From Clostridia bacterium (GTDB lineage Bacteria; Bacillota; Clostridia; Christensenellales; Borkfalkiaceae), in assembly GCA_017463145.1 (NCBI GenBank), contig JAFTPR010000002.1, positions 17,334 through 81,333 of the forward strand: a stretch of DNA of 64,000 bases. The letters run 5' to 3'. Below the pieces are notes generated by a model. The model was not told the origin of the DNA. It was given only the letters and a program-made list of their open reading frames with translations, and did not search any database. Position 1 is the first letter of the stretch. Every line of letters begins with the position of its first letter. Below, piece after piece: positions 1 through 64,000 of the stretch. The position numbers were made by a program, and so were the translations under genes.

Positions 1-2
1 CT

Positions 3-1217
3 GTTAAAAAACACCCTTTTAAAAGCGCAACGCGCTATTATCTTTTAATCGTGCTCACGCTTGCCTTTCTCTTTTTTTCGGGCGATTTCGGCTTGATAGA
101 CGTGCAAAAAACGGCAATCGTGATGGCGGTGGGCATAGACAAGACGGAGAATGAATTTTCCGTGACCTCGCAGATTGCAATTCCGCAATCGAGCAAGCAA
201 GGCAAATCCACCCAGACGGTGCAAATTGAGGGAAAAGGAAAAACGGTGGCGGACGCATTTTCCGTCATCAACGCAAAAACAGGTTGGTATCCCAAGCTTG
301 TTTTCTGCCGTTTAATCATTCTCGGTGAGGATACTGCCAAAGAGGACGTATTTCAAGCGCTCGATTTCTTTCTCCTCGACGAATATATGTCCGATAATTG
401 TCTGCTTGCTACGTGCGACGGCAAAGCAAAGGAGCTTTTAAACGCCTCGGCGCTCATTGACCCGTCGGGCAGTATCGCTATGCAAAAAGTACTATCCCCT
501 CACGCCGAACGGGTTGGCGAAGTGCTCACCGCTACCCTGCGAGAATTTGCTATCAGCTACAACGGTGCGGCAAAAGCGGGGTATATGCCTATTTTGAAAA
601 AGGAACAGCAACAGGAAAAAGCAAAGCAACAAACGTCAAAACCCGCCGCTTCGGGCGGCGCGGAACAAGGCTCTTCTGCCCAAAGCGGCGGGAGCGGCGA
701 GGAAAAAACGGAAGACAAGCCCGTTTTTTCTGCGGGAGAAACGGCGCTCTTTGTCGGCGGCGTACGTGTGGGGAAACTAAACAGACAGGAAACGTTCGCG
801 TTCAGCGCGGTACAAAACGAATTGAAGCTCGCCTCGTATTCCGTAGAACGGGAAAGGGACGCTTGCACGCTCAGCATCAAAAACAATCTCCGTAAAAAAA
901 GCTTCTCCGTTGCCAAGGACGGAAAAGCTACGCTTACGATTACGTTGACCGTTACGGCAGGAATTTTGGACTATAATACCCCTACGCAGCCCGCAGATGC
1001 AGGCGACGTACCCGAAGGGGTCTTGCCGCTTGCGGCGCAAATGCTTGCAGGTCAGGTGCAAACAGCTTTCCAAAAATGCCAAAAGTTTGGTTGCGATCTC
1101 TTTGAGTTGACCTCTCTTTTACAAAAACGGGAGCATAAACGCTTCGAGGCGCTTCAAGACGAAATTGTTAAAAACGCTTCCCTTGCTATCCACGTCACGT
1201 TCCAAAACGTACGGTAA
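3..1217 (+). CDS. Ger(x)C-family spore germination protein (5' end probably cut by window edge)
   Basis: ORF track 51..1217. The frame stays open back to nt 3, and the upstream translation KKHPFKSATRYYLLIVLTLAFLFFSG looks like a signal peptide. GerAC-like N-terminus (QKTAIVMAVGIDK) and a low-complexity Q/G/S/E linker mid-protein. Confidence 0.7.
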   Translation, partial: VKKHPFKSATRYYLLIVLTLAFLFFSGDFGLIDVQKTAIVMAVGIDKTENEFSVTSQIAIPQSSKQGKSTQTVQIEGKGKTVADAFSVINAKTGWYPKLVFCRLIILGEDTAKEDVFQALDFFLLDEYMSDNCLLATCDGKAKELLNASALIDPSGSIAMQKVLSPHAERVGEVLTATLREFAISYNGAAKAGYMPILKKEQQQEKAKQQTSKPAASGGAEQGSSAQSGGSGEEKTEDKPVFSAGETALFVGGVRVGKLNRQETFAFSAVQNELKLASYSVERERDACTLSIKNNLRKKSFSVAKDGKATLTITLTVTAGILDYNTPTQPADAGDVPEGVLPLAAQMLAGQVQTAFQKCQKFGCDLFELTSLLQKREHKRFEALQDEIVKNASLAIHVTFQNVR

Positions 1218-1265
1218 TGCAATAAGTTTTTATACGATTATAAACATCTGTATACAATGCCCTTT

Positions 1266-1714
1266 TGTGGATAAGTTTTACCGCTTGTGCAAAAGAACGT
1301 TTGTTTGTGGATAAATAGGCAGGTTTTTTGGTAAAAATATCGCTTATTTTTATAAACTTTTGCAGATTTGTGGATAAATAATCAAGTTTTTCACCGTTTT
1401 TAATCAAGATTTTTTCTATAAATAAGACAGGGTTCGGTAGGTTATCCACAAAAATTGGGCTATTTTTAACGTTTTTACAGGTTTATTGCATATTTTTTTC
1501 AAAATAGAGTAGTTATACACAAAAAGTTATCCACAATGATTGTATATATCTTGTGGACAACCCCTGTTTATCCACTTTTTCGGTGGATAACTGTGTATAC
1601 AGCCGATTTGCATAATTTTATAAACGTATTTTTCGACGTAAAAATCCCCTGTTCGACTTTTTTCGACAGGGGATTTTTTTATATTCGTTATACCGTTTTT
1701 TTAAGTTATCCACA
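1266..1714. other. DnaA-box cluster A (oriC-like or DnaA-titration region)
   Basis: Perfect TTATCCACA at 1442-1450, 1527-1535 and 1706-1714. Perfect reverse copies TGTGGATAA at 1266-1274, 1306-1314 and 1369-1377. One-mismatch boxes at 1513-1521, 1552-1560, 1568-1576 and 1582-1590. AT-rich spacers. Lies between the convergent ends of the Ger(x)C and cvpA-like genes. Confidence 0.7.
1641..1680. terminator. Bidirectional intrinsic terminator
   Basis: Hairpin AAAATCCCCTGTTCGA / TCGACAGGGGATTTT, flanked by an A-run on the left and a T-run on the right. Downstream of the minus-strand cvpA-like gene. Confidence 0.55.
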
Positions 1715-1715
1715 A

Positions 1716-2426
1716 TCAATTTATTACCCAACCGAGAATGGTATGGATCGGGTTTTTGTTATAAATGAATTTCAAAATAGCGCTTTGATTGAAGAAGTTG
1801 ACGATACCCTGCGAGGGGATAACGGACACAACGGCAATTACTACGCAGACGATTAAAAATCCCTGCACCACGCCTACGGCGAATCCGAGCAATCTGTTCA
1901 AACCGTTTACAAGCGGCAAATTTTCCACAATAGAGCTTACCACGTTTCTAAGCAGGCTTAAAATAAGCTTTAACAGCGCAAACAAAATCAGGAATATAAT
2001 CAGCTTACCCGCAAGCTCGCCAATCGTGCCGCCAACAATTTTTGCAAGCGTCGTTCCCGCAGGGATTGACTTATTTCCTACGCCGTCCACAATAATTTTT
2101 ACGAGGAAGTTGGGCAAATTCTTTTCCTGCAAAGCCGCCGTCAATCCACCCGTGGAAATATCGATATCGAATCCCTTGATTTTCGCAAACCCTTCGATAC
2201 AGCCGTTGATAAGCATGTTTTGCAACCCGAACAGCCCGCCCGTAAGGTTCGTTACTGTATTGATAAGTAAAAAAGCAAGCACTACCGCCAAAATCGTTGA
2301 CACCATGCCGAAAATACAATCAACAAATCCCTTTCTTGCGGCAATAAAACCAAAAATCAAAAATACTACGATGGCAATAATATCCAAAATGGAATTTACC
2401 GTACTTGCATTTAATCCGTTTAGCAT
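1716..2426 (-). CDS. CvpA-family membrane protein
   Basis: Track ORF 1716..2489. The likely start is MLNGLNAS at 2426, preceded by AAGGAGGA. Multi-TM protein with a CvpA-like N-terminus (ILDIIAIVVFLIFGFIAARKGFVD). Confidence 0.65.
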   Translation of the reverse strand: MLNGLNASTVNSILDIIAIVVFLIFGFIAARKGFVDCIFGMVSTILAVVLAFLLINTVTNLTGGLFGLQNMLINGCIEGFAKIKGFDIDISTGGLTAALQEKNLPNFLVKIIVDGVGNKSIPAGTTLAKIVGGTIGELAGKLIIFLILFALLKLILSLLRNVVSSIVENLPLVNGLNRLLGFAVGVVQGFLIVCVVIAVVSVIPSQGIVNFFNQSAILKFIYNKNPIHTILGWVIN

Positions 2427-2538
2427 TTTATCCTCCTTTTTTAAAAAAACACTTTGTTTAATTATAGCACATTTTTTTTGAATTATCAATACTTATTCGT
2501 ATTTTTCCAAAAAAATTTTTTTTGGAGGTTTACCGCAC

Positions 2539-3165
2539 GTGTGCGCGGGCAATACTATACGTATGGATTTCGCTTTTCATATATATAACAAACATTGCTC
2601 CGACGGAGCGACACTTGCTTTGGAAAAACTGCTTTTTCACAATGCGCAAATTCGAAAAAATGTCAAAAAGGAGGGGGCGTGTACGGATATAACTGAAAAA
2701 TCCCCCGTTATTGTATGTATTGGGAGCGACCTTGCAATCGGCGACAGCTTAGGTCCGATTGTCGGGTCAATGCTCAAATACAAAACCCAAGGCTTGGGGG
2801 TGTTTATCTATGGTACGCTTACCGCGCCCGTTACGGCAAAGGAAATAAAATACGTGCGTACGTTTTTGAAAGAAACGCACCCCGACAGGCAGATTATTGC
2901 CGTAGACGCGGCAATCGGCGCAGAGGGTGATATCGGTTTGCTTCGCTTAACGGACTCCCCGCTCTATCCTGGCGCGGGTGCAAACAAAAAACTTGGCGCG
3001 GTGGGGGACGTTTCCGTTATGGGGATTGTAGCGGAAAAATCCGTTGCAAACTATGGGCTTCTCAACAACACGCGGTTAAATCTTGTATACACAATGTCGG
3101 AAAAACTTTCCGACGCACTCGCTTCCTTGCTTTGGAACAGACAAACAAACACGCAGGCAAATTAA
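2539..3165 (+). CDS. yyaC: Sporulation protein YyaC (putative spore protease, DUF1256)
   Basis: Motif VIVCIGSDLAIGDSLGPIVGSML and the overall length match the YyaC family. The start codon is uncertain (an alternative Met lies at 2563). Confidence 0.7.
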   Translation: MCAGNTIRMDFAFHIYNKHCSDGATLALEKLLFHNAQIRKNVKKEGACTDITEKSPVIVCIGSDLAIGDSLGPIVGSMLKYKTQGLGVFIYGTLTAPVTAKEIKYVRTFLKETHPDRQIIAVDAAIGAEGDIGLLRLTDSPLYPGAGANKKLGAVGDVSVMGIVAEKSVANYGLLNNTRLNLVYTMSEKLSDALASLLWNRQTNTQAN

Positions 3166-3185
3166 ACTTTTTACGCCACTTGCGC

Positions 3186-3214
3186 TTGACTTCATCCGTA
3201 AATTTTGCTATAAT
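3186..3214 (+). promoter_or_regulatory. Sigma-A-type promoter for queT
   Basis: TTGACT (3186-3191), 17-nt spacer, TATAAT (3209-3214). Confidence 0.55.
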
Positions 3215-3220
3215 AAAAAT

Positions 3221-3264
3221 AAGGAAGGTTTTCGGAAAACACTTCCTAATAAAAAAACCGAGGT
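3221..3264 (+). promoter_or_regulatory. preQ1-I-like riboswitch
   Basis: P1 stem GGAAG (3223-3227) / CUUCC (3242-3246). Loop UCGG can pair with the downstream CCGA, followed by an A-rich tail UAAUAAAAAAACCGAGG that overlaps the RBS. Sits directly upstream of a QueT-family transporter gene. Confidence 0.6.
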
Positions 3265-3272
3265 ACAATTTC

Positions 3273-3797
3273 ATGAAAAACGTTTTTACGACAAAACGAC
3301 TTTGCCGCGCGGGCGTTATTGCCGCGCTGTACGTAGGAATTACCTACGCTTTTATGCCCTTTGCGTTCGGACCGTTCCAGATCCGTCCCGCAGAGGCTCT
3401 TTGTTTATTGCCTCTTTTCTTTCCCGAAGCCGTACCTGCTCTATATATCGGCTGTATGCTTTCCAACCTCGCATCTCCGTTCCTTGTATACGACGTGTTT
3501 ATCGGGTCTTTGACAACTCTGCTTGCTGCGCTCGGTTCGTACACGGTAGGCACATTTTTTAAAAAACCGCTGTTTCGGTTTTTAGCGGGCGGTATTTTTC
3601 CCGTACTGCTTAACGCCTTTCTTATCCCGCTTATTATCGTATTTTTATGCGGGGATTTGGGCGGACAGCCAAGCGCTTCCACGGCTTATTGGGTTTATTT
3701 CGGTTCGTTTTTATTGACGGAAACGGTGTGGGTATACGGGCTTGGCGCACCCCTTTTCTTCACCATGCATAGATTGACAAAAGTGAAATCGCAATAA
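3273..3797 (+). CDS. queT: QueT-family queuosine-precursor transporter
   Basis: Track ORF 3132..3797. The start is placed at MKNVFTTKRL (3273), downstream of the promoter and riboswitch. Multi-TM with a QueT-like FQIRPAEALCLLP motif. Confidence 0.7.
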   Translation: MKNVFTTKRLCRAGVIAALYVGITYAFMPFAFGPFQIRPAEALCLLPLFFPEAVPALYIGCMLSNLASPFLVYDVFIGSLTTLLAALGSYTVGTFFKKPLFRFLAGGIFPVLLNAFLIPLIIVFLCGDLGGQPSASTAYWVYFGSFLLTETVWVYGLGAPLFFTMHRLTKVKSQ

Positions 3798-3881
3798 GAT
3801 TAAAAGCGTTTTTTGCAAATACTTTTCATACGTATATTAAAAACACGTTGCTTATCGTTTGATAAACAACGTGTTCGTTTT

Positions 3882-4823
3882 TTATTCTTCGTCTTTGTTG
3901 CCGCTGTTGCCGAGGAAAATTCCAAAGAAATCAGAGGACTGTTTCATCGTCGTACCGCCTGCGCTGCCCGTAGATTTTCCATCGCGGTTGAAATTCTTTT
4001 TATAACCGCCTTTGTTTCCGCTGCGATTATTCCCGAAATTACCTCTACCCCCACGGTTACCGCCACGGTTGCCATAGCCGCCTCTGCCGCCGCGGTTATC
4101 CCGTCTGTCGTTTCTCTCGCTTCTTGCAGGAATTGCAGGAGCATCGGGATCTTCCAAATTATCGGGTACAACCACGATATAGCGGTTAGGCTCTTTGCCT
4201 TCGCTCTCCGTTTTTATGCCTTCCGTTTCGGACAAAGCAGAATGGATAATTCTTCTTTCGTACGGGTTCATTGGTTCAAGCTTAATTTTCTTGCCGAGGC
4301 GCACCGCTTTTTGCGCAAGGTTTGCCGCAAGCTTTTTCAACGTAGCTTCTCGGTTTTCACGATAGTTTTCACAATCAACCACAACACGCTTATAATCCTC
4401 TCTGCCCGTGTTTGCAACCGCGCCCGCAAGGGTTTGAATAGCATCCAACATTGCGCCGTGCTTACCGATTACCGACGTTGTGTTGTTTGCCGTGATATTT
4501 ATTTCTACTTTGTCACCCTCGGAAACAAGCTCGGTGACAGCGGTTATATCCAACAACTTGAAAAGACCTTCCAAAAACAAGACCGTTCTTTCGCCGTCCG
4601 AAAGAGATTCTTGCGCTTCCGTTAAAACAGGCGTTTGTGCTGTTTCTTCTACGATAGGTTCTTCCAAGGTAACAGCTTTCGCCTCGATATCGACGATTGC
4701 TTTCGTACCGAACAGACTTTTCTTTTCTTCTATTACGGTTATCACCGCGTCTTCTTTGGAAAGATTCAATTCTTTCAACCCTTTTTCAACGGCTTCTTCT
4801 ACCGTTTTACCCTTAAATTCCAT
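3882..4823 (-). CDS. khpB: RNA-binding protein KhpB/Jag (Jag_N-KH-R3H) with RGG-rich C-terminal tail
   Basis: Start MEFKGKTVEEAVEKGLKEL at 4823, with a GGAGAG RBS. R3H-like region EPMNPYERRIIHSAL. Lies downstream of yidC, as in Bacillus. Confidence 0.8.
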   Translation of the reverse strand: MEFKGKTVEEAVEKGLKELNLSKEDAVITVIEEKKSLFGTKAIVDIEAKAVTLEEPIVEETAQTPVLTEAQESLSDGERTVLFLEGLFKLLDITAVTELVSEGDKVEINITANNTTSVIGKHGAMLDAIQTLAGAVANTGREDYKRVVVDCENYRENREATLKKLAANLAQKAVRLGKKIKLEPMNPYERRIIHSALSETEGIKTESEGKEPNRYIVVVPDNLEDPDAPAIPARSERNDRRDNRGGRGGYGNRGGNRGGRGNFGNNRSGNKGGYKKNFNRDGKSTGSAGGTTMKQSSDFFGIFLGNSGNKDEE

Positions 4824-4851
4824 TTTTCTCTCCTTACAATCCCAAAAGGAT

Positions 4852-6249
4852 TTATTTGTTTTTCTTATCTTTCTTTTCTGAGCCGGGCGCAACTCTGCCA
4901 GGGAAGCGCTTATTATATTGCTCCTGCAAAGCCTTTTCGTCCTTTTTATTTTGCACCACGTCCACAATCTTATTGATGACAAGTGTCGAAATAAGAGAAA
5001 GAATATTGCTCATAATCATATAGATAGAGAATGCCGAACTGTACATAAACGAGAATATGGCGAACATAACGGTCATAATGACCATTGTCATTTTCTGTTG
5101 TGATGCGCCTTGACCGTCTACGGACGAATATTTTTGCTGTTCTTTTTGTCCAAGCTGGGAAATCCATTGTTGCAACAAAATCGTACCAATCGAAAGTATG
5201 ATCAACACGTAATATCCGTTTGCTTGATTTTTCTGCGCAGAAAGCTTTGCCGTTACCGTATTATAGCTGTCTGCATCATACGCGTTGGTATAGGAAGTGA
5301 TGCTTCCAAACGCCACTTTTCCCGAGTTGACGGCAAATTTTTCCCGTTCTACTTCCGTTTTGAAATCGCTATATCCAAGCACAGGATGCTTATAGCTTGC
5401 GTCGGTAGCCCAAATATTCTTTATCCAACCGAATTTTGTGTTTTTTATAACCGTTGAATTATAGGAAACGACAACCTCACTTTGCGCTTGGCTGACGATA
5501 TATTCTTTTACGGCATCACTTTTTTCAAGTGTTTTTCCCGCAGCAGAAGCGTCGGCAATCGCTTTGTCTACGCTTGCTTTTATCTCCGCTTTCGCATACG
5601 CTTTCTCTACGTCGATAAAGTATTCCTTTTTCGCTTTTTGGATATATGCGTATCCGTTATCTGCATACGCCGAATCGTAAGCAACGGTGTAATAGATATA
5701 TTTATCTTTATCGTCCGCGTCTTTTATAAGGAGCTTATCTCCACTGAGAGATACGTTTTCTTCCGTTATATCGGGCGCGTGGCGGGTGATACCCGCATTA
5801 TACGCGTTTACCATTATATTGTAATTGTTTACGTTGGAATATTGCGCGTACGCATTAAAGGCGTTAATGGCAACGATAAAGATAACCATGGAAAGGATCA
5901 TAGGCAAGCACGAGGAAAACATGGAAAAACCGCTTTCCTTATACATTTCCATTACCTTTTGATTATACTTTTCTTTGTCGTTGGCGTACTGCTTTTGCAG
6001 TTTTTCCATTTTCGCCTGATTTTCTTTCATTTTTATATTTTGTTTTCGCATTGATATCCTTTGATATACGTCAAAGGGCAATACAATTGCTTTCAATATC
6101 ACGGAAAACAGAATGATACCGATTCCGACAGAACCGATATTTTCAATGAGCAAGCGAATCAGCTTGCCTATCCAGTTGAGGGAGATATCGAAAGTGTTGC
6201 CGATTACGGCAATACCAACGTCTCCGCTTAACAAATTAAAAAGTCCCAT
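4852..6249 (-). CDS. yidC: Membrane protein insertase YidC/OxaA family (with large inserted loop)
   Basis: Track ORF 4852..6285 begins at a TTG; the ATG at 6249 (MGLFNLL) is preferred. YidC-like segment LPFDVYQRISMRKQNIKMKENQAKMEKLQKQY. Canonical rnpA-yidD-yidC-jag order. Confidence 0.8.
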   Translation of the reverse strand: MGLFNLLSGDVGIAVIGNTFDISLNWIGKLIRLLIENIGSVGIGIILFSVILKAIVLPFDVYQRISMRKQNIKMKENQAKMEKLQKQYANDKEKYNQKVMEMYKESGFSMFSSCLPMILSMVIFIVAINAFNAYAQYSNVNNYNIMVNAYNAGITRHAPDITEENVSLSGDKLLIKDADDKDKYIYYTVAYDSAYADNGYAYIQKAKKEYFIDVEKAYAKAEIKASVDKAIADASAAGKTLEKSDAVKEYIVSQAQSEVVVSYNSTVIKNTKFGWIKNIWATDASYKHPVLGYSDFKTEVEREKFAVNSGKVAFGSITSYTNAYDADSYNTVTAKLSAQKNQANGYYVLIILSIGTILLQQWISQLGQKEQQKYSSVDGQGASQQKMTMVIMTVMFAIFSFMYSSAFSIYMIMSNILSLISTLVINKIVDVVQNKKDEKALQEQYNKRFPGRVAPGSEKKDKKNK

Positions 6250-6272
6250 TTTTACTTCCGCTTGATTTATTT

Positions 6273-6488
6273 TTATAAAAGCCAACGCTTGGAAAAATAG
6301 CGTTCGGGCGCAGGATCGAAACCGCCTTTTGAAAAAGGATTACAGCGCAAAATACGCCACATTCCCAATAAAATACCCAAAAATACGCCGTGATTGTTGA
6401 TACACTCCAAGGTGTATTGAGAACAGGTAGGGCGGTATAAACAGGTATGTTTAGACAAATGCTTTTGATAAAAAAGAATCATTCGCAT
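6273..6488 (-). CDS. yidD: Membrane protein insertion efficiency factor YidD
   Basis: Motifs FYQKHLS..CLYRPTCSQY..RCNPFSKGGFDP. The track ORF extends to a TTG at 6569; the ATG at 6488 gives a typical ~71-aa YidD. Confidence 0.75.
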   Translation of the reverse strand: MRMILFYQKHLSKHTCLYRPTCSQYTLECINNHGVFLGILLGMWRILRCNPFSKGGFDPAPERYFSKRWLL

Positions 6489-6565
6489 ACAAACGCCGCG
6501 AAAAAGGGGCTTGTACACCGTCTTTTTTAAATATTTCCAATTTTCCTTAAAAGGAAAGAAAATAC

Positions 6566-6883
6566 TCAAAGTTTCTCCTTTTTTATCATGGAAAGCAAAT
6601 GTTTTTCAAAGGTATCAAACGTATATTCTTCTCTCACTTTTGGAATGAGCACGAAAGAATACGTTCCTTGTATTTGGTTTTGCGTAAGCCGAAACGCTTC
6701 CCTTATCAACCTTTTAATACGGTTTCTTTGTACGCTTTTGCCGTGTTTTTTGCCTATGGAAATACCCATAACCATTTTATCACAAGGCATATAAAGCATT
6801 GTAAGAGAAGGGGAGAAAGCACGTTTTCCCTTTTGGAAAATCTTTTGAAAATCCGATTGTTTTTTTAATCTGAAATATTCCAT
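6566..6883 (-). CDS. rnpA: Ribonuclease P protein component
   Basis: 105 aa and basic, with an RNase P protein-like KKHGKSVQRNRIKRLIREAFR segment. Directly downstream of rpmH. Confidence 0.85.
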   Translation of the reverse strand: MEYFRLKKQSDFQKIFQKGKRAFSPSLTMLYMPCDKMVMGISIGKKHGKSVQRNRIKRLIREAFRLTQNQIQGTYSFVLIPKVREEYTFDTFEKHLLSMIKKEKL

Positions 6884-6988
6884 TTTCCCCTTTTCTTTCT
6901 TTGAAAAACAGCAATTCCTCTCCTTTTGCGAAAAGGAAAGGAAAATACGCGCGTTTTCAAAGCGTTACGGTTTTGCTTTCTCTTTTAC

Positions 6989-7123
6989 TTAGTGGGTAAG
7001 TCTTTTTCTTCCTTTCGCTCTGCGACGTTTCAACACCTTTCTGCCTGCCGTCGTAGACATTCTCTTTCTGAAACCGTGTACTTTGCTTCTTTGTCTTTTC
7101 TTGGGTTGGTAGGTTCTTTTCAT
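6989..7123 (-). CDS. rpmH: 50S ribosomal protein L34
   Basis: Not in the track (44 aa). My own translation of the minus strand is [52 protein letters not shown] lies upstream. Confidence 0.9.
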
Positions 7124-7199
7124 AATCTTTTAATCTCCTGATTTTGTTTTCTTTTCGTTTTTGTTTGTTATCGCGCTTTTCCCCACGATAACGCTACCT

Positions 7200-7228
7200 A
7201 TTATAACGAAACAAGCGTAATTCGTCAA
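7200..7228 (-). promoter_or_regulatory. Sigma-A-type promoter for rpmH
   Basis: On the minus strand: TTGACG (7228-7223), 17-nt spacer, TATAAT (7205-7200). Confidence 0.5.
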
Positions 7229-7273
7229 GCAATTTTGCCTTCTTTTTTCGCTGTTTCCTTAATTTTATCTTTT

Positions 7274-8383
7274 TTATTGGGCGGAATTGCTTGTTCTGAC
7301 AGGCAATACGAGATATTGGCTCGTCTTATCTTCCTCGTTTTCAATCGTGAAAGGAGAAACGGACGTATTAAAGGATATAACCACCGTTTCCTCTTCCAAA
7401 GCTTTCACCGCTTCGGAAAGATATTTTCCGTTCATGGCAATTTTCAACTCTTTTCCTTCCGTTTCCGCAAAAACGCTTTCTTCAACTTTACCGATATCCG
7501 AATTGGCGTTGATGGTGATTTTTCCGTTTTTGATATCGAAAATAACGAGATTGTTTTTATCGCCGCGGGTCATTACGGCAGCTCTTTCAATACTTTCCGT
7601 AATTGCGGAACGCTTCACTTTTACCACCGTCGTAAATTCTACAGGATAAATGTTTTCCTTTCTTACAAATTCCCCTACGTACAAACGGGAAGTAATTACC
7701 GTATCCTTGACTGCTACGGACAGTTTGTTCTTATCCGCGTATACCTTTAAAATATCGTCGCTGTCCAACATACGGGAAATTTCCGTCAACGTTCTTGCCG
7801 GGCATACAATCTTTATATCCGTGCCGCCCGTGATTTCTTTATACGAACAAGCCATTCTGAACCCGTCGAGGGCAGTCGCCGTCAAAACGCCGTCTTTCGC
7901 TTCCAAAAGACAGCCCTTTAAGATAGGACGGCTGTCATCCGTAGCAGAACAGAACACAACCTTGGAAATAAGTTCTTTTAAAGAAGATTCCTTTATTTCA
8001 AAGTACGTATCCTCCGAAATATCCTTTTCCTTAATTGCGGGAAAATCGCTTGCGGGAAGCGTCTGCATATACGTTTCGTTATCGCCGTATTCAATCGTGA
8101 TACCCTTTTCGTCCGAATCGATTACAACCTCCGCAAAAGAAATTTTGCCGATAAAGTCGGAGAAGAATTTACCGTTTACGCAAATTTCTCCTTCTTCCAA
8201 AACCTCTGCGTTTATTTTCTTTTCAATGGAAATTTCTCCGTCGTACGCCGTCAGCGTAAGAATGTCGTTTTTTGCTTCTATTTTAATACATTCCAATACG
8301 GGCGTAAGCGTTTTTACCGCGCATGCCTTTACTACGGTAAACGCAGCGTCCGATAAAACCATTCCGTTACATACGAATTTCAT
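7274..8383 (-). CDS. dnaN: DNA polymerase III beta subunit (sliding clamp)
   Basis: 369 aa, N-terminus MKFVCNGMVLSDAAFTVVKACAVKT. Three-domain length typical of the beta clamp. GGAGG RBS. Confidence 0.9.
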   Translation of the reverse strand: MKFVCNGMVLSDAAFTVVKACAVKTLTPVLECIKIEAKNDILTLTAYDGEISIEKKINAEVLEEGEICVNGKFFSDFIGKISFAEVVIDSDEKGITIEYGDNETYMQTLPASDFPAIKEKDISEDTYFEIKESSLKELISKVVFCSATDDSRPILKGCLLEAKDGVLTATALDGFRMACSYKEITGGTDIKIVCPARTLTEISRMLDSDDILKVYADKNKLSVAVKDTVITSRLYVGEFVRKENIYPVEFTTVVKVKRSAITESIERAAVMTRGDKNNLVIFDIKNGKITINANSDIGKVEESVFAETEGKELKIAMNGKYLSEAVKALEEETVVISFNTSVSPFTIENEEDKTSQYLVLPVRTSNSAQ

Positions 8384-8875
8384 ACTTGTTTCCTCCGTTT
8401 TCTCAATTCAATCTATTTTACCATAAAACGCTTGTTTTTGCAAGCGAAAACTCCGCCCTTTTTTATATTTATATAAAAACTATCTCTTTTAAAGGGTAAT
8501 TTTCGGAAAAATACCGCACGGAGAAAGCCGTGCCGCCTGTTTCTTTGCGCCAATACGCAAACGACGCGTCCGCATTGTTCGCCATATACCTTTTTTTAAA
8601 CACGCACCCGAATTTTAAAAGACACAAAAATAATCTGCTTGTATGTAGTATATTTTTTCTTTTGTAGGAGAATAATATCTCCGCTCCCGACGTCCGATAA
8701 AGTCGTAGCTTCGTATACCGTTATCTTGAAAAAAAAATTACGTATCAACGAATAAAGTATACCACTTTAAAAAAGCAAAGTCAACCTTTCAAAAAGAGGT
8801 TTCGTTTGCTTTTACCAAGAAGATACTTATATATAAAAGAGTTATAATCGTAATATCAATAAAGGGGAGTGGAAT

Positions 8876-9129
8876 TGTGGACAACCCTCTTTTTTGCGTG
8901 GTTTTTTCTTTATTTAAAAGGGTTTTGTTCTTGTGGACAAGTTTCTTTTTTCGGTGGATAAAAATGTGTATAATTTGTGGACAAGTGGATTAAAAAGAAA
9001 ACAGCTGTTTTATAAAAATGAATAAAAATACAAAATAGCAGAATATTTATACAATTAAATAGTTATCCCCAAAGCCTGTCCACATTGTGGATAAATGTGG
9101 ATAACTTTTCTGTGGACAAGAGTGGATAA
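8876..9129. other. DnaA-box cluster B (probable oriC core) upstream of dnaN
   Basis: TGTGGACAA at 8876, 8932, 8976 and 9111. TGTGGATAA at 9086 and 9096. GGTGGATAA at 8953, AGTGGATAA at 9121 and TTATCCCCA at 9063. Followed by a very AT-rich stretch (9133-9190). Lies between divergent dnaN (-) and rsmG (+). Confidence 0.75.
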
Positions 9130-9209
9130 CTCCTTTTTTATTGATATTTTTATTATTTGTATAGACAAAATATTTGATATTTAATCGTATTCGTGGTATA
9201 ATGTTAAGT

Positions 9210-9899
9210 ATGCAAAGTATAATAGAAAAACAGCAAAAGTACATAACGGGAGAAAAAAAGGAATTATTCGATAAATTCCGCGCGTTGCTTCTTGCGTACA
9301 ATCAAAAATATAATCTTACTGCAATCCTTGAAGAAAAGGATATATTTTACAAGCATTTTTTAGACAGCGCAATCGGCGCAGACTTTTTCAAAGAGGGCAC
9401 AAGCGTAGCGGAGATCGGTTCAGGGGCGGGATTTCCGTCCGTGGTTTTGAAGATACTCCGTCCTGATCTTTCTTTTTCTCTTTTTGAGAGCGTTGGAAAA
9501 AAATGCGAGTTTTTACAGGCGGTTGTGGATAACTTACAGTTAAAGGAAATGTATATTTATAACTTTCGGGCAGAAGACGGCGCGAAAGATAACCGTTTTA
9601 GAGAGAAATTCGACCACGTGACCGCGCGCGCCGTGGCAAGAATGAATACGCTCAGCGAATATTGCTTGCCTTTTTGTAAGGTGGGCGGTACGTTTATTGC
9701 CTACAAAAGCGGTGATACGCAAGAAATTTTAGAAGCGAAAACGGCATATAAGATATTGGGCGCGGAGCTTGCGGATATAAAGGAATACGTTTTGCCCGAA
9801 GGATACGGAGAACGTTCTCTTGCGATTGTGAAAAAGATAAAAAACACTCCGCCGAAATATCCGCGCGGGCAGGGTAAGGAACGGAAAAGTCCGTTATAA
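9210..9899 (+). CDS. rsmG: 16S rRNA (guanine527-N7)-methyltransferase RsmG/GidB
   Basis: Motifs HFLDSA, EIGSGAGFPSVVLKI and TARAVA. Track ORF starts at 9174; the Met at 9210 (or 9201) is preferred. Confidence 0.85.
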   Translation: MQSIIEKQQKYITGEKKELFDKFRALLLAYNQKYNLTAILEEKDIFYKHFLDSAIGADFFKEGTSVAEIGSGAGFPSVVLKILRPDLSFSLFESVGKKCEFLQAVVDNLQLKEMYIYNFRAEDGAKDNRFREKFDHVTARAVARMNTLSEYCLPFCKVGGTFIAYKSGDTQEILEAKTAYKILGAELADIKEYVLPEGYGERSLAIVKKIKNTPPKYPRGQGKERKSPL

Positions 9900-9908
9900 G
9901 GAGAAAGT

Positions 9909-11111
9909 ATGAAAATAGGGTTTTCGGACGGCGAAAAAATAGGTATTTTTGCGGACGGGAAAAAAACGGTTTTTTCCAGCCGTTACATAGAAAAATATAA
10001 AGAAAACGCAATGCGTTCGGCGAAAAACAAAGAATGGAAGAAAAACACGGACTTGATGATAGAGGACGGGTATTATTTCGATTCTCCTGACGAAACGGTG
10101 ATAAGAGCGAAGGTAAAATGCGTTTCTCCTACCGTGGAAGAAAATAAAATTTTGTATGCTTTTTCCGTAAACGATACGTCGGGGATTTATTTTAAATATA
10201 CCGACGACGAAAATTATACGGAAGCGCACTATCTTTCTTCTAGCGAATATGAATTCAATTCCTTTTCCGTGCAAGAGGACGGGAAAATAATCGGCGCGGT
10301 ACAGACGGACAGTATTTGCTCGAATGTTGCAGAATTTAAAGACAACGGGGATTTTGTTTTTTTGACAGACGGGGATTCTTTCGACGAAAATCCTTCGTAC
10401 GACAAAGAGGGAAATATACTCTTCAACTCGTACCCGGTAGGCAGGGATGCGAATAATGCCTTTGTTACTTACCTTCCTTCGGAAATATGCCGTTTTCGTA
10501 AAGATACCATGCAGATAGAGGAACTTATCGTAGACGAAAAATATTCGTATATTAAGCCCATTGAGGATAAAGACGGGAATTTGTACTGTATCAGAAAGCC
10601 GGGCGTTGAAAAAAACGAAAGCAACGTATTTTTAGAAATTTTATTGATTCCTGTGCGTATCGTACAGGCAATCGTCGGGTTTATTTCCGCATTCGTAATG
10701 TGCTTTGCGAAAAAACCGATGGTAAACGGTCAGTCTGCCCGCTCCGTTGGGAACGGCGGCGACGCGGCGAAAAACGGCGCGGATATGAAAAAAATTTGGA
10801 TAAACAATACCCTTATCAACGTTGAAAAAGAAAGCAAACGGAATAGAAAATATGCAGAGCTTGGGTTTATTCCGAAAAATTGGACGCTCGTCCGCTTACA
10901 AAAAAACGAAAACGGTACGTTTGACGGTTGTAGGGAATACGAGCTTGCATTCGGCGTAGCCGATTTCGATTTAAAGGAAGAAAACGGCGGAAAATATTTG
11001 ATTTATACCAACGGAAAACGGGTGATAAAGCTGACCGATTTCGGCGATCACGGCAAAAAAGAACCGCTCTTTGATACAGATTTTTGTTTGCGGGTAAACG
11101 TATTGAGATAA
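9909..11111 (+). CDS. Hypothetical protein (one internal TM segment)
   Basis: 400-aa ORF with an AAGGAG RBS. No family recognised by eye. Confidence 0.5.
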   Translation: MKIGFSDGEKIGIFADGKKTVFSSRYIEKYKENAMRSAKNKEWKKNTDLMIEDGYYFDSPDETVIRAKVKCVSPTVEENKILYAFSVNDTSGIYFKYTDDENYTEAHYLSSSEYEFNSFSVQEDGKIIGAVQTDSICSNVAEFKDNGDFVFLTDGDSFDENPSYDKEGNILFNSYPVGRDANNAFVTYLPSEICRFRKDTMQIEELIVDEKYSYIKPIEDKDGNLYCIRKPGVEKNESNVFLEILLIPVRIVQAIVGFISAFVMCFAKKPMVNGQSARSVGNGGDAAKNGADMKKIWINNTLINVEKESKRNRKYAELGFIPKNWTLVRLQKNENGTFDGCREYELAFGVADFDLKEENGGKYLIYTNGKRVIKLTDFGDHGKKEPLFDTDFCLRVNVLR

Positions 11112-11116
11112 AAAAA

Positions 11117-11152
11117 GGACAAACGCTTAAAAAACGTTTGTCTTTTTTTTTC
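11117..11152. terminator. Bidirectional intrinsic terminator
   Basis: GACAAACG / CGTTTGTC hairpin flanked by an A-run and a T9 run, between convergent genes. Confidence 0.7.
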
Positions 11153-11188
11153 TGCTATCTTTATTGCGCCGTTTTGGATATAACGGTA

Positions 11189-12049
11189 TTATTCCTCTTC
11201 CGCGGGAGAATCTTCTTTATCCGAGGGAAGCGCCGTCTTTTTAAATTTCAAGTCTTTGGCGGGATAGTCCTTGTATATCCAGCCGCCTGTGCCGTCGTCC
11301 GCTTTGGTTTTTACGTTCATTCTGAGCATATCGAGGTTTACAACGATTGCTTTTCCGTCGGGCGTGATTACTTCCGAACCGACCTTGGGCATTTTTTTTG
11401 CGGATTCCGTGTAGTGGTCGATTTCATAACCAAGGCAACACATAAGTCTGCCGCAAAGACCGCTGATTTTCCCGGGATTAAGCGAAAGACCTTGCGTTTT
11501 TGCCATCTTTACGCTCACCTTTTTAAATTCGGGCATATTGCCTGCGCAACAGCATACTCTGCCGCACGGGGCAATGCCGCCGAGATATTTCGTTTCGTCC
11601 CTGGTACCCACTTGTCTTAATTCTATGCGCATATGGAAGGTAGAAGCAAGGTCCTTTACGAGATTGCGGAAATCGACGCGGGATGCGGCGGTGAAGAAGA
11701 AAATAATACTGTTTCCGTCGAATGCATATTCACAATCGATCAGTTTCATTTCCAAGCCGTGTTGGACTATTTTTTCTTTGCAAATTTGTATTGCTTTGGG
11801 TTTTTTCGCTTCGCAAGCGGCGTAAAAATCTTTATCCTTTTGCGTGGCGATACGGATAATGCTTTTGAGGGGTTGGACGATATCCTTTTCCTCTACTTCC
11901 CGTTCGGGATACGCTACCCAAGCGTATTCAAGCCCCCTCGACGTTTCTACGATAACGGGCATATTTCTCACGTACGTATCGCCCGCTTTGGGAGCAAAAT
12001 AATATAATTTCCCTCCGCTTTTGAATTTTATTCCTACTACTTTTACCAT
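11189..12049 (-). CDS. ricT: PSP1-domain protein YaaT/RicT
   Basis: Cys-rich motif GGIAPCGRVCCCAGNMPEF..GLCGRLMCCLGYE. Downstream of holB, as in Bacillus. Confidence 0.8.
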   Translation of the reverse strand: MVKVVGIKFKSGGKLYYFAPKAGDTYVRNMPVIVETSRGLEYAWVAYPEREVEEKDIVQPLKSIIRIATQKDKDFYAACEAKKPKAIQICKEKIVQHGLEMKLIDCEYAFDGNSIIFFFTAASRVDFRNLVKDLASTFHMRIELRQVGTRDETKYLGGIAPCGRVCCCAGNMPEFKKVSVKMAKTQGLSLNPGKISGLCGRLMCCLGYEIDHYTESAKKMPKVGSEVITPDGKAIVVNLDMLRMNVKTKADDGTGGWIYKDYPAKDLKFKKTALPSDKEDSPAEEE

Positions 12050-12059
12050 ACTTTTACCT

Positions 12060-13043
12060 TTATTTTACGTTTTGGATTTTGGAAACGAGTATTTCCAAAC
12101 ATTGCGGGAAATACGCGTTAAAGAATACTTCCTGTTCCGCTTGGGAAATGGCTTCTTGCGCGAAAACAAGGGCGCGGAGTGAATATTTGTCCGCAATTTT
12201 CATTAAATTGAGCCGTTCCGTTTTCAGGAAAATGCGTTGCTTGGTCTTTTCTCCTTTTTCCGCTTCCGTTTTGATTAAAAGCGCGTCCCGAAACAGAATA
12301 CGAAGAAGCGATAAAAGTTCCTTTTTGCGTTTTGTTTCGCCCGCTTGCTTAATAAGATTGGGGAGATTGTACCCGTCGGCAAGCGCCAAGGAAAAGGCAT
12401 CCTCAGACAGAGATTTATACGCGCCGCCTTCCAACATATTCTGCGCGCCGCCCAAGCTACCGCCTGCGCAAGCTGCGCAAAGCGCAATCTCCTCTTTTGT
12501 GCGGGTATGCGAGTAAATGCGGTTGAGCGCGGGCACTAACTCTTCTGCGGAAAAGGGCTGGATTTCCAGCTTTTTCACACGGGATAAAACCGTTTGCAAC
12601 ACGGAAAACGAGCTAGACGCGCCAAGCAGGAAATACACGCCTTGCGGTGGCTCTTCCAAAAGCTTTAAAAGCTTGTTTTGCGCTTGTGGCGTAGCGTCGG
12701 AAAAATCCGTTATAACAAAGAGTTTTTCGTTCCCCTCTACGGGTTTTAACGCGCACTCTTCTGCAAGCTTGTCCGCATCCTCCACGACGAATTTTTTCCC
12801 CGATTCGGGATAAAAAAGACAGTCGGAAAAATGTTCCTCGTCTATAAGCTCGGCAATTCTTTGCTGTTTTTGAGAGAGATTTTCTCCGTCGCAACCGAAA
12901 AAAGGCTTTGCAAACAGCTTTGCCGTTTCTCGCAAATTTTTCGTATCGTCGCAAAGCAAAAGATACGCGTGGGCAAGTTTATTCGAGAGTTTTTCCGCTT
13001 GCAACAGCTTATACGCTTGCGTATTTTTCATCAGCGTTTGCAT
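12060..13043 (-). CDS. holB: DNA polymerase III delta' subunit
   Basis: N-terminal LSNKLAHAYLL, LLKLLEEPP box, 327 aa, holB-yaaT synteny. Confidence 0.8.
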   Translation of the reverse strand: MQTLMKNTQAYKLLQAEKLSNKLAHAYLLLCDDTKNLRETAKLFAKPFFGCDGENLSQKQQRIAELIDEEHFSDCLFYPESGKKFVVEDADKLAEECALKPVEGNEKLFVITDFSDATPQAQNKLLKLLEEPPQGVYFLLGASSSFSVLQTVLSRVKKLEIQPFSAEELVPALNRIYSHTRTKEEIALCAACAGGSLGGAQNMLEGGAYKSLSEDAFSLALADGYNLPNLIKQAGETKRKKELLSLLRILFRDALLIKTEAEKGEKTKQRIFLKTERLNLMKIADKYSLRALVFAQEAISQAEQEVFFNAYFPQCLEILVSKIQNVK

Positions 13044-13116
13044 ACGAACCCCTCCTTTTTTGCTTGCCTACATACTATTATAGCACGTTCTTACAAAAAA
13101 AGCAAGTTCCACACGC

Positions 13117-13145
13117 TTGACTTTTTACGGATTTTCCACTATAAT
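13117..13145 (+). promoter_or_regulatory. Sigma-A-type promoter for the DeoR regulator
   Basis: TTGACT (13117-13122), 17-nt spacer, TATAAT (13140-13145). Confidence 0.5.
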
Positions 13146-13185
13146 AAAACAAAATTCTCAACAATTCTCAAAAAAGGAAAAGCAT

Positions 13186-13935
13186 ATGTATCAAAAGGAG
13201 CGTTTGGATAGCATTATGGAGATTGTGGAGCGGTACGGCTACGTGACGGTGAAATACCTCGTTTCCGCCCTGCATTATTCCAATGCAACGATCAATCGGG
13301 ATTTGAACGTATTGGAGGGACAAAAGCGGTTAAAACGGAGCTACGGCGGCGTGGAGATTGTACGGGAAGAGGAAGTTCCCCTGCCGTTCCGCTATCATAA
13401 AATGCGCATAGAAAAATTGAAGATAGGCAAAAAAGCGTGTGAGTTTGTTTGCGACGGCGACACGGTTTTTATCGACGGCGCAACGACGACGGAATATATG
13501 ACGGAATTTCTCACGGAGAAAAAGGATATCACGGTGATTACAAATAACGTCGCGCTTGTGACGCACCTTTCCGAATATAACGTACGGGTAATTTGTTTGG
13601 GTGGGGAAATGATAGAGCCGCCCTGTATGCTCGGCGGGGAGGACACCGTGCTTGCGGCAAGCCGATACCACGTGGATAAAATGTTTTTTTCAACGGGCTG
13701 CGCCACGGTGGACGGCAGAATCGGCGAAGGCGCGCGGTATTATTTGCTGTATACGGTGATGGCGAACAACGCCAGGGAAGTGTACTTTCTTGCCGACCAC
13801 GAAAAATTCGAGCGGCAGATGGGCAACAGACGGTATTTATTTGATTTCGACAAGGTGACGGCGGTAATCAGCGATTACGATTTCGACGAGGATATACAAA
13901 AAAAATATACAAAAACGAAATTTGTTAAAGTATAA
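13186..13935 (+). CDS. DeoR/GlpR-family transcriptional regulator
   Basis: N-terminal HTH (ERLDSIMEIVERYGYVTVKYLVSALHYSNATINRDLNVLE) plus a DeoR C-terminal sensor-like domain. Confidence 0.8.
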   Translation: MYQKERLDSIMEIVERYGYVTVKYLVSALHYSNATINRDLNVLEGQKRLKRSYGGVEIVREEEVPLPFRYHKMRIEKLKIGKKACEFVCDGDTVFIDGATTTEYMTEFLTEKKDITVITNNVALVTHLSEYNVRVICLGGEMIEPPCMLGGEDTVLAASRYHVDKMFFSTGCATVDGRIGEGARYYLLYTVMANNAREVYFLADHEKFERQMGNRRYLFDFDKVTAVISDYDFDEDIQKKYTKTKFVKV

Positions 13936-14068
13936 AAACGTTCCATATTGTTATTTTTATATATAAGGTAGGGCGGCAAAACGCTTTACTTTTTCAAAAC
14001 GGCGTGATATAATAATAAAGGTATAGCGGGCTTGTTTTCCGCTGTTGATAAGAAAGGAGAAGGTTTTT

Positions 14069-14917
14069 ATGGAAGGAAACGTTCAGGCGCGCGGGGAAAT
14101 AAGCCTTGCCGAAATTTTCAGGATTTTGTTCAGAAAAATCAAGGTCCTGCTGATTACGCTCTTAATCGGCGTGGTTATCGGTGCTACGCTCGGCGTGGTT
14201 ACGACGGTGAATACCGATTATTACGGTACGTCGGCAGAATTTTACGTCAACCCCAAAAAGACGGAAGAGGGTACTACGGAAAATGACAGTCAATACGGCG
14301 TTTACGGCGCGTATGGCAGACACGTTATGGATAATATCGTCAAGCTTTTAAGCTCCGATTTCTTTGCGGAACAAATCGCGCTTGTCGGTACGGAGAACAA
14401 TAACACGCCTCCCAACGGGCTTACGTTGGAACAATGGCGGCAAACGGCGAAATATAAAACGTTGGTCAACCGCATTAAAAGAAGCGTTTCATACAGCTAT
14501 TACGACGAATCCGAAGAGGACGTAGACGATTTGGCAAAGAGCTTTATCTACGTACGTATTTCCGTCCTCAACGACAAGGAATTTGCCGAAGAGTTGTTCA
14601 CAAAAGTAAGAATTGCTTTGCCCGCTTTCGTAACGGCGAATATGGCTGTTCCTACGGGTTATTCGGGTACGAACTGTATTTTTATTTCCACCCTGTCCAA
14701 GGTAAATCTTTTAAACGACGGCTACACGACGAATACGGCTGTAAAGTATGCGGTTATTCTCGGTGCGGCGGCGTTTGTGGTGGCGTGTATCGTAGTTATC
14801 GTTATAGACAGATCGGATAAACGGCTTCGTAACTACGAAGAAGCAATGGCAAGAATGGGTGTACCCGTCCTCGGTGTGATCCCCTCGATCGAACAAGAAA
14901 CGGAGGCGGTAAAATGA
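14069..14917 (+). CDS. Wzz/YwqC-family polysaccharide chain-length determinant (tyrosine-kinase modulator)
   Basis: N- and C-terminal TM segments. Its stop overlaps the start of the BY-kinase gene (ATGA). RBS AAGGAGAAGG lies before the ATG at 14069. Confidence 0.7.
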   Translation: MEGNVQARGEISLAEIFRILFRKIKVLLITLLIGVVIGATLGVVTTVNTDYYGTSAEFYVNPKKTEEGTTENDSQYGVYGAYGRHVMDNIVKLLSSDFFAEQIALVGTENNNTPPNGLTLEQWRQTAKYKTLVNRIKRSVSYSYYDESEEDVDDLAKSFIYVRISVLNDKEFAEELFTKVRIALPAFVTANMAVPTGYSGTNCIFISTLSKVNLLNDGYTTNTAVKYAVILGAAAFVVACIVVIVIDRSDKRLRNYEEAMARMGVPVLGVIPSIEQETEAVK

Positions 14918-15657
14918 GTATTTTCAAGAAAACGAAAGAGCCTGTAAAAAGAAAAGAATTTTTGATTACGGACGGCAAGATGGATTTTAACATCACGGAA
15001 GCGTTCCGTAATTTCAAAGCAACTCTGTCCGTATCCATTCCCAAAAAAGCGAACGGCGAAGGTATCGTGGTAATGTTCACGTCGGCAAATCCCGGCGAAG
15101 GCAAAACGACGGTTGCCGTCAATTTGGCTTTGATGTGCGCGATTTCGGATACAAGAGTTATCCTTGTAGATGCAGACGTTAGAAAAGGTCGCGTTGGCAG
15201 ATATTTCAAGAAAAAATCCGTACCTGGTTTAACGGATTGCCTTGCGGGACAAAAAACGCTTGAAGAGGTCACGTATCACGATACGACGAACGGCAACTTC
15301 TCTTATATCACGCGCGGAACGCGTTCTCCCCGTCCTTATGAATTGTTGGAGAGCGAAGAAATGCGAAAGCTTTTGCAACAGCTCAAAAAGGAATACGATT
15401 ACGTAATTATCGACACCCCGCCCGTACCTGCGCTTTCTGACGCGCTTGCGCTTGCTTCCCAAGTAGACGGAACGGTGGTCGTATGCAGACACCGCCATAC
15501 AAACGTTGGTGAAATCGCAAAAACGTTGAATACGCTCAATTACGCCAAAGCAAACGTTCTCGGTGTGGTCGTAAACGACTATAAGGTAGAGAGTTTTAAC
15601 AAGTTTAATAAATACAACGAGTATTATAAACAGTTGGAAGAAGACAAAGGCGAATGA
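14914..15657 (+). CDS. CpsD/CapB-family tyrosine-protein kinase (BY-kinase)
   Basis: Walker A TSANPGEGKTTVAVNLA, Walker A' VILVDADVRKG, Walker B YVIIDTPP. Confidence 0.8.
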   Translation: MSIFKKTKEPVKRKEFLITDGKMDFNITEAFRNFKATLSVSIPKKANGEGIVVMFTSANPGEGKTTVAVNLALMCAISDTRVILVDADVRKGRVGRYFKKKSVPGLTDCLAGQKTLEEVTYHDTTNGNFSYITRGTRSPRPYELLESEEMRKLLQQLKKEYDYVIIDTPPVPALSDALALASQVDGTVVVCRHRHTNVGEIAKTLNTLNYAKANVLGVVVNDYKVESFNKFNKYNEYYKQLEEDKGE

Positions 15658-15675
15658 TCGGAAAAATACGGATAA

Positions 15676-15710
15676 GGCGGGAAGCGTAAGGCTTTCCGCC
15701 CTTTTGTTTG
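15676..15710 (+). terminator. Intrinsic terminator
   Basis: GGCGGGAAGC / GCTTTCCGCC hairpin followed by CTTTTGTTTG. Confidence 0.65.
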
Positions 15711-15809
15711 CCAAACGCGCAAAAAAGACGTTTTTGAGGATTCTTGTGTTTCAACGATTGCCTTGGCTAAGGCGTTTAAGAAGAAAGAAATTTGGGTAAA
15801 TAAATATAT

Positions 15810-18212
15810 ATGGAAGAAATTATGGTAAACAACGAAACAAGAACGAACGTACTGCCTGTGATTGCGCTTCGCGGGAAAGTGGCTTTTCCGCGTACGACGG
15901 TAACGTTCGAGGTCGGCAGAGAAATGACGTTAAAAGCCGTGCAAAGAGCAACGGCAAGCGAGGACAGGCTTGTTCTTATTTGTACTCAACGGGAAACGGA
16001 AAAGAACGAGATAACCCCGCGGGATTTGTACGAGGTAGGTTGCGTAGCGCGCATTAAACAGGCTTCTCAAATGCCGGGAAGCGTTGTGCGGGTATCGTGC
16101 GAGGGATTGTATCGCGCCCGCGCCCGCTCTATTAACGATACGCAGGGATATTTCAGCGCCGTGTGCGACGAGATGTTCACCGTTTTTAGCGATCCAACGC
16201 TGGAAGAGGCGCATTTTAGAACGGCAAAAGCGCTTGTGAAGGACGTGTGCGCCGTAGACGGCAAGCTTGGTAAGGAAACGCTTGCTAAGATTGAGGGTTT
16301 TCAAGACGCCGAGTCGTATATCGACGCGGCAATGTCCGTTATGCGGGTGAAGTTGGAAATCAAGCAGCGTTGCTTGGAGGAAACGAGCCTTGTAGAGCGG
16401 TTAAAGCTGTTTGAGCGTTGCTTGAACGACGAATTGGAAATTTCCAAAATCGAGAAAAAAATCACTTCCGCCGTGCGCCTAAATATCGATAAATCGCAAA
16501 AGGACTACTTTCTTAGAGAACAGCTTAAAGCTATCCATACGGAGCTTGGCGACGACGGTAAGGAAGAGGACGAATACCGTGCGAAAATCGAGGAAAAAAA
16601 TCTCCCCGAGGAGCTGAAAGCAAAGTGTCTAAAAGAAATAGACAGAATGAGCAAAATGCAAACCTCCTCTCCCGAATACACCGTCGTAACTACGTATTTA
16701 GAACAGGTCCTCTCGCTTCCGTTCACGGAAGAAACCGTCGATACGCAGGAATTGGACGCTTGTATCGAGATTTTGGAAGAGGATCATTACGGCTTGGAAA
16801 AAATCAAGGAGCGTATCACCGAATACCTTGCCGTACTGAAATTGACGGGCGATATGAAAGCCCCTATTCTTTGTTTTGTCGGTCCTCCGGGTGTGGGTAA
16901 AACGAGTATTGCCAAATCTATTGCAAGAGCGTTGAACAGAAAATTTGTGCGTATGAGCCTGGGGGGTGTACGCGACGAAGCGGAAATCCGTGGGCATAGA
17001 CGTACCTATATCGGCGCAATGCCGGGACGGATTTTGTACGGTATGAAACAAGCGGGTACAATCAACCCCGTGTTCCTTTTGGACGAGATCGACAAGATGA
17101 GTATGGATATGCACGGCGACCCCGGCTCGGCTCTTTTGGAAGCGCTCGATCCCGAACAAAACGCAACGTTCAGGGATAGATATTTGGAAGCGCCGTATGA
17201 TTTGAGTAAGGTGCTGTTCGTCACGACGGCAAACTCCCTCGACACGATTCCCGCGCCCTTACGCGACAGAATGGAAATTATCGAGGTTTCGGGTTATACG
17301 CTTGAAGAAAAAACGGAAATTGCCAAACGGTATCTTTTGCCCAAACAGCTCAAAGCCAACGGCTTGACGGCGAAAAACGTCGAGATTGGCGATACGGCGT
17401 ACCGATTTATTATCGAAGGCTATACGCGGGAAGCGGGCGTTAGAACGTTGGAACGCACAATCGGTTCGGTATGTAGAAAAATAGCGGTGAAGCACGCGAA
17501 AAACGCGGCTACACGTAAGGTGAAACTCACCGAAAAGGAAGTGGAAAAACTGCTCGGCGCGCCCCGTTTCACGGTAGATCAAAAGGAATTGCAGGGCGAA
17601 GTCGGCGCGGTGGTCGGGCTTGCGTGGACGGCGGTCGGCGGGACGACGCTCACCGTTGAAGCAACGGCAATGAAAGGCAAAGGCGAAATCAAGCTGACGG
17701 GTAAGCTCGGTGACGTGATGAAGGAATCTGCCCAAGCCGCCCTTTCGTACATTCGTTCGCACGCGGAAGCGTACGGTATCGATACGGATAAATTTGCGGA
17801 AACGGATTTGCATATCCACGTACCCGAGGGCGCAACGCCCAAAGACGGGCCGAGCGCAGGCATTACGATTGCTTCGGCGATTCTCTCCGTTTTAACAGGG
17901 AAAAAAGCGCGTGGCGACGTGGCTATGACGGGCGAGATTACGTTGCGAGGCAAGGTATTGCCCATTGGCGGTTTGAAAGAAAAAGCGCTTGCCGCAAGGC
18001 GGGTTGGTATTAAAACGGTTATCATTCCCAAAGCCAACGAAAAGGATATCGAGGAGTTCCCGCAAGTATTGAAACAGGACGTGACGTTTGTTCCCGTTTC
18101 CGCTATCGACGAGGTGTTTGCAATCGTATTTCCGAAAATGAAAGAAAAGAAAGAAAGCGTAAAGCGCTTGCCCGTGACGCTTAGCGAGGCGCAAGATAGC
18201 GTTAGATGCTAA
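15810..18212 (+). CDS. lon: ATP-dependent protease Lon
   Basis: 800 aa. Walker A GPPGVGKTS. Protease active-site region PKDGPSAGITIA. Confidence 0.9.
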   Translation: MEEIMVNNETRTNVLPVIALRGKVAFPRTTVTFEVGREMTLKAVQRATASEDRLVLICTQRETEKNEITPRDLYEVGCVARIKQASQMPGSVVRVSCEGLYRARARSINDTQGYFSAVCDEMFTVFSDPTLEEAHFRTAKALVKDVCAVDGKLGKETLAKIEGFQDAESYIDAAMSVMRVKLEIKQRCLEETSLVERLKLFERCLNDELEISKIEKKITSAVRLNIDKSQKDYFLREQLKAIHTELGDDGKEEDEYRAKIEEKNLPEELKAKCLKEIDRMSKMQTSSPEYTVVTTYLEQVLSLPFTEETVDTQELDACIEILEEDHYGLEKIKERITEYLAVLKLTGDMKAPILCFVGPPGVGKTSIAKSIARALNRKFVRMSLGGVRDEAEIRGHRRTYIGAMPGRILYGMKQAGTINPVFLLDEIDKMSMDMHGDPGSALLEALDPEQNATFRDRYLEAPYDLSKVLFVTTANSLDTIPAPLRDRMEIIEVSGYTLEEKTEIAKRYLLPKQLKANGLTAKNVEIGDTAYRFIIEGYTREAGVRTLERTIGSVCRKIAVKHAKNAATRKVKLTEKEVEKLLGAPRFTVDQKELQGEVGAVVGLAWTAVGGTTLTVEATAMKGKGEIKLTGKLGDVMKESAQAALSYIRSHAEAYGIDTDKFAETDLHIHVPEGATPKDGPSAGITIASAILSVLTGKKARGDVAMTGEITLRGKVLPIGGLKEKALAARRVGIKTVIIPKANEKDIEEFPQVLKQDVTFVPVSAIDEVFAIVFPKMKEKKESVKRLPVTLSEAQDSVRC

Positions 18213-18224
18213 AAGGAGGCTACC

Positions 18225-18884
18225 GTGTACGAAACGAACGATAAAAAACCGCCTGCATTGACCATTAAAAACGCAACGTTTATCACCTCTGCCGCCAAGG
18301 CGGAGCAGTTCATTAAGCCTAATAAGCCTATGATTGCGGTTTGCGGAAAATCGAACGTGGGAAAAAGCTCGTTTATCAATATGCTTGCGGGCAGAAAAAA
18401 GCTCGCCAAAACAAGTAGCGAACCAGGCAGAACGAGGCTTGTCAATTATTTCGATTTCGGCGAGTTTATCCTTGCCGATCTTCCTGGGTACGGGTTTGCC
18501 AAAGTTTCCAAAGCGGAAAAGGCGAAGTGGGCGCAAACGCTCGATAAATTCTTTGCGCAAAAGGAAAATATATCGCACGTGTTTATGCTTGTGGATGCGC
18601 GGCACGACCCTACCGAGGACGACGTGCAAATGATGCAGTTTTTGCATTACCACACCCTCCCGTTCACGGTCACGCTGACCAAGGCGGATAAACTTTCGAG
18701 AATGAAGCTCAAAGAACATATCAAGGCGATTGCAGCGGATTTGTACTTAGGGGTGGAGAATCTGCTTGCGACGAGCGCGGAAACGAATTACGGCAAAAAC
18801 GACGTGCTGGCGAAAATAAAATCCGTGATAGAAGTTGCAGAAGAACCCGAATATATCGACGAGAACGAGGACGAAGAAGTATGA
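18225..18884 (+). CDS. engB: Ribosome-biogenesis GTPase EngB/YsxC
   Basis: GTG start with an AAAGGAGG RBS. G1 motif GKSNVGKSS. lon-ysxC synteny as in Bacillus. Confidence 0.85.
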   Translation: MYETNDKKPPALTIKNATFITSAAKAEQFIKPNKPMIAVCGKSNVGKSSFINMLAGRKKLAKTSSEPGRTRLVNYFDFGEFILADLPGYGFAKVSKAEKAKWAQTLDKFFAQKENISHVFMLVDARHDPTEDDVQMMQFLHYHTLPFTVTLTKADKLSRMKLKEHIKAIAADLYLGVENLLATSAETNYGKNDVLAKIKSVIEVAEEPEYIDENEDEEV

Positions 18885-19477
18885 ACGAGTTTTTAGGGCA
18901 ATGGTACGGTATTTTGACGTTTGCGCTCGTAGATGCGCTGGCGCTTCTTGTAATCGTATGTTTGACCTACCGTTGGTTTTTCAAGCGGGTGTTCGACGTA
19001 CTTGTATCCGCCGTATGCTTGCTTGTTTTATCCCCGCTGTTTTTGACCGTGTTTTTGAAAGGTACGGCGGCGAAAAAACGGGGCGAAACGGAAAAACTCG
19101 TACAATCGGACGAATACGTATGTAAAAAGGGCAGAGTGAAGGATTTGCACTTGTTTGCTATCCCCGAGGGAAAATACGGCGAATGGTTGAAGCGCACGAA
19201 GCTGTATGCCATTTTGCGTTTGTGGGACGTGTTTTGCGGGCGAATGAGTATCGTTGGGGCAACGCCGTTTACCGAAAGCGATTGCGAGGGGTTGACGGAC
19301 GTACAAATGGATAGATTTTTGGCAAAGCCGGGATTGATAGACCCGCTGTACAAGCGAGAGCAGGCAGAAAAAGAAGAAGCGTTGCTTTCCGATCAAAAAT
19401 ACGCTTGGCAATACGCCTTTTTTCTCGATTGTAAAATATTTTTTTCGTGGCTATTGCATAAGATCCGCGGAGAGTAA
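18881..19477 (+). CDS. Divergent bacterial sugar-transferase-like membrane protein
   Basis: N-terminal KRVFDVLVSAVCLLVLSPLF and a late GRMSIVGATPF resemble the Bac_transf family. The central KFRTM-type motif is not evident. Confidence 0.5.
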   Translation: MNEFLGQWYGILTFALVDALALLVIVCLTYRWFFKRVFDVLVSAVCLLVLSPLFLTVFLKGTAAKKRGETEKLVQSDEYVCKKGRVKDLHLFAIPEGKYGEWLKRTKLYAILRLWDVFCGRMSIVGATPFTESDCEGLTDVQMDRFLAKPGLIDPLYKREQAEKEEALLSDQKYAWQYAFFLDCKIFFSWLLHKIRGE

Positions 19478-19498
19478 AAAAACGACGTATACACGTCG
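19476..19498 (-). terminator. Intrinsic terminator (strong T-run on the minus strand)
   Basis: CGACGT / ACGTCG hairpin. On the minus strand it is followed by TTTTTTT. Confidence 0.55.
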
Positions 19499-19680
19499 CA
19501 ATATTTCGTCAACCTTACGTTTCTCCTCGCTCGTTTACGGTCAAGCAAACTCCCGTCGGAGAAGTCGCGGTTTCCTTGTCTTGCTCGTATCTACGCCGTT
19601 TTTCAATATGGACGCGTCGCAATACGGCGTCAACGTTTGCGATAAAACAAACGTTTGCCGACGGCTGAAACGTATGTGGA

Positions 19681-19729
19681 ATAAAAGAAAAATGTCCGCC
19701 GAGTACTTCCTTATGGAAAAACTCGGCGG
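19681..19729 (-). terminator. Intrinsic terminator of the 19743..20177 gene
   Basis: CCGCCGAGT / ACTCGGCGG hairpin. On the minus strand it is followed by ACATTTTTCTTTT. Confidence 0.6.
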
Positions 19730-19742
19730 CTTCCTTATTATA

Positions 19743-20177
19743 TTATAAATAACTTTTCCACTTCTTTTCAAACCGCTCTTCCGAGCCGATCATCTCGTCG
19801 AGTAGAGAAAGTATTTCTTCGTCTGCGCCCGGTTTTGCCTCGTTTTTAGAGGTTCGTAAGGACGTAATGCCCATAATCGTACCCTGAATCATCATATCTG
19901 CGATATGGGAACGGGAATTGTCGGTAAGCGTGTTCATTTTAATTGCGCCCCACATCATAGCCTTTTTGAAGGGATTGGGTTCTTTCAGTTCAATCCCCTT
20001 GTTTTTTGCCAATACGATAGCTTTGGAAGAAAGCCGTTCGTATTCTTCGTGTTGGGCTTGTAATTCCGTTTTCGTTTTTTCATCTTGCGCTTCGGGCATA
20101 ATATCCGAAATGGATTGGAGCGCCAACTGCGCGTTTCTGTAAATTTCCGCTAAAATTTCTTCGCTTTGTTTCTGCAT
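19743..20177 (-). CDS. Hypothetical helical protein
   Basis: Start MQKQSEEILAEIYR at 20177 with an AAGGAG RBS. No family recognised. Confidence 0.5.
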   Translation of the reverse strand: MQKQSEEILAEIYRNAQLALQSISDIMPEAQDEKTKTELQAQHEEYERLSSKAIVLAKNKGIELKEPNPFKKAMMWGAIKMNTLTDNSRSHIADMMIQGTIMGITSLRTSKNEAKPGADEEILSLLDEMIGSEERFEKKWKSYL

Positions 20178-20255
20178 ATCAATCTCCTTTATGCTTTTAG
20201 TATGGGAAAAACCTTGCAAAATATGTAAAAAATATAAAAAATGAATAAAAAATGC

Positions 20256-20285
20256 TTGACGGGCGGTAGCGAATTGTGGTATAGT
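20256..20285 (+). promoter_or_regulatory. Promoter of the rplU-rpmA operon
   Basis: TTGACG (20256-20261), 18-nt spacer, extended -10 TGGTATAGT. Confidence 0.5.
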
Positions 20286-20388
20286 AATAGTCGAGCCGAT
20301 AGAAACGGGCTGTTTTTAAGTCGCTTATTTTTCGGAAAAAGCGCGCCTTGGGTATTCTTCGAGACTGGAAAGAGGAGGTAAAAACTTT

Positions 20389-20694
20389 ATGTACGCTATT
20401 ATCGATAACGGAAACAAGCAGTACAAGGTTGCGGAAGGCGACGTTATTCGCGTTGAGAAGCTCAATGCGGCGGAAGGCGAAACCGTAAACTTCAAAGTGC
20501 TTATGGTTTCTGACGAGAACGGTATCAAAACGGGCGCGGACGTAGAAAACGCGACGGTTACCGCTACGGTCGTTGCACAAGCTAAGGCAAAGAAAATTAT
20601 TGTTTTCAAGTACAAAGCTAAGAAGAACGAGCGTAAGAAGCAGGGTCATAGACAACCCTTCACCGCAGTTAAAGTAGAAAAGATTAACCTTTAA
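20389..20694 (+). CDS. rplU: 50S ribosomal protein L21
   Basis: N-terminus [25 protein letters not shown]. Confidence 0.9.
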
Positions 20695-20747
20695 TTGCAA
20701 CTGTTCCCAAAGCGGGACGAAGAAATCGAATACAAGGAGAAATAAAA

Positions 20748-21032
20748 ATGATTTTCATCAGTTTATTCGCTCATAAGAAAGGTACCGGTTCCTCCCACAA
20801 CGGCAGAGATAGCGAGGCAAAAAGACTTGGCACGAAGCGCAGCGACGGTCAAAAAGTCCTTGCAGGTAACATTCTCGTTCGTCAAAGAGGCACGAAAATT
20901 CACCCCGGCACGAACGTAGGTATCGGCAAAGACGACACCCTTTTCGCGCTTGTGGACGGTATCGTTCGTTACGAAAGAATGGGCAAAGACAAAAAGAAAG
21001 CAAGCGTTTATCCCGTAGCGGATGCGCAATAA
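20748..21032 (+). CDS. rpmA: 50S ribosomal protein L27 (with N-terminal pro-peptide)
   Basis: N-terminus MIFISLF|[21 protein letters not shown], i.e. a Firmicute-type extension before the conserved AxKKG. Confidence 0.9.
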
Positions 21033-21042
21033 CAGGAAAAGT

Positions 21043-21069
21043 ATCCCCGATTTTTATCGGGGATTTTTC
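21043..21069 (+). terminator. Intrinsic terminator
   Basis: ATCCCCGA / TCGGGGAT hairpin plus TTTTT. Confidence 0.7.
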
Positions 21070-21137
21070 ATACAAAAATTTCTTGGCGTGATTTGTTGAA
21101 AAATTGCAAAAAAAGAAAATAATTTTCGTCTACTTCC

Positions 21138-21166
21138 TTGACAACATTTTAAAAAAATGGTATCAT
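21138..21166 (+). promoter_or_regulatory. Promoter of the permease gene
   Basis: TTGACA (21138-21143), 17-nt spacer, extended -10 TGGTATCAT. Confidence 0.5.
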
Positions 21167-21217
21167 TGTATAGGTGGGCAAACAGCCCGAAAAATAAATT
21201 TTTACAGGAGCAGTTAT

Positions 21218-22666
21218 ATGGAAAACACAGCCGCTAAAAACGATCTCGTGTTGGACGTGCACGAAGTGCCTGCGAAAAAATCGCAATGGGCGCTTCTCTC
21301 CATTCAACACATTCTGGCAATGTTCGTCGCGTGTATTACCGTACCCCTCATTATCGGTACGTCAATCCCCGCAACGATCATTTCCGCAGGTATCGGTACG
21401 CTTATTTACATAGCGTTCACGAATAAGAAATCCCCCGTTGTACTTTCGAGTTCTTTCGCGTATCTCTCGTCAATGGGCGTAGCTTTTGCGCTGGACGCTA
21501 ATCCGAACGACGCAAACGTGGGCAACTACCTCGCTCTTGCAATCGGTATGGTTCTCGTAGGTCTTATCTACGTAATCGTTGCGCTTGTCATCAAAAAAGC
21601 GGGTACGGGTTGGCTCTTTAAGCTTCTTCCCACAATCGTAGTAGGTCCTGTCATTATGGTTATCGGTCTTGGACTTGCCGGCTCGGCAGTAGGCAACCTT
21701 ACGGTAAATGCGGCGGGTAATTACAGCTTGATTGCAATTCTTTGCGGACTTGTTGCGCTTGTGGTTACGGCGCTCACGGCGCATTACGGCAACAAGACGC
21801 TTTCGCTCATTCCGTTCGTTATCGGTATGGCGGCAGGCTATGGCGTGGCGCTCATCTTCACGGGTATCGGTCATTTGGCAAATTGGGAAGAAGCAATTAT
21901 TATTTCCTTTGATCCGATTGTGAACAACTTCAAGGATATCTCCGTGGCAAGCTTTATCGGTTATGACTGCTTTGCTTTCCTGAACTTTAATAACGGCACG
22001 TTTGCTTGGGGTCAGATGTTGACGATCGTTTTGGCGTTCGCGCCCGTATCCCTCGTTACCATTTGCGAGCATATCGGCGACCACCTCAACCTCGGCAACG
22101 TTATCCACAAAGACCTTTTGAAAGATCCCGGTCTTTCCAATACGCTTATGGGCGACGGTGTTGCTACGGCGGTTTCTGGCGTGCTTTGCGGTTGCGCAAA
22201 CACGACGTACGGCGAAAACGTAGCCGTTGTCGGCGTAACGAAGGTAGCTTCCGTTCCCGTCATCATCACCGCTTGTATCGCAACGATTGCGCTCGGCTTG
22301 TTCACGCCGCTTATGGTTGTCGTACAGACCATTCCCAAGTGCGTAACGGGTGGCGTATCGCTTGTGCTTTACGGCTTTATCGCTTCGTCGGGTGTGAAAA
22401 TGCTTATCAATGAGAAGATTGACTTCGGCGTAAACCGTAATATTTTCATTGCGGCGGCGATTCTCGTAGCGGGTATCGGCGGACTTTCCATCAACTTCAA
22501 CATTGCAGGTCAAGGCGTAACGATCACCTCGACGGCGGTTGCCATGATTCTCGGTATCGTATTAAATCTTATCTTGAAAGATAAGAAAGCGGAAGAAACG
22601 CCCGTTGAAACGATAGCGGCAGAAGAAGCGCCCGTAGAGGAAACGGCGTCGGCAGAAGAAAACTAA
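21218..22666 (+). CDS. NCS2-family nucleobase (uracil/xanthine-type) permease
   Basis: Start MENTAAKND at 21218. Multi-TM with an NCS2-like SIQHILAMFVACITVPLIIG motif. Acidic A/E/P-rich C-terminal tail. Confidence 0.75.
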   Translation: MENTAAKNDLVLDVHEVPAKKSQWALLSIQHILAMFVACITVPLIIGTSIPATIISAGIGTLIYIAFTNKKSPVVLSSSFAYLSSMGVAFALDANPNDANVGNYLALAIGMVLVGLIYVIVALVIKKAGTGWLFKLLPTIVVGPVIMVIGLGLAGSAVGNLTVNAAGNYSLIAILCGLVALVVTALTAHYGNKTLSLIPFVIGMAAGYGVALIFTGIGHLANWEEAIIISFDPIVNNFKDISVASFIGYDCFAFLNFNNGTFAWGQMLTIVLAFAPVSLVTICEHIGDHLNLGNVIHKDLLKDPGLSNTLMGDGVATAVSGVLCGCANTTYGENVAVVGVTKVASVPVIITACIATIALGLFTPLMVVVQTIPKCVTGGVSLVLYGFIASSGVKMLINEKIDFGVNRNIFIAAAILVAGIGGLSINFNIAGQGVTITSTAVAMILGIVLNLILKDKKAEETPVETIAAEEAPVEETASAEEN

Positions 22667-22691
22667 GGGGCAAACGCCCCAAGGAGGGGTT

Positions 22692-23384
22692 ATGCCCGTA
22701 TCGAAAACGGATTTTGTGCGCGCCCTGCAATGTGAAAAAATGTTATGGCTGGACGCGCATATGCCCGAACTGAAAATAATCCCGCCCGAGGTGCAGGCGC
22801 GCCTCGACGCGGGAAACGAGTTCGGGGACAAGGCAATGAGTATATTCGGCGAATACGTAGAAACGACGACCTTGAAAGAGGACGGGCGTTTGGATTACGC
22901 CGCCATGCTCGAAAAGACGAAAACGCTCTTACAAGCGGGTACGCCCGTGATTTGCGAGGGCGCTTTTTCTTGGTACGGAAACTATTGCGCCGCCGATATA
23001 CTCAAAAAGGACGGCGAGAAATACGCCTTGTACGAGGTGAAAAACACAACGGAAATCCGCAAAGAATTTTTGGTGGACTTGGGATTTCAACGCCTGATAT
23101 TGCGTAAATGCGGCATACCGCTTTCCGCTTCGTTTTTGGTGCTTCGTTGCGACGAAAGTGCGGGGCAGGTATGCATTGAACACGCCGGCGAACGATACAA
23201 AATTGTGGACGTAACAAAAGAAAGCCGCTCGTTTGAGCGAATTGTCGATAGCAAGATATTCGTTTATGGGAAGATAAAAAAGCGGGATGCCGTAATGCCG
23301 GATATACCCGTTGGCGAGCAATGCGAAAAGCCCTATCGCTGTTGGTATTACGGGCATTGCCATAAGGATTGTCCGCGTGAATAA
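22692..23384 (+). CDS. PD-(D/E)XK (Cas4/RecB-like, DUF2779-like) nuclease with four-Cys cluster
   Basis: Cys at ALQCEKM, plus C-terminal CEKPYRCWYYGHC. Putative catalytic D..EVK (ADILKKDGEKYALYEVK). Confidence 0.6.
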   Translation: MPVSKTDFVRALQCEKMLWLDAHMPELKIIPPEVQARLDAGNEFGDKAMSIFGEYVETTTLKEDGRLDYAAMLEKTKTLLQAGTPVICEGAFSWYGNYCAADILKKDGEKYALYEVKNTTEIRKEFLVDLGFQRLILRKCGIPLSASFLVLRCDESAGQVCIEHAGERYKIVDVTKESRSFERIVDSKIFVYGKIKKRDAVMPDIPVGEQCEKPYRCWYYGHCHKDCPRE

Positions 23385-23445
23385 ACGATTAAGTAAAAAA
23401 ATATCGAATTTCTAAAATAATTTTTCGTAGAAACGCTCAAAATTA

Positions 23446-23474
23446 TTGACGAAAGAAAAAAAGTGTGGTAGAAT
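23446..23474 (+). promoter_or_regulatory. Promoter of gap
   Basis: TTGACG (23446-23451), 17-nt spacer, extended -10 TGGTAGAAT. Confidence 0.5.
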
Positions 23475-23562
23475 AGTATACGGACAAAAACGGTTGTCGT
23501 TTTTTCCGCTTGTCTTAAAAAGCTAATAATTAAAAATTTTCATATTTTGGAGGAACTCTATT

Positions 23563-24582
23563 ATGGCAAACGTAAAAGTTGCAATCAACGGTTTCGGCCG
23601 TATCGGTCGTCTTGCATTCAGACAAATGTTCGGCGCAGAGGGCTACGACGTTGTAGCGATCAACGACCTTACCAGCCCTTCGATGCTCGCACACCTTTTG
23701 AAGTACGATTCCGCGCAAGGCAGATACGCGCTTGCGGATACGGTTTCGGCTGACGACGAAGCAGGTACGATCACCGTAAACGGCAAAACGATCAAAATTT
23801 ATGCAGAAAAAGACGCTGCAAACTGCCCTTGGGCGGCAAACGACGTTGACGTTGTTTTGGAATGTACCGGTTTCTACACGTCCAAAGCAAAGTCGGAAGC
23901 GCACCTTAAAGCAGGCGCAAAGAAAGTTGTTATTTCCGCTCCCGCAGGCAACGACCTTCCCACCGTCGTTTACAGCGTAAACGAAAAGACGCTTACGAAA
24001 GCAGACACGATCATCTCCGCGGCTTCCTGCACCACGAACTGCCTTGCTCCTATGGCAAACACGCTCAATAAGCTTGCAAAGATTAAGAAAGGCTATATGA
24101 CGACGATCCACGCTTACACGGGCGACCAAATGGTTCTTGACGGACCTCACAGAAAGGGCGACCTTCGTCGTGCAAGAGCGGCTGCTGTGAACATTGTTCC
24201 CAACTCCACGGGCGCAGCAAAAGCAATTGGTCTTGTTATTCCCGAACTTAACGGCGTTCTTGACGGCTGCGCGCAACGCGTTCCCGTTCCCACCGGTTCG
24301 CTTACCCAACTTGTTGCGGTTTGCGAAGGAGAAGTTTCCGCAGACAGCGTAAACGCAGCTATGAAAGCGGCGGCTTCCGCTTCCTTCGGTTACACGGAAG
24401 AAGAAATCGTTTCCTCCGATATTATCGGTATCACCTACGGTTCGTTGTTCGACGCTACGCAAACGAAGTGTATGCCTATGGGCGACGGCACGACGCTTGT
24501 TAAGGTTGTTTCTTGGTATGACAACGAAAACTCCTACACGAGCCAAATGGTTAGAACGATCAAATATTTCGCAGAACTTTAA
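23563..24582 (+). CDS. gap: Glyceraldehyde-3-phosphate dehydrogenase (type I)
   Basis: Motifs INGFGRIGR and SCTTNCLAP. Confidence 0.95.
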
Positions 24583-24601
24583 TCGAAATAAAAAACGCAA
24601 C

Positions 24602-24642
24602 GTGGCGTAGCGATTGTATCACTACGCCACAATTTTATTTTT
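24602..24642 (+). terminator. Intrinsic terminator
   Basis: GTGGCGTAG / CTACGCCAC hairpin plus AATTTTATTTTT. Confidence 0.7.
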
Positions 24643-24838
24643 CCGAGAAATAGCTTGCAATGCGTGATTGTTCTTACAAGAGCAAGCGAGGTTAAAACTC
24701 CCTTTCAAAGGGAGTTTTTTACTTGACTTTACGAATGGGCTATGTTATAATGAGCTTGACAAAAAATGAAACTGTTTATAAAAAAACGGCAGGTATGTCA
24801 AAAAATCGTTGTTCAAAATTGATTTTCAGGTGACGACA

Positions 24839-25585
24839 ATGAAACTCGACTGTACAATAAAAGACTTTGGGCATTGCCCCGTTCCCGAAAATTGGGTCGT
24901 CGATATGACGCACCGTATTAACCGATTGTATTATATTCATTCGGGGAAAGGCGGATATCAAAAGGACGGCAAAAATATCCCCCTGCAAGCGGGCAGGATT
25001 TATTTTATTCCGTACACGGCGGACGCAAGTTTTTATTCGGAGCAGAGCGACCCGCTCGTGCATACTTGGTGCGATTTTCAGCTTACCGCGCCGATCGTTT
25101 CCCGCAATATTCTCTCGTTCGTTGCGGAGGAAGCCATAGACAAGGCGGCGCTTGCCGTATTTTTGGAGGGCGGTCAAATCGAAGAAACGCGTTGGAAAGG
25201 CGGTTCGGCAATCGCCGAAGAGGAAAATTTTCAAGCGCTGTTTATCCGCGCGGTACTGTTTTTGAGCGCGCGCGCGGCAGAGCTTGCGGGGGTTGTGCCC
25301 GTCAAGGACGTGGCAATTACGCGCGCGCTTGAAGTTATGCACGCAGGGATTGCGGATAAAGTGTCCGTCAAATCGCTTGCCGACGGCAGTTTTTTATCCG
25401 AGGGCGGGTTTATACGGAAATTTACGAGGGAGGTCGGTATGACCCCGTACGCCTATTTAAAAACGCTGCGGGTCAAAACGGCGCTGTCTTTAAAGGAGCA
25501 GGGCTATACGCTTGACGATATTGCAACGCGCACGGGCTATGCCGACGCTTCTTCCCTTCTCCACTCCCTCCGCTCCCGAAACTGA
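24839..25585 (+). CDS. AraC-family transcriptional regulator (cupin + HTH)
   Basis: C-terminal HTH_18-like region FIRKFTREVGMTPYAYLKTLRV..GYADASS. Track ORF starts at a TTG at 24809. Confidence 0.8.
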   Translation: MKLDCTIKDFGHCPVPENWVVDMTHRINRLYYIHSGKGGYQKDGKNIPLQAGRIYFIPYTADASFYSEQSDPLVHTWCDFQLTAPIVSRNILSFVAEEAIDKAALAVFLEGGQIEETRWKGGSAIAEEENFQALFIRAVLFLSARAAELAGVVPVKDVAITRALEVMHAGIADKVSVKSLADGSFLSEGGFIRKFTREVGMTPYAYLKTLRVKTALSLKEQGYTLDDIATRTGYADASSLLHSLRSRN

Positions 25586-25656
25586 TTTTCCAAAACGCCT
25601 TGCTTTAAGCAACCGTTTGTTGTAGAATAAATATAATAAAAAGGAAAGGAGAAACA

Positions 25657-27333
25657 TTGAGAAAGAGTATTTTAAAAATCTTGTTGGTTGTTTGTTTCGT
25701 TTGTTTGACGGTTTTTGGCGCAAGCGGTTGTTCCTTGCTCAAACAACGGTTTGAAAAGAATGGGCTTGCGATTACGTTGACAAAAGAATTTTCCGAAGAA
25801 ACGCACGAGGATTATCCGCAGTATACGGCGTATTACGTATCCCCGAAAATGGTGGTCATTACGTTGGAGGAAACGTTTGCGGCTTTGGAAACGGTGAATA
25901 AAAACGGGGATTGGATGTCGGCGGAGGACTATGCGGAATTGGTGCTTTTGGCGTATAGAACCACGTACAATTCCGCTTCGGAAATTTCGCAGGATAACGG
26001 ATTTGTGTATTTCACGTACGAAAACGACTTCGAGGGCAAGGACTACGCCTTTCTTTGGTGCGGGTATAAATCGTTCGATTCTTTTTGGTCGGTACAATTC
26101 GGTTGCGTAAAAAAGGACTTGAAGAAGCTGAAAGGCAAAATGTTGTCTTACGCACGGACGGTGCAGGTCGAGAAAGCGGTTGTATCCGATTTGAAGTTTA
26201 GAAAGATAAACGGTAAGGAAGAATATGAGGTTGCGGGGCAATTCACGGAAAAGGCGGACATGGTAATTCCCAAGACCTATAAGGGATTGCCCGTAACGAG
26301 AATCGGCAACGGCGCATTTTCAAAGGCTTCGTTAAAAAGCATTTCTATCCCCGACAGTATTACTTCTATCGGTAATCGCTCGTTTGCGGATTGTGCTTCC
26401 CTGCAAGCCGTGGTCGTACCTGACAGCGTGACAACCATGGAATATTCGGCGTTTGAGGGCTGCATAGCCTTGAAAGAAATTACGTTGCCTAACGGATTAA
26501 CCGAAATCTGCGAATATACTTTCAGAGGCTGTGTCGCCTTAACGGATATCTCGCTCCCCGACAGCGTGACGAGGATTGAAACGTCGGCTTTTGAAAATTG
26601 TAGGGCTTTGAAAGAAATTGCATTGCCTAACGGATTGACTTCCCTTGGCGAACGGGTGTTTGCGGATTGCAAAGAACTTACGGCTATGGCGATTCCAAGC
26701 GGTATTGAAAATGTATGGAGCGCTTTGTTTTACGGTTGCGAAAAGCTGACGGAAATTTCTATCCCCGACGGGATAAAAACGATTGATTCTTGGGCGTTTG
26801 GGGGGTGTGTTGCTTTGACGGAAATTACGTTGCCAAGCGGTGTGACGTCAATCGGAAATGCGGCGTTCTGCGGCTGCACGACTCTGAAAAGTATCGTGAT
26901 TCCCGATGGCGTGACGGAGATTGAAATGTCTGCATTTAGTGATTGCACTTCGTTAAAAAGCGTGACGTTTCCCCAAGGCTTAACGAAAATTTCTTTTAGT
27001 GCTTTCGGTTCGTGTACCGCTTTAACGGATATCGTTTTGCCCGACGGATTGTGCGTGATTGATATGAGTGCCTTTTATAACTGTACAGCTCTGCAAAGCA
27101 TGGTTGTTCCCGACAGCGTTTTGGTTGTGTGGGAGTATGCGTTTGCTACGACGGAAGCGCTGACGAGCATATATTATACGGGCACGGCAGAGCAAAAAGA
27201 AACGTTGCTTGGCAACGTGAAAAGTGACAACGCATACTTAACGGGGGCAACGTGGTATTATTACAGCGAAGAACAACCCCCCGACAAAGGGAACTATTGG
27301 CGGTACGTAGACGGCAAGCCAACCGCTTGGTAA
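25657..27333 (+). CDS. BspA-type leucine-rich-repeat surface lipoprotein
   Basis: TTG start with an AAAGGAG RBS. Signal peptide and lipobox (FGASGC). About a dozen ~23-aa repeats of the type IPDSVT.I...AF..C..L..I. Confidence 0.75.
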   Translation: MRKSILKILLVVCFVCLTVFGASGCSLLKQRFEKNGLAITLTKEFSEETHEDYPQYTAYYVSPKMVVITLEETFAALETVNKNGDWMSAEDYAELVLLAYRTTYNSASEISQDNGFVYFTYENDFEGKDYAFLWCGYKSFDSFWSVQFGCVKKDLKKLKGKMLSYARTVQVEKAVVSDLKFRKINGKEEYEVAGQFTEKADMVIPKTYKGLPVTRIGNGAFSKASLKSISIPDSITSIGNRSFADCASLQAVVVPDSVTTMEYSAFEGCIALKEITLPNGLTEICEYTFRGCVALTDISLPDSVTRIETSAFENCRALKEIALPNGLTSLGERVFADCKELTAMAIPSGIENVWSALFYGCEKLTEISIPDGIKTIDSWAFGGCVALTEITLPSGVTSIGNAAFCGCTTLKSIVIPDGVTEIEMSAFSDCTSLKSVTFPQGLTKISFSAFGSCTALTDIVLPDGLCVIDMSAFYNCTALQSMVVPDSVLVVWEYAFATTEALTSIYYTGTAEQKETLLGNVKSDNAYLTGATWYYYSEEQPPDKGNYWRYVDGKPTAW

Positions 27334-27385
27334 CGCTTCAACGCGTACACGGTATGCCCGTTTATTGCGAAAAAGGTAAAAACAA

Positions 27386-27417
27386 AAGGTCGAAGCAGTT
27401 TTGCTTCGACCTTTTTC
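27386..27417. terminator. Bidirectional intrinsic terminator
   Basis: AAGGTCGAAGCA / TGCTTCGACCTT hairpin between convergent genes. Confidence 0.75.
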
Positions 27418-27432
27418 TATAACGCAAATGCG

Positions 27433-28836
27433 TTAAAATTCTATCTTTTCTTCGACGTATTTGATTGCGTCCTCTACGCTTACACGGATTTGTTCCATAG
27501 TGTCACGGTCGCGCACGGTTACGGTATTGTCTTCAAGGGTTTGGAAATCGATTGTTACGCAGAACGGCGTACCGATTTCGTCCTGACGGCGATAACGTTT
27601 ACCGATAGAACCCGTAATATCATACGTAGCGGGGAATTTTTTCAGCATTTTCGCATAGATTTCGTCTGCTTTTTCCGCAAGGTTCTTTTGCAAGGGCAAT
27701 ACCGCGCATTTGTAAGGCGCAAGCGCAGGGTGCAAACGGAGTACCGTGCGGATATCGTTCTTTTCCGCATCTACCACTTCTTCGTCGTATGCGTCGGTGA
27801 GGAATGCAAGCACTACTCTGTCTGCGCCGAGCGACGGCTCTACTACGTAAGGAACGTATCTTTCGTTGGTGACGGGATCTACGTAATCAATCGGTTTACC
27901 GCACTCTTTCGCGTGTTGCGAGAGGTCGTAATCCGTTCTGTCTGCGATACCCCAAAGCTCACCCCAACCGAATGCGAAGTTGTATTCAAAGTCCGTCGTT
28001 GCCTTGGAATAGAAGCAAAGCTCTTCGGGAGAATGGTCGCGCAAGTGCAGGTTTTCCTCTTTCATACCGAGGGACAACAGCCAATTCTTGCAGAAATCTT
28101 TCCAATAAGCAAACCATTCGAGGTCGGTGCCGGGCTTGCAGAAAAATTCAAGCTCCATTTGCTCGAATTCACGGGTACGGAACGTGAAGTTGCCGGGCGT
28201 GATTTCGTTACGGAAAGACTTACCGATTTGACCGATACCGAACGGTACGCGCATACGCGTTGCGCGTTGTACGTTGGCAAAGTTGACGAAGATACCTTGC
28301 GCCGTTTCGGGGCGAAGGTAAACGGTGTTCGTGCTGTCCTCGGTGACGCCTTGGAACGTTTTAAACATCAGGTTGAATTTTCTAATCGACGTGAAATCGG
28401 AATTTCCGCAAACGGGGCAAACGATCTTATGCTCGGAAATAAACGCTTCCAGCCCGTCGTTATCCATTGCCTCCACTTTCACGTCCAAACCCTTTTTCGC
28501 AACGTACGCCTCTACGAGGTTGTCCGCGCGGTGACGGGCTTTACACGATTTACAGTCCATAAGCGGATCGGAGAATCCGCCCAAATGCCCCGACGCTTTC
28601 CACGTGCGAGTATTCATCAAAATAGCGCAATCCACGCCCGTATTGTACGGGTTTTCCTGCACAAATTTTTTCCACCAAGCCTTTTTTACGTTATTTTTCA
28701 GCTCCACGCCCAAAGGACCGTAATCCCACGTGTTTGCCAAGCCCCCGTAAATTTCGCTGCCGGGGAAAATGAACCCTCTGTTTTTGCAAAGGGAAACGAG
28801 TTTTTCCATTGTTACCGCTCTTTTCTTGTCTGCCAT
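27433..28836 (-). CDS. glyQS: Glycine--tRNA ligase (homodimeric class II)
   Basis: Start [32 protein letters not shown] at 28836 with an AAAGGAG RBS. Confidence 0.9.
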
Positions 28837-28879
28837 AAGTAGTACTCCTTTCTTGAAGCTATCCGCTTTTTCAATCAAC

Positions 28880-28909
28880 ATTATACGACATTTTCCTCCC
28901 GCAAGTCAA
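28880..28909 (-). promoter_or_regulatory. Promoter of glyQS
   Basis: Minus strand: TTGACT (28909-28904), 18-nt spacer, TATAAT (28885-28880). The leader is only ~45 nt. Confidence 0.5.
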
Positions 28910-29087
28910 TCGAAAGGGGATAAAAATAAAGGAAAATTTTTAACAAAAAGCCGCTTTTGGAAAATTTTTTTCCGCAAAGGTTATTTTTTACGGAAAAAAA
29001 GAAAAAATTTACCCGAAAAGTATTCCATTTTTCCGAAAGATATGATATAATGATACGTGCGAGAATATACACAAGAAAGGAGTTATT

Positions 29088-30743
29088 ATGCTTTCGGATA
29101 TTGAAATAGCGGAATCCGCGCAGTTAGAAGACATACGCGAGGTGGCAAAAAAGCTCAACCTTACGGAAAACGATTTAGAGCTTTACGGTAAATACAAGGC
29201 AAAAGTGTCTTTGCCTAAAAACGCCAAAAGAAAGGCGAAACTGATCTTAGTGACGGCGATCAACCCCACCTCTTCGGGCGAGGGCAAAACGACCGTTTCG
29301 ATCGGGCTTGCCGACGGACTTTCCAAGATAGGCAAAAAGGCTTGTCTTGCGCTTAGAGAACCCTCTTTGGGTCCCGTTTTCGGAATCAAAGGCGGCGCGG
29401 CTGGCGGCGGGTATGCGCAAGTCGTACCGATGGCGGATATCAACCTCCATTTCACGGGCGATCTGCACGCAATCACGGCGGCGAACAACCTTTTGTGCGC
29501 ATTGATGGACAATCACATTTTCCGTGGCAATGCGCTTGATATCGATATCGACAACATCTATTTCCACCGTTGTATGGATATGAACGAGCGGCAGCTTATC
29601 AACATTATGACGGGCGGCAAAGGCAGAGGCGTGGAAAGAGAAGATCACTTCGACATCACCGCGGCAAGTGAAATTATGGCGGTACTTTGTTTGGCGACGG
29701 ATATCGACGATTTGAAAAAACGCCTCGGCAATATCATTGTCGGTTTGAACAAGAGCGGCGATTTCGTCCGCGCAAAGGATATTCCCGGCGCGGTGGGGTC
29801 TATGGCGGTGCTGTTAAAGGAGGCAATGAAGCCCAATCTCGTACAGACCCTCGAACACACTCCCGCATTTATTCACGGCGGACCGTTTGCCAATATTGCG
29901 CACGGTTGCAACAGCGTACAGGCGACGTATTGCGCTATGAGCCTTGCCGATTATGCAGTCACGGAAGCGGGATTCGGTGCAGACCTCGGCGCGGAAAAAT
30001 TCCTCGACACAAAATGTCGGGCGGCGGGTATCGAACCCGATTGCGTTGTGATTGTTGCGACGGTCAAGGCGCTCAAACTCCACGGCGGCGCGGCAAAGGA
30101 AACGCTCTCCGAAGAAAACCTTGAAGCGCTTGAAAAGGGTATGCCCAATTTGTTGAAGCATATCGAAAATGTGACGAACGTGTTCAAAAAACCCGTTGTC
30201 GTTGCAATGAACCGTTTCTTTACCGATACGCAGGCGGAAACGGATTTGGTCATTGAAACGGTGAGAAAGGCGGGTGCTACGGCGGTATTTACCGACGTAT
30301 TCCTGAAAGGCGGCGAGGGCGGCAAGGAACTTGCCGAAGAAGTTGTCAAGGCTTGCGAAATCCCCTCTAAACTTTGTCACCCGTACGAGCTGACGGACGG
30401 CGTTTGCGAAAAGATCGAAAAGGTAGCGCAAAAGATTTACGGCGCAGACGGGGTAGATTTCTCGGACGAAGCGCTTGCAAAAATCAAGGTCATTGAGGAA
30501 AAGGGACAAGGCAATATGCCCGTCATTATCGCCAAAACGCAATACTCCCTTTCGGACAATGCTGAGCTGTTGGGCAGACCTACGGGATTCCGTATTTCCG
30601 TACGGGATATCGTTTTGAAAGGCGGCGCGGGATTTATCGTAGCGATCGCAGGGAAAATCATGCTGATGCCCGGGCTTGGGGCGCACCCTGCCGCAGAAAA
30701 GATAGACCTTTTATCCGACGGTACGATCGTGGGCTTGTCCTAA
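29088..30743 (+). CDS. fhs: Formate--tetrahydrofolate ligase
   Basis: 551 aa. P-loop TPAGEGKTT-like motif PTSSGEGKTTVSIGL. Confidence 0.9.
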   Translation: MLSDIEIAESAQLEDIREVAKKLNLTENDLELYGKYKAKVSLPKNAKRKAKLILVTAINPTSSGEGKTTVSIGLADGLSKIGKKACLALREPSLGPVFGIKGGAAGGGYAQVVPMADINLHFTGDLHAITAANNLLCALMDNHIFRGNALDIDIDNIYFHRCMDMNERQLINIMTGGKGRGVEREDHFDITAASEIMAVLCLATDIDDLKKRLGNIIVGLNKSGDFVRAKDIPGAVGSMAVLLKEAMKPNLVQTLEHTPAFIHGGPFANIAHGCNSVQATYCAMSLADYAVTEAGFGADLGAEKFLDTKCRAAGIEPDCVVIVATVKALKLHGGAAKETLSEENLEALEKGMPNLLKHIENVTNVFKKPVVVAMNRFFTDTQAETDLVIETVRKAGATAVFTDVFLKGGEGGKELAEEVVKACEIPSKLCHPYELTDGVCEKIEKVAQKIYGADGVDFSDEALAKIKVIEEKGQGNMPVIIAKTQYSLSDNAELLGRPTGFRISVRDIVLKGGAGFIVAIAGKIMLMPGLGAHPAAEKIDLLSDGTIVGLS

Positions 30744-30888
30744 GGAAATGCATTGCAAGCTATGCTAACGCAATGCAAAGCATTGCAATTCACGCCGACG
30801 AACGGCGGCAATGTACGATTTTGGAAAAATCGATTTACGAAAGCAAAGCTTTTAATTCACTATAAAAACAAACTTGTGAGAGAATGAT

Positions 30889-32523
30889 ATGAACACTATC
30901 GAAGCAACCAATTTTATCGAACAGATCATCAACGACGATATTGAAAACGGCAAAATCTCCGCCGTACAGACTCGTTTTCCGCCCGAACCGAACGGATATC
31001 TGCATATCGGGCATATCAAGAGTATGCTCGTCAATTTCGGTACGGCGAAAAAGTATGGTGGCAAATGCAATCTCTTTTTCGACGATACCAACCCCTCCAA
31101 GGAGAAAACGGAGTTCGTAGACGCCATTCGTAAGGATATCGAATGGGTAGGCTACGATTGGGCGAAAGAGGTGTATGCCTCCGACTTTTTCGATATCATT
31201 TACGAATATGCCGAAAAGCTGATTAGGGACGGCAAGGCGTTCGTTTGCGACCTTTCCCCCGAGGAAATCAGCGCAACGCGCGGTACGTTGACGGAAGCGG
31301 GCAAGGACAGCCCGTACAGAAACCGCAGCGTTGAGGAGAATTTACAACTTTTCCGCGAAATGAAAGCGGGGAAATACCCCGACGGTAGCAAATGCTTGCG
31401 CGCAAAGATTGATATGGCTTCGCCCAATATGAATATGCGCGACCCCGTTATCTACCGTATTTTGCGCTCCACGCACCACCGCACGGGCGACAAGTGGTGT
31501 ATTTATCCTATGTACGACTATGCGCACCCTATCTGCGACTATCTTCAAGGCGTGACACATTCCCTTTGTACGCTGGAATTTGAGGATCACCGCCCCTTGT
31601 ACGATTGGGTAGGTATCCAGCTGGGATTTGCACCCAAGCCCCGTCAAATCGAGTTTGCCCGCCTTGCCGTGACGAATACGGTTATGTCTAAGCGGTATTT
31701 GAAAAAGCTCGTCGAAGAGGGACACGTCCACGGCTGGGACGATCCCCGTATGCCCACGGTGGCAGGTTTGCGCAATCGCGGCGTGCCGCCCGCAGCACTC
31801 CTCGATTTCTGTACGAAAATCGGTATTGTAAAGGCAAATTCCGAATGTCAGCTTTCCTATTTGGAAGCGTGTATCCGTGACAATTTAAACGAGAATGCGG
31901 AACGGGCTATGGCGGTACTCGAACCGTTGAAAGTAACGCTTACCAACTATGAAGGCGAGGAAGAATTAGAAACGGCGTTGCACCCCTTAAAGCCCGAGTT
32001 GGGTACGAGAAAAGTGGCGTTTTCCAAGACGGTGTATATCGACAAAGCGGACTTCTCCGCCAATCCCCCGCCCAAGTATCAGCGCTTGAAGCCGGACGGC
32101 TACGTGCGCTTGAAGAATGCGTATATCATTCATTGCGACGAGGTTGTAACGGACGAAAACGGCGAAGTGGTCGAGCTGAAATGCTCGTATATCCCCGAAA
32201 GCCGCTCCGCAAACGATACGAGCGGTATTAAGGTCAAGGGAACGATTCAATGGGTAGACGGTAAGACGGGCGTAGACGCGGAAATCCGCAAATACGGCGT
32301 ATTGTTAAAGGATGCGGAGTACGCAGGACAGGATTTCGGCGAGAGAATGAACCTCGACAGCGAACATATTTTCCAAGGCAAGGCAGAGCCGTACCTTTTC
32401 GCTAGCGAGGAAAACAAGCCCTTCCAGCTTATGCGTATCGGCTATTACAAAAAATGCACGGACGAAAACGGGAAACTCGTATTGTCCGAAATCGTTTCGC
32501 TTAAAGATAATTTCAACAAATAA
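30889..32523 (+). CDS. glnS: Glutamine--tRNA ligase
   Basis: RFPPEPNGYLHIGH (HIGH motif) and VMSKR (KMSKS motif). 544 aa. Confidence 0.85.
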   Translation: MNTIEATNFIEQIINDDIENGKISAVQTRFPPEPNGYLHIGHIKSMLVNFGTAKKYGGKCNLFFDDTNPSKEKTEFVDAIRKDIEWVGYDWAKEVYASDFFDIIYEYAEKLIRDGKAFVCDLSPEEISATRGTLTEAGKDSPYRNRSVEENLQLFREMKAGKYPDGSKCLRAKIDMASPNMNMRDPVIYRILRSTHHRTGDKWCIYPMYDYAHPICDYLQGVTHSLCTLEFEDHRPLYDWVGIQLGFAPKPRQIEFARLAVTNTVMSKRYLKKLVEEGHVHGWDDPRMPTVAGLRNRGVPPAALLDFCTKIGIVKANSECQLSYLEACIRDNLNENAERAMAVLEPLKVTLTNYEGEEELETALHPLKPELGTRKVAFSKTVYIDKADFSANPPPKYQRLKPDGYVRLKNAYIIHCDEVVTDENGEVVELKCSYIPESRSANDTSGIKVKGTIQWVDGKTGVDAEIRKYGVLLKDAEYAGQDFGERMNLDSEHIFQGKAEPYLFASEENKPFQLMRIGYYKKCTDENGKLVLSEIVSLKDNFNK

Positions 32524-32535
32524 GGAGTGATGCTT

Positions 32536-33786
32536 ATGACGTATTCGTTATTGGCGGGCGGCTTGAAAGCAATAGAAAAATACCTTCCGACGATTGCTAT
32601 TGCGGTCGGGGTGGCGCTAGTTCTTATTGCGTTCTTTATCGGTTTTGCTCGCGGCGGCAGAAAGGTAAGCTGGGCGGGCTTTACGTGGGCGCTGATTATG
32701 GTTGCGTACGTGCTGATTGAGAAATTTCTCGGCGCTAAGCTCGACAGCGCGTTTGGAAGCAAATTGGCAGGTAAGCTCAACGCGCAGGCAGCTGCAATGA
32801 TTTCTACGCTTCTTTCCGCGTGTATTGCGGTGCTTGGCGTATTGTTTTTCTACGGTATTTTCAAGGTGATATTCCGTCCGCACTATAAGCGCGTAGACGT
32901 GCACGGCGACAGGTTTGTCGCAGATGACGACGGAATTGAATATGATGAGGATGCGGACGATTACGACGACTATGAGGAATACAAAGCGCGTGGTATGACG
33001 GTGCGTGTCGGCTACGGCAAGCCGGGAATTTTCGGACGGTTGTTTGGTGGGATTATTTGCGCGGTCAATACGGCGGTTATCGCTGGCGTGAGCGTGCTTT
33101 TCGTATTGTCGGTGCTTAGCATAACGCCTTTGAAGAGTGGCGCGCTTGCACCCGTGTACGAGATGAAAGGCGTTGATAAGTTAATTATCCTTTGTAAAAA
33201 GTACCTTTTGGACGCATTGTTAATCGGTGTGTTTGCGCTGTTTGCAGGCAAGGGATTTAACGTGGGCGCAATGTCAAGCTTGCGGATTTTGATTGTTAAG
33301 CTTGGCGGTTTTGCTGCTTCTATATTTGCGTTCTATTTGCCTTTCTCGAAATTTGCCAAAACGGGATTTTTCTTGAAGTTTGTTAAAAAGTGCATTGGTG
33401 CGGCAGGGTCTATCGGTATTCCTGCGGCGGCAACGGGAATCGTTGGTAAAATCTTGGCAGGGTTTATTCTTTGCGTGGCGGCGGTGCTTGCCCTTGTTAT
33501 TATCAACGTGTTCTTGAAAATGCTGGCTTCCGTCATCAAAAAGTTTGGTTTCTTCCGCGTGATTGACGGGGCAATCTCGGCAATAGTATTCCTTTTTATC
33601 GGTATTCTTTTGTGTGTACTCGTCTTTTCGGCAATTGCTGCGTGTGCGCATTTCGACTTCTTTAACCTCGGCAAGATGTTCGACGGCACGGTTTCTTTGG
33701 CAAGCGAAATGTTTGAAACGTGTTTTGTATACGTATCGAAAATATTTGATAAACTCAAAGGCGCGCTGTCCAAAATAGGCAAATAA
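32536..33786 (+). CDS. Hypothetical polytopic membrane protein with acidic loop
   Basis: Track ORF starts at 32527 (GTG). The ATG at 32536 has better spacing from AAGGAG. Many TM segments. DDDGIEYDEDADDYDDYEEY loop. Confidence 0.5.
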   Translation: MTYSLLAGGLKAIEKYLPTIAIAVGVALVLIAFFIGFARGGRKVSWAGFTWALIMVAYVLIEKFLGAKLDSAFGSKLAGKLNAQAAAMISTLLSACIAVLGVLFFYGIFKVIFRPHYKRVDVHGDRFVADDDGIEYDEDADDYDDYEEYKARGMTVRVGYGKPGIFGRLFGGIICAVNTAVIAGVSVLFVLSVLSITPLKSGALAPVYEMKGVDKLIILCKKYLLDALLIGVFALFAGKGFNVGAMSSLRILIVKLGGFAASIFAFYLPFSKFAKTGFFLKFVKKCIGAAGSIGIPAAATGIVGKILAGFILCVAAVLALVIINVFLKMLASVIKKFGFFRVIDGAISAIVFLFIGILLCVLVFSAIAACAHFDFFNLGKMFDGTVSLASEMFETCFVYVSKIFDKLKGALSKIGK

Positions 33787-33802
33787 ACGAATACAAAAAA
33801 CG

Positions 33803-33836
33803 GGGCGTAAACCACAACGGTTTACGCCCTTTTTTT
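33803..33836. terminator. Bidirectional intrinsic terminator
   Basis: GGGCGTAAACC / GGTTTACGCCC hairpin with flanking A and T runs. Confidence 0.75.
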
Positions 33837-33844
33837 GTTCTCTA

Positions 33845-35732
<1,888 letters not shown>

Positions 35733-35735
35733 GGT

Positions 35736-36773
35736 TTATGCCGCAGGGGTATAGTACAAATCAATCAGATGTACGACGTACAGAAGCGATTCGTACTGAA
35801 ATCCGTCTTCCACGCCCGACATATTGAGGAAAATGACACTCATATTCTCTGCCGTGATATATTCCTCGGTGACGGGTTTTCCGTCCTTGTCCGTTTGCGG
35901 GTTGCCGTTTTCGTCCACTTTGTTGCGCGTGCCGTAGTAGGCAAATTGTTCTTTCAAACCGCCCATGGTATCCACGTTCGGGCAAAGGTTGAGCGCAAAA
36001 TTCTTTTCCTCGATCAGCATTTCGCCTTTGGAATTCTGCAAACCCGCTTTCACGAGCGTGACCGTTCCGTTATCGAGATAGCCGTATATCTTTTCGAGGG
36101 CATCGCGATATTTTTCGATACGGTCGATATCGTTTTTCACACCCTGCTTTATCTGCGCTTCCTTTTTAAAGCGTTTGTCCTTGTTTTTGATTGCGCGGGC
36201 GCGGAATTCCTTTTCTACTTTTGCCGTATCGAGGGTGTTTTCGTCCGTCCAGTCGGTATAGAATTTTGCAAGATACGTTTCCAAGTCCGTAAAATATTTG
36301 TCGATATCCGTCGCGTAGCGAAAGTTACCATTCAAAAACGTTTGCAAATACGTGCGGGAATATTTCGTTTCGCCCGTTTCCTCGTCCGTGTACGCGGTGG
36401 ACTTGTCATCAATGGCGGGGAGGAAATATACGTCGCCCTCGTCCGTGGCAAAACGCGCCTCGCGGAGCGTAGCCGCGTATTCATGATTGGAAGCAAGGTC
36501 GTTGATGTTGGTTTCGATTACTTCGTAGGAAAATACGCCGTCTTTAAACGCGCGTTGATAGTCGTTTGTGAATCCGTTGTCCAAGGTCAAGTTCGTTTCG
36601 TGGTTGAATACGGTAAATTGTTGCGAGGGGCGAATTCGCGTTCCCGTCATTGTAAAAACGAGCGACCATACAAGGATTGCCGCTACGCAAAGCCCTATTA
36701 TCTTTAACCAATCGTAGGAAAGCAGTCTTGCAATTCGTTGTTTTGTGATTTTAGCGTCCATATCGTACTCCAA
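35736..36773 (-). CDS. Hypothetical membrane-anchored protein
   Basis: Single N-terminal TM (WLKIIGLCVAAILVWSLVF) plus a ~300-aa soluble domain. No family recognised. Confidence 0.5.
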   Translation of the reverse strand: MEYDMDAKITKQRIARLLSYDWLKIIGLCVAAILVWSLVFTMTGTRIRPSQQFTVFNHETNLTLDNGFTNDYQRAFKDGVFSYEVIETNINDLASNHEYAATLREARFATDEGDVYFLPAIDDKSTAYTDEETGETKYSRTYLQTFLNGNFRYATDIDKYFTDLETYLAKFYTDWTDENTLDTAKVEKEFRARAIKNKDKRFKKEAQIKQGVKNDIDRIEKYRDALEKIYGYLDNGTVTLVKAGLQNSKGEMLIEEKNFALNLCPNVDTMGGLKEQFAYYGTRNKVDENGNPQTDKDGKPVTEEYITAENMSVIFLNMSGVEDGFQYESLLYVVHLIDLYYTPAA

Positions 36774-36828
36774 ACGATACGCGCCGATAAACGGAGCGGT
36801 GTTCCGTTCCTTTTATCGGCGCTGTCGT

Positions 36829-38331
36829 TTATTTTTTGGGTTTCATTGTGGGGAAGAGAATAACGTCGCGGATTGTCGAGCTGTCCGTAAGGAGCATGAC
36901 AAATCTGTCCAATCCCATTCCCAAGCCGCCTGTGGGCGGTAAGCCGTATTCCAGCGCGTTGATGAAATCTTCGTCTACCTGCGCGTCGTTGTTGCCCTTT
37001 GCGCGCTTCGCTTCCACCTGCTTGACCATACGTTGTTTTTGGTCGATCGGGTCGTTCAGCTCGGAGAATGCGTTGCCGTATTCGTGTCCGCAAATGAAGT
37101 ACTCGAAACGTTCTGTAAACGCAGGGTTCGAGGGTTTGCGCTTGGCAAGGGGGGAGTTCTCGACGGGGTAATCGTAAATGACTGTGGGCTGAATGAGCTT
37201 GTCCTCAACGAACGCGTCGAACAGCTCGATAAGCACCCAGCCCTTCGTTGCGTTTTCGTGTTCCAATTCCACGCCGAGCGCCTTTGCCGCTGCACGCGCG
37301 TCTTCGTCCGTAGCCCAATTGTTATAGTCTACGCCCGCATACTTTTTGACGGCTTCCGCCATCGTCATACGCGACCATTCGCCCATATGAATTTCCGTAC
37401 CTTGGTAGGTAATATCGAGCGTGCCGCAGACCTTTAACGTAACCGTTTTATACAAATCCTCGATCATATCCATCATATCGAAGTAGTCGCTATACGCTTC
37501 GTACATTTCAATAGAGGTAAATTCGGGGTTGTGGTAAGCGTCCATACCCTCGTTGCGGAAAATTCTGCCTACCTCGTATACTTTGTCCATACCGCCGACA
37601 ATCAAACGTTTCAAGAACAGCTCCGTTTCGATACGCATATACATATCGAGGTCGAGCGCGTTGTGATGCGTTTTGAACGGTCTTGCGTCCGCGCCGATCT
37701 CCAAGGGGAGAAGCGTGGGCGTGTCCACTTCGAGATATCCGCGGTTATCGAGGAACGCACGGATTTCTTTGAGGATTTGCGAACGTACGCGGAACGTGTC
37801 CCGTACGTCCTTGTTCATAATCAAATCCAAGTGGCGCAAACGGTATTTCATATCCTTGTCTTGCAAGACGTTGTATTTTTCGGGCAGGGGTAACAGGGAT
37901 TTGGAAAGGAGCGTCAGTTCGGTGACGTGTACGGAGATTTCGCCCGTTTGCGTTTTGAACACAAAGCCTTTGAAGCCGAAGATATCGCCGATATCGTAGT
38001 CCTTTTTATAGGACGCGTAGTTTTCCTCGCCGATATCCTGACGGGTTACGTAGATTTGGATATTTCCGCTTCTGTCCGCAATGTGCGAAAAGGAGGCTTT
38101 GCCCATAATACGGCGGGACATCATACGCCCTGCCATAACCACGGTTTTTCCCTCGTATGCCTCAAAGTTGTTTTTCACCGTTTCGGAGTCTGCATCTACG
38201 GGATATTTCACCTGCTCGTAGGGATTTTTGCCTTCCGCAACGAGCTTGGCAAGCTTTTCCCTGCGGATTCTCGCCTGTTCGATAAGCTGTTCTTCTTCCG
38301 TTACGCCTTGTACGTTGTTATTTTCTTGCAT
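36829..38331 (-). CDS. lysS: Lysine--tRNA ligase (class II)
   Basis: 500 aa, OB-fold plus class II core. greA-lysS synteny. Confidence 0.9.
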   Translation of the reverse strand: MQENNNVQGVTEEEQLIEQARIRREKLAKLVAEGKNPYEQVKYPVDADSETVKNNFEAYEGKTVVMAGRMMSRRIMGKASFSHIADRSGNIQIYVTRQDIGEENYASYKKDYDIGDIFGFKGFVFKTQTGEISVHVTELTLLSKSLLPLPEKYNVLQDKDMKYRLRHLDLIMNKDVRDTFRVRSQILKEIRAFLDNRGYLEVDTPTLLPLEIGADARPFKTHHNALDLDMYMRIETELFLKRLIVGGMDKVYEVGRIFRNEGMDAYHNPEFTSIEMYEAYSDYFDMMDMIEDLYKTVTLKVCGTLDITYQGTEIHMGEWSRMTMAEAVKKYAGVDYNNWATDEDARAAAKALGVELEHENATKGWVLIELFDAFVEDKLIQPTVIYDYPVENSPLAKRKPSNPAFTERFEYFICGHEYGNAFSELNDPIDQKQRMVKQVEAKRAKGNNDAQVDEDFINALEYGLPPTGGLGMGLDRFVMLLTDSSTIRDVILFPTMKPKK

Positions 38332-38351
38332 TGTAGACCTCTTAAAACTTC

Positions 38352-38819
38352 TTAGGAAATTTGCATTATTTTCAGTTTGTATTCGCCGTCGGGCGCGTTG
38401 ACCTTAACGATATCGCCCACTTTGTGCTTCAACAGCGCGTTGCCTACGGGCGAATCGTTGGAAATTTTGTTTTCCATTGCGTTTGCTTCCGTCGTACCCG
38501 TAATTTCGTATTCCACTTCTTCGTCGAATTCTTCGTCGTAAACAAGTACTTTCGAGCCTACGTGTACGAAAGAGGTATCCGTGTTTTCTTCGAGAATAAC
38601 GGCGTTTTTGAGCTTATAGTCCAGCTCGGCAATTTCGCCCTCGTTTGCTGCTTGCTCGTTACGAGCCGCCTCGTATTCGGCGTTTTCGGAAAGATCGCCG
38701 TGGCTTCTCGCCTCTGCGATACGTTCAATGATCGCCTTGCGCTTGTCGCCTTGGAGATATTGAAGCTTTTCCTTCATTTCATCATAGCCCTTTTTCGTCA
38801 TAATAAATTGGTCTGCCAT
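38352..38819 (-). CDS. greA: Transcription elongation factor GreA
   Basis: Motif SHGDLSENAEYEAARNEQ. 155 aa. Confidence 0.9.
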   Translation of the reverse strand: MADQFIMTKKGYDEMKEKLQYLQGDKRKAIIERIAEARSHGDLSENAEYEAARNEQAANEGEIAELDYKLKNAVILEENTDTSFVHVGSKVLVYDEEFDEEVEYEITGTTEANAMENKISNDSPVGNALLKHKVGDIVKVNAPDGEYKLKIMQIS

Positions 38820-38888
38820 AAAAAACCCTCCTTATTTTTTCCGCCCGACAGCAAAAAAACCGCCCGCTTGCGGAACGTTAAAAATCAA

Positions 38889-38930
38889 CCGTGACTTTGT
38901 TATTTTCGCAAAAGTCACGGCGTTTTCTTT
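38889..38930. terminator. Intrinsic terminator downstream of the aminotransferase gene
   Basis: CCGTGACTTT / AAAGTCACGG hairpin with T-rich flanks on both strands. Confidence 0.6.
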
Positions 38931-39020
38931 CTTTGTAATCTTATTATATAGCATTTTTGGATTTTTGTCAATGATTTTTTCGCATACTTTCGATAATTTC
39001 ACATTGATTTTCCGAAAATA

Positions 39021-40184
39021 TCACCTTTGCAAATACGCGCCAATTCGATCGAATGCTTCGGAGAGCGCCGTCATACTCGTAGCATACGAAAGACGGACGT
39101 TGTTTTCGCCGAATTGTCCGAATGCGCTCCCCGGCACAACCGCTACTTTCTTTTCTTTTAACAAATTTTCCGCAAACGCTTCGCCTGAAAGTCCCGTGTT
39201 TTTTACGGACGGGAACGCATAGAACGCGCCTTGGGGCGTGAAGCAGTCCAACCCGATTTCTTTGAGCGAATGTAACACGAATTTTCGGCGTTTATCGTAG
39301 GAGTCGCGCATTTCCTCGACGGTGGCGAAATTGTCCGAAAAGCCGTCCTTTAACGCCTCTATTCCGGCGTATTGCGATACGCTCGGCGCGCACATAATCC
39401 CGTATTGGTGGATTTTGAAAATCGCCTCGTCGATTTCGGGCGGAGCGCACACGTAGCCCAAACGCCAGCCCGTCATGGCAAACGCTTTGGAAAAACCGCT
39501 GATGTACACCGTCCGTTCTTTCATGCCGTCGAGCGCGGCGATACTCGTATGCGTTTTGCCGTAGGTAAGCTCCGCATAAATCTCGTCCGTAATGACAAGA
39601 AGGTCGTGCTTGATGAGGACGGAAGCGATTGCTTGCAGCTCTTCCTTGGTCATAATTGCGCCCGTAGGGTTATTGGGATAGGTGAGAATAATCGCCTTGG
39701 TTTTGGGTGTGACCGCCTTTTCGATATTTTCGGGCTTGATGACGAAGTTATCCGCTTCGTGACATTCTACGTGCACCGCTTTCCCGCCGCAAATCTCTAC
39801 GAGCGGAGAGTAGGAAACGTACGCAGGGTCGGGAATAAGTACCTCGTCGCCGATATCCACGCAAGCGCGGAGCGTAAGGTCGATCGCTTCGCTCCCGCCG
39901 ACGGTCACGAGGATATGTTTGGGGTCGTAAGTAAGGTGAAACCGCTCGAAAAGGTAGCGGGAAATAAGCTCTAACAAAGCGGGCAGACCGCGGTTGCCCG
40001 TGTACTGCGTGTATCCCCGTTGCAGGGACGTAACGGCGGCTGCGCGGACTTTCCAGGGCGTAATAAAATCAGGCTCGCCCACACCGAGGGAAATCGCGCC
40101 TTCCGTTTCCCGAACGATATCGAAAAATTTCCGAATCCCGCTCGGCTTTAATTCTTGCGCCCGCTTGGTAATAAACGTACGCAT
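39021..40184 (-). CDS. Class I/II PLP aminotransferase (AlaT-like)
   Basis: SGFSKAFAMTGWRLGY (PLP lysine). Operon with an Lrp/AsnC regulator, resembling Bacillus alaR-alaT. Confidence 0.75.
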   Translation of the reverse strand: MRTFITKRAQELKPSGIRKFFDIVRETEGAISLGVGEPDFITPWKVRAAAVTSLQRGYTQYTGNRGLPALLELISRYLFERFHLTYDPKHILVTVGGSEAIDLTLRACVDIGDEVLIPDPAYVSYSPLVEICGGKAVHVECHEADNFVIKPENIEKAVTPKTKAIILTYPNNPTGAIMTKEELQAIASVLIKHDLLVITDEIYAELTYGKTHTSIAALDGMKERTVYISGFSKAFAMTGWRLGYVCAPPEIDEAIFKIHQYGIMCAPSVSQYAGIEALKDGFSDNFATVEEMRDSYDKRRKFVLHSLKEIGLDCFTPQGAFYAFPSVKNTGLSGEAFAENLLKEKKVAVVPGSAFGQFGENNVRLSYATSMTALSEAFDRIGAYLQR

Positions 40185-40188
40185 ATGC

Positions 40189-40680
40189 TTATGCCTGTAC
40201 GCAAAGACGGTTGTCGGCGTCTTGCGGCTCGGTGAGCGTACCTTCGATTTTGTACTTTTTCAAAATGAAATGCGTAGCCGTTGAAAGCACGCCGTCAAAG
40301 GTCGATATTTTTTCGGAAACGAAACGGGAAACGCCCAAAAGCGTTTTGTCCTCGACGAATACCGCCAAATCGTACGCACCGCTCATCAAATAGACGGACT
40401 TCACCTCGGGGAACGCCGCTATCTGTTTGGCAATCCCGTCAAAGCCCTCTTTTTTCTTAGGGGAAACTTTGACTTCGATCAGCGCCTGTACAAGCGAATC
40501 GTCCGCCTTTTCGCCGTTGACGATCGCCGTATATTTGACGAGTACGCCGCTGTTTTCCATATTGCGAATCGTTTGCGCAACCGTTTCCTCGTCTACGGAA
40601 AGCATTGCCGCAATCTTTTTGGGCGCAAGCCTTGCGTCCTGTGTTAAAACGTTTAAAATGTCCTTTTCCAAAGTAGTCAT
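40189..40680 (-). CDS. Lrp/AsnC-family transcriptional regulator (AlaR-like)
   Basis: N-terminal HTH (DILNVLTQDARLAPKKIAAMLSVDEETV) plus a RAM domain. Confidence 0.75.
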   Translation of the reverse strand: MTTLEKDILNVLTQDARLAPKKIAAMLSVDEETVAQTIRNMENSGVLVKYTAIVNGEKADDSLVQALIEVKVSPKKKEGFDGIAKQIAAFPEVKSVYLMSGAYDLAVFVEDKTLLGVSRFVSEKISTFDGVLSTATHFILKKYKIEGTLTEPQDADNRLCVQA

Positions 40681-40726
40681 AAAAGTACCTCGTTATAAGA
40701 TAGCCCGCGGATTTTCTCAGCGGGGC

Positions 40727-41008
40727 TTAGAGTATATTTTCGATAAACAAATGGTCGTAACCGAGTGATTCCACAAAATCGCGCGGCAAAAATTTTACGT
40801 GGTTGAACTTTGCGAAATTGAAAATATGCGTTTTCGTCAGCACGGGCGTGGGAATATCCAGCTCGTGGCAGATCTCCGTCATATAATCGAAAAAATGCGA
40901 ATACGTCAGCTTTTCGGGGTTCTCGTATACGAATTGTTTGCGGATTCTGCCGCTTGTCATTAGTTTAGCCCAAATTCTCATACGTAATATTATACACGAA
41001 ACGCGCAA
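40727..41008 (-). CDS. Hypothetical small protein
   Basis: 93-aa track ORF. The alternative start MRIWAKL at 40981 sits only 8 nt from a TATAAT, so the mRNA may be leaderless. Confidence 0.35.
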   Translation of the reverse strand: MRVSCIILRMRIWAKLMTSGRIRKQFVYENPEKLTYSHFFDYMTEICHELDIPTPVLTKTHIFNFAKFNHVKFLPRDFVESLGYDHLFIENIL

Positions 41009-41163
41009 AAAAGTAAACTGTTTTTTGCTGTTCTACGCCGTTTGTTTTCGGCATAAGATAAACCAAAACAAACCGCTGGAAGTAGATTCGACGGGAAAAG
41101 CGGTATTTCGGGCAGAAAAGACAAATTTCTCCCAAAAATTTCCTGCATAATGGAGGCACGCGT

Positions 41164-41940
41164 TTGAAAAACAAAAATACGTTCATCACAGGTTGCGCCA
41201 TTTTTTTATCCGCGCTCTTGTGCGTGGTATCGACAGCCGTTTACACAACCGTTTCCCGCGCCGATAAAGCGCAAACGGTGGGGGCAGGTACGAGCTCAAC
41301 CCGATCTTTGCCCATTTATTGCGTGGATACGGAGGAGAAGAAAGTCGCTATCAGCTTCGATTGCGCGTGGGGTGTGGAATATACGGATAAGTTGCTAGAC
41401 ATTATGGAGAAAAACGACGTAAAATGCACGTTTTTCGCCGTGCAATTTTGGGTGGAGAAATATCCCGAATACGCGGAAAAAATTGTCGATAGCGGTCACG
41501 AGCTGGGTACACATAGCAGAACACACTCGTATATGAGCAAGTTATCGGAAGCGGAAATTCGCGACGAACTGCAAACGTCTATGGACGCAATCGAAAAGGT
41601 GACAGGGCAAAAAACGAACCTGTTCCGCGCCCCGTACGGCGATTATGACAATTTGCTCATTGATACGGCGCAGTCTATGGGGTTATACACCATTCAATGG
41701 GACGTCGATTCGCTCGATTGGAAAAACCTTTCCGCCACGGAGATTGCTTTGCGGATTGTCAACGGCGCGAAAAACGGCTCGATTATTCTCTGCCATAACA
41801 ACGGTTTGCATACCGCTGAGGCGTTGCCTATGATTTTTTCCACCCTTAAAAACAGGGGATATCAATTCGTGCCGATAGGGGAACTTATTTATAAGGATAA
41901 TTACACAATCGACGTGAACGGAACGCAACGCAAGGCGTGA
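41164..41940 (+). CDS. Polysaccharide deacetylase (NodB domain; PdaA/PdaB-like)
   Basis: TTG start with a GGAGG RBS and a signal peptide. Motifs FDCAWG, HELGTHSRTH and LFRAPYG. Confidence 0.8.
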   Translation: MKNKNTFITGCAIFLSALLCVVSTAVYTTVSRADKAQTVGAGTSSTRSLPIYCVDTEEKKVAISFDCAWGVEYTDKLLDIMEKNDVKCTFFAVQFWVEKYPEYAEKIVDSGHELGTHSRTHSYMSKLSEAEIRDELQTSMDAIEKVTGQKTNLFRAPYGDYDNLLIDTAQSMGLYTIQWDVDSLDWKNLSATEIALRIVNGAKNGSIILCHNNGLHTAEALPMIFSTLKNRGYQFVPIGELIYKDNYTIDVNGTQRKA

Positions 41941-41986
41941 AAAACAACGAACAAAAATATTTGAAATACAATTCGGAGGTATTATT

Positions 41987-42724
41987 ATGAACTACGTAAC
42001 GGAAAAAAACAACAAGGTGTATTTGCAAGGCGAGATTGTCAGCGAAGCGACGTTTTCGCACGAGGTGTACGGAGAGGGATTTTACGAATTTTACGTACGC
42101 GTTATGCGGCTGTCGGGGCAAGCGGACGTACTCCCCGTCACCATTTCGGAACGGTTGATACAGGGCGGCGCGCTTTGCAAGGGTAAAACCATTTGCGCGT
42201 TGGGGCAATTCAGAAGCTATAATAAGATAGAGAACGGTAAATCCCGTTTGATGCTTACGGTATTTGTGCGGGAGCTTTTGGAAGAATTACCCGGCAAAAA
42301 TCCCAACAGTATACTCCTTTCGGGATATATCTGCAAGCCGCCCGTATACCGAACGACGCCCTTTAATCGGGAGATTGCGGACGTGCTGATTGCGGTCAAT
42401 CGCGCGTATAACAAATCTGATTATATCCCCTGTATCGCTTGGGGCAGGAACGCGCGGTTTGTGAAAAATCTCGGCGTGGGCGAACGCGTGGCGGTGTCGG
42501 GGCGAATTCAAAGCAGAGAATATCAAAAGAAGCTGTCCGAAACGGACGTACGGACAATGACGGCGTACGAGGTATCCGTTTCCAAGCTCGCCACCTACGA
42601 TTTGGCGGAGGATTTTGATATCGACAGCGAGTTCGATTTATACTCCCTTTCAGGCGAGCATAGTGCCGTTTCCGCCAAGCAGGAAAACCAAGAGGGCGAT
42701 TTTCTTTCCCTCGGCAACGCATAA
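41987..42724 (+). CDS. Tandem OB-fold single-stranded-DNA-binding-like protein
   Basis: Two successive SSB-like OB segments (VYLQGEIV..FRSYN..RLMLTVFV and LSGYIC..AWGRNARF..VAVSGRIQSREY). Acidic/polar tail. Confidence 0.55.
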   Translation: MNYVTEKNNKVYLQGEIVSEATFSHEVYGEGFYEFYVRVMRLSGQADVLPVTISERLIQGGALCKGKTICALGQFRSYNKIENGKSRLMLTVFVRELLEELPGKNPNSILLSGYICKPPVYRTTPFNREIADVLIAVNRAYNKSDYIPCIAWGRNARFVKNLGVGERVAVSGRIQSREYQKKLSETDVRTMTAYEVSVSKLATYDLAEDFDIDSEFDLYSLSGEHSAVSAKQENQEGDFLSLGNA

Positions 42725-42740
42725 TAAAAGCAAAAGGATA

Positions 42741-42778
42741 GCGGCGTTTTACTTTTCGGTAAAACGCCGCCTTTTGTT
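42741..42778. terminator. Bidirectional intrinsic terminator
   Basis: GCGGCGTTTTA / TAAAACGCCGC hairpin plus CTTTTGTTG. Confidence 0.7.
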
Positions 42779-42791
42779 GTGCAAGCCCCTT

Positions 42792-44477
42792 TTATTTGTG
42801 CGCGTCGGGTTTGACGAGAATTGTTTTATAATCCGTGTACACGACGAACCCCGCCTTGCTTTTGCTCGGTTTTTTGACGAATTTGCGCTTGCAGTAATCG
42901 ACGGGGATTTTATCTGCTTCCCGTCCGTCCGAATAATACGCGCATATCTCCGCGGCGAAAAGGACGGTTTCATCTCGTACCTGCCTGCCGTCTGCAACGA
43001 TAATTGCGTGCGAGGAATGGTATTTTTGCGTGTGCAGCCAAATATCGTCGGGCGAGGCTTGGCGAAGCAGTCGGTCATTTTGCAAATTGTTTCTGCCCAC
43101 CAAAACCGTATGCCCGTCGTGCTCGTATTTTCGGAAAGGGATTACGACTTCTTTTTTCTTTGCGCCCGCCCTTGCTTTGGGCGCGCGGAGTAAGCCCGCC
43201 TCGATCAGCTCCGTTTCAATCTCCTTCAAATCCTCGTCGTATTCGGCAGCTTTGATAGAGGCAAAAACGCTGTCGGCATATTCGATTTCCCGTTCCTCCG
43301 CCGCTTGCATTGGGGTAAGCACGGCAAGCGTACGCTTTTGCTTGTTGTACGTCTTGAAATACCGTTGCGCATTTTGCGCAGGAGAAAGCGTTTCGTCCAG
43401 CGCAATTTTTACCGTGCCGCCCGCTTCGTCGTACCAATTTTCCAGCTCAACGCTCTTTGCACCCTTTTCCAAACGGTATAAATTCGCCGTCAACAGCTCG
43501 CCCTTGATACGGTTTTCTTCGGCGCGCTCCGCTTCCTTTATGCGTTCCAACGTATCCTGCAAGCGTTTAGAAGCTTTTCTCTTCAAGGCACGTATGCCTG
43601 CTTCCAGCTTGCGTTTTTTGTCCTCAAAACCTTTTTTTTGTTCCTTGCCCGAATAGAACTCGTCCTCCGCTTTGCAAAGGGAGGGCATTTTTTGCCCGTC
43701 CATAACCGCAAAGGCGAAAAAGTCTGTCGGCGCGCCGTCGCGTATTTGCAGATGTGGGTCGTTCGGTTCGTTTAAGCAAAAGTGCGGAAGAAATTCGTAT
43801 AAGGGCTTTTTTTGCCGTTTAAAGCGTATAGCAAGCTGTCTTGCCGTGGGGAGCGCCAAGCCCGCAACTCGCTCGAAAATATGTTTTGCAAGCGCTTCCT
43901 CTTCCCAAGTTTCCCCGTGCATCTCGAAAAAGGCGTCTGTCATTCGTCGCATACCTGCCTCGTCCAAAATGGAAATTTTATCCTGCGGAGCGGGGTAGTC
44001 GTACTTTGCGCCGGGCAAAAGTACGCGGTGGGAATCGTCTTGGAGCGCCGTTGTTTTGAGCGCGCCCAAAATGACGTCCTTTTCCGTCAGGACGATATTG
44101 GAATATTTGCCCATCAGTTCGCAGTAAAGCACCCTGTCGCACCCGGAAAAATCGCTTTGGCAATGGAGAGTGATTTTAACAATTCGCTCAAACTCGTGCT
44201 GTTCTACGCCGATAATTTCGGCGTTTTGCAAATGCTTGCGAAGAAGCATACAGAAATTGGGGGCAATCGGGGCAGGTTCTTTTTCGTAAGCGGACAAACA
44301 AACGCGCGCGCCTGTGGCATTTGCGCTCAAAATGAGTTTAACCGTCGTCTTTTTGGTGTATATAATAAAGGTCAGCTCGTCTTTATCGACTTGGGAAATG
44401 CGGTTGATTTTCCCGCCTGCGAGGAAGTTTTGCAGTTCCTCGGTGAGCCGACGGATATGAAAAGCGTCTTGCGGCAT
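42792..44477 (-). CDS. rqcH: Ribosome quality-control protein RqcH (NFACT/FbpA family)
   Basis: Start MPQDAFHIRRLTEEL at 44477. NFACT-N, coiled coil and a C-terminal DUF814-like region (WLHTQKYHSSHAII). Confidence 0.8.
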   Translation of the reverse strand: MPQDAFHIRRLTEELQNFLAGGKINRISQVDKDELTFIIYTKKTTVKLILSANATGARVCLSAYEKEPAPIAPNFCMLLRKHLQNAEIIGVEQHEFERIVKITLHCQSDFSGCDRVLYCELMGKYSNIVLTEKDVILGALKTTALQDDSHRVLLPGAKYDYPAPQDKISILDEAGMRRMTDAFFEMHGETWEEEALAKHIFERVAGLALPTARQLAIRFKRQKKPLYEFLPHFCLNEPNDPHLQIRDGAPTDFFAFAVMDGQKMPSLCKAEDEFYSGKEQKKGFEDKKRKLEAGIRALKRKASKRLQDTLERIKEAERAEENRIKGELLTANLYRLEKGAKSVELENWYDEAGGTVKIALDETLSPAQNAQRYFKTYNKQKRTLAVLTPMQAAEEREIEYADSVFASIKAAEYDEDLKEIETELIEAGLLRAPKARAGAKKKEVVIPFRKYEHDGHTVLVGRNNLQNDRLLRQASPDDIWLHTQKYHSSHAIIVADGRQVRDETVLFAAEICAYYSDGREADKIPVDYCKRKFVKKPSKSKAGFVVYTDYKTILVKPDAHK

Positions 44478-44669
44478 AAGGTCTCCTTTGCGGTTTTTCG
44501 CCAAAAAAATAAAATCTTTTCTTAAATTATAGCGTAAAATTCAAAAATTGTAAATAAAAACGCTTTATTTTCTTTGATAAATATGTTAAAATGTATGGAG
44601 CGAAGCCAAAAGCTTGGCGAAAATAAGAGAAAAAAATAAATTTCACATAGAAAGCAGGAGAAAAGCACT

Positions 44670-45968
44670 ATGAAACACACTACCAAAGCAAATGAAAAGA
44701 GCACGGTAAAAATCACCCTCAAATTCGACGGGGAAGAATGGAAGAACGCGCAACAGCAAGCGTATCTCAAAACGAGAAGCAGATTTGCCGTAAACGGCTT
44801 CCGTAAAGGCAAAGCGCCGAAGAACGTTATCGAGCACAACTACGGCAAAGGCGTTTTCTACGAAGACGCGCTCAATATCCTTTTCTCGGAAAATTACGGC
44901 AAGGTTCTTGATAAGAACGAGAAGAAGTTTACCGTTGTCGGCGATCCCGAGGTTTCCGTGGAGGAACTTTCCGACGAGGGCGTAACGCTTGTAGCTATCG
45001 CACCCGTGAAGCCCGAAGTGAAAATTTCGGCGTATAAGGGTATCAAAATCAAAGAATACGCGTATAATGTTACGGATGAAGAAATCAATGCGGAGCTTGA
45101 CCGCTTGCTTGACAGAAACGCGCGCAAAGTGCCCGTTACCGACAGAGCGGCGCAAAACGGCGACGTTGCGAATATCGACTTCGTAGGTACGGTAGACGGC
45201 GAGAAATTTGACGGCGGCGAAGCGCAGGGCTTCGACCTTACGCTCGGCAGCGGACAGTTCATTCCCGGTTTTGAAGACCAAGTAGTGGGTATGAATATCG
45301 GCGAAACGAAAGACGTAAACGTTACGTTCCCCGAAAACTATCAAGCGGAAGCGCTTAAAGGCAAACCCGCGGTATTCAGCGTGAAGCTTAATTCGCTTCA
45401 AGGCAAAGAACTTCCCGAACTGAACGACGAGTTCATCAAGGACGCTACGGGCAGCGAAACGGTAGAAGCGTACAAGGCAAAGACGAAAGAAAGATTGCAA
45501 GCGAATGCGGACAGACGTTCCAATGACGCTACGGAGAACTCCATTTTGGAAGCGATTGCGGCGAATGCAGAAGTGGAAATTCCCCAAGCAATGATCGAAA
45601 GAGAAATCGATAATCTCATTCAAAAGTTTGAGTATCAGCTTATGTACCAAGGCTTGAAGTTGCAAGACTACCTTGATTTCCTTAAAGTGACGCTTGCAGA
45701 TTTCAGAAAGAACTACGAAGAACAGGCGAACAAGAACGTATTGCATCAACTTATCATTTCTCAGCTTATCAAGGAAGAGAAGATCGAAGCAACGGATGAA
45801 GAAGTGGAAGCGAAAGTTGCCGAGCAAGCTGCTTCCGTAGGCAAGGAAACGGAAGAGTACAAAAAGGGTATGGATCCCCGTCAGTTCGACTATATCAGCA
45901 GCGATATCGTTATCACGAAGTTGTTTAAGTTCCTCAAAGAAAACAACGAAATGTATAAAGAAGACTAA
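44670..45968 (+). CDS. tig: Trigger factor
   Basis: GFRKGKAP ribosome-binding signature. 432 aa. tig-clpP-clpX order. Confidence 0.9.
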   Translation: MKHTTKANEKSTVKITLKFDGEEWKNAQQQAYLKTRSRFAVNGFRKGKAPKNVIEHNYGKGVFYEDALNILFSENYGKVLDKNEKKFTVVGDPEVSVEELSDEGVTLVAIAPVKPEVKISAYKGIKIKEYAYNVTDEEINAELDRLLDRNARKVPVTDRAAQNGDVANIDFVGTVDGEKFDGGEAQGFDLTLGSGQFIPGFEDQVVGMNIGETKDVNVTFPENYQAEALKGKPAVFSVKLNSLQGKELPELNDEFIKDATGSETVEAYKAKTKERLQANADRRSNDATENSILEAIAANAEVEIPQAMIEREIDNLIQKFEYQLMYQGLKLQDYLDFLKVTLADFRKNYEEQANKNVLHQLIISQLIKEEKIEATDEEVEAKVAEQAASVGKETEEYKKGMDPRQFDYISSDIVITKLFKFLKENNEMYKED

Positions 45969-45983
45969 CATTCAAGGAATTTT

Positions 45984-46574
45984 ATGGAAAAGAACGTATT
46001 GATACCTTACGTAGTGGAACGTACCTCTTCGGGGGAACGTACGTACGATTTATATTCCCGCCTGTTGGACGACAGAATTATCTTTTTAAGCGGGGAGATC
46101 AACGACGCGGTGGCAAATACCGTCGTGGCGCAGCTTATCTATCTCGAAGGCAAAGACCCCACGAAAGATATATCCCTGTATATCAACTCCCCCGGCGGTT
46201 CGGTGTCGGCGGGTATGGCGATCTACGATACAATGAACTATATCAAATGCGACGTATCGACGATCTGTATCGGTCTTGCGGCGAGTATGGGCGCGTTCCT
46301 GCTTTCCAGCGGCGCACGCGGCAAGCGGTACGCTTTGCCTAACTCGGAAATCATGATTCACCAGCCCTTGGGCGGCGCGCAGGGTCAGGCAAGCGATATC
46401 AAAATTCAAGCGGAGCATATTCTCCGTACCAAGGCGAAGTTGAACAGAATTCTCGCCGAGAATACGGGCAGAGATATCTCCACGATCGAGCGTGATACCG
46501 ACAGAGATAATTATATGTCTGCGGAAGAAGCGCAGAAATACGGCTTGATTGATAAAGTTTTCGTAAGAAGATAA
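45984..46574 (+). CDS. clpP: ATP-dependent Clp protease proteolytic subunit
   Basis: Motifs YINSPGGSV and [11 protein letters not shown] (active-site Ser). Confidence 0.95.
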
Positions 46575-46639
46575 AGTACACGCGCAAAACCGAAAGTTTT
46601 GCGCGGTATTTTTCCCAATTTCAGTAAACGGAGAATAAA

Positions 46640-47881
46640 ATGGCAACAAAAAATCAACATTGTTCTTTTTGCGGTAAGCCGAAAGAAGAAACGCGCAGAT
46701 TGATTACAGGTCCTGACGGGGCTTGCATTTGCGACGAATGTATTGAAATATGTAAGTCAATGGTAGACGAGTGGCAGGACGACAAAACGCCGCAGGCGGA
46801 CGTCCCCCTGAAAAAGCCCGCCGAAATCAAAGCGGAGCTGGATCAGTATATCGTTGGGCAAGATAAGGCAAAACGCGTGCTTTCGGTGGCGGTATACAAC
46901 CACTATAAGCGTATCAATGCCCTTGCGAAAAAGAATAAAAAGGACGACGACGGCGTGGAAATCGAAAAGAGCAACGTGCTGTTGCTCGGTCCGACGGGTA
47001 GCGGCAAGACGTTGCTTGCAAGAACGCTTGCAAAGATTTTGAACGTACCGTTTGCCACGTCCGACGCAACGACGCTCACGGAAGCGGGGTACGTTGGCGA
47101 GGACGTTGAGAATATCCTTTTGAAGCTTATTCAAAACGCGGATTACGATATCGAGAGCGCGCAACGCGGCATTATCTATATCGACGAAATTGACAAAATT
47201 TCGAGAAAGAGCGAAAACGTATCTATCACGCGCGACGTTTCGGGTGAGGGCGTACAACAAGCGCTTTTGAAAATTATCGAAAGCACGACGGCAAACGTTC
47301 CCCCGCAGGGCGGCAGAAAGCATCCCAATCAGGAATGTTTGCGTATCGATACGACGAATATCCTCTTTATTTGCGGCGGCGCGTTCGTGGGTTTGGATAA
47401 AATCGTATCGTCGAGAAAGGACGATACCACGCTTGGCTTCGGCGGTAAGGTTCGCCTTGGCGGAAACGAAGTCGATTACAGCGTTTTGGACGACGTAAAG
47501 CCGCAGGATTTGACCAAGTTCGGGCTTATTCCCGAATTTGTGGGACGGCTTCCTATCGTCGTCAATCTCGATCCGCTCGGCGAGGACGCGCTTGTCAAGA
47601 TCCTCACCGAACCGAAAAACGCGATCATCAAACAGTATCAAAAGCTGATAGGCTTTGACGGCGTAAAGCTGACCGTCGAGGAGGATGCCGTACGGGAGAT
47701 TGCGCAGACGGCTATCCGTTTAAAAACGGGCGCGCGCGGCTTGCGTACCATTATTGAAAGCGTAATGACGGAGGTAATGTACAAAATTCCCTCGGAGGAT
47801 AATATCGAGGAGGTCGTCATCACGAAAGAGTGTTTGACGGACGGCGTTTCCCCCAAACTCATTTATAAGCAGTCGGCGTAA
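46640..47881 (+). CDS. clpX: ATP-dependent Clp protease ATP-binding subunit ClpX
   Basis: Zn-finger CSFCGK..CICDECI. Walker A GPTGSGKT. Confidence 0.95.
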
Positions 47882-47912
47882 ATTCGACAAAAATAACGTA
47901 AAAATTATGCAA

Positions 47913-47942
47913 AACACGCGTTCTAAGAGCGCGTGTTTTTTC
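47913..47942 (+). terminator. Intrinsic terminator
   Basis: AACACGCG / CGCGTGTT hairpin plus a T-run. Confidence 0.7.
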
Positions 47943-47977
47943 ATATAATAGAGCAAAGCCATGCAAGGAGAACTGTT

Positions 47978-48850
47978 ATGAACGAAGAAATCGAATACGC
48001 CGAAATGTTGGAAATTCCCGTATCCACCGTGAACGTAGTCAAGAAAAAACGCGGGAGAAAGAGTAAACAAAACGCAGGAGATTTGAAAGAGTCCGTTATC
48101 GAAAAGGTAAACGGCAAACTTGACGAGCCTGCAAGCATAACCGCGGAGGCGGAATTGTTTGCGGAAAGCGCAAACAGCGAGGGAAATATCGACTTTGACG
48201 ACGGCGTGGAACGGGTGGATACCGTACGGCTGTACGCAGAGGGAGAAAACCGTTTTTTAGATAATGAAAATGAAAATTTTGACGGGGGCAGGTATGCGTC
48301 GAACGCAAAAAAAGACCGTGTTGCGCGTATTGTTTTGGGCGTGGAATTTGCCGCTGCTTGCGCGCTTTGCGGCGCAATTTTCCTCACCAACATCTTTATG
48401 CCGGGCAGCGCAATCAACACCTTTTTCCGCGCTCTCGACAATCCGAAAGAAGCCACGCAAACGGACGAACGGAAATATAGCGACTTCACGTTGACGAACG
48501 TCGTTTCCGATTATTCGGATACGGAACTGAACCTGTCCGAAGCGGGTATCCTCTCCTTTACGGACGAGTGCCACGTGTATCCCGTTGCGGACGGCAAGGT
48601 GAGCGAGGTTGAAAAGGACGAAAACGGCGTGTATACGCTTAAAATTGCCCATTCCGATTCCTTTACGGGCGTAATCAGCGGTTTAGACGTTGTCTATTAT
48701 GCCGTTGGCGATACAGTAAAGGCGAATATTCCCGTAGGGTTTACGGACGGAGAAAGCGAAGTGCAGGTTACAATGTATTCCGCGGGCGAGCTGTTGAACT
48801 GCTTCGAGATTACGGACGAAAACTGTCTTGCTTGGGTTGAGCAGAGCTGA
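47978..48850 (+). CDS. SpoIVFA-like membrane protein with degenerate LytM/M23 domain
   Basis: Start MNEEIEYAEM with an AAGGAG RBS. One TM. The C-terminal V.PVADGKVSEV..YTLKIAHSD..VGDTVKA resembles M23 but lacks the metal-binding His motifs. Immediately upstream of an M50 protease gene. Confidence 0.5.
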   Translation: MNEEIEYAEMLEIPVSTVNVVKKKRGRKSKQNAGDLKESVIEKVNGKLDEPASITAEAELFAESANSEGNIDFDDGVERVDTVRLYAEGENRFLDNENENFDGGRYASNAKKDRVARIVLGVEFAAACALCGAIFLTNIFMPGSAINTFFRALDNPKEATQTDERKYSDFTLTNVVSDYSDTELNLSEAGILSFTDECHVYPVADGKVSEVEKDENGVYTLKIAHSDSFTGVISGLDVVYYAVGDTVKANIPVGFTDGESEVQVTMYSAGELLNCFEITDENCLAWVEQS

Positions 48851-48862
48851 TAGAAATTTGCC

Positions 48863-49801
48863 GTGAAGAGAAAAAGGATGCGGGGAGTTTCTCCCCGCTT
48901 ACGCTTACATCCGCTCTTTTTTGCCGTGGGCATCTTTTATTCTTTCAAGGGCGAGCTTCCCTTGTTTTTGATGAGTTGTTTGGTTGCCCTGCAACACGAG
49001 TGCGCGCATGCGTTTGCCGCCGCAAGGCTTGGATACAGGCTGGATAAAATCGTACTGATGCCCTTTGGCGCAGTCATTGACGGGGACATGAAAAACGCTT
49101 CGCAAAAGGACGAGATATACATTGCGCTCAGCGGTCCGCTTTGCAACCTGTTCACCGCCCTGTTTTTTGGCGCGCTATGGTGGTTTGTGCCTACCGTGTA
49201 CGCGTTTACGGACACGGCTTTCTATGCTTCGCTTTCGATAGCGCTGGTCAATTTATTGCCTGCGTACCCGCTTGACGGCGGACGGATATTACGGGGAATA
49301 TTGCTTCGCGCGGGCGTGGCGGAGCGTAAAACAGCACGCATTTGTAAGGTGGTGACGCTCCTTATCGGGACGGCGTTTTTCACCGTATTCTTCGCCTTTT
49401 TGTTTGTCGGGCGGTTGAATATTTCCATTGCGTTTTTCGGCGCATTTTTGGCGGTGGGCGCGTTTGGAAACAGGGACGGAGAGGCGGTGTATCGCAAAAT
49501 GGATTTTTCCTGCCAAGCCGCGCTTAAACGTGGTGTGGAAATCAAGCGGGTGGCGGTGCTGAATACTATGCCCGTCAAAAATGTGTTCCGATATCTCACC
49601 ACGGGCGCGTATCTTGTGGTGGAGGTATACGATACGTCGGAGCGGAAAGTGTTCGAGTTGACGCAAAACGAGCTTGCCGATTGGTTTTTGCAAGCGCCGA
49701 ATCCCTACGTCACCCTCGATTTTTTACATAAAAAGGGCAAAAAACCCGCAAAAACCGTCGATTTTAATGAAAAAGTCCTTGCCAAACGCAAGGAAATATG
49801 A
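48863..49801 (+). CDS. Site-2 (M50) metalloprotease, SpoIVFB-like
   Basis: HExxH (LQHECAHAF), NLLPAYPLDGGR motif, multiple TMs, CBS-like C-terminal domain. Confidence 0.7.
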   Translation: MKRKRMRGVSPRLRLHPLFFAVGIFYSFKGELPLFLMSCLVALQHECAHAFAAARLGYRLDKIVLMPFGAVIDGDMKNASQKDEIYIALSGPLCNLFTALFFGALWWFVPTVYAFTDTAFYASLSIALVNLLPAYPLDGGRILRGILLRAGVAERKTARICKVVTLLIGTAFFTVFFAFLFVGRLNISIAFFGAFLAVGAFGNRDGEAVYRKMDFSCQAALKRGVEIKRVAVLNTMPVKNVFRYLTTGAYLVVEVYDTSERKVFELTQNELADWFLQAPNPYVTLDFLHKKGKKPAKTVDFNEKVLAKRKEI

Positions 49802-49900
49802 TATACTTGTATCGTACGGAAACCCCGCAGGCACGACGCGCGATTACGCCGCGTCGATTTTTTTGCGGTGAGAAAAAATAACGGGAGTTTTACAAGCCGA

Positions 49901-51406
49901 ATGAAGAAGGAATGGTATTTCGACAGATATTGCGGACAGCAGTTCGCCGCCCTCGTGGAGGACGGTAAGCTTGCCGAATTTCTCATAGAAAGAGAACCGC
50001 GCGTCGAAACCGTCGGAAACGTTTATAAGGGCAAGGTGACAAACGTACTCTCGGGAATGAACGCGGCGTTCATTTCCTGTGGGTTGCATAAAAATTGTTA
50101 CCTTTCTATGGAGGAAACGTACACCGACTATACGAAATACGACGGTACGTTTGTGGAAACGAACGTACAGCCTTTGGATTTGAAAGTAGGCGACGAAATC
50201 ATTGTGCAAGTGACAAAACCTCCGCGCGGTACGAAAGGCGCAAAAGTCACTACGCATCTTTCGTTTGTGGGTAAAAATCTTATCTATTTGCCCCAAACGG
50301 ATTTTTTGGGTATTTCCCGTAAGATTACGGACGAAAAAACGCGGGAGAACTTGCTGAAAACGGCGGAAAAAATGCGCGTGCACGGCAAGGAAGGGTTTAT
50401 TGTCCGTACGCAAGCGCCGTTTGCAACGGTCAAGCAACTGAAATCGGAAGCGGAATATCTCAAAAAGTTATACAACGAGATGTTGAAAAAAGCGCAAGAT
50501 GCACCAATCGGCACGGCTCTTTACGAGGACGACGAATTGCCCGTACGTATTATGCGGGATATTTTCGGTGATGACCTCGTAGCGATACACGTGGGCGACG
50601 AGGAGCTGTATCAAAAGCTGAAAAAGCTGATAAAATTGCGCGCGGATATCCCTGAACGCAAGCTCATCAAATACACGGGTAGCCGCTCTATGATGACGGA
50701 GTATGGCATCACCCCGCTTGTATACGACTCGGCAAGACCGACTGTGGCCTTGGAAAACGGAGCGTATCTCGTATTCGACCACACGGAGGCAATGACCGTT
50801 GTAGACGTGAATACGGGCAGTTATACGGGCGAAACAAGTTTGGAGGAAACGGTGTTTGCCGTTAATCTTGCGGCGGCGCGGGAAATTGCGCGGCAGGTGC
50901 GGCTTCGCAATATCGGCGGTATCGTCACGGTAGACTTTATCGATATGACGGAGGAAGCGCACAAAGAAGCTGTCACCGAGGAGCTGAAAAAGTGCCTTGC
51001 GCCCGACAAAGCCAAATGTAACGTGTTGCCTATGAATGAGTTTTGTTTGACGCAATTTACGCGAAAACGCGTGGGCAAGGAAATGCAAGCCATTCTTGTT
51101 AAGCCCTGTCCGCATTGCTTGGGCAGAGGGTTCGTCCACGACGATATTTTCGTGATATCGCGGTTGCGTTCGGAAATTCTCGATTGTTTTGCAGACGGAT
51201 ATACGACGGCAATTATCGAGCTGAACGATTGGATTATGCGGAAAATTTTGCACGAGGGGCTGTTCTCCAAGGAAGCGCAAGGACGTTGGAAGGACAAGCG
51301 GGTATACTTTGTGCCGCATAAGACGTACAAAGAAGAATTTTTTACGGTGCGCGGCGATACGGCGCAGGTCGTAAAGTTGCCCGACAAGGCGCAGATACTG
51401 TATTGA
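49901..51406 (+). CDS. rng: Ribonuclease G/E-family endoribonuclease
   Basis: S1 domain VGNVYKGKVTNVLSGMNAAFI and VVDVNTGSY motif. Track ORF begins at a GTG at 49868. Confidence 0.8.
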   Translation: MKKEWYFDRYCGQQFAALVEDGKLAEFLIEREPRVETVGNVYKGKVTNVLSGMNAAFISCGLHKNCYLSMEETYTDYTKYDGTFVETNVQPLDLKVGDEIIVQVTKPPRGTKGAKVTTHLSFVGKNLIYLPQTDFLGISRKITDEKTRENLLKTAEKMRVHGKEGFIVRTQAPFATVKQLKSEAEYLKKLYNEMLKKAQDAPIGTALYEDDELPVRIMRDIFGDDLVAIHVGDEELYQKLKKLIKLRADIPERKLIKYTGSRSMMTEYGITPLVYDSARPTVALENGAYLVFDHTEAMTVVDVNTGSYTGETSLEETVFAVNLAAAREIARQVRLRNIGGIVTVDFIDMTEEAHKEAVTEELKKCLAPDKAKCNVLPMNEFCLTQFTRKRVGKEMQAILVKPCPHCLGRGFVHDDIFVISRLRSEILDCFADGYTTAIIELNDWIMRKILHEGLFSKEAQGRWKDKRVYFVPHKTYKEEFFTVRGDTAQVVKLPDKAQILY

Positions 51407-51417
51407 CGGCGAAAAGA

Positions 51418-51456
51418 AACGCCCGAAAGCAATTGCTTTCGGGCGTTTGATTTTTG
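51418..51456. terminator. Bidirectional intrinsic terminator
   Basis: AAACGCCCGAAAGC / GCTTTCGGGCGTTT hairpin between convergent rng and fba. Confidence 0.75.
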
Positions 51457-51461
51457 GTTGA

Positions 51462-52400
51462 TTAGAATGCTTTGCCAGCCGAACCGAGCACGTTGACGAT
51501 CTTGTGTTTTACCATTTCTTTCATCATTGCGCGCGCGTCGCCGAGGTATTGGCGAGGGTCGAAGTGACCGGGTTGTTCGGTAAAGTGCTTGCGGATAGCC
51601 GCCGTGAACGCTACGCGAAGGTCGGAGTCGATATTGATTTTACAAACCGCCATTTGCGCTGCTTTTCTAAGCTCCGATTCGGGAATACCGATTGCGTCGG
51701 GCATATGTCCGCCGAATTGGTTGACGATTGCAACCTTGTCCTGCGGAACGGACGAAGCACCGTGCAAAACAATCGGGAAGCCGGGCAATCTCTTGCCGAT
51801 TTCTTCCAAAATATCCAAACGGAGTTTAGGGTCTTGACCGGGCTTGAACTTGTATGCGCCGTGGCTTGTGCCGATAGCGATTGCAAGGGAGTCGATACCC
51901 GTTTTTTGTGTGAACTCTTCCACTTCGTCAGGGGAGGTGAATTGCGCGTCTGCCGCAGCGACGTTTACGTCGTCCTCAATACCTGCAAGTTTACCAAGCT
52001 CCGCTTCCACAACCACGCCGTGGTCGTGTGCATATTCAACAACTTTTTTCGTGATTTCAATGTTTTCTTCCCAAGGATGCGAAGATGCGTCGATCATAAC
52101 GGACGTGAAACCGCCGTCGATAGAAGCTTTGCAAATCTCGAAATCTGCGCCGTGGTCAAGGTGCATTGCGATAGGAATATCCGTCGTTTCGACAGCCGCT
52201 TCCACGAGCTTTTTCAAATATACGGGGTTAGCGTACTTTCTCGCGCCTGCGGATACCTGCAAGATAACGGGAGATTTTTCCTCGTTTGCCGCTTCGACGA
52301 TCGCTTGGATCATTTCCATATTGTTGACGTTGAAAGCACCGATTGCGTATTTGCCTGCATAGGCTCTTTTAAACATCTCGGTAGTAGTTACCAAAGGCAT
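51462..52400 (-). CDS. fba: Class II fructose-1,6-bisphosphate aldolase
   Basis: Motifs YAIGAFNVNN, HLDHG and LHGASS. Confidence 0.9.
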   Translation of the reverse strand: MPLVTTTEMFKRAYAGKYAIGAFNVNNMEMIQAIVEAANEEKSPVILQVSAGARKYANPVYLKKLVEAAVETTDIPIAMHLDHGADFEICKASIDGGFTSVMIDASSHPWEENIEITKKVVEYAHDHGVVVEAELGKLAGIEDDVNVAAADAQFTSPDEVEEFTQKTGIDSLAIAIGTSHGAYKFKPGQDPKLRLDILEEIGKRLPGFPIVLHGASSVPQDKVAIVNQFGGHMPDAIGIPESELRKAAQMAVCKINIDSDLRVAFTAAIRKHFTEQPGHFDPRQYLGDARAMMKEMVKHKIVNVLGSAGKAF

Positions 52401-52479
52401 AAATGATGTCCTCCAAAATTTTTATACGCCTATATTATAGCGTATTTTTTTTCAAAAAGCAAATAAAATAGGGGCGTTT

Positions 52480-53283
52480 TCAGTATTTGCGAATATTTTG
52501 CGCAATATGCTCCGTCATAACCGTCGCCATATCGATATCGGAAACGGCGTACAACATTCTTGCGCCCGCCGCGTCCTCTAACTCGTTTACAATCCAGCCG
52601 TTTTTATCAGGTAAAAAATCGATACCGATAAAGTCGAAACGCAATGCCTTGTATATCTTTTCCACAATCGATTTTTGCGTTTCGTCCGCTTCCGCAAGCC
52701 GTACGCGCCCGCCGAGGGAGAAGTTGCTCCGAAAATCTTTGTCCGACTCCCGTAAAACGCTTGCGACGATTTTTCCGCCGACGGCGTATATCCGCATATC
52801 CTTGCCCAAATTGCCGCACGGGCGTTGCAATAAAAAATCGTCTTGAAGCGTTTGCCGTACTTGTTGCAAATCGTGCTCGTTTTCTACCCAAAATACCTCG
52901 CTGCCACCGTGTCCAAAGCGGGATTTAGCAACGAACGGAAAGGGCAAAGTTCCCTCGCCAAAGCGGTACGTTTGCAAAACGGGGATACCGTGTACGCGTT
53001 GAAATTCGTACGTATGCCACTTATCGCAAGCAGTTGCCGCCGTTTGCGCATTGTTGAATACCCGTACGCCCCGTTCTTGCAGCCATTCGTTGAGCGTAGG
53101 GCAAATGAAGCGCACCACGGCAAATTCGGGCAAATTGCTTGGAAGCGTTTTGGCAAAATCCCCTTTTTCCACGATCCGTAGTGTAAGAGAAATACCCCGC
53201 TTTGCCGCCTCTTCTTGCAAGCGGTTTATAAACCACTCGTTTTTCTTTGCGCCCAGCCTATCGTAACAAAGCCAACCGTTCAT
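52480..53283 (-). CDS. RimK-like ATP-grasp ligase (paralog 2)
   Basis: ATP-grasp layout (FVAKSRFGHGGSEVF..DMRIYAVGGK..RSNFSLGG..IGIDF..VNELEDAAG). Confidence 0.65.
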   Translation of the reverse strand: MNGWLCYDRLGAKKNEWFINRLQEEAAKRGISLTLRIVEKGDFAKTLPSNLPEFAVVRFICPTLNEWLQERGVRVFNNAQTAATACDKWHTYEFQRVHGIPVLQTYRFGEGTLPFPFVAKSRFGHGGSEVFWVENEHDLQQVRQTLQDDFLLQRPCGNLGKDMRIYAVGGKIVASVLRESDKDFRSNFSLGGRVRLAEADETQKSIVEKIYKALRFDFIGIDFLPDKNGWIVNELEDAAGARMLYAVSDIDMATVMTEHIAQNIRKY

Positions 53284-54137
53284 AAGCGCTCCAAAATATG
53301 CTCGAATATGTATTTACTCAAATCTACGCCCGTACAATCGAGCGTGCTTTTAAAGTGCGGGTTGGAATTGATTTCGCAAACGAGCGGCGTTTTCCCAAGG
53401 AGTAAATCTACGCCCGCAAAGTCTGCGCCCACCGCCTTGCAAGCGGCAAGTGCAACGGCTTCTTGCTCCTCGCTTAAAGCGTACAAAAAAGCCGTTCCTC
53501 CGTTGGAGATATTCGAGCGGAAATCCCGCTCGTTATGGCGAAGCATAGAGGCGACCGCTTTGCCTCCCACAACGTTTACACGCACGTCCTTGCCCATGCT
53601 TTCTTGAATAAATTCCTGCATTAAAAATTCCTTGGGGGAGATACGGCTAATGACGTTTACCGCTTCCGCGCGGGTGTGCACAAGATACACCTGTTGTCCG
53701 AACGAGCCGTAATTTTCCTTAATGACGAACGGATAAGATAAAAGTTCTTCCGCCCTTTCGAGGAAGGTTAAATCGTTATATCCCACCGTATCGAACGTTT
53801 TGGGCGCAAGCACCGTCTTTGGCGTAGGTACGCCCGCGTTGGAAAACGCAAGCGCCGTCTTTGCTTTATCGTCGCAAATCCCAACGGTTTTCGCGCTGTT
53901 AAAAAGAGGAATTCCTTGCGCTTCAAGCGCTTCTGCAAGCCGTATGTCCTTATCCCAAAAAATAACAAATTCCGGCGGGGCAGGTATGCGTTCACCGACA
54001 ATACCCACCAGCTCGTCTGCGCGCTTTAAAAGGAGCGAAACGTTCCGTTTTTTCGCTTCGGAAAGAAGAAGAGAATACAGCGTTGCGTATTTCTCTCCCT
54101 GTAAAAAACCGTTTACGACAAGCCACCCGTTTTTCAT
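53280..54137 (-). CDS. RimK-like ATP-grasp ligase (paralog 1)
   Basis: ATP-grasp layout (FVIKENYGSFGQQVY..DVRVNVVGGK..RSNISNGG..AGVDLL..CEINSNP). Overlaps its paralog by 4 nt. Confidence 0.65.
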   Translation of the reverse strand: MKNGWLVVNGFLQGEKYATLYSLLLSEAKKRNVSLLLKRADELVGIVGERIPAPPEFVIFWDKDIRLAEALEAQGIPLFNSAKTVGICDDKAKTALAFSNAGVPTPKTVLAPKTFDTVGYNDLTFLERAEELLSYPFVIKENYGSFGQQVYLVHTRAEAVNVISRISPKEFLMQEFIQESMGKDVRVNVVGGKAVASMLRHNERDFRSNISNGGTAFLYALSEEQEAVALAACKAVGADFAGVDLLLGKTPLVCEINSNPHFKSTLDCTGVDLSKYIFEHILERL

Positions 54138-54182
54138 AAGTCTACTCCTTGGGTACTATCATACCACTTTTTTTGAAAAAAA

Positions 54183-55355
54183 TCAACGTTTTTGCGCCCG
54201 TAAAGCGACTTCCGCAAATAACGCCGCTCCGATTGGAAGCGCATTTTCGTCGAAGTCCGTTTTCGGGTGGTGGAGCGGGTAGGCGTAACCGCCCGCGTTG
54301 CTCCCCGCCGAAAGCGCGAGCATAACGGAGGGTGTTTCCTGTGAAACATATGCAAAATCTTCGCTGCCTCCGCCCCGCTGTCCCTCTGCGGAAACGACCT
54401 GCTTTTCGCCAAGCAAGTCCTTTGTAACGGCTAAGGCAAGCGCGCGTAGTTTTTCGTCGTTGACGAGGGTGGGGCAACCGCTTGTAAAAGTTGTTTCCGC
54501 CTTGGCTTTGTAGGCGTTTGCCGTGTGCTTGACAATTTCCTTTATGCGGTTTTTGATATACGCGCGTGTTTTTTCGTCGTATGCGCGAAGCGAGCCGCAG
54601 AGGTTCGCCTTGTCGGCAATGGCATTCGCCGCAACGCCCGAAAGGAATTTACCGAGCGTGAGTACGGCGGGGTCGGAAACGGATATCTCGCGCGCGGGGA
54701 TTGCTTGCAATGCAAGGGCGATATGCGCGCCCGCAAGCAGCGCATCCACGCCTTCGCGCGGGGTCGAACCGTGGCAGCTTTTTCCTTTTACCGTAATCTC
54801 AAAGAAATCGGCGCAAGGAGCAATTTCGCCTACGCCTGCCAAAACGACCGTTCCCGTTTTTAGCGGCGTAGCCGTTGCAACGTGCAAAGTAAACGCGCCC
54901 GTCACGTTGGATAAAACGCCTGCTTTTATGGCGAGCGTCGCGCCTTCAAGTGTTTCCTCTCCGAATTGAAAAAGAAAGCGTACTTCCCCCTTCAAGTCTT
55001 TTTCTCGCTGTTTCAACAGTTTTGCCGCGCCAAGGAGCATTGCCGTATGCATATCGTGTCCGCAGGCGTGCATATTGCCCGTTTTGCAAGCAAAAGGCAA
55101 GCCTGTTTTTTCCTTGATCGGGAGCGCGTCCGCGTCTGCGCGGAGCAAAAACGCTTTGCCCGTTTTCGTAGGATTTAGGCTTGCCACAACGCCGCCTCTA
55201 TGCGGCTTCGGCGTGTAACCGAGTTTTTGTAAAGTTTCCGTGATATATGCTTGGGTCTTGGGTAAAACAAGCCCCGTTTCTGCATTCTTGTGTAAATACC
55301 GACGATGCGAAACGAGTTCGCTTTGTATCGCTTGCGCTTCCTGTAAAACGTTCAT
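54183..55355 (-). CDS. M20D-family amidohydrolase (N-acyl-amino-acid/hippurate hydrolase-like)
   Basis: Start MNVLQEAQAIQSEL at 55355. Motifs LRADADALP, MHACGHDMH and FQFGEE. The longer track ORF (to 55910) overlaps the MFS gene and is rejected. Confidence 0.75.
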   Translation of the reverse strand: MNVLQEAQAIQSELVSHRRYLHKNAETGLVLPKTQAYITETLQKLGYTPKPHRGGVVASLNPTKTGKAFLLRADADALPIKEKTGLPFACKTGNMHACGHDMHTAMLLGAAKLLKQREKDLKGEVRFLFQFGEETLEGATLAIKAGVLSNVTGAFTLHVATATPLKTGTVVLAGVGEIAPCADFFEITVKGKSCHGSTPREGVDALLAGAHIALALQAIPAREISVSDPAVLTLGKFLSGVAANAIADKANLCGSLRAYDEKTRAYIKNRIKEIVKHTANAYKAKAETTFTSGCPTLVNDEKLRALALAVTKDLLGEKQVVSAEGQRGGGSEDFAYVSQETPSVMLALSAGSNAGGYAYPLHHPKTDFDENALPIGAALFAEVALRAQKR

Positions 55356-55393
55356 ATATACAGCTTGTAGCAAACGACGGGAAGGTATACGTC

Positions 55394-56647
55394 TTAGTCT
55401 TTTTTCAGAAGTTTCGGGGTTCTTTTCTTGCCTTTCCAAAGGAGGTAATAGATCCAAATCCCAATCAAGGGAAAGAGGGTTGCAACTAGCATACCTGCTT
55501 TCATTCCGATTTGTTCGGGAGAGAGTGCAAGGCTTGTAGAAAGGTTTGCGGCAAACGTACTTGCGGCTACCGTGTCCGTGATCACGCCGATAAGCTGCGG
55601 TCCGACGGATGCGCCGAGGTCGCCTCCTGCTGCCATCATTGCGTAGATAAATACGCCGCCGTCCGGTATGCGATCCGTTGAGGCGATTAACGTTCCTGGC
55701 CAAAGCATAGAAACGCAAAAGCCCGTCGCGGCGCAGGCAATTAAACCGATTACAGGTACGTTTATAAGCGCCGTCGTCAGATAGCAAATGCTTGCGCCGA
55801 TCGCGCCGAAGAAAAGGACTTTTCCCACGTCTTTGCCGTATTTGGCAAACAGCGTTCTGCCCAAGCCCAAAGTTAAGCCGAATAAGGCTACGCCGAAAAT
55901 GTCGCCCCATACTTTTTCAATGCCGAGCGCGCGTTCGAGATAGCCCGAGCTCCATTGCGCCATTGTACATTCGCTTGCACCGCCAAGGAATATGGCGAAC
56001 ACGCAGAGCCACAAGTCTTTTCTTTTAAGAAACGCAAGCGCGCCCGAAACCCGTTCGGGCGTTTCCATTTCGGGTATTTTCGCCCCTGCGAATAAAAGAC
56101 AAGCGGTGAGGGGGACGAGGGCAAAAAACAGGGTCAATATTTGCCATTTATCCGAACCGAAAGCAAGCAAAAATAACGTGCCGCACACCACGACGAACAC
56201 CACGCCCCACGCATAAATGGAATGGAGTTTGCTCATCTCCCGTTCGGGATTTTCCGCGGGAATGGCGGCAATCGTCGGAGAAATCAATACTTCCGAAAGC
56301 CCGCTGGAAGCGGAAAAAACGAATGTACCGAGCGCTAAACCGAGGTATACGAGCTTGGGAAACAGTATAGGCGCAAGAGCGAAAAGCACTAAGCCGAGCA
56401 CGGATAAAACGGGTGTAAATTTTACCGTTTTCGGGATATTGAATTTGTGGGAAAAGAAAGAAAAAATGAGGTCGATTATAAGTTGTGTACAGAAATTGAT
56501 AAGTACCAAAAGACCCAAAAGGGAATAGGAAATGCCGTATAAGGTTCTAAATGTGATAAAGAGCATAGGCGAAAGATTGCCCACAACGGACATAGATACG
56601 TTCGTGGCGTAGCAAGCGTATTTTACGCGTTGGAAAGTCTTATTCAT
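55394..56647 (-). CDS. MFS transporter
   Basis: Start MNKTFQRVKY at 56647. About 12 TM segments. Confidence 0.7.
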   Translation of the reverse strand: MNKTFQRVKYACYATNVSMSVVGNLSPMLFITFRTLYGISYSLLGLLVLINFCTQLIIDLIFSFFSHKFNIPKTVKFTPVLSVLGLVLFALAPILFPKLVYLGLALGTFVFSASSGLSEVLISPTIAAIPAENPEREMSKLHSIYAWGVVFVVVCGTLFLLAFGSDKWQILTLFFALVPLTACLLFAGAKIPEMETPERVSGALAFLKRKDLWLCVFAIFLGGASECTMAQWSSGYLERALGIEKVWGDIFGVALFGLTLGLGRTLFAKYGKDVGKVLFFGAIGASICYLTTALINVPVIGLIACAATGFCVSMLWPGTLIASTDRIPDGGVFIYAMMAAGGDLGASVGPQLIGVITDTVAASTFAANLSTSLALSPEQIGMKAGMLVATLFPLIGIWIYYLLWKGKKRTPKLLKKD

Positions 56648-56679
56648 AATAAAAACCAAGCCTTGAAAATATTGCAACC

Positions 56680-56708
56680 ATTATAGCATAACCGTCGAGA
56701 AATATCAA
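56680..56708 (-). promoter_or_regulatory. Promoter of the MFS/M20/ATP-grasp operon
   Basis: Minus strand: TTGATA (56708-56703), 17-nt spacer, TATAAT (56685-56680). Confidence 0.5.
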
Positions 56709-56865
56709 CGGAAAACCGATAAAAAACTTTAAATCTTTTATGCAAAATGTACGCTGAGGGTAAAAGGGTTTTTTATTTTTCCGCAAGTCAACGGATTTTT
56801 TATTGGATTAACATGTCAATCGGTGCTAAAAATGTGAAAATCACGACTTTCGCATAGAATATTTA

Positions 56866-56917
56866 TACAAAAACAAAAAGAAAACGGCATTTATGCAACT
56901 TTTCTTGCATAAATGCC
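56866..56917 (-). terminator. Strong intrinsic terminator (minus strand)
   Basis: Perfect 13-bp hairpin GGCATTTATGCAA / TTGCATAAATGCC. On the minus strand it is followed by GTTTTCTTTTTGTTTTT. Sits 6 nt after the tRNA-like ..CACCA end. Confidence 0.75.
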
Positions 56918-56923
56918 TTACGC

Positions 56924-56946
56924 TGGTGCGGTCGACAGGAATTGAA
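56924..56946 (-). other. tRNA 3'-end fragment (T-loop to CCA); putative att-site remnant
   Basis: The minus strand reads TTCAATT-CCTGT-CGACCGC-A-CCA, i.e. T-loop, 3' T-stem, 3' acceptor strand, discriminator and CCA. No matching 5' half could be folded upstream. Confidence 0.5.
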
Positions 56947-57320
56947 GCAGTTTCCACTTCGCTGAAAGCCTTTATTTATAAGGGATTTAGCCACTTGATC
57001 GCCAAAAACACGCCAATAATTTTAGGCTTTCGTGATAGGGAATTTTTAAGTAATTTTAAGGCATATTTTTGCCCGATTTTTGTGTTGTTTACAATCGACA
57101 GGTCAAGTTTTTTCGTTTATGTTAAATTTGTTATTCACCTCTCAAAAGTTGCCAAAAGTACGCCAAAACGTGAATCAAAAATTCGACGATCTTTCATATA
57201 AAAATTCTCATTGAAAAAAGGTTTAATTTACAACAAATTTCAGTCGACAGGTCATTTGCGCGTTTTTGACTTGTTCGCTTTTTTGATTTGATATGATAAG
57301 CAAAAATCATATCTTTTGAT

Positions 57321-57470
57321 TTTACAGGGACATTTGCAGGAACATTGTGACCTATTTACACCGACAAATACACCGTCATTTACTCCGACATACACCCGAC
57401 ATTTACACCCTCATTTTATAATTTACAGACTCGTTTAGAGGCACATTTACAGAGTCATTTTATGCTACAG
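57321..57470. repeat. Array of degenerate ~11-12-nt phased repeats (consensus approx. CGACATTTACAC)
   Basis: ATTTAC cores at 57355, 57378, 57401, 57421 and 57445, with intervening half-copies (ACAAATACACC, ACATACACCC, TCATTTTAT). Non-coding. Confidence 0.6.
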
Positions 57471-57554
57471 CATAATTTTGATAACTTATTTTTAGCGGTG
57501 TCATGCAATAAATTGTTTTGCCAATCCAAGGAAAAAAGCTATGAACTATCATAA

Positions 57555-57580
57555 AAGAAGAGACGGATTAGCCTCTTCTT
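57555..57580 (-). terminator. Possible terminator of the radical-SAM operon
   Basis: AAGAAGAG / CTCTTCTT hairpin. The T-tract on the minus strand is weak (TTTATGAT). Confidence 0.4.
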
Positions 57581-57635
57581 TCATAGCTGAACATATTATT
57601 TGTTTTTTATTTACCTTATCGAAAATTAATGGGTG

Positions 57636-59534
57636 TTAATTTTTGTCAACAGTGGCTTCGTTTCTTGTTATTTTATAATACCTTAATACTTCCTCGATTT
57701 CAGTATCACCATTTGTAGTATATTCGCCGTCTCTAAATTTGTTCTTTGCAATGATTTTTTTTGCTTCTTCCAATTTCTTTTCGGGTAATGCTTGGAATTT
57801 GCCCCACCATTCATTGGCTAAATCGCAATCATCTGTAGAATGGCTTTTATATCTGTCAGCAAGTCTCGCCCTTAAATTGGCATCATATTTTCGGCGATAA
57901 ATAATGAACGTTTCAGGCATCCAAAGAATTTTCATAAATTCATCAACATCACGTCCAAAAGCTTCTTCAAAAAATTCTGTACCTTTTCCGATTTTTCCTT
58001 TAGTGGAATTTAATACAGCTTGAACTGCACGTATAAATTTACGATTCCAATGTTTACCTATAAAATCTCTATTTTTGAAGAACTCAGGATCGTTGATAGG
58101 GTGATACTTCATAGGGAATGAGTAGATACTCGCGCCTAATTCATCGCACAAATCGACATTCATACGCAATCTATAATATAAGTGTTCAGGTTTGTCCTCA
58201 AAATTGTATAATAAATAATTTGAAAGATTTGTTATACCATTCCTAACTGCAATGCGGATAGAGTTTTCATAAATCTTTCTTAACTCCCAATGGTCGAATG
58301 CAATTCTAAGCGGGCGAATATTGATTTCCGATAATTTTCTCATATTTTCATCGGTAATCAACCGCGAATCTATACCCTGATTAAAATCAACTATACGCAT
58401 TTTTCGTCCAGCCTTATACGTTTTTTTGTATAATGGACGTACAAATTCATCAAGCTCTAAAATCGCCTCGCGTGTTGCCGTATAGTAATGTAAACAATGT
58501 TTTTCTTCCAAATGGGCATAGAATTGTATCTGTTCTTCTTCTGACAATTTAGAGCGTAGCTGTGTATAAATTTTGACAGCCTTTCTAACATACGCCCTTA
58601 CATTATAAGAGTCTCTTAAATTCTGAATAACAACATCATATTCATCGGGAGCAGAATAAGTCGCCCCTTTGGCAAAGCCACACGCTTTAATTTCATCTAT
58701 AATTTGCGCATAGCAACTTGAGGCTAATACATTATTATCCATAAGCATTAAATTACGTTGCTCGCCAAAACGTGTCTTCGCTATTTCCAACTGTTTTTTT
58801 AAACCAATATAATCGCAATATTGGGGTTCCAATTTTGGAACAGCACAAAATCTACATTTGTTTACACACCCACGCGTCATATACGCAAAATAAGCATTAT
58901 TAGTGGGATAAACATAATCGATTTCTTCTAAAATGGAATAATCTAAGGGCAACTCATCGATGATTAAATCATTGTCCTTATCAATATCCCCAGGATGATT
59001 TAATAGTCCTAAAAAGGGGTGAATGCCTGTTGCTTCGTAAACTTCATTAGGTAATAAAGTGGACATAATGCCGCCCACCATGACATCATCAATAGATTTA
59101 CACAACTGCTTCGCAAAGTTAATTGTTTCTATTGTGATATTCCAATAAAAGGTAAATAACGTCGTGATTCCTACTTTGTCAAAACGCGGCTTAGTAAAAT
59201 ACTCTTTTGCTACGTATTTTGCACGATATTCTTTGATTGCTTCAAAAATATATTCAGATTGAAAAACTTCGTCTTCCAAAATGGAAAATCTACCCACTTT
59301 TATAAATTCAAATAAGGTAGGGTAATATTCTTTCCAAAATATATTTGGCTCAATAATACTGAGATGATTTATTAAATCTTCGCAAATTAAATCAACCGCC
59401 AAAGATTTCATATCACCCTTATAGAAACGTACATCATCACCCACCATACGATAATATGTGGCAAGTTTCATTAAACCCATCGGGGGATATTTATTTTTAT
59501 AATTCGGCTCGATGAGCAATACTTTTCTATTCAT
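57636..59534 (-). CDS. Radical SAM enzyme with N-terminal B12-binding-like (Rossmann) domain
   Basis: CxxxCxxC at residues 223-230 (RGCVNKCRFCAVP; nt ~58845-58868). N-terminus KVLLIEPNYKNKYPPMGLMKLATYYRMVGDDVRFY resembles the B12-binding/radical-SAM class. 632 aa. Confidence 0.8.
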   Translation of the reverse strand: MNRKVLLIEPNYKNKYPPMGLMKLATYYRMVGDDVRFYKGDMKSLAVDLICEDLINHLSIIEPNIFWKEYYPTLFEFIKVGRFSILEDEVFQSEYIFEAIKEYRAKYVAKEYFTKPRFDKVGITTLFTFYWNITIETINFAKQLCKSIDDVMVGGIMSTLLPNEVYEATGIHPFLGLLNHPGDIDKDNDLIIDELPLDYSILEEIDYVYPTNNAYFAYMTRGCVNKCRFCAVPKLEPQYCDYIGLKKQLEIAKTRFGEQRNLMLMDNNVLASSCYAQIIDEIKACGFAKGATYSAPDEYDVVIQNLRDSYNVRAYVRKAVKIYTQLRSKLSEEEQIQFYAHLEEKHCLHYYTATREAILELDEFVRPLYKKTYKAGRKMRIVDFNQGIDSRLITDENMRKLSEINIRPLRIAFDHWELRKIYENSIRIAVRNGITNLSNYLLYNFEDKPEHLYYRLRMNVDLCDELGASIYSFPMKYHPINDPEFFKNRDFIGKHWNRKFIRAVQAVLNSTKGKIGKGTEFFEEAFGRDVDEFMKILWMPETFIIYRRKYDANLRARLADRYKSHSTDDCDLANEWWGKFQALPEKKLEEAKKIIAKNKFRDGEYTTNGDTEIEEVLRYYKITRNEATVDKN

Positions 59535-59538
59535 ACAA

Positions 59539-61098
59539 CTATTTTAAATCCTTTGTGATTTTATCTATAATTTGTTCGGCTATTTCTTTAGGTGCAATAT
59601 CACTAATAATAGTCATGATTTTTGAAACCAACTTTCTTTCAGCTTTTGTTAATTTTGAAAAACTTGCAGCCAAATACGAGTCTTTATTCTTTGTAGGAGT
59701 AGAGACGACTTCCACCTTGGTTGTTTGTTCTTCTACCTCATCAGCATTATATTGACGCTTAATACTTTTTTGAACCTCAGCTATTGGCGAATCTTCATCC
59801 ACCGTCTCGTATTTATCTAATTGCTTTTTTGCTTTTTCAGCCTTTTTACGCGATTCTTCAACGTCATGTTGCATCTTGGCGCGTTCCTCTTCACTAATGA
59901 ACCCACCAGTTTTTGATTTTGCATTAAAATCTTCTACTTTATCAACATATTCTTTTTGCGCCTTAATAGCATTTTTTATTCCGTTTGCAGAATAATAAAT
60001 TTTATATAAGGTTTCATGAAAATATCTTTTTAGAAGCGTTTCAAACTTCACGCGACATTCATTTTCGTTAAAATAGTCTCTTTGCGAGTTTGGAATCAAT
60101 CCCTCATCAACAGCAAAGACTTCGCCAACAAAATAATAATTACTGCGAGCTTCACGGAAAAGGTTTCGTTTTTGTAAAGTATCATCGTCTCCCAATTGAA
60201 TATTAGCACTTCTTAATCGAATGCCTCTCATCTCATTGATTTTGGGTATTTGCTTTTCAAACCGAGAAAGTCCAACCCACATCCAAGCAATCAGTTTGCC
60301 GTTTTCATCTTTAAAATTGTGAAACTCCAACTTGGAAATCTCATCATAATTTTTGATGTTAGAACCGCTTTCTTCTTTTAATTTAGTGGTATAATTTTTG
60401 AAAAGTTGTTCCCCGTTGACCAAGATTTTATATTCGTCAATAACATATCCGATTTTTTTGGCATGCTCGTAAATTTGATAATTTAAATAGAATTTATTGG
60501 TGTATGGAACAGGCGCAACAAAACTTAAATAGTCAACGACTTTGGTTTGGTCTAACAAATCAGAATGCGCTTGTCCTACATCAATTAGTTCTACATCAAA
60601 ATAATGTTTTTCTGCTTGTTCGGGTTTAGTGTCAAATTTAACAATTTCCGCCCATATCTCATCAATAGTGTATTTGATGGGAGAGGTAAGCATTTCACGC
60701 ATTTTTTTTGCGTCACAAGTCATTATAGAGGCAACATTTTCGCCTAAATAGGATGTCGTAAATTTTAAAACTTGACAATAGGCTAAGCCGCATAATCGTC
60801 CTATTCCTCGAAAGCCTTTGTTTTCGCCTCTCTTTTTATTACTGTTTGCAATATCGCCTAAATCACTTTGGAAATCTGCGGCTTTCACACCAGTAGCATT
60901 ATCATGAATGTTAATATAACGCTTTTTCGGGTCTATGTAAATTTCAACTTCGCCCTCGTCAGGGTTCAAGATTCCTTCTTTAATTGCTTTATCAATTTGG
61001 TCGCAAGCGTTTTGGATGTATTCACGATAACTCACTTTAGAGTCTAAATACATACCAGTTGTCAAGTTTTCTAAAATATTTTTTCCTATTGTAGCCAT
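59539..61098 (-). CDS. GHKL (Bergerat-fold; MORC/Hsp90-like, HATPase_c_3-type) ATPase with charged coiled-coil C-terminus
   Basis: N-box REYIQNACDQ (ExxxNAxD). G1-like IHDNATGV. G2-like GFRGIGRLCGL. K/E-rich helical tail. Confidence 0.7.
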   Translation of the reverse strand: MATIGKNILENLTTGMYLDSKVSYREYIQNACDQIDKAIKEGILNPDEGEVEIYIDPKKRYINIHDNATGVKAADFQSDLGDIANSNKKRGENKGFRGIGRLCGLAYCQVLKFTTSYLGENVASIMTCDAKKMREMLTSPIKYTIDEIWAEIVKFDTKPEQAEKHYFDVELIDVGQAHSDLLDQTKVVDYLSFVAPVPYTNKFYLNYQIYEHAKKIGYVIDEYKILVNGEQLFKNYTTKLKEESGSNIKNYDEISKLEFHNFKDENGKLIAWMWVGLSRFEKQIPKINEMRGIRLRSANIQLGDDDTLQKRNLFREARSNYYFVGEVFAVDEGLIPNSQRDYFNENECRVKFETLLKRYFHETLYKIYYSANGIKNAIKAQKEYVDKVEDFNAKSKTGGFISEEERAKMQHDVEESRKKAEKAKKQLDKYETVDEDSPIAEVQKSIKRQYNADEVEEQTTKVEVVSTPTKNKDSYLAASFSKLTKAERKLVSKIMTIISDIAPKEIAEQIIDKITKDLK

Positions 61099-61110
61099 AA
61101 TGGGGAATCC

Positions 61111-62814
61111 TTACTTAAATTGTTTATAAATAGGTTTCGGGAATTTAATACTCAATAACGAGCGGAATATAGGATTTTGAATAATGTATTCACCTTGATT
61201 CAAGCGCGTCATCATAGTTTTATAGACGTCTGGAATACTACGATAATCACTTTTCGTAATTTCAATAGAATTCGTTCGCCCATAAGCGTGAGTGGAACAG
61301 TTTCCTGTTACTCTATCGTGAATAGCACTTCTAAATTGTTCCGCCGCAAAGAGAACAACACCAAGAGAACGTCCACGTTCCGCCACATCTAAAACTTGCC
61401 GTAAAATCGGAGAATTCTTAGGTGCATCCTTTGAAGCATACTTGTTTAATTCATCAATAAAAATTACAATACGTGAGGGGGGATTAACATTGGCTTCCCC
61501 GTTATATTGTCCTAATTGCAAATCGTAAATTGTTCGTATAGCGTCACCGAATACGAATGCTTGTTTATCTTCAGATAACTTGGCAATATCAATCACATGA
61601 ACTTCATTCTTCTTAATATGCTTTAATGATTCTTCCAATCGGGTCTCGTTATCCTCAGGACAAACACGGTTTGCAAAAATTCTATTATCCGCGATGCTTT
61701 TATTGATAATACGATAAAACTTTCTCCAACTTGTAACAGCAATTTCTTTATCCGAAGAAGCTTTATCAGGGCTGCATTTTTTCTTAACGCACTCTAAAAA
61801 CTCCTGCCAAGTGGAAATTGTCCCAAAATCACCTTGTCCCGACATAATATATGTGATAATTGAGTCCATGGTTTGCGTGGAATCATCCACATTTGCAAAC
61901 ATCAAATCAAGATTTTCTTTGTCGTCCTCATAAATATATTTATACATTTTGCCCTTTTTCGTTTCCAGTTTCTCTTTGACTTCTTCTGGCGACAAATATG
62001 TATTCCAATGAGCAGTTCTTTCAATGGAGTATGGATAATAATACTGCACATTTTTAAAAGGTTCAGGGGTTAATCCAAGTGCTTCATATTGCTTAAATAA
62101 TGTTTCCTGTGCTTTTTCGGGGTTTTTGCTATCCGAGAACTCATTTAACTCATCAATAGCCAAAAGGTCTTTCCCTTTTACATTAAACAATACGAACGCA
62201 ACACTATCATCTTCATCCTCGTTGGTTAAATAACGGTCTTGAATTGCTTTTAACAAAAACATAGAGTAGGATGTTTTTGCTGCAAGACCTGATATACCAG
62301 AAATATTCAAATGTGCACCTTCGGGTCCAATAATGAATTTGGAATTTAACGATACAGGCAATGTTACTTTTTTATGTCCTTCCGTTCCTTCATACATTTC
62401 AAGATAACCACATACAAGAGGATTTTGAATACCATTTAACCCTAACGCATACTCTATCTCATCTGCAGTTGCCAACATAACCTTTGCATTGCTCTGTAAA
62501 GGAATATAAATATTTTTATCATTGCATGCCACTTTTGCAGTAACATAATTCATGCCAACGCGTAAAGTATTTGCTTCCACACCGACATCGCCAAAATCAC
62601 TGGATATGAAATTTGTTAAAAAGCTTGCCGCATCAGTGATATGCGCAATATCTTCTATTACGCCATAAGAATGGGAGCCATTAACGTGTTCTATCTTCAC
62701 CACATCAAAGGGATTTAAAATTAAATTAGATTTCGTCCAAAATGTAAACTTATCGATTGTAGTAGGGCATTTTTCTGTCGCTAAAACTCTACCAATTACT
62801 TTATTATCAGACAT
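61111..62814 (-). CDS. HerA/DUF87-like (FtsK-HerA superfamily) ATPase
   Basis: N-terminal barrel-like VIGRVLATE..FDVVKIEH..YGVIEDI. P-loop-like GPEGAHLNISGISGLAAKTS. Walker B RIVIFIDELNKYA. RGRSLGVVLFAAEQ segment. Confidence 0.6.
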   Translation of the reverse strand: MSDNKVIGRVLATEKCPTTIDKFTFWTKSNLILNPFDVVKIEHVNGSHSYGVIEDIAHITDAASFLTNFISSDFGDVGVEANTLRVGMNYVTAKVACNDKNIYIPLQSNAKVMLATADEIEYALGLNGIQNPLVCGYLEMYEGTEGHKKVTLPVSLNSKFIIGPEGAHLNISGISGLAAKTSYSMFLLKAIQDRYLTNEDEDDSVAFVLFNVKGKDLLAIDELNEFSDSKNPEKAQETLFKQYEALGLTPEPFKNVQYYYPYSIERTAHWNTYLSPEEVKEKLETKKGKMYKYIYEDDKENLDLMFANVDDSTQTMDSIITYIMSGQGDFGTISTWQEFLECVKKKCSPDKASSDKEIAVTSWRKFYRIINKSIADNRIFANRVCPEDNETRLEESLKHIKKNEVHVIDIAKLSEDKQAFVFGDAIRTIYDLQLGQYNGEANVNPPSRIVIFIDELNKYASKDAPKNSPILRQVLDVAERGRSLGVVLFAAEQFRSAIHDRVTGNCSTHAYGRTNSIEITKSDYRSIPDVYKTMMTRLNQGEYIIQNPIFRSLLSIKFPKPIYKQFK

Positions 62815-62825
62815 GTTTTTCCTCC

Positions 62826-63974
62826 TTAAAATAAGTGCAAAAACGTATTTGTGTTTATGTAGTTACTCTTTACAAAAGTTTCGGTTAAATATACGGGATA
62901 CAAATGATTTGCCCAACGCTTATCTGTACCATAACAGGTAGGATTTCGTTCATTAAGGATATTAGCGGAAATTAAATCAACCTCATCGCTTTCTATCCCA
63001 TATTTCATTTCTCTATCCATTAAAATTTTTTCAACTTTTACTACACCATCAAAAGGCGTATGGGTTTGCCGTTTGTCCCTTAGTCTGATATACCAAACCG
63101 CAAATTCCACATCACCAGAATAACTGTTTCTATAACGCGCAACAGGGGTACGATGATGTAAGGGGAGTTCAGCAATATAATTTGCATTAGGTTTGCCTGT
63201 ATGGTCTTTTATCGTTTCTGGGTTAAAGGATTTTGAAACGCCTATAACCCAACGATAATTGTTCTTTATTCTTTGTAGAGAACGTGGGTCTTCTCTCCCT
63301 GTTTGCATATACTCTAAAGAACCATCTTTCAATAGATAGCTGTATTGCCCCAACTTTTTATCTCTGACCAATTGTTCAACCATTTTCTTTTCACAATCAA
63401 TCATATAATCTTGGACTTTTGCAATTGCTAAATCTTCAAGTTTAACTCGGTCGGTTGCATTTTTTGATGTTTTGTATGTTAAAATCTCGGAGAATTCCAA
63501 CTGCAACCTTTGGAGTTCTTCACTCTGGTTTATTTTTTGGAGTTTTGACTTGAAATAGCCTTTATCCCACCCCTCAGGGTCGCTTTTATCAGGGAGAACC
63601 AAAACCAAGTCTCTATAAAAAAGCTCTTTCGACATAATTTTATCAACGCGTTTACAGCAACCAACTCCAACTTGCCCTGCAATAATCGGGAACACTTGAT
63701 TTCCATATGCCATATCATCGACTTTGTATACATGCCGTGATCCATCTAAAAAATACTTAAGGAGCGGTGTTTGTTCACTAATACGATCTGCTTCTTCTTT
63801 CAGAGGAATATATGTTTTATATTCAATAGTTTCACCTTGGTTTTTCCACTGTATGATTTTTTCATCGTTATCATAATCGATAGAAGGGATTCCAATGGAA
63901 TCAAAACTATACTTATAAGTTTGATAACTTTTCCCTTTGGTTTCCTTCGCTATGATTTCCATGATTTTAGGCAT
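62826..63974 (-). CDS. NurA-like nuclease
   Basis: FLDGS at residues 75-79, acidic helix (CEKKMVEQL) about 20 aa before LKDGSL at 215-220. This matches the D...E...D arrangement of NurA. RBS GGAGGA upstream at 63980-63990. Confidence 0.5.
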   Translation of the reverse strand: MPKIMEIIAKETKGKSYQTYKYSFDSIGIPSIDYDNDEKIIQWKNQGETIEYKTYIPLKEEADRISEQTPLLKYFLDGSRHVYKVDDMAYGNQVFPIIAGQVGVGCCKRVDKIMSKELFYRDLVLVLPDKSDPEGWDKGYFKSKLQKINQSEELQRLQLEFSEILTYKTSKNATDRVKLEDLAIAKVQDYMIDCEKKMVEQLVRDKKLGQYSYLLKDGSLEYMQTGREDPRSLQRIKNNYRWVIGVSKSFNPETIKDHTGKPNANYIAELPLHHRTPVARYRNSYSGDVEFAVWYIRLRDKRQTHTPFDGVVKVEKILMDREMKYGIESDEVDLISANILNERNPTCYGTDKRWANHLYPVYLTETFVKSNYINTNTFLHLF

Positions 63975-64000
63975 ATAGGTTCCTCCTTTTGAAATATCGT

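Follow-up and report, generated by a model that had tools for sequence, protein, structure and literature searches.

The Deinococcus NurA-HerA complex pairs a hexameric, ATP-driven dsDNA translocase with a NurA dimer that caps it, and it threads onto, unwinds and degrades DNA ends (PMC9960219). The D. radiodurans genes (DR_0836/DR_0837; structures 7F6D, 7WRW and 7WRX) are adjacent and in nuclease-then-ATPase order, as are genes 1 and 2 of a four-gene cassette in the window, the 64,000-nt stretch of a Clostridia bacterium contig analysed here. D. radiodurans HerA and gene 2 share the P-loop NISGISGxAxKTSYA, the Walker B motif DELNKYA and the arginine of ERGRSLG. By contrast, the window pair is joined to genes for a GHKL ATPase and a radical SAM (rSAM) protein, is island-borne and patchily distributed by horizontal transfer, and lies amid defence rather than repair genes. 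SIR2-HerA and DUF4297-HerA (Gao_Her/Nezha) likewise place a HerA-family hexameric motor beside an effector, either NADase or nuclease, in mobile loci directed against invaders. However, the effector in the window is NurA, with neither SIR2 nor DUF4297 present, and gene 2 matches anti-phage HerA marginally (8XAU, E=1e-3; 8ZIQ, 7e-3; PADLOC HerA, 1e-4; NCBIfam HerA_antiphage, 13 bits where the cutoff is 800). The best PADLOC match of gene 2 is mad8 of the methylation-associated defence system MADS (E=5e-9), in the C-terminal ATPase half; this match covers residues 374-548 only, and none of the remaining seven genes of MADS, among them the methyltransferase, is present at the window locus. In HerA/FtsK capture systems a translocase intercepts invading DNA; their description (Rakesh, Aravind and Krishnan 2024, PMC10853773) mentions neither NurA, nor GHKL, nor the rSAM family of gene 4.

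The Dnd, Ssp and Dpd systems contain, as is proposed for this cassette, an ATPase-assisted DNA-modifying module and a nuclease/translocase module, and a further link is the DndB-family gene that precedes the rSAM-GHKL pair in alphaproteobacterial relatives. Unlike these systems, the window contains no DndA/C/D/E, SspA-D, DpdA (TGT) or DndB-like gene, and the putative modifying enzyme is an rSAM protein. In 2008 Iyer, Abhiman and Aravind are said to have assigned prokaryotic GHKL ATPases of the MORC/paraMORC and MutL-like kinds to restriction-modification settings. MORC/paraMORC and Gao Mza likewise feature a stand-alone GHKL protein with a coiled coil in a mobile, nuclease-containing operon; partnership with rSAM and NurA-HerA is not known from their descriptions, and no PADLOC model, Mza included, matched gene 3. 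Gene 4 resembles class B rSAM enzymes (TsrM, Mmp10, TokK) and the cobalamin-free AprD4 in having a Rossmann/B12-like N-domain followed by a partial TIM barrel with a CxxxCxxC motif. It is nevertheless very remote from them (TM 0.3-0.4, 8-12% sequence identity), bears two large insertions, both helical and specific to its clade, as well as a C-terminal domain that is also helical, and occurs among DNA-acting proteins rather than in natural-product or cofactor pathways.

The four genes and their products

The cassette consists of four ORFs on the minus strand, separated by 11, 12 and 4 nt in order from gene 1 to gene 4. A prior sequence-only reading had delimited the same co-directional ORFs, with 4-12 nt spacing, and its coordinates are exact; the motifs that it quoted by eye are all present, each being invariant among 32-36 diverse homologs, and its four domain calls (NurA, HerA, GHKL, and radical SAM with a B12-like N-domain) hold at family level in profile tests. 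Taken singly, three of the four window proteins have absent or sub-threshold Pfam matches. The suggestion that the operon runs on past nt 64000 failed, as the next upstream gene encodes a DUF234/ATPase_2 protein, which is not kept with the cassette across loci and was ruled out as a system component.

Gene 1 (62826..63974, minus strand, 382 aa) encodes a NurA-like nuclease with invariant acidic motifs FLDGS (D77), E195 and KDGSL (D217). Its assignment is upheld through homologs, 5 of 20 of which (67-84% identity) match Pfam NurA PF09376 (best E=4.5e-7) and some of which carry precomputed PF09376 tags. The top PDB profile match of gene 1, the NurA chain 7F6D_H, is weak (E=1.4), and its AF2 model has a pLDDT of 46; the window protein itself is predicted to be NurA transitively, by way of these homologs.

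Gene 2 (61111..62814, minus strand, 567 aa) encodes a bacterial-type HerA hexameric DNA translocase, with an N-terminal barrel, a deviant P-loop (GISGLAAK180T181S), a Walker B motif (D454-E455) and the arginine of ERGR482S. GISGLAAKTS and FIDELN are invariant among diverse homologs, and the catalytic residues K180/T181, D454/E455 and R482, with roles assigned from the HerA paper (PMC9960219), are conserved. A profile of 32 homologs matches the solved D. radiodurans HerA (7F6D_B, 7WRW, 7WRX) with E=9.6e-49, spanning both halves of the protein and sharing the P-loop. On profile similarity the nearest kin of gene 2 is the DNA-repair HerA, not anti-phage HerA.

Gene 3 (59539..61098, minus strand, 519 aa) encodes a GHKL (Bergerat-fold) ATPase. 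Its Hsp90/MORC-like N-domain leads into a conserved middle domain (IPNSQRDYFNEN); beyond this come a coiled coil, which varies, and a small C-terminal module, which is conserved. Pfam HATPase_c_3 is matched above its gathering cutoff (34.3 bits against 25), and the gene 3 profile matches HtpG/Hsp90 N-domains (E=1e-11), a likeness confined to the ATP-binding N-domain (residues 6-89). E26, N30, D66, G70 and G98 are invariant in the family, as are REYIQN, DNATG and GFRGIGR among the homologs, and the protein is predicted to be a catalytically intact ATPase of the Hsp90/MORC type.

Gene 4 (57636..59534, minus strand, 632 aa) encodes a divergent radical SAM enzyme, in which an N-terminal Rossmann/B12-binding-like domain accompanies the invariant cluster motif C223-x3-C227-x2-C230. 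Pfam matches are sub-threshold for the window protein; across the family, Radical_SAM is matched by 30 of 33 members and B12-binding by 16 of 33. Foldseek searches with the AF2 model (pLDDT 81, pTM 0.75) retrieved TsrM (9.7e-5), AprD4 (8.5e-4) and MiaB (8.9e-4), with TM-scores of 0.30-0.42. The protein is predicted to be an rSAM enzyme whose [4Fe-4S]/SAM motif is intact and whose N-domain is B12-binding-like; cobalamin binding is not inferable, since AprD4 carries this N-domain but no cobalamin. The family is large (283 clusters at 50% identity, E<=1e-30), with a SAP DNA-binding motif fused to one member, and gene 4 has no similarity to viperins. The substrates of the nearest structural matches are an amino acid (TsrM), an aminoglycoside (AprD4) and a tRNA (MiaB).

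Conservation, partner genes and defence context

The four-gene order is kept in 63 of the 66 rSAM-anchored loci from other species that have sufficient flanking DNA. In HerA-anchored metagenome loci, gene 1 lies directly upstream of gene 2 in 65/65, and genes 3 and 4 follow the same arrangement in 52/53. Conservation of order and spacing extends across about 10 phyla plus one archaeon, down to 40-50% identity; the synteny check proposed with the sequence-only reading was strongly positive, and chance adjacency of the four genes is refuted by this recurrence. Relatives are found in at least 569 species genomes, with 71-73% identity between phyla, and the hosts, mostly anaerobic, include Bacillota, Planctomycetota, Bacteroidota, Synergistota, Chloroflexota, Verrucomicrobiota, Elusimicrobiota and Cloacimonadota, together with one archaeal Methanomethylovorans. 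Between unrelated contexts, 97% nucleotide identity extends from 2 nt before the gene 1 ATG to 25 nt before the gene 4 stop, and the cassette transfers as a discrete, self-contained and horizontally mobile four-gene unit. It is essentially absent from phage genomes.

The earlier emphasis on HerA and a nuclease as the core has to be revised, the invariant evolutionary core being the rSAM-GHKL pair. In 12 alphaproteobacterial plasmids a DndB-family (DGQHR) gene directly precedes this pair, and PIN_8+GHKL and ParB-N+DEAD-helicase genes lie alongside; the rSAM-adjacent GHKL homologs there match gene 3 with E~1e-55. The pair thus has at least two partner modules that can replace each other, NurA-HerA and DndB-like plus PIN_8-GHKL. 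Intact rSAM genes stand alone at one and the same clpB site in loci L063 and L090, and also in L087, and among the best 80 matches there was no NurA-HerA-GHKL locus without rSAM, save one with a truncated GHKL gene. This asymmetry (three loci, best 80 matches per search) fits that expected of a protective modifier.

Neighbours of the cassette include AbiEi/AbiEii, PDC-S01/S02, PD-Lambda-5, pAgo+SIR2, Shedu SduA, type IV REase and Schlafen/AlbA_2; these come from a raw tally with no genomic background rate, so that enrichment near defence genes is not statistically established. The loci inspected showed no linkage of the cassette to Mre11/Rad50, RecA or any other repair genes, and no precursor-peptide gene or transporter lies within it. 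PADLOC called no system at the locus, and its validated defence protein models gave no match to the four proteins beyond partial HerA-type ones (mad8 and HerA) on gene 2. That no named system joins the four genes, as had been supposed, is borne out by PADLOC, NCBIfam, NCBI annotation and the literature searched. The label of candidate undescribed defence system is a fair one, because the domain calls hold, no named system covers the set, synteny is strong and defence neighbours are frequent.

A proposed function and its alternatives

We consider it somewhat better than an even chance that the locus is an undescribed mobile DNA-targeting defence cassette, in which a HerA-NurA degrading motor is combined with an rSAM-GHKL core that marks or senses DNA. 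Both the defence function and the rSAM chemistry are what we infer from the relatives and surroundings of the genes. The cassette would protect the host, or the host's island, from invading phage or plasmid DNA. The rSAM and GHKL proteins may act in one DNA-acting complex, as their adjacency alone suggests; in it the GHKL protein, a dimerising DNA clamp or scanner gated by ATP, would position the rSAM enzyme. The latter, by 5'-deoxyadenosyl-radical chemistry and possibly cobalamin-dependent methyl transfer, would covalently mark resident DNA, or might provide other means of telling resident from incoming DNA. HerA-NurA would load at free ends or nicks of unmarked DNA and degrade it processively, a logic parallel to the modification-plus-restriction of Dnd, Ssp and Dpd. 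The recurrence of the cassette beside defence genes, with no match to a named system, makes it a strong candidate for a novel form of bacterial immunity.

There is an appreciable, if minor, chance that the cassette is a DNA-targeting defence in which the rSAM enzyme is the initiator or effector instead of a self-marker. GHKL-guided rSAM would damage or alter invader DNA, for instance through strand scission that follows radical H-abstraction or through an attack on the hypermodified bases of a phage, and so make ends or nicks for the ring-shaped HerA-NurA; in an abortive variant all DNA would be degraded once triggered. The drHerA hexamer is closed and stable and threads on at a broken end (PMC9960219), and the cassette encodes no other endonuclease. 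The rSAM-GHKL pair also occurs with further nucleases, PIN_8 among them, which would suit a sensor or initiator, and AbiE-type abortive systems are common nearby. However, the solitary intact rSAM genes are vertically kept without a nuclease, which better fits a harmless, housekeeping-like modifier; DndB-family association is typical of modification modules; and linear phage DNA is injected with ends already, so an initiator is not strictly required. A small chance is left to a DNA repair or maintenance module, carried as fitness or self-maintenance cargo of mobile elements in anaerobes, in which NurA-HerA resects broken ends, as it does in Deinococcus and archaea, the GHKL protein is MutL-like and the rSAM enzyme reverses a lesion like spore photoproduct lyase. 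End resection is an established NurA-HerA function, gene 2 is far nearer D. radiodurans HerA than the anti-phage HerAs, MutL belongs to the GHKL ATPases, and radical SAM enzymes are oxygen-sensitive while the cassette is mostly found in anaerobic gut, rumen and digester taxa. Against such a role stand the patchy cross-phylum distribution at high identity, the alien GC and the discrete transfer between contexts, as well as surroundings of defence and mobile-element genes free of linked repair genes, and the PIN_8 and DndB-like partners that replace NurA-HerA on plasmids.

Smaller again is the probability that the rSAM enzyme acts off DNA, either modifying a protein, peptide or tRNA or producing a viperin-like or signal-like compound (a modified nucleotide or a small molecule), with the GHKL protein as an Hsp90-type chaperone-like partner and NurA-HerA as a separately acting effector. 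Viperins are a radical SAM precedent in immunity, the nearest PDB sequence kin of gene 3 are Hsp90/HtpG chaperones, and tryptophan, an aminoglycoside and tRNA are the substrates of the enzymes structurally nearest to gene 4. Yet gene 4 lacks viperin similarity, the cassette lacks a precursor-peptide gene or transporter, and the Hsp90 likeness of gene 3 lies only in the N-domain common to all GHKL proteins; moreover, the associations of rSAM-GHKL (NurA-HerA, DndB-like, PIN_8, ParB-N plus helicase, SAP fusion) are DNA-acting. That unrelated genes merely lie together on an AT-rich island, forming no system, is an idea to which the poor single-protein Pfam matches lend some colour; with order and spacing identical in 63/66 and 52/53 independent loci, and cassette-only nucleotide homology sharply bounded between differing contexts, its probability is negligible.

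The island boundary and tail

The GC profile confirms that the block is more AT-rich than its flanks (0.33-0.37 over 57000-64000, 0.45-0.53 over 44000-56500), with about 34% GC in the four-gene block and about 50% in the surrounding chromosome. The reported tRNA-fragment junction is real: positions 56924-56946 (minus strand) are identical to the last 23 nt of tRNA-Leu(aag), and this copy bounds the block. ARAGORN found no complete tRNA in the 64-kb window; the tRNA-Leu lies 12.2 kb off on the same contig (L001 3594-3678, where window position = 72815 - L001 position). The 23 nt belong to a 78-nt direct repeat (L001 3656-3733 and 15869-15946; 88% identical, 12,213 bp apart), which is an att-type duplication of an integrated island. 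The window copy (56869..56946, minus strand), at which GC drops from 0.51 to 0.35, comprises the tRNA 3' end and the tRNA's downstream hairpin region, with a terminator-like hairpin at 56917..56886. Remnants of an integrase and of a Mob_Pre relaxase also lie on the tRNA-Leu-integrated island. Between the att copy and the gene 4 stop codon lies an AT-rich non-coding tail (56947..57635), which is part of the island rather than of the cassette, since cassette-only homology stops 25 nt before that stop. This tail has no Rfam family match and no ORF of at least 60 aa save one AT-rich ORF of 102 aa on the plus strand, and contains three CATTTAC motifs on one strand, clustered at 57377-57450.

Gene order, spread and transfer of the cassette

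The AT-rich block at the end of the window contains four minus-strand ORFs, at exactly the coordinates of the sequence-only reading, which are predicted to encode a NurA-like protein (gene 1, 62826..63974, 382 aa), a HerA ATPase (gene 2, 61111..62814, 567 aa), a GHKL ATPase (gene 3, 59539..61098, 519 aa) and a radical SAM (rSAM) enzyme (gene 4, 57636..59534, 632 aa), with intergenic gaps of 11, 12 and 4 nt. In the NCBI ‘Clostridia bacterium’ MAG from which the window derives, the four proteins (MBQ8291061-64) are annotated, respectively, as hypothetical, ATP-binding, ATP-binding and hypothetical. The order of the four genes, read from the window as that of an operon, is conserved in other genomes. 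A scan anchored on the rSAM protein, with one genome per species, found a relative in at least 569 genomes, with carriers in the Bacillota, Planctomycetota, Bacteroidota, Synergistota, Chloroflexota, Verrucomicrobiota, Elusimicrobiota and Cloacimonadota and also a Methanomethylovorans archaeon. Of the 66 retrieved rSAM-anchored loci with enough upstream DNA, 63 have all four genes arranged and oriented as in the window, even where identity falls to 40-50%. A metagenome scan anchored on HerA gave at least 571 relatives, with gene 1 immediately upstream of the HerA gene in 65/65 loci and genes 3 and 4 downstream in 52/53. The single exception (locus L105, 9718-10602) is a truncated cassette, in which the rSAM gene is missing, the GHKL protein is cut to 294 aa and the genes beyond it lie on the opposite strand, indicating a broken cassette rather than a natural three-gene variant.

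Other contigs, on which the gene for this very HerA protein stands in a different context, match the island of the window at 97% nucleotide identity across the cassette only, from 2 nt before the gene 1 ATG to 25 nt before the gene 4 stop. Such sharply bounded homology between different contexts implies that these four genes, and no others, are transferred together. The four genes are a system, co-inherited and co-transferred, and their adjacency by chance, which was allowed next to no probability, is refuted by the synteny. At 90% identity the cassette makes up over 7,000 protein clusters, none of which is annotated, and the rSAM family comprises 283 clusters at 50% identity (E<=1e-30). Anaerobes of gut, rumen and digesters carry the cassette particularly often. 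A complete cassette, whose proteins are 43-60% identical to those of the window, is present in a Methanomethylovorans sp. MAG (L077, 5558-11836); its presence in a methanogenic archaeon indicates inter-domain transfer.

The genes flanking the cassette are heterogeneous across loci, and many are known defence or mobile-element genes. Upstream neighbours include AbiEi/AbiEii pairs (5-6 loci) and PDC-S01 (4 loci), while downstream neighbours include the defence genes PD-Lambda-5, pAgo with SIR2 partners, Shedu SduA, PDC-S01/S02 and a type IV restriction enzyme, as well as integrases, relaxases and TnpV. This neighbourhood, counted without a background rate, is suggestive of defence. Some loci carry facultative additions. 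A ~260-aa protein without a Pfam match and a ~485-aa GHKL paralog (HATPase_c_3) directly follow the rSAM gene in seven loci; the pair lies directly downstream of gene 4 in L014 (11917-14174), L018, L019, L025, L032 and L043, occurs in L039 at 11895-14167, and is inverted in L038. Another add-on, a Schlafen/AlbA_2-HATPase_c_4-wHTH protein, is present in eight loci.

Phage genomes are essentially free of the cassette. A phage origin was considered and rejected, as the phage collection gave only remote partial matches and one fragment of 8.9 kb labelled ‘Bacteriophage sp.’, and BFVD gave nothing significant. The fragment, an unannotated entry from human faeces (GenBank MT836743.1), encodes at 2219-4054 a full-length rSAM homolog with 56% identity, and is perhaps a piece of a mobile element that was misclassified, or else a copy of the cassette carried by a phage.

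The four predicted proteins

Genes 1 and 2 had no match when searched as single proteins against Pfam. By contrast with the single protein, a gene 2 profile built from 32 homologs matched HerA of Deinococcus radiodurans (7F6D_B, E=9.6e-49, query 5-259 and 398-555), with matches to 7F6D, 7WRW and 7WRX that extend over both halves (HAS barrel and RecA-like ATPase) and share the unusual P-loop. The functional residues of the D. radiodurans enzyme, K175/T176, D487/E488 and the trans-acting R513 (PMC9960219), align to K180/T181 (Walker A), D454/E455 (Walker B) and R482 (trans-acting arginine) in gene 2, all of which are invariant in the alignment. The HerA assignment made by eye is confirmed by this full-length match to a solved HerA, with catalytic residues kept. 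PADLOC returned only partial mad8/HerA matches for gene 2.

The NurA assignment of gene 1 stands on the invariant acidic motifs, the adjoining HerA partner, and a Pfam match obtained through homologs and not through the window protein. Among 20 homologs with 67-84% identity, five match Pfam NurA (PF09376, best E=4.5e-7), and all 32 aligned sequences keep D77 (FLDGS), E195 and D217 (KDGSL). A PDB search with the single protein found nothing, while the gene 1 profile placed the NurA chain 7F6D_H on top, weakly (E=1.4). The AF2 model of gene 1, from an alignment of 20 sequences with 67-100% identity, has a mean pLDDT of 46, too low for use. When a diverse profile was used to look for more distant homologs, the clade of 71-78% identity came up again. 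Judged by their sequences, genes 1 and 2 belong to the bacterial NurA-HerA family, but their surroundings are mobile and not those of repair genes. In D. radiodurans, HerA forms a stable hexamer into which dsDNA is threaded from an end, and a NurA dimer sits atop HerA, where the strands are split and cutting is coupled to translocation (PMC9960219).

Gene 3 is the sole window protein above a curated Pfam cutoff (HATPase_c_3, 34.3 bits vs cutoff 25), and this score, together with its N-box, G1 and G2 boxes, upholds the GHKL call. The Bergerat-fold residues E26, N30, D66, G70 and G98 are invariant, and the gene 3 profile matches HtpG/Hsp90 N-domains (E=1e-11). Beyond the GHKL domain, the alignment contains a middle domain that is conserved, a coiled coil that varies and a short conserved module at the C-terminus. 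Of the features of the MORC/paraMORC subfamily, namely an S5-fold transducer domain behind the GHKL domain and clade-specific motifs, the alignment offers no more than this middle domain and the coiled coil as counterparts.

Gene 4 had been read as a radical SAM enzyme with a B12-binding-like N-domain. The cluster motif C223-x3-C227-x2-C230 is invariant. The B12-binding model (PF02310) is matched, under the gathering score, by 16/33 family members (best E=3.9e-5). Radical_SAM (PF04055) is matched by 30/33 family members (best E=1.6e-6), and both domains are sub-threshold in the window protein. PDB searches by sequence gave nothing for the single protein, and no solved relative for the profile. 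The AF2 model (pLDDT 81, pTM 0.75) was used in a Foldseek search, in which only TsrM, AprD4 and MiaB were significant (probability 1.0, TM-scores 0.30-0.42), each with a Rossmann-like N-domain ahead of an rSAM barrel. Gene 4 is a true radical SAM enzyme, though a strongly diverged one. As AprD4 carries this N-domain but no cobalamin, the domain is no guide to cobalamin use by gene 4. Several rSAM relatives of ~800 aa have long C-terminal extensions, in which no extra Pfam domains were found. The one domain fusion found is in a divergent 391-aa member (P0420), which has an N-terminal SAP motif (PF02037, 24.8 bits vs cutoff 23.9). The SAP motif is a DNA-binding module. By sequence, the cassette comprises a Deinococcus-type NurA-HerA pair, a GHKL ATPase and a radical SAM enzyme, all with intact catalytic residues.

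Relation to named systems and proposed role

In its logic the cassette resembles the defence systems with a HerA motor and the Dnd/Ssp/Dpd modification-restriction systems, but it is a member of none. SIR2-HerA and DUF4297-HerA have a SIR2 or DUF4297 effector, neither of which was found in the cassette by Pfam or PADLOC, and the NCBIfam model HerA_antiphage scored 13.4 bits on gene 2 against a cutoff of 800, placing gene 2 outside the SIR2-HerA/DUF4297-HerA clade. MADS is an eight-gene set that includes a DNA methyltransferase, which the cassette lacks; membership was rejected, since the partial mad8 match concerned gene 2 alone and no other MADS model matched. DndACDE, SspABCD and DpdA/QueC-type genes are absent from the four proteins (PADLOC, Pfam, NCBIfam), and DndB-family genes adjoin the system in distant loci of Alphaproteobacteria only. 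Prokaryotic viperins (pVip) have ~300-350 aa, whereas gene 4 has 632 aa and a B12-like N-domain, with no PADLOC match. The fold of gene 4 resembles that of the class B radical SAM enzyme TsrM, yet also that of the cobalamin-free AprD4. NCBIfam gave nothing above cutoffs for the four proteins, and a full-text literature search found no description of HerA or NurA with radical SAM and GHKL, nor of a defence module combining rSAM with a DndB-like protein. A 2024 paper on ‘HerA/FtsK capture systems’ makes no mention of NurA, GHKL or the gene 4 rSAM family (PMC10853773). As far as PADLOC 2023, NCBIfam 2026, Pfam 2025 and the searched open-access papers reach, the cassette appears undescribed. The proposal of an undescribed defence system is supported, as a candidate, by the profile tests, the synteny and the lack of a named match.

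A second arrangement was found by tblastn against plasmids. Twelve alphaproteobacterial plasmids, for example Rhizobium pR132505 (L009), Novosphingobium pNL1 (L010) and Roseomonas p2-AD3 (L011), encode an rSAM homolog (~37% identity), with a DndB-family (DGQHR) gene directly before it and a homolog of the gene 3 GHKL protein (E~1e-55) directly after. Beside these are a PIN_8 protein and a second GHKL paralog, which the add-on GHKL paralog of the cassette loci echoes, and a cluster of ParB-N, a DEAD/DEAH helicase and small ORFs. NurA and HerA are absent from these plasmid loci, indicating that rSAM and GHKL are the constant part and that the nuclease and partner modules are exchangeable. The plasmid version looks like a sister system, likewise unnamed, and the exchange of NurA-HerA for PIN_8 and DndB-like proteins offers a natural experiment on the coupling of sensing to effector. 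Intact rSAM homologs also occur on their own, with 51-53% identity to gene 4 and without NurA, HerA or GHKL (L063, 10001-11806; L090, 9950-11803; L087, 3033-4955). In two Synergistales genera the solitary gene is at the same position downstream of clpB, implying that the stand-alone rSAM is kept by vertical descent.

On balance, the cassette is probably a mobile DNA-targeting defence system, and in kind we lean towards a multi-gene, motor-plus-nuclease system directed against invaders. The rSAM and GHKL proteins would form a DNA-directed complex, in which the GHKL protein would act as an ATP-gated clamp that delivers the rSAM enzyme. This complex would mark or discriminate DNA, and DNA failing the test would be degraded by HerA-NurA. 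The rSAM enzyme, possibly cobalamin-dependent, might go further and place a new covalent modification as a self-label, with unlabelled DNA destroyed by swappable modules, namely NurA-HerA, or PIN_8-GHKL and a DndB-like protein on the proteobacterial plasmids. A DNA-marking role is suggested by the DndB-family partner, by the SAP fusion and by an asymmetry in gene loss, as the solitary rSAM persists, while no NurA-HerA-GHKL locus without an rSAM gene was found among the loci retrieved, bar L105 with its truncated GHKL. We propose only tentatively that the rSAM installs such a covalent self-mark; radical-SAM-based DNA marking is a credible minority reading, and would be categorically new.

The same enzyme could be a DNA-damaging initiator, or the system could be abortive, an unlikely reading that would keep DNA as the target of the rSAM without the self-label to which the gene-loss asymmetry points. 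Slightly less likely is a DNA-repair module, which would accord with NurA-HerA as a resection machine; the mobile, non-repair context of genes 1 and 2 and the defence-rich neighbourhood point the other way. Least likely of these is an rSAM that acts on a non-DNA substrate, the DndB-family partner and the SAP fusion both suggesting DNA. If the defence reading holds, a widespread module, with relatives in at least 569 species genomes, would be added to the defence repertoire, an archaeal/Deinococcus-type NurA-HerA resection machine would have been recruited for immunity, and a first biological role would fall to a large radical SAM family, so far an orphan, and to the GHKL protein that is its obligate partner. 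Frequent carriers are gut, rumen and digester anaerobes, whose phage-host biology is poorly charted. If the rSAM modifies DNA, the result would be new nucleic-acid chemistry, a possible epigenetic tool or marker, and a mark that could confound the sequencing of carriers' DNA; the system would be the first radical-SAM-based immunity resembling restriction-modification, in at least 569 prokaryotic species including an archaeon.

The tRNA-Leu island and its boundary

The AT-rich block was correctly recognized, with GC of 0.33-0.37 at 57000-64000 vs 0.45-0.53 across the 12 kb before (0.34 for the block vs 0.50 for the chromosome). ARAGORN found no tRNA in the window. An identical locus on a 91-kb public contig (L001) runs past window nt 64000 and contains tRNA-Leu(aag) at 3594-3678, and the tRNA-fragment junction noted from the window proved correct, as the boundary repeat (att copy) duplicates the 3' end of this tRNA. 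The direct repeat is 78 nt long with 88% identity, and its copies are 12,213 bp apart; the first begins within the tRNA-Leu 3' end, and the second is at window 56869-56946, in which 56924-56946 is the reverse complement of TTCAATTCCTGTCGACCGCACCA. The repeat of the tRNA-Leu 3' end at this distance makes the AT-rich block one end of an island of ~12.2 kb in tRNA-Leu.

Outside the window, the island contains an integrase, a 131-aa ORF, a partial Mob_Pre relaxase and a DUF234/ATPase_2 gene. A tRNA 3'-end repeat, an integrase, a relaxase and deviant GC together characterize it as an integrative mobilizable element. The tyrosine integrase (L001 3975-4757, minus strand, 260 aa) has N-terminal SAM-like and central domains only, with no match for its catalytic domain, and the relaxase (L001 5283-6119, minus strand) covers profile positions 97-148 only. 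Both are apparently truncated, and the element looks decayed and is possibly immobile.

The suggestion that the operon continues past nt 64000 is not borne out, as the next gene upstream is not part of the moving unit. This gene encodes a DUF234/ATPase_2 (AAA_14) ATPase (L001 7352-8740, plus strand, equivalent to ~64075-65463, just past the window end) and has the same orientation as gene 1, 100 nt ahead of it. As a fifth component it was rejected, since it accompanies the cassette only in the near-identical islands L028 and L029, and since the cassette homology begins 2 nt before gene 1; it may be separate cargo of the island.

Rfam gave no match in the non-coding tail beside the att copy, and scans for promoters and terminators did no better than chance, save for a hairpin within the att repeat. 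The tail contains three exact CATTTAC motifs and degenerate copies within 74 bp (window 57377-57450, plus strand), compared with nine CATTTAC in the whole 64-kb window on both strands combined, and this cluster may represent recombinase arm-type or regulatory sites.

Follow-up and report, generated by a model that had tools for sequence, protein, structure and literature searches.

What would a radical SAM enzyme do as the last member of an operon whose other genes appear to encode a nuclease, a translocase and an Hsp90-like ATPase? The window, by which is meant the whole 64,000-nucleotide stretch of a Clostridia bacterium contig that was analysed, has four such genes on its reverse strand, here called A to D in order of transcription, which together occupy roughly 6.3 kb. 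An earlier note, made from the letters and their open reading frames, had taken gene D for the terminal gene of a nuclease/ATPase operon with a start 4 nt from the stop of the GHKL gene. Both points hold. All four ORFs are intact; the junction between C and D reads TAG-TTGT-ATG, with AAGGA upstream, and the remaining junctions are of 11 and 12 nt. Some 50 nt downstream of the stop of gene D is a weak candidate for the operon terminator, a 12-bp hairpin at 57551-57584 on the reverse strand (inverted repeat I15, 92% complementary), which the terminator scan did not call.

Gene D (57636-59534, reverse strand) runs uninterrupted from an ATG start and encodes 632 aa. The CxxxCxxC at C223, C227 and C230, already pointed out in the earlier note, is the only one in the protein; it reads CVNKCRFC (residues 223-230; codons at 58845-58868, reverse strand), lies in the predicted barrel, and among 46 homologues, some only 32% identical, C227 and C230 never vary and at least 90% keep C223. 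No other cysteine is conserved in these 46, and so an auxiliary cluster is not to be expected. Pfam PF04055 (Radical_SAM) reaches 15.5 bits (E 0.02) against a cut-off of 29.5, the sequence being too divergent for the model, and Pfam B12-binding is similarly weak at 17.1 bits (E 0.005; cut-off 32.1); weak Pfam matches to TerL_nuclease and DctP were set aside as noise. PHROG 9298, ‘radical SAM domain protein’, matches at E 5e-35. There is no match in NCBIfam or in PADLOC (E up to 0.1), and neither the single protein nor the family profile had a significant sequence match in the PDB. Homologous proteins number more than 7,184.

The layout of the protein can be followed from its conservation, entropy profile and predicted structure. 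An N-terminal Rossmann-like domain (residues ~1-175; 59010-59534, reverse strand), delimited by secondary structure, Foldseek and entropy, contains at residues 41-115 (59190-59414) a variable helical insert that short homologues lack. The radical SAM barrel (residues ~205-480; 58095-58922, reverse strand) has a variable helical insert of its own at residues 296-375, together with the family-specific invariant motifs D266-N267, D383-x-N385-Q386-G387, S438-N439-Y440, R455 and S472-F473-P474. The long C-terminal extension described in the earlier note, the helical region at 57639-58094 (reverse strand), has two parts: residues 551-632 are a variable tail, whereas residues ~480-550 are conserved, with W496, G513, G527, P540 and R547 invariant, and are kept in short homologues. 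Charge proved uninformative as a hint of DNA binding, the whole protein having a pI of 6.6 and only residues 376-550 reaching 9.4, and the long variants of 650-824 aa, examined for a fused DndB/ParB domain, have no similarity to one, their extra residues being mostly C-terminal.

What kind of enzyme is this likely to be? The AlphaFold (AF2) model (pLDDT 93.9, pTM 0.91) places the Rossmann domain before a radical SAM barrel, and its top 15 Foldseek matches in the PDB are 14 solved radical SAM structures and the integrative model 9a6d, at probabilities of 0.99-1.0. Closest is MgmA (E 2e-8), and TsrM, MiaB and AprD4 also match; these best matches range from E 2e-8 to 1e-5 (probability 1.0), with TM-scores of only 0.3-0.5 and identities of 9-13%. 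Gene D is a real and very divergent radical SAM enzyme with a single predicted cluster and an N-terminal Rossmann domain, only distantly like the B12-dependent MgmA and TsrM and like MiaB and AprD4. The earlier description of the N-terminal domain as B12-binding-like therefore stands at the level of fold, where architecture and best structural matches both fit class B, but the Pfam B12-binding model, as given above, stays below its cut-off. Neither AprD4 nor MiaB, which have the same architecture, is known to use cobalamin. A MiaB-type methylthiotransferase (MiaB/RimO/MtaB) was rejected, the auxiliary-cluster cysteines being missing.

The structural search that the earlier note had proposed for finding the nearest subfamily accordingly ends in a distant likeness to these four enzymes, and not in a viperin. 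The 50 best Foldseek matches in the PDB and in BFVD include no viperin, and PADLOC (E up to 0.1) gives none; QueE is absent from the top 50 in the PDB, with no match to the Dpd or Que models of PADLOC and NCBIfam. Gene D consequently falls outside both of the defence-related radical SAM groups that had been named, viperins and 7-deazaguanine pathways. Spore photoproduct lyase (SPL) is likewise absent from the top 50 in the PDB. Nor was close homology found to a characterised metabolic radical SAM enzyme with metabolic neighbours, which had been put forward as the counter-evidence to a role in this operon. Among its structural neighbours the substrates are proteins, tRNA, an amino acid and a sugar, so that the fold itself does not indicate DNA.

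The three partners permit sharper statements than ‘nuclease/ATPase’ and ‘GHKL’, the terms in which they were first described. Gene A, the first of the cassette (382 aa; 62826-63974, reverse strand), is predicted to be a NurA-like nuclease from its conserved motifs and from Pfam matches within its family: D77 (FLDGSR), E195, D217 (KDGSL) and K248 (GVSK) do not vary among 18 homologues, the most distant at 33% identity, and Pfam NurA matches 2 of the 18 family members (best E 8e-5), the window protein itself having no Pfam match. The match of its family profile to D. radiodurans NurA (7f6d_H) is weak (E 0.12), and the gene is directly upstream of HerA in all loci. Gene B (567 aa; 61111-62814, reverse strand) has the lowest mean entropy of the four proteins (0.83), making it the best conserved. 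A profile match to D. radiodurans HerA (7f6d_B) at E 3.7e-50, together with Walker A (GISGLAAKTS, 173-182) and Walker B (FIDELNKY, 452-459) motifs that are conserved and invariant at most positions, marks it as a clear HerA homologue, predicted to be a hexameric P-loop translocase; PADLOC gives it weak matches only, to mad8 (5e-9) and HerA (1e-4). In PADLOC-DB v2.0.0 the other three genes have no match.

Gene C (519 aa; 59539-61098, reverse strand) is a GHKL ATPase, as had been said, and is Hsp90-like in both its N-terminal and its middle domain. Pfam HATPase_c_3 matches above its cut-off (E 2.8e-8); the N-box and G-box residues E26, N30, D33, D66, G70, G95, G98 and G100 are invariant; and the profile finds the N-domains of HtpG and TRAP1 at E 6e-11. 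Its AF2 model, built from a less diverse alignment and with a pLDDT of only 72, aligns with the N and M domains of TRAP1/Hsp90 over 400-480 columns in Foldseek (E 4e-11), at a TM-score of only ~0.4, and continues into long helices at 347-396 and 403-431. The protein combines an Hsp90 N and M fold and an intact ATP-binding site with a coiled-coil tail. A GHKL protein of MORC/MutL type was considered and rejected, Hsp90/TRAP1 ranking first in Foldseek. With an entropy of 1.79 it is the fastest-evolving of the four.

Is the association of these genes more than a local accident? The order A-B-C-D recurs in every genome locus long enough to hold it except three (L035, L079 and L177), which are degraded or interrupted copies. 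There are 55 complete loci, with all four ORFs intact, from Bacillota, Bacteroidota, Planctomycetota, Actinomycetota, Kiritimatiellia and Melainabacteria-like MAGs, at least six phyla; these loci and the abundance of gene D homologues mean that operon and motif are not chance. Identities of the four proteins co-vary (r 0.92-0.97), while the flanks are variable, any one flank gene being common to no more than 11 loci. With HerA as the query instead, all 13 intact loci proved to contain the complete cassette, even where HerA identity fell to 37%, and among the loci from both search directions no HerA–NurA of this kind was without the radical SAM–GHKL pair. The four genes are one unit of selection, strictly co-inherited. 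No description of a radical SAM/Hsp90-like/HerA–NurA cassette was found in the databases and literature searched.

Its surroundings are those of mobile DNA. On the window contig an integrase, Mob_Pre and a DUF234 ATPase (PADLOC PDC-S27, E 2e-66) precede the cassette, whose region has a GC content of 0.35 versus 0.50; the cassette here sits on a low-GC integrative mobilizable element, beside a PADLOC defence candidate. Scans of the window for tRNAs and Rfam families gave no tRNA and no Rfam match, and a tRNA-type integration site was thus not found. Flanks at other loci include Mob_Pre, TnpV, a resolvase, MobL, AbiEi/Eii, PDC-S01 and SoFic. Its strict conservation as a unit amid variable flanks, and its place on a mobilizable island next to PDC-S27, support the view of the operon as a mobile module of conflict or defence.

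In distant relatives the radical SAM protein and its Hsp90-like partner are retained and the remaining partners change. On Rhizobium and Novosphingobium plasmids a DndB-family protein (PF14072 E 2e-11; PADLOC DpdB E 1.5e-17) is followed by a radical SAM protein 37-43% identical to gene D and then by a GHKL protein 28% identical to gene C (E 2e-61). Near this pair are a PIN_8 nuclease, a GHKL paralogue, a ParB-N protein and a DpdE/ZorD-like helicase, the DpdE-like SNF2 helicase of the conjugative plasmids matching at E 3.5e-33. The pair recurs in additional architectures, and the core has been seen with three different sets of nuclease or DNA-binding partners; the Hsp90-like GHKL protein is an evolutionarily conserved partner of the radical SAM enzyme. 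Solitary short homologues of gene D, with neither GHKL nor nuclease partners, occur in phage replication modules. One is flanked by genes for a UDG/3'-5' exonuclease and for PolA, with a beta-clamp adjoining; others adjoin YqaJ, RecA, a D5-like primase or TerL, with DNA methylases close by. In Dpd systems the DNA-modifying DpdA has DpdB as its DNA-binding partner (PMC5699537), and radical SAM chemistry on DNA is known from SPL, a repair enzyme, and from phage M6 gp53 (PMC8989533). The earlier note had left three options, a nucleic-acid mark, a nucleotide product and maturation of a partner protein; the DpdB/DndB-like and ParB-N neighbours, the DpdE-like helicase and the homologues in phage replication modules favour action on nucleic acid.

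The best explanation is that the four genes together make up a mobile DNA conflict module of restriction-like kind, the chemical part of this description being drawn from gene neighbourhood. The reading that we prefer, with a probability of about 0.42, is that the radical SAM enzyme acts on DNA together with the Hsp90-like ATPase, most likely installing a self-mark, and that HerA–NurA degrades DNA that is unmarked. Gene D would use a 5'-deoxyadenosyl radical, possibly with cobalamin, for a chemical change to DNA, helped or positioned by gene C acting as a dimeric ATP-driven clamp; most probably the host's own DNA would be marked covalently in this way, and HerA–NurA would thread and degrade DNA lacking it, such as that of a phage or plasmid. 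The radical SAM and Hsp90-like proteins would be the constant core of ‘modification/discrimination’ and the nuclease module would be exchangeable, NurA–HerA in the window and, on the alphaproteobacterial plasmids, a PIN nuclease accompanied by another GHKL protein and a DpdE-like helicase. The DpdB/DndB-like protein beside the plasmid radical SAM enzyme may correspond to the DpdB beside DpdA in Dpd systems, and phages with a lone radical SAM gene in their replication modules may be the counterpart of phages with orphan methyltransferases.

Several things count against a DNA mark. The cassette of the window's type (type 1) has no DpdB/ParB-like protein or obvious sequence-recognition domain. 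Gene D is not basic overall, and its structural neighbours act on substrates other than DNA. Its core is 72-77% identical across many species, whereas classical modification enzymes with diversifying specificity are less conserved. Modular sensor-effector systems would give an identical pattern of constant core and variable nuclease, and a place in a phage replication module suits an enzyme of DNA repair or of the nucleotide pool equally well.

Some of these points are the strength of other explanations. Viperin is a validated defence radical SAM enzyme that converts a nucleotide to an antiviral analogue. Might gene D similarly make an antiviral analogue or a signal, with the Hsp90-like ATPase sensing infection and HerA–NurA as the activated effector? 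Defence radical SAM enzymes do act, or are proposed to act, on small molecules (viperin; perhaps Ophion OpnA, bioRxiv 10.1101/2025.09.30.679545), sensor/signal-effector systems typically join a constant core to effectors that can be swapped, and a nucleotide-modifying enzyme could also occupy a phage replication module. We consider this route rather unlikely: the PADLOC viperin models and the top 50 Foldseek matches in the PDB and BFVD, as described, contain nothing to link gene D to viperin, Pfam, PADLOC and NCBIfam detected no signal-binding domain on HerA, NurA or the GHKL protein, and the DpdB/DndB-like and ParB-N neighbours are DNA-binding partners and not nucleotide-pool enzymes. The DpdB- and DpdE-like partners are components of modification-restriction systems, which tells against a cassette for repair or maintenance, in which the radical SAM enzyme would reverse or process a lesion as SPL does, the GHKL protein would be a MutL-like matchmaker and resection of ends would fall to HerA–NurA; such a cassette would serve mobile elements and phages in maintaining their own DNA. 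The D. radiodurans HerA–NurA complex (7f6d), the closest solved structure for both proteins, functions in DNA repair, as does SPL, and the RecA, YqaJ, UDG and polymerase genes beside the phage homologues are in keeping with it. Against this, the cassette is patchy and horizontally transferred, on low-GC islands near defence candidates and toxin-antitoxin genes, its GHKL protein is Hsp90-like and not MutL-like, and SPL is missing from the top 50 structural matches, which together make repair an improbable purpose.

Two further proposals are harder to sustain. Gene D could modify or activate HerA, NurA or the GHKL protein, or be itself matured by the Hsp90-like protein, leaving HerA–NurA alone to touch DNA: MgmA, the best structural match, modifies a protein, Hsp90-family proteins work on client proteins, and the pairing of the two genes is tight (the 4-nt gap here) and recurrent elsewhere. 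Yet the solitary phage homologues have neither the GHKL protein nor either nuclease partner, and the nuclease of the plasmid loci (type 2) is an unrelated PIN protein with a GHKL protein of its own, so that no protein substrate other than GHKL would be common to the two types; a protein target seems decidedly unlikely. The general view is that machines of HerA–NurA type load at DNA ends, and Pfam, PADLOC and NCBIfam detect no other endonuclease in the cassette that could create them. Could the radical SAM enzyme do so, breaking or lesioning clamp-held invader DNA by abstracting hydrogen from deoxyribose, for HerA–NurA to degrade from the ends? The context is DNA-centred throughout, but the solitary copies in phage replication modules would be left unexplained, NurA has endonuclease activity as well, and no precedent for a radical SAM nuclease was met in the literature searched, the searches not having been aimed at one. 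Such a damaging effector is in our view very improbable.

How does a module that marks DNA and restricts it, as we prefer to read this one, compare with systems already described? One parallel is with Dpd, where a DNA-modifying enzyme is likewise laid out with a ParB-like DNA-binding partner and helicase/nuclease restriction genes (PMC5699537): distant relatives of gene D directly follow a DpdB/DndB-family protein near a DpdE-like SNF2 helicase on conjugative plasmids, and both systems are patchy and horizontally transferred. However, the modifier in Dpd is the TGT-like DpdA and in the relatives' loci a radical SAM protein; gene D itself matches no Dpd or Que model, only the neighbours of its distant relatives being DpdB- or DpdE-like; and the window cassette has no DpdB-like gene, uses NurA–HerA, and has in its Hsp90-like partner a component with no Dpd counterpart. 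With bacterial and archaeal HerA–NurA and with HerA defence systems it shares a HerA-family ATPase encoded beside a nuclease partner, here one with NurA motifs, but SIR2–HerA and DUF4297–HerA, in the part of the published accounts available, comprise two genes, with a SIR2 or Cap4-like effector and neither a radical SAM enzyme nor an Hsp90-like ATPase.

The radical SAM enzymes themselves invite the same comparison. Class B enzymes (MgmA, TsrM, Mmp10), MiaB/RimO and AprD4 also have a Rossmann-like domain before the CxxxCxxC barrel; unlike them gene D has two family-specific helical inserts, a C-terminal tail and a DNA-centred context, no auxiliary-cluster cysteines, and scores below the Pfam cut-offs. 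Prokaryotic viperins and OpnA of Ophion resemble it in being radical SAM enzymes inside candidate anti-phage operons. With viperins there is no match in sequence (PADLOC) or structure (top 50 Foldseek matches in the PDB and BFVD), and Ophion (OpnABC), a system of Gammaproteobacteria with a PHP phosphoesterase and a PRTase besides its radical SAM enzyme, has no partner gene in common with the cassette (bioRxiv 10.1101/2025.09.30.679545). SPL and phage M6 gp53 are the precedent for radical SAM chemistry on DNA, phage genomes included (PMC8989533), but they are SPL-like and lack the Rossmann N-domain.

We would go further only tentatively, with odds clearly below even, to a new form of modification-dependent immunity, in which an Hsp90-like clamp positions a radical SAM enzyme that writes a radical-installed DNA mark, perhaps a C-methyl group, an adduct or a backbone change and possibly cobalamin-dependent, HerA–NurA destroys DNA without it, and phage orphans counterfeit it. 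Even if the DNA-mark model is wrong, strict co-inheritance of a radical SAM enzyme with HerA–NurA is something that current knowledge does not explain. If it is right, bacterial chromosomes would have their first epigenetic self-mark written by a radical SAM enzyme, a bacterial Hsp90 paralogue would have its first defined role in DNA immunity, and radical chemistry would join methylation, phosphorothioation and 7-deazaguanine as a means of marking self DNA. Gut and rumen anaerobes and their phages would then commonly carry an unknown DNA modification, and more than 7,000 unnamed proteins, with the bacterial Hsp90-like ATPase paired with them, would have a testable function.

The radical SAM (rSAM) enzyme under study, here D (57636-59534, 632 aa), is encoded by the last of four co-directional minus-strand genes, being preceded by a probable NurA-like gene (A, 62826-63974, 382 aa), a HerA gene (B, 61111-62814, 567 aa) and the gene for an Hsp90-like GHKL ATPase (C, 59539-61098, 519 aa), the gaps in gene order being 11, 12 and 4 nt; the last of these, TTGT, separates the TAG of C from the ATG of D. 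The only CxxxCxxC motif of D is CVNKCRFC (residues 223-230). In an alignment of 46 homologues (identity down to 32%) its first cysteine, C223, is present in at least 90%, and C227 and C230 do not vary; no cysteine conservation other than at these three positions was found in that alignment. The GC content of the four-gene block is 0.34-0.38 against 0.48-0.52 in the adjacent DNA. Given this layout, junction, motif and base composition, what the earlier note had put forward as fact about D, namely its ORF positions, the 4-nt separation from C and the cysteine motif, is borne out.

In Pfam, B12-binding (E 0.005) and Radical_SAM (E 0.02) both match D below their gathering scores; NCBIfam, PADLOC and PDB sequence searches gave no match, and the sole good hit in a sequence library was PHROG 9298, ‘radical SAM domain protein’ (E 5e-35). 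More than 7,184 proteins of the family are in a 90% cluster database, not one with an informative name, and 1,623 clusters match in the 50% library. The AlphaFold2 model, for which the 46-sequence alignment served as input, is confident (pLDDT 93.9, pTM 0.91), and its Foldseek matches in the PDB are rSAM enzymes that all have a Rossmann domain N-terminal to the barrel: B12-dependent MgmA (E 2e-8) and TsrM, then MiaB, AprD4 and RimO, the likeness being weak, with TM-scores of only 0.3-0.5 and 9-13% identity. Viperin, QueE and spore photoproduct lyase (SPL) are not among the top 50 of these matches, and in a viral structure library only unnamed phage ‘Radical SAM/COG1032’ proteins were matched. 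Further conserved cysteines are lacking, which rules out a methylthiotransferase. The short members of the family, of about 380-560 aa, are without two helical inserts, residues 41-115 and 296-375, and the tail, residues 551-632, and these additions are also the most variable segments of D. The long C-terminal extension that had earlier seemed unrecognizable is to be divided: residues 480-550 belong to the conserved core, and the tail from 551 is additional.

As to the partners, B is HerA as judged from its sequence, the family profile matching Deinococcus radiodurans HerA (E 3.7e-50) with Walker A (GISGLAAKT) and Walker B (DELNKY) both conserved. A is probably NurA-like, with invariant motifs of that kind (FLDGSR, E195, KDGSL and GVSK); Pfam NurA is matched by two of 18 family members (best E 8e-5), and the A profile meets the NurA chain of the D. 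radiodurans HerA-NurA complex at E 0.12. In C every GHKL ATP-binding box is invariant, and its AlphaFold2 model, of moderate confidence (pLDDT 72), matches TRAP1, Hsp90 and HtpG in their N-terminal and middle domains over 400-480 alignment columns (E 4e-11), which points to a GHKL ATPase that is Hsp90-like rather than MORC- or MutL-like. Long coiled-coil helices are modelled at its C-terminal end.

The cassette is one evolutionary unit. A survey of one genome per GTDB species recovered 80 loci, in which the A-B-C-D order is held wherever the contig suffices, degraded or interrupted copies apart, and the 55 complete cases come from Clostridia, Bacteroidota, Planctomycetota, Actinomycetota, Kiritimatiellia, and Melainabacteria-like and other MAGs. 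Identity to the window copies rises and falls together across the four proteins (r 0.92-0.97), and no flanking gene is common to more than 11 loci. HerA is the most conserved, followed by the rSAM enzyme, NurA and GHKL. When IMG/VR was searched from HerA, all four genes were present in 13 of 13 intact loci, with HerA identity down to 37%, and there was one extra, visibly degraded locus; such ‘viral’ contigs may be mobile elements or prophage-adjacent islands and not phages.

Not every relative has an intact cassette. One has GHKL cut to 192 aa and rSAM gone (L177:2788-3366), another has the NurA-like gene abutting rSAM residues 302-627 with HerA and GHKL deleted (L079:7773-9801), and a third has about 1.5 kb inserted between HerA and GHKL (L035:5160-9990). 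Directly 3′ of rSAM a protein family of about 255 aa, in which no domain was recognized, is encoded in some loci (cluster 9 in eight and cluster 17 in four; examples are L007:11917-12705 and L028:11915-12679).

With the window's contig recovered as ENA ERZ27256818 (91 kb), the low-GC element (0.35 versus 0.50) is seen to span 56700-64000 and to continue beyond the window end, upstream of the cassette, with genes for a DUF234/ATPase_2 protein and a Mob_Pre relaxase, a small ORF of 131 aa and an integrase (260 aa). A SpoVT-like gene limits the island on one side and an MFS transporter gene (55394-56677) on the other. The cassette is thus carried, as cargo, by a small integrative mobilizable element. 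The adjacent DUF234/ATPase_2 protein matches the PADLOC candidate PDC-S27 (E 2e-66), and 150 non-redundant flank proteins from other cassette loci comprise a mobility group (Mob_Pre, TnpV, resolvase, NikA, MobL and IS200), a defence-type group (AbiEi/AbiEii, PDC-S01/DUF4143, SoFic and SLFN_AlbA_2) and, for the rest, ordinary housekeeping genes. In the non-coding stretch of about 960 nt from the rSAM stop to the MFS gene, a 15-mer like TTTACAGnnnCATTT recurs at least four times (57321-57460), in two pairs at a spacing of 12 nt, together with further overlapping repeats of 16-21 nt; these are possible arm-type, att or oriT sites at the element end. A single terminator-like site was called here, at 56886-56917; it consists of a perfect inverted repeat, 13 bp long and with a loop of 6 nt, ahead of a run of Ts on the minus strand, and from its position it may mark the island/chromosome border.

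The best functional clue to D comes from its distant relatives. Plasmids of Rhizobium, Mesorhizobium, Agrobacterium, Bradyrhizobium, Roseomonas and Novosphingobium encode a 540-aa homologue (identity 36-43%) that has on one side a DGQHR/DndB-family protein (Pfam DndB E 2e-11; PADLOC DpdB E 1.5e-17) and on the other a full-length C homologue (28% identity, E 2e-61). Alongside are a ParB-N protein, a helicase with matches to DpdE, ZorD and DrmD (E 3.5e-33 to 6e-40), and a PIN_8 nuclease together with a second C paralogue (27% identity, E 2e-39). Other metagenomic and viral contigs have ParB-N, rSAM and GHKL, or GHKL and rSAM alone, or a long rSAM and then GHKL. From these varied arrangements the rSAM and Hsp90-like pair emerges as the constant element, with exchangeable DNA-binding and nuclease partners. 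The larger plasmid cluster of Rhizobium and Novosphingobium (L081:2939-14728 and L082:3129-13486) encodes 338-aa and 139-aa proteins, the DpdE/ZorD-like helicase, ParB-N, the DpdB/DndB-like protein, rSAM and GHKL, with the PIN_8 nuclease and GHKL paralogue opposite and, in L082, a 769-aa DGQHR-domain protein; PADLOC recognition is limited to the helicase and the DpdB-like protein, plus weak matches for the PDC-M38A-like ParB proteins.

Shorter solitary homologues reside in replication, recombination and packaging modules of real phage genomes. One (510 aa; L103:7164-12773), preceded by a beta-clamp-like gene, lies between a UDG/3′-5′ exonuclease gene and a PolA polymerase-domain gene, and so inside a split DNA polymerase I locus; others adjoin YqaJ, RecA, a D5-like primase or the large terminase, and DNA methyltransferases occur in the same neighbourhoods. 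On one viral contig (L093:9905-12615) a family member (493 aa) is directly followed by a second radical SAM gene, a canonical one of 411 aa (PF04055 E 7e-13, plus Radical_SAM_N2).

What, then, would D act on? In every architecture examined its neighbours bind, move, copy or cut DNA, the exceptions being bare rSAM-GHKL pairs and three loci (L085, L090 and L094) with neighbours lacking assignment. Dpd, the 7-deazaguanine DNA modification/restriction clusters, pair their DNA-modifying enzyme DpdA with a ParB protein of DndB type, which is believed to bind DNA and to help in recognizing the target (PMC5699537), and the plasmid rSAM similarly adjoins a DpdB-like protein. There is precedent for rSAM chemistry on DNA in SPL and phage M6 gp53 (PMC8989533), though both are of a different structural group from D. 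Together these favour, with a probability of roughly 0.4, a restriction-like module in which D with C would chemically mark DNA, HerA-NurA would break down DNA that is unmarked, and orphan phage copies of rSAM would be a means of evasion. Two steps here are ones that we infer: from a DNA-centred context to DNA as substrate, and from there to a protective self-mark.

Against DNA marking, no DNA-specificity domain is recognizable in the type-1 (NurA-HerA) cassette, conservation of the rSAM core is high, D is neutral in charge, and modular sensor-effector systems would yield an identical pattern of partner swapping. That D makes a nucleotide or small-molecule product, as with viperin or Ophion, is unlikely. 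A DNA repair module is slightly less likely still, and it is quite improbable that D is directed at protein or has a chaperone-client relation with its Hsp90-like companion. Direct damage to invader DNA by D itself is very improbable.

PADLOC-DB v2 does not cover the cassette, A, C and D being without matches and B having only weak ones to HerA and mad8. Its gene content is also unlike that of Dpd, Dnd, viperin, Ophion, SIR2-HerA and DUF4297-HerA. We class it among the mobile conflict systems of the nuclease/ATPase sort, one that includes a modification-like module. The full-text literature and recent discovery papers searched, in which subscription journals are thinly represented so that a prior description is possible, contain no account of an rSAM enzyme with HerA, NurA or an Hsp90-like ATPase, and within that coverage there is no description of the enzymatic core, the pairing of a divergent rSAM and an Hsp90-like ATPase. 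Should D and C indeed mark DNA, theirs would be a categorically new route to DNA modification.
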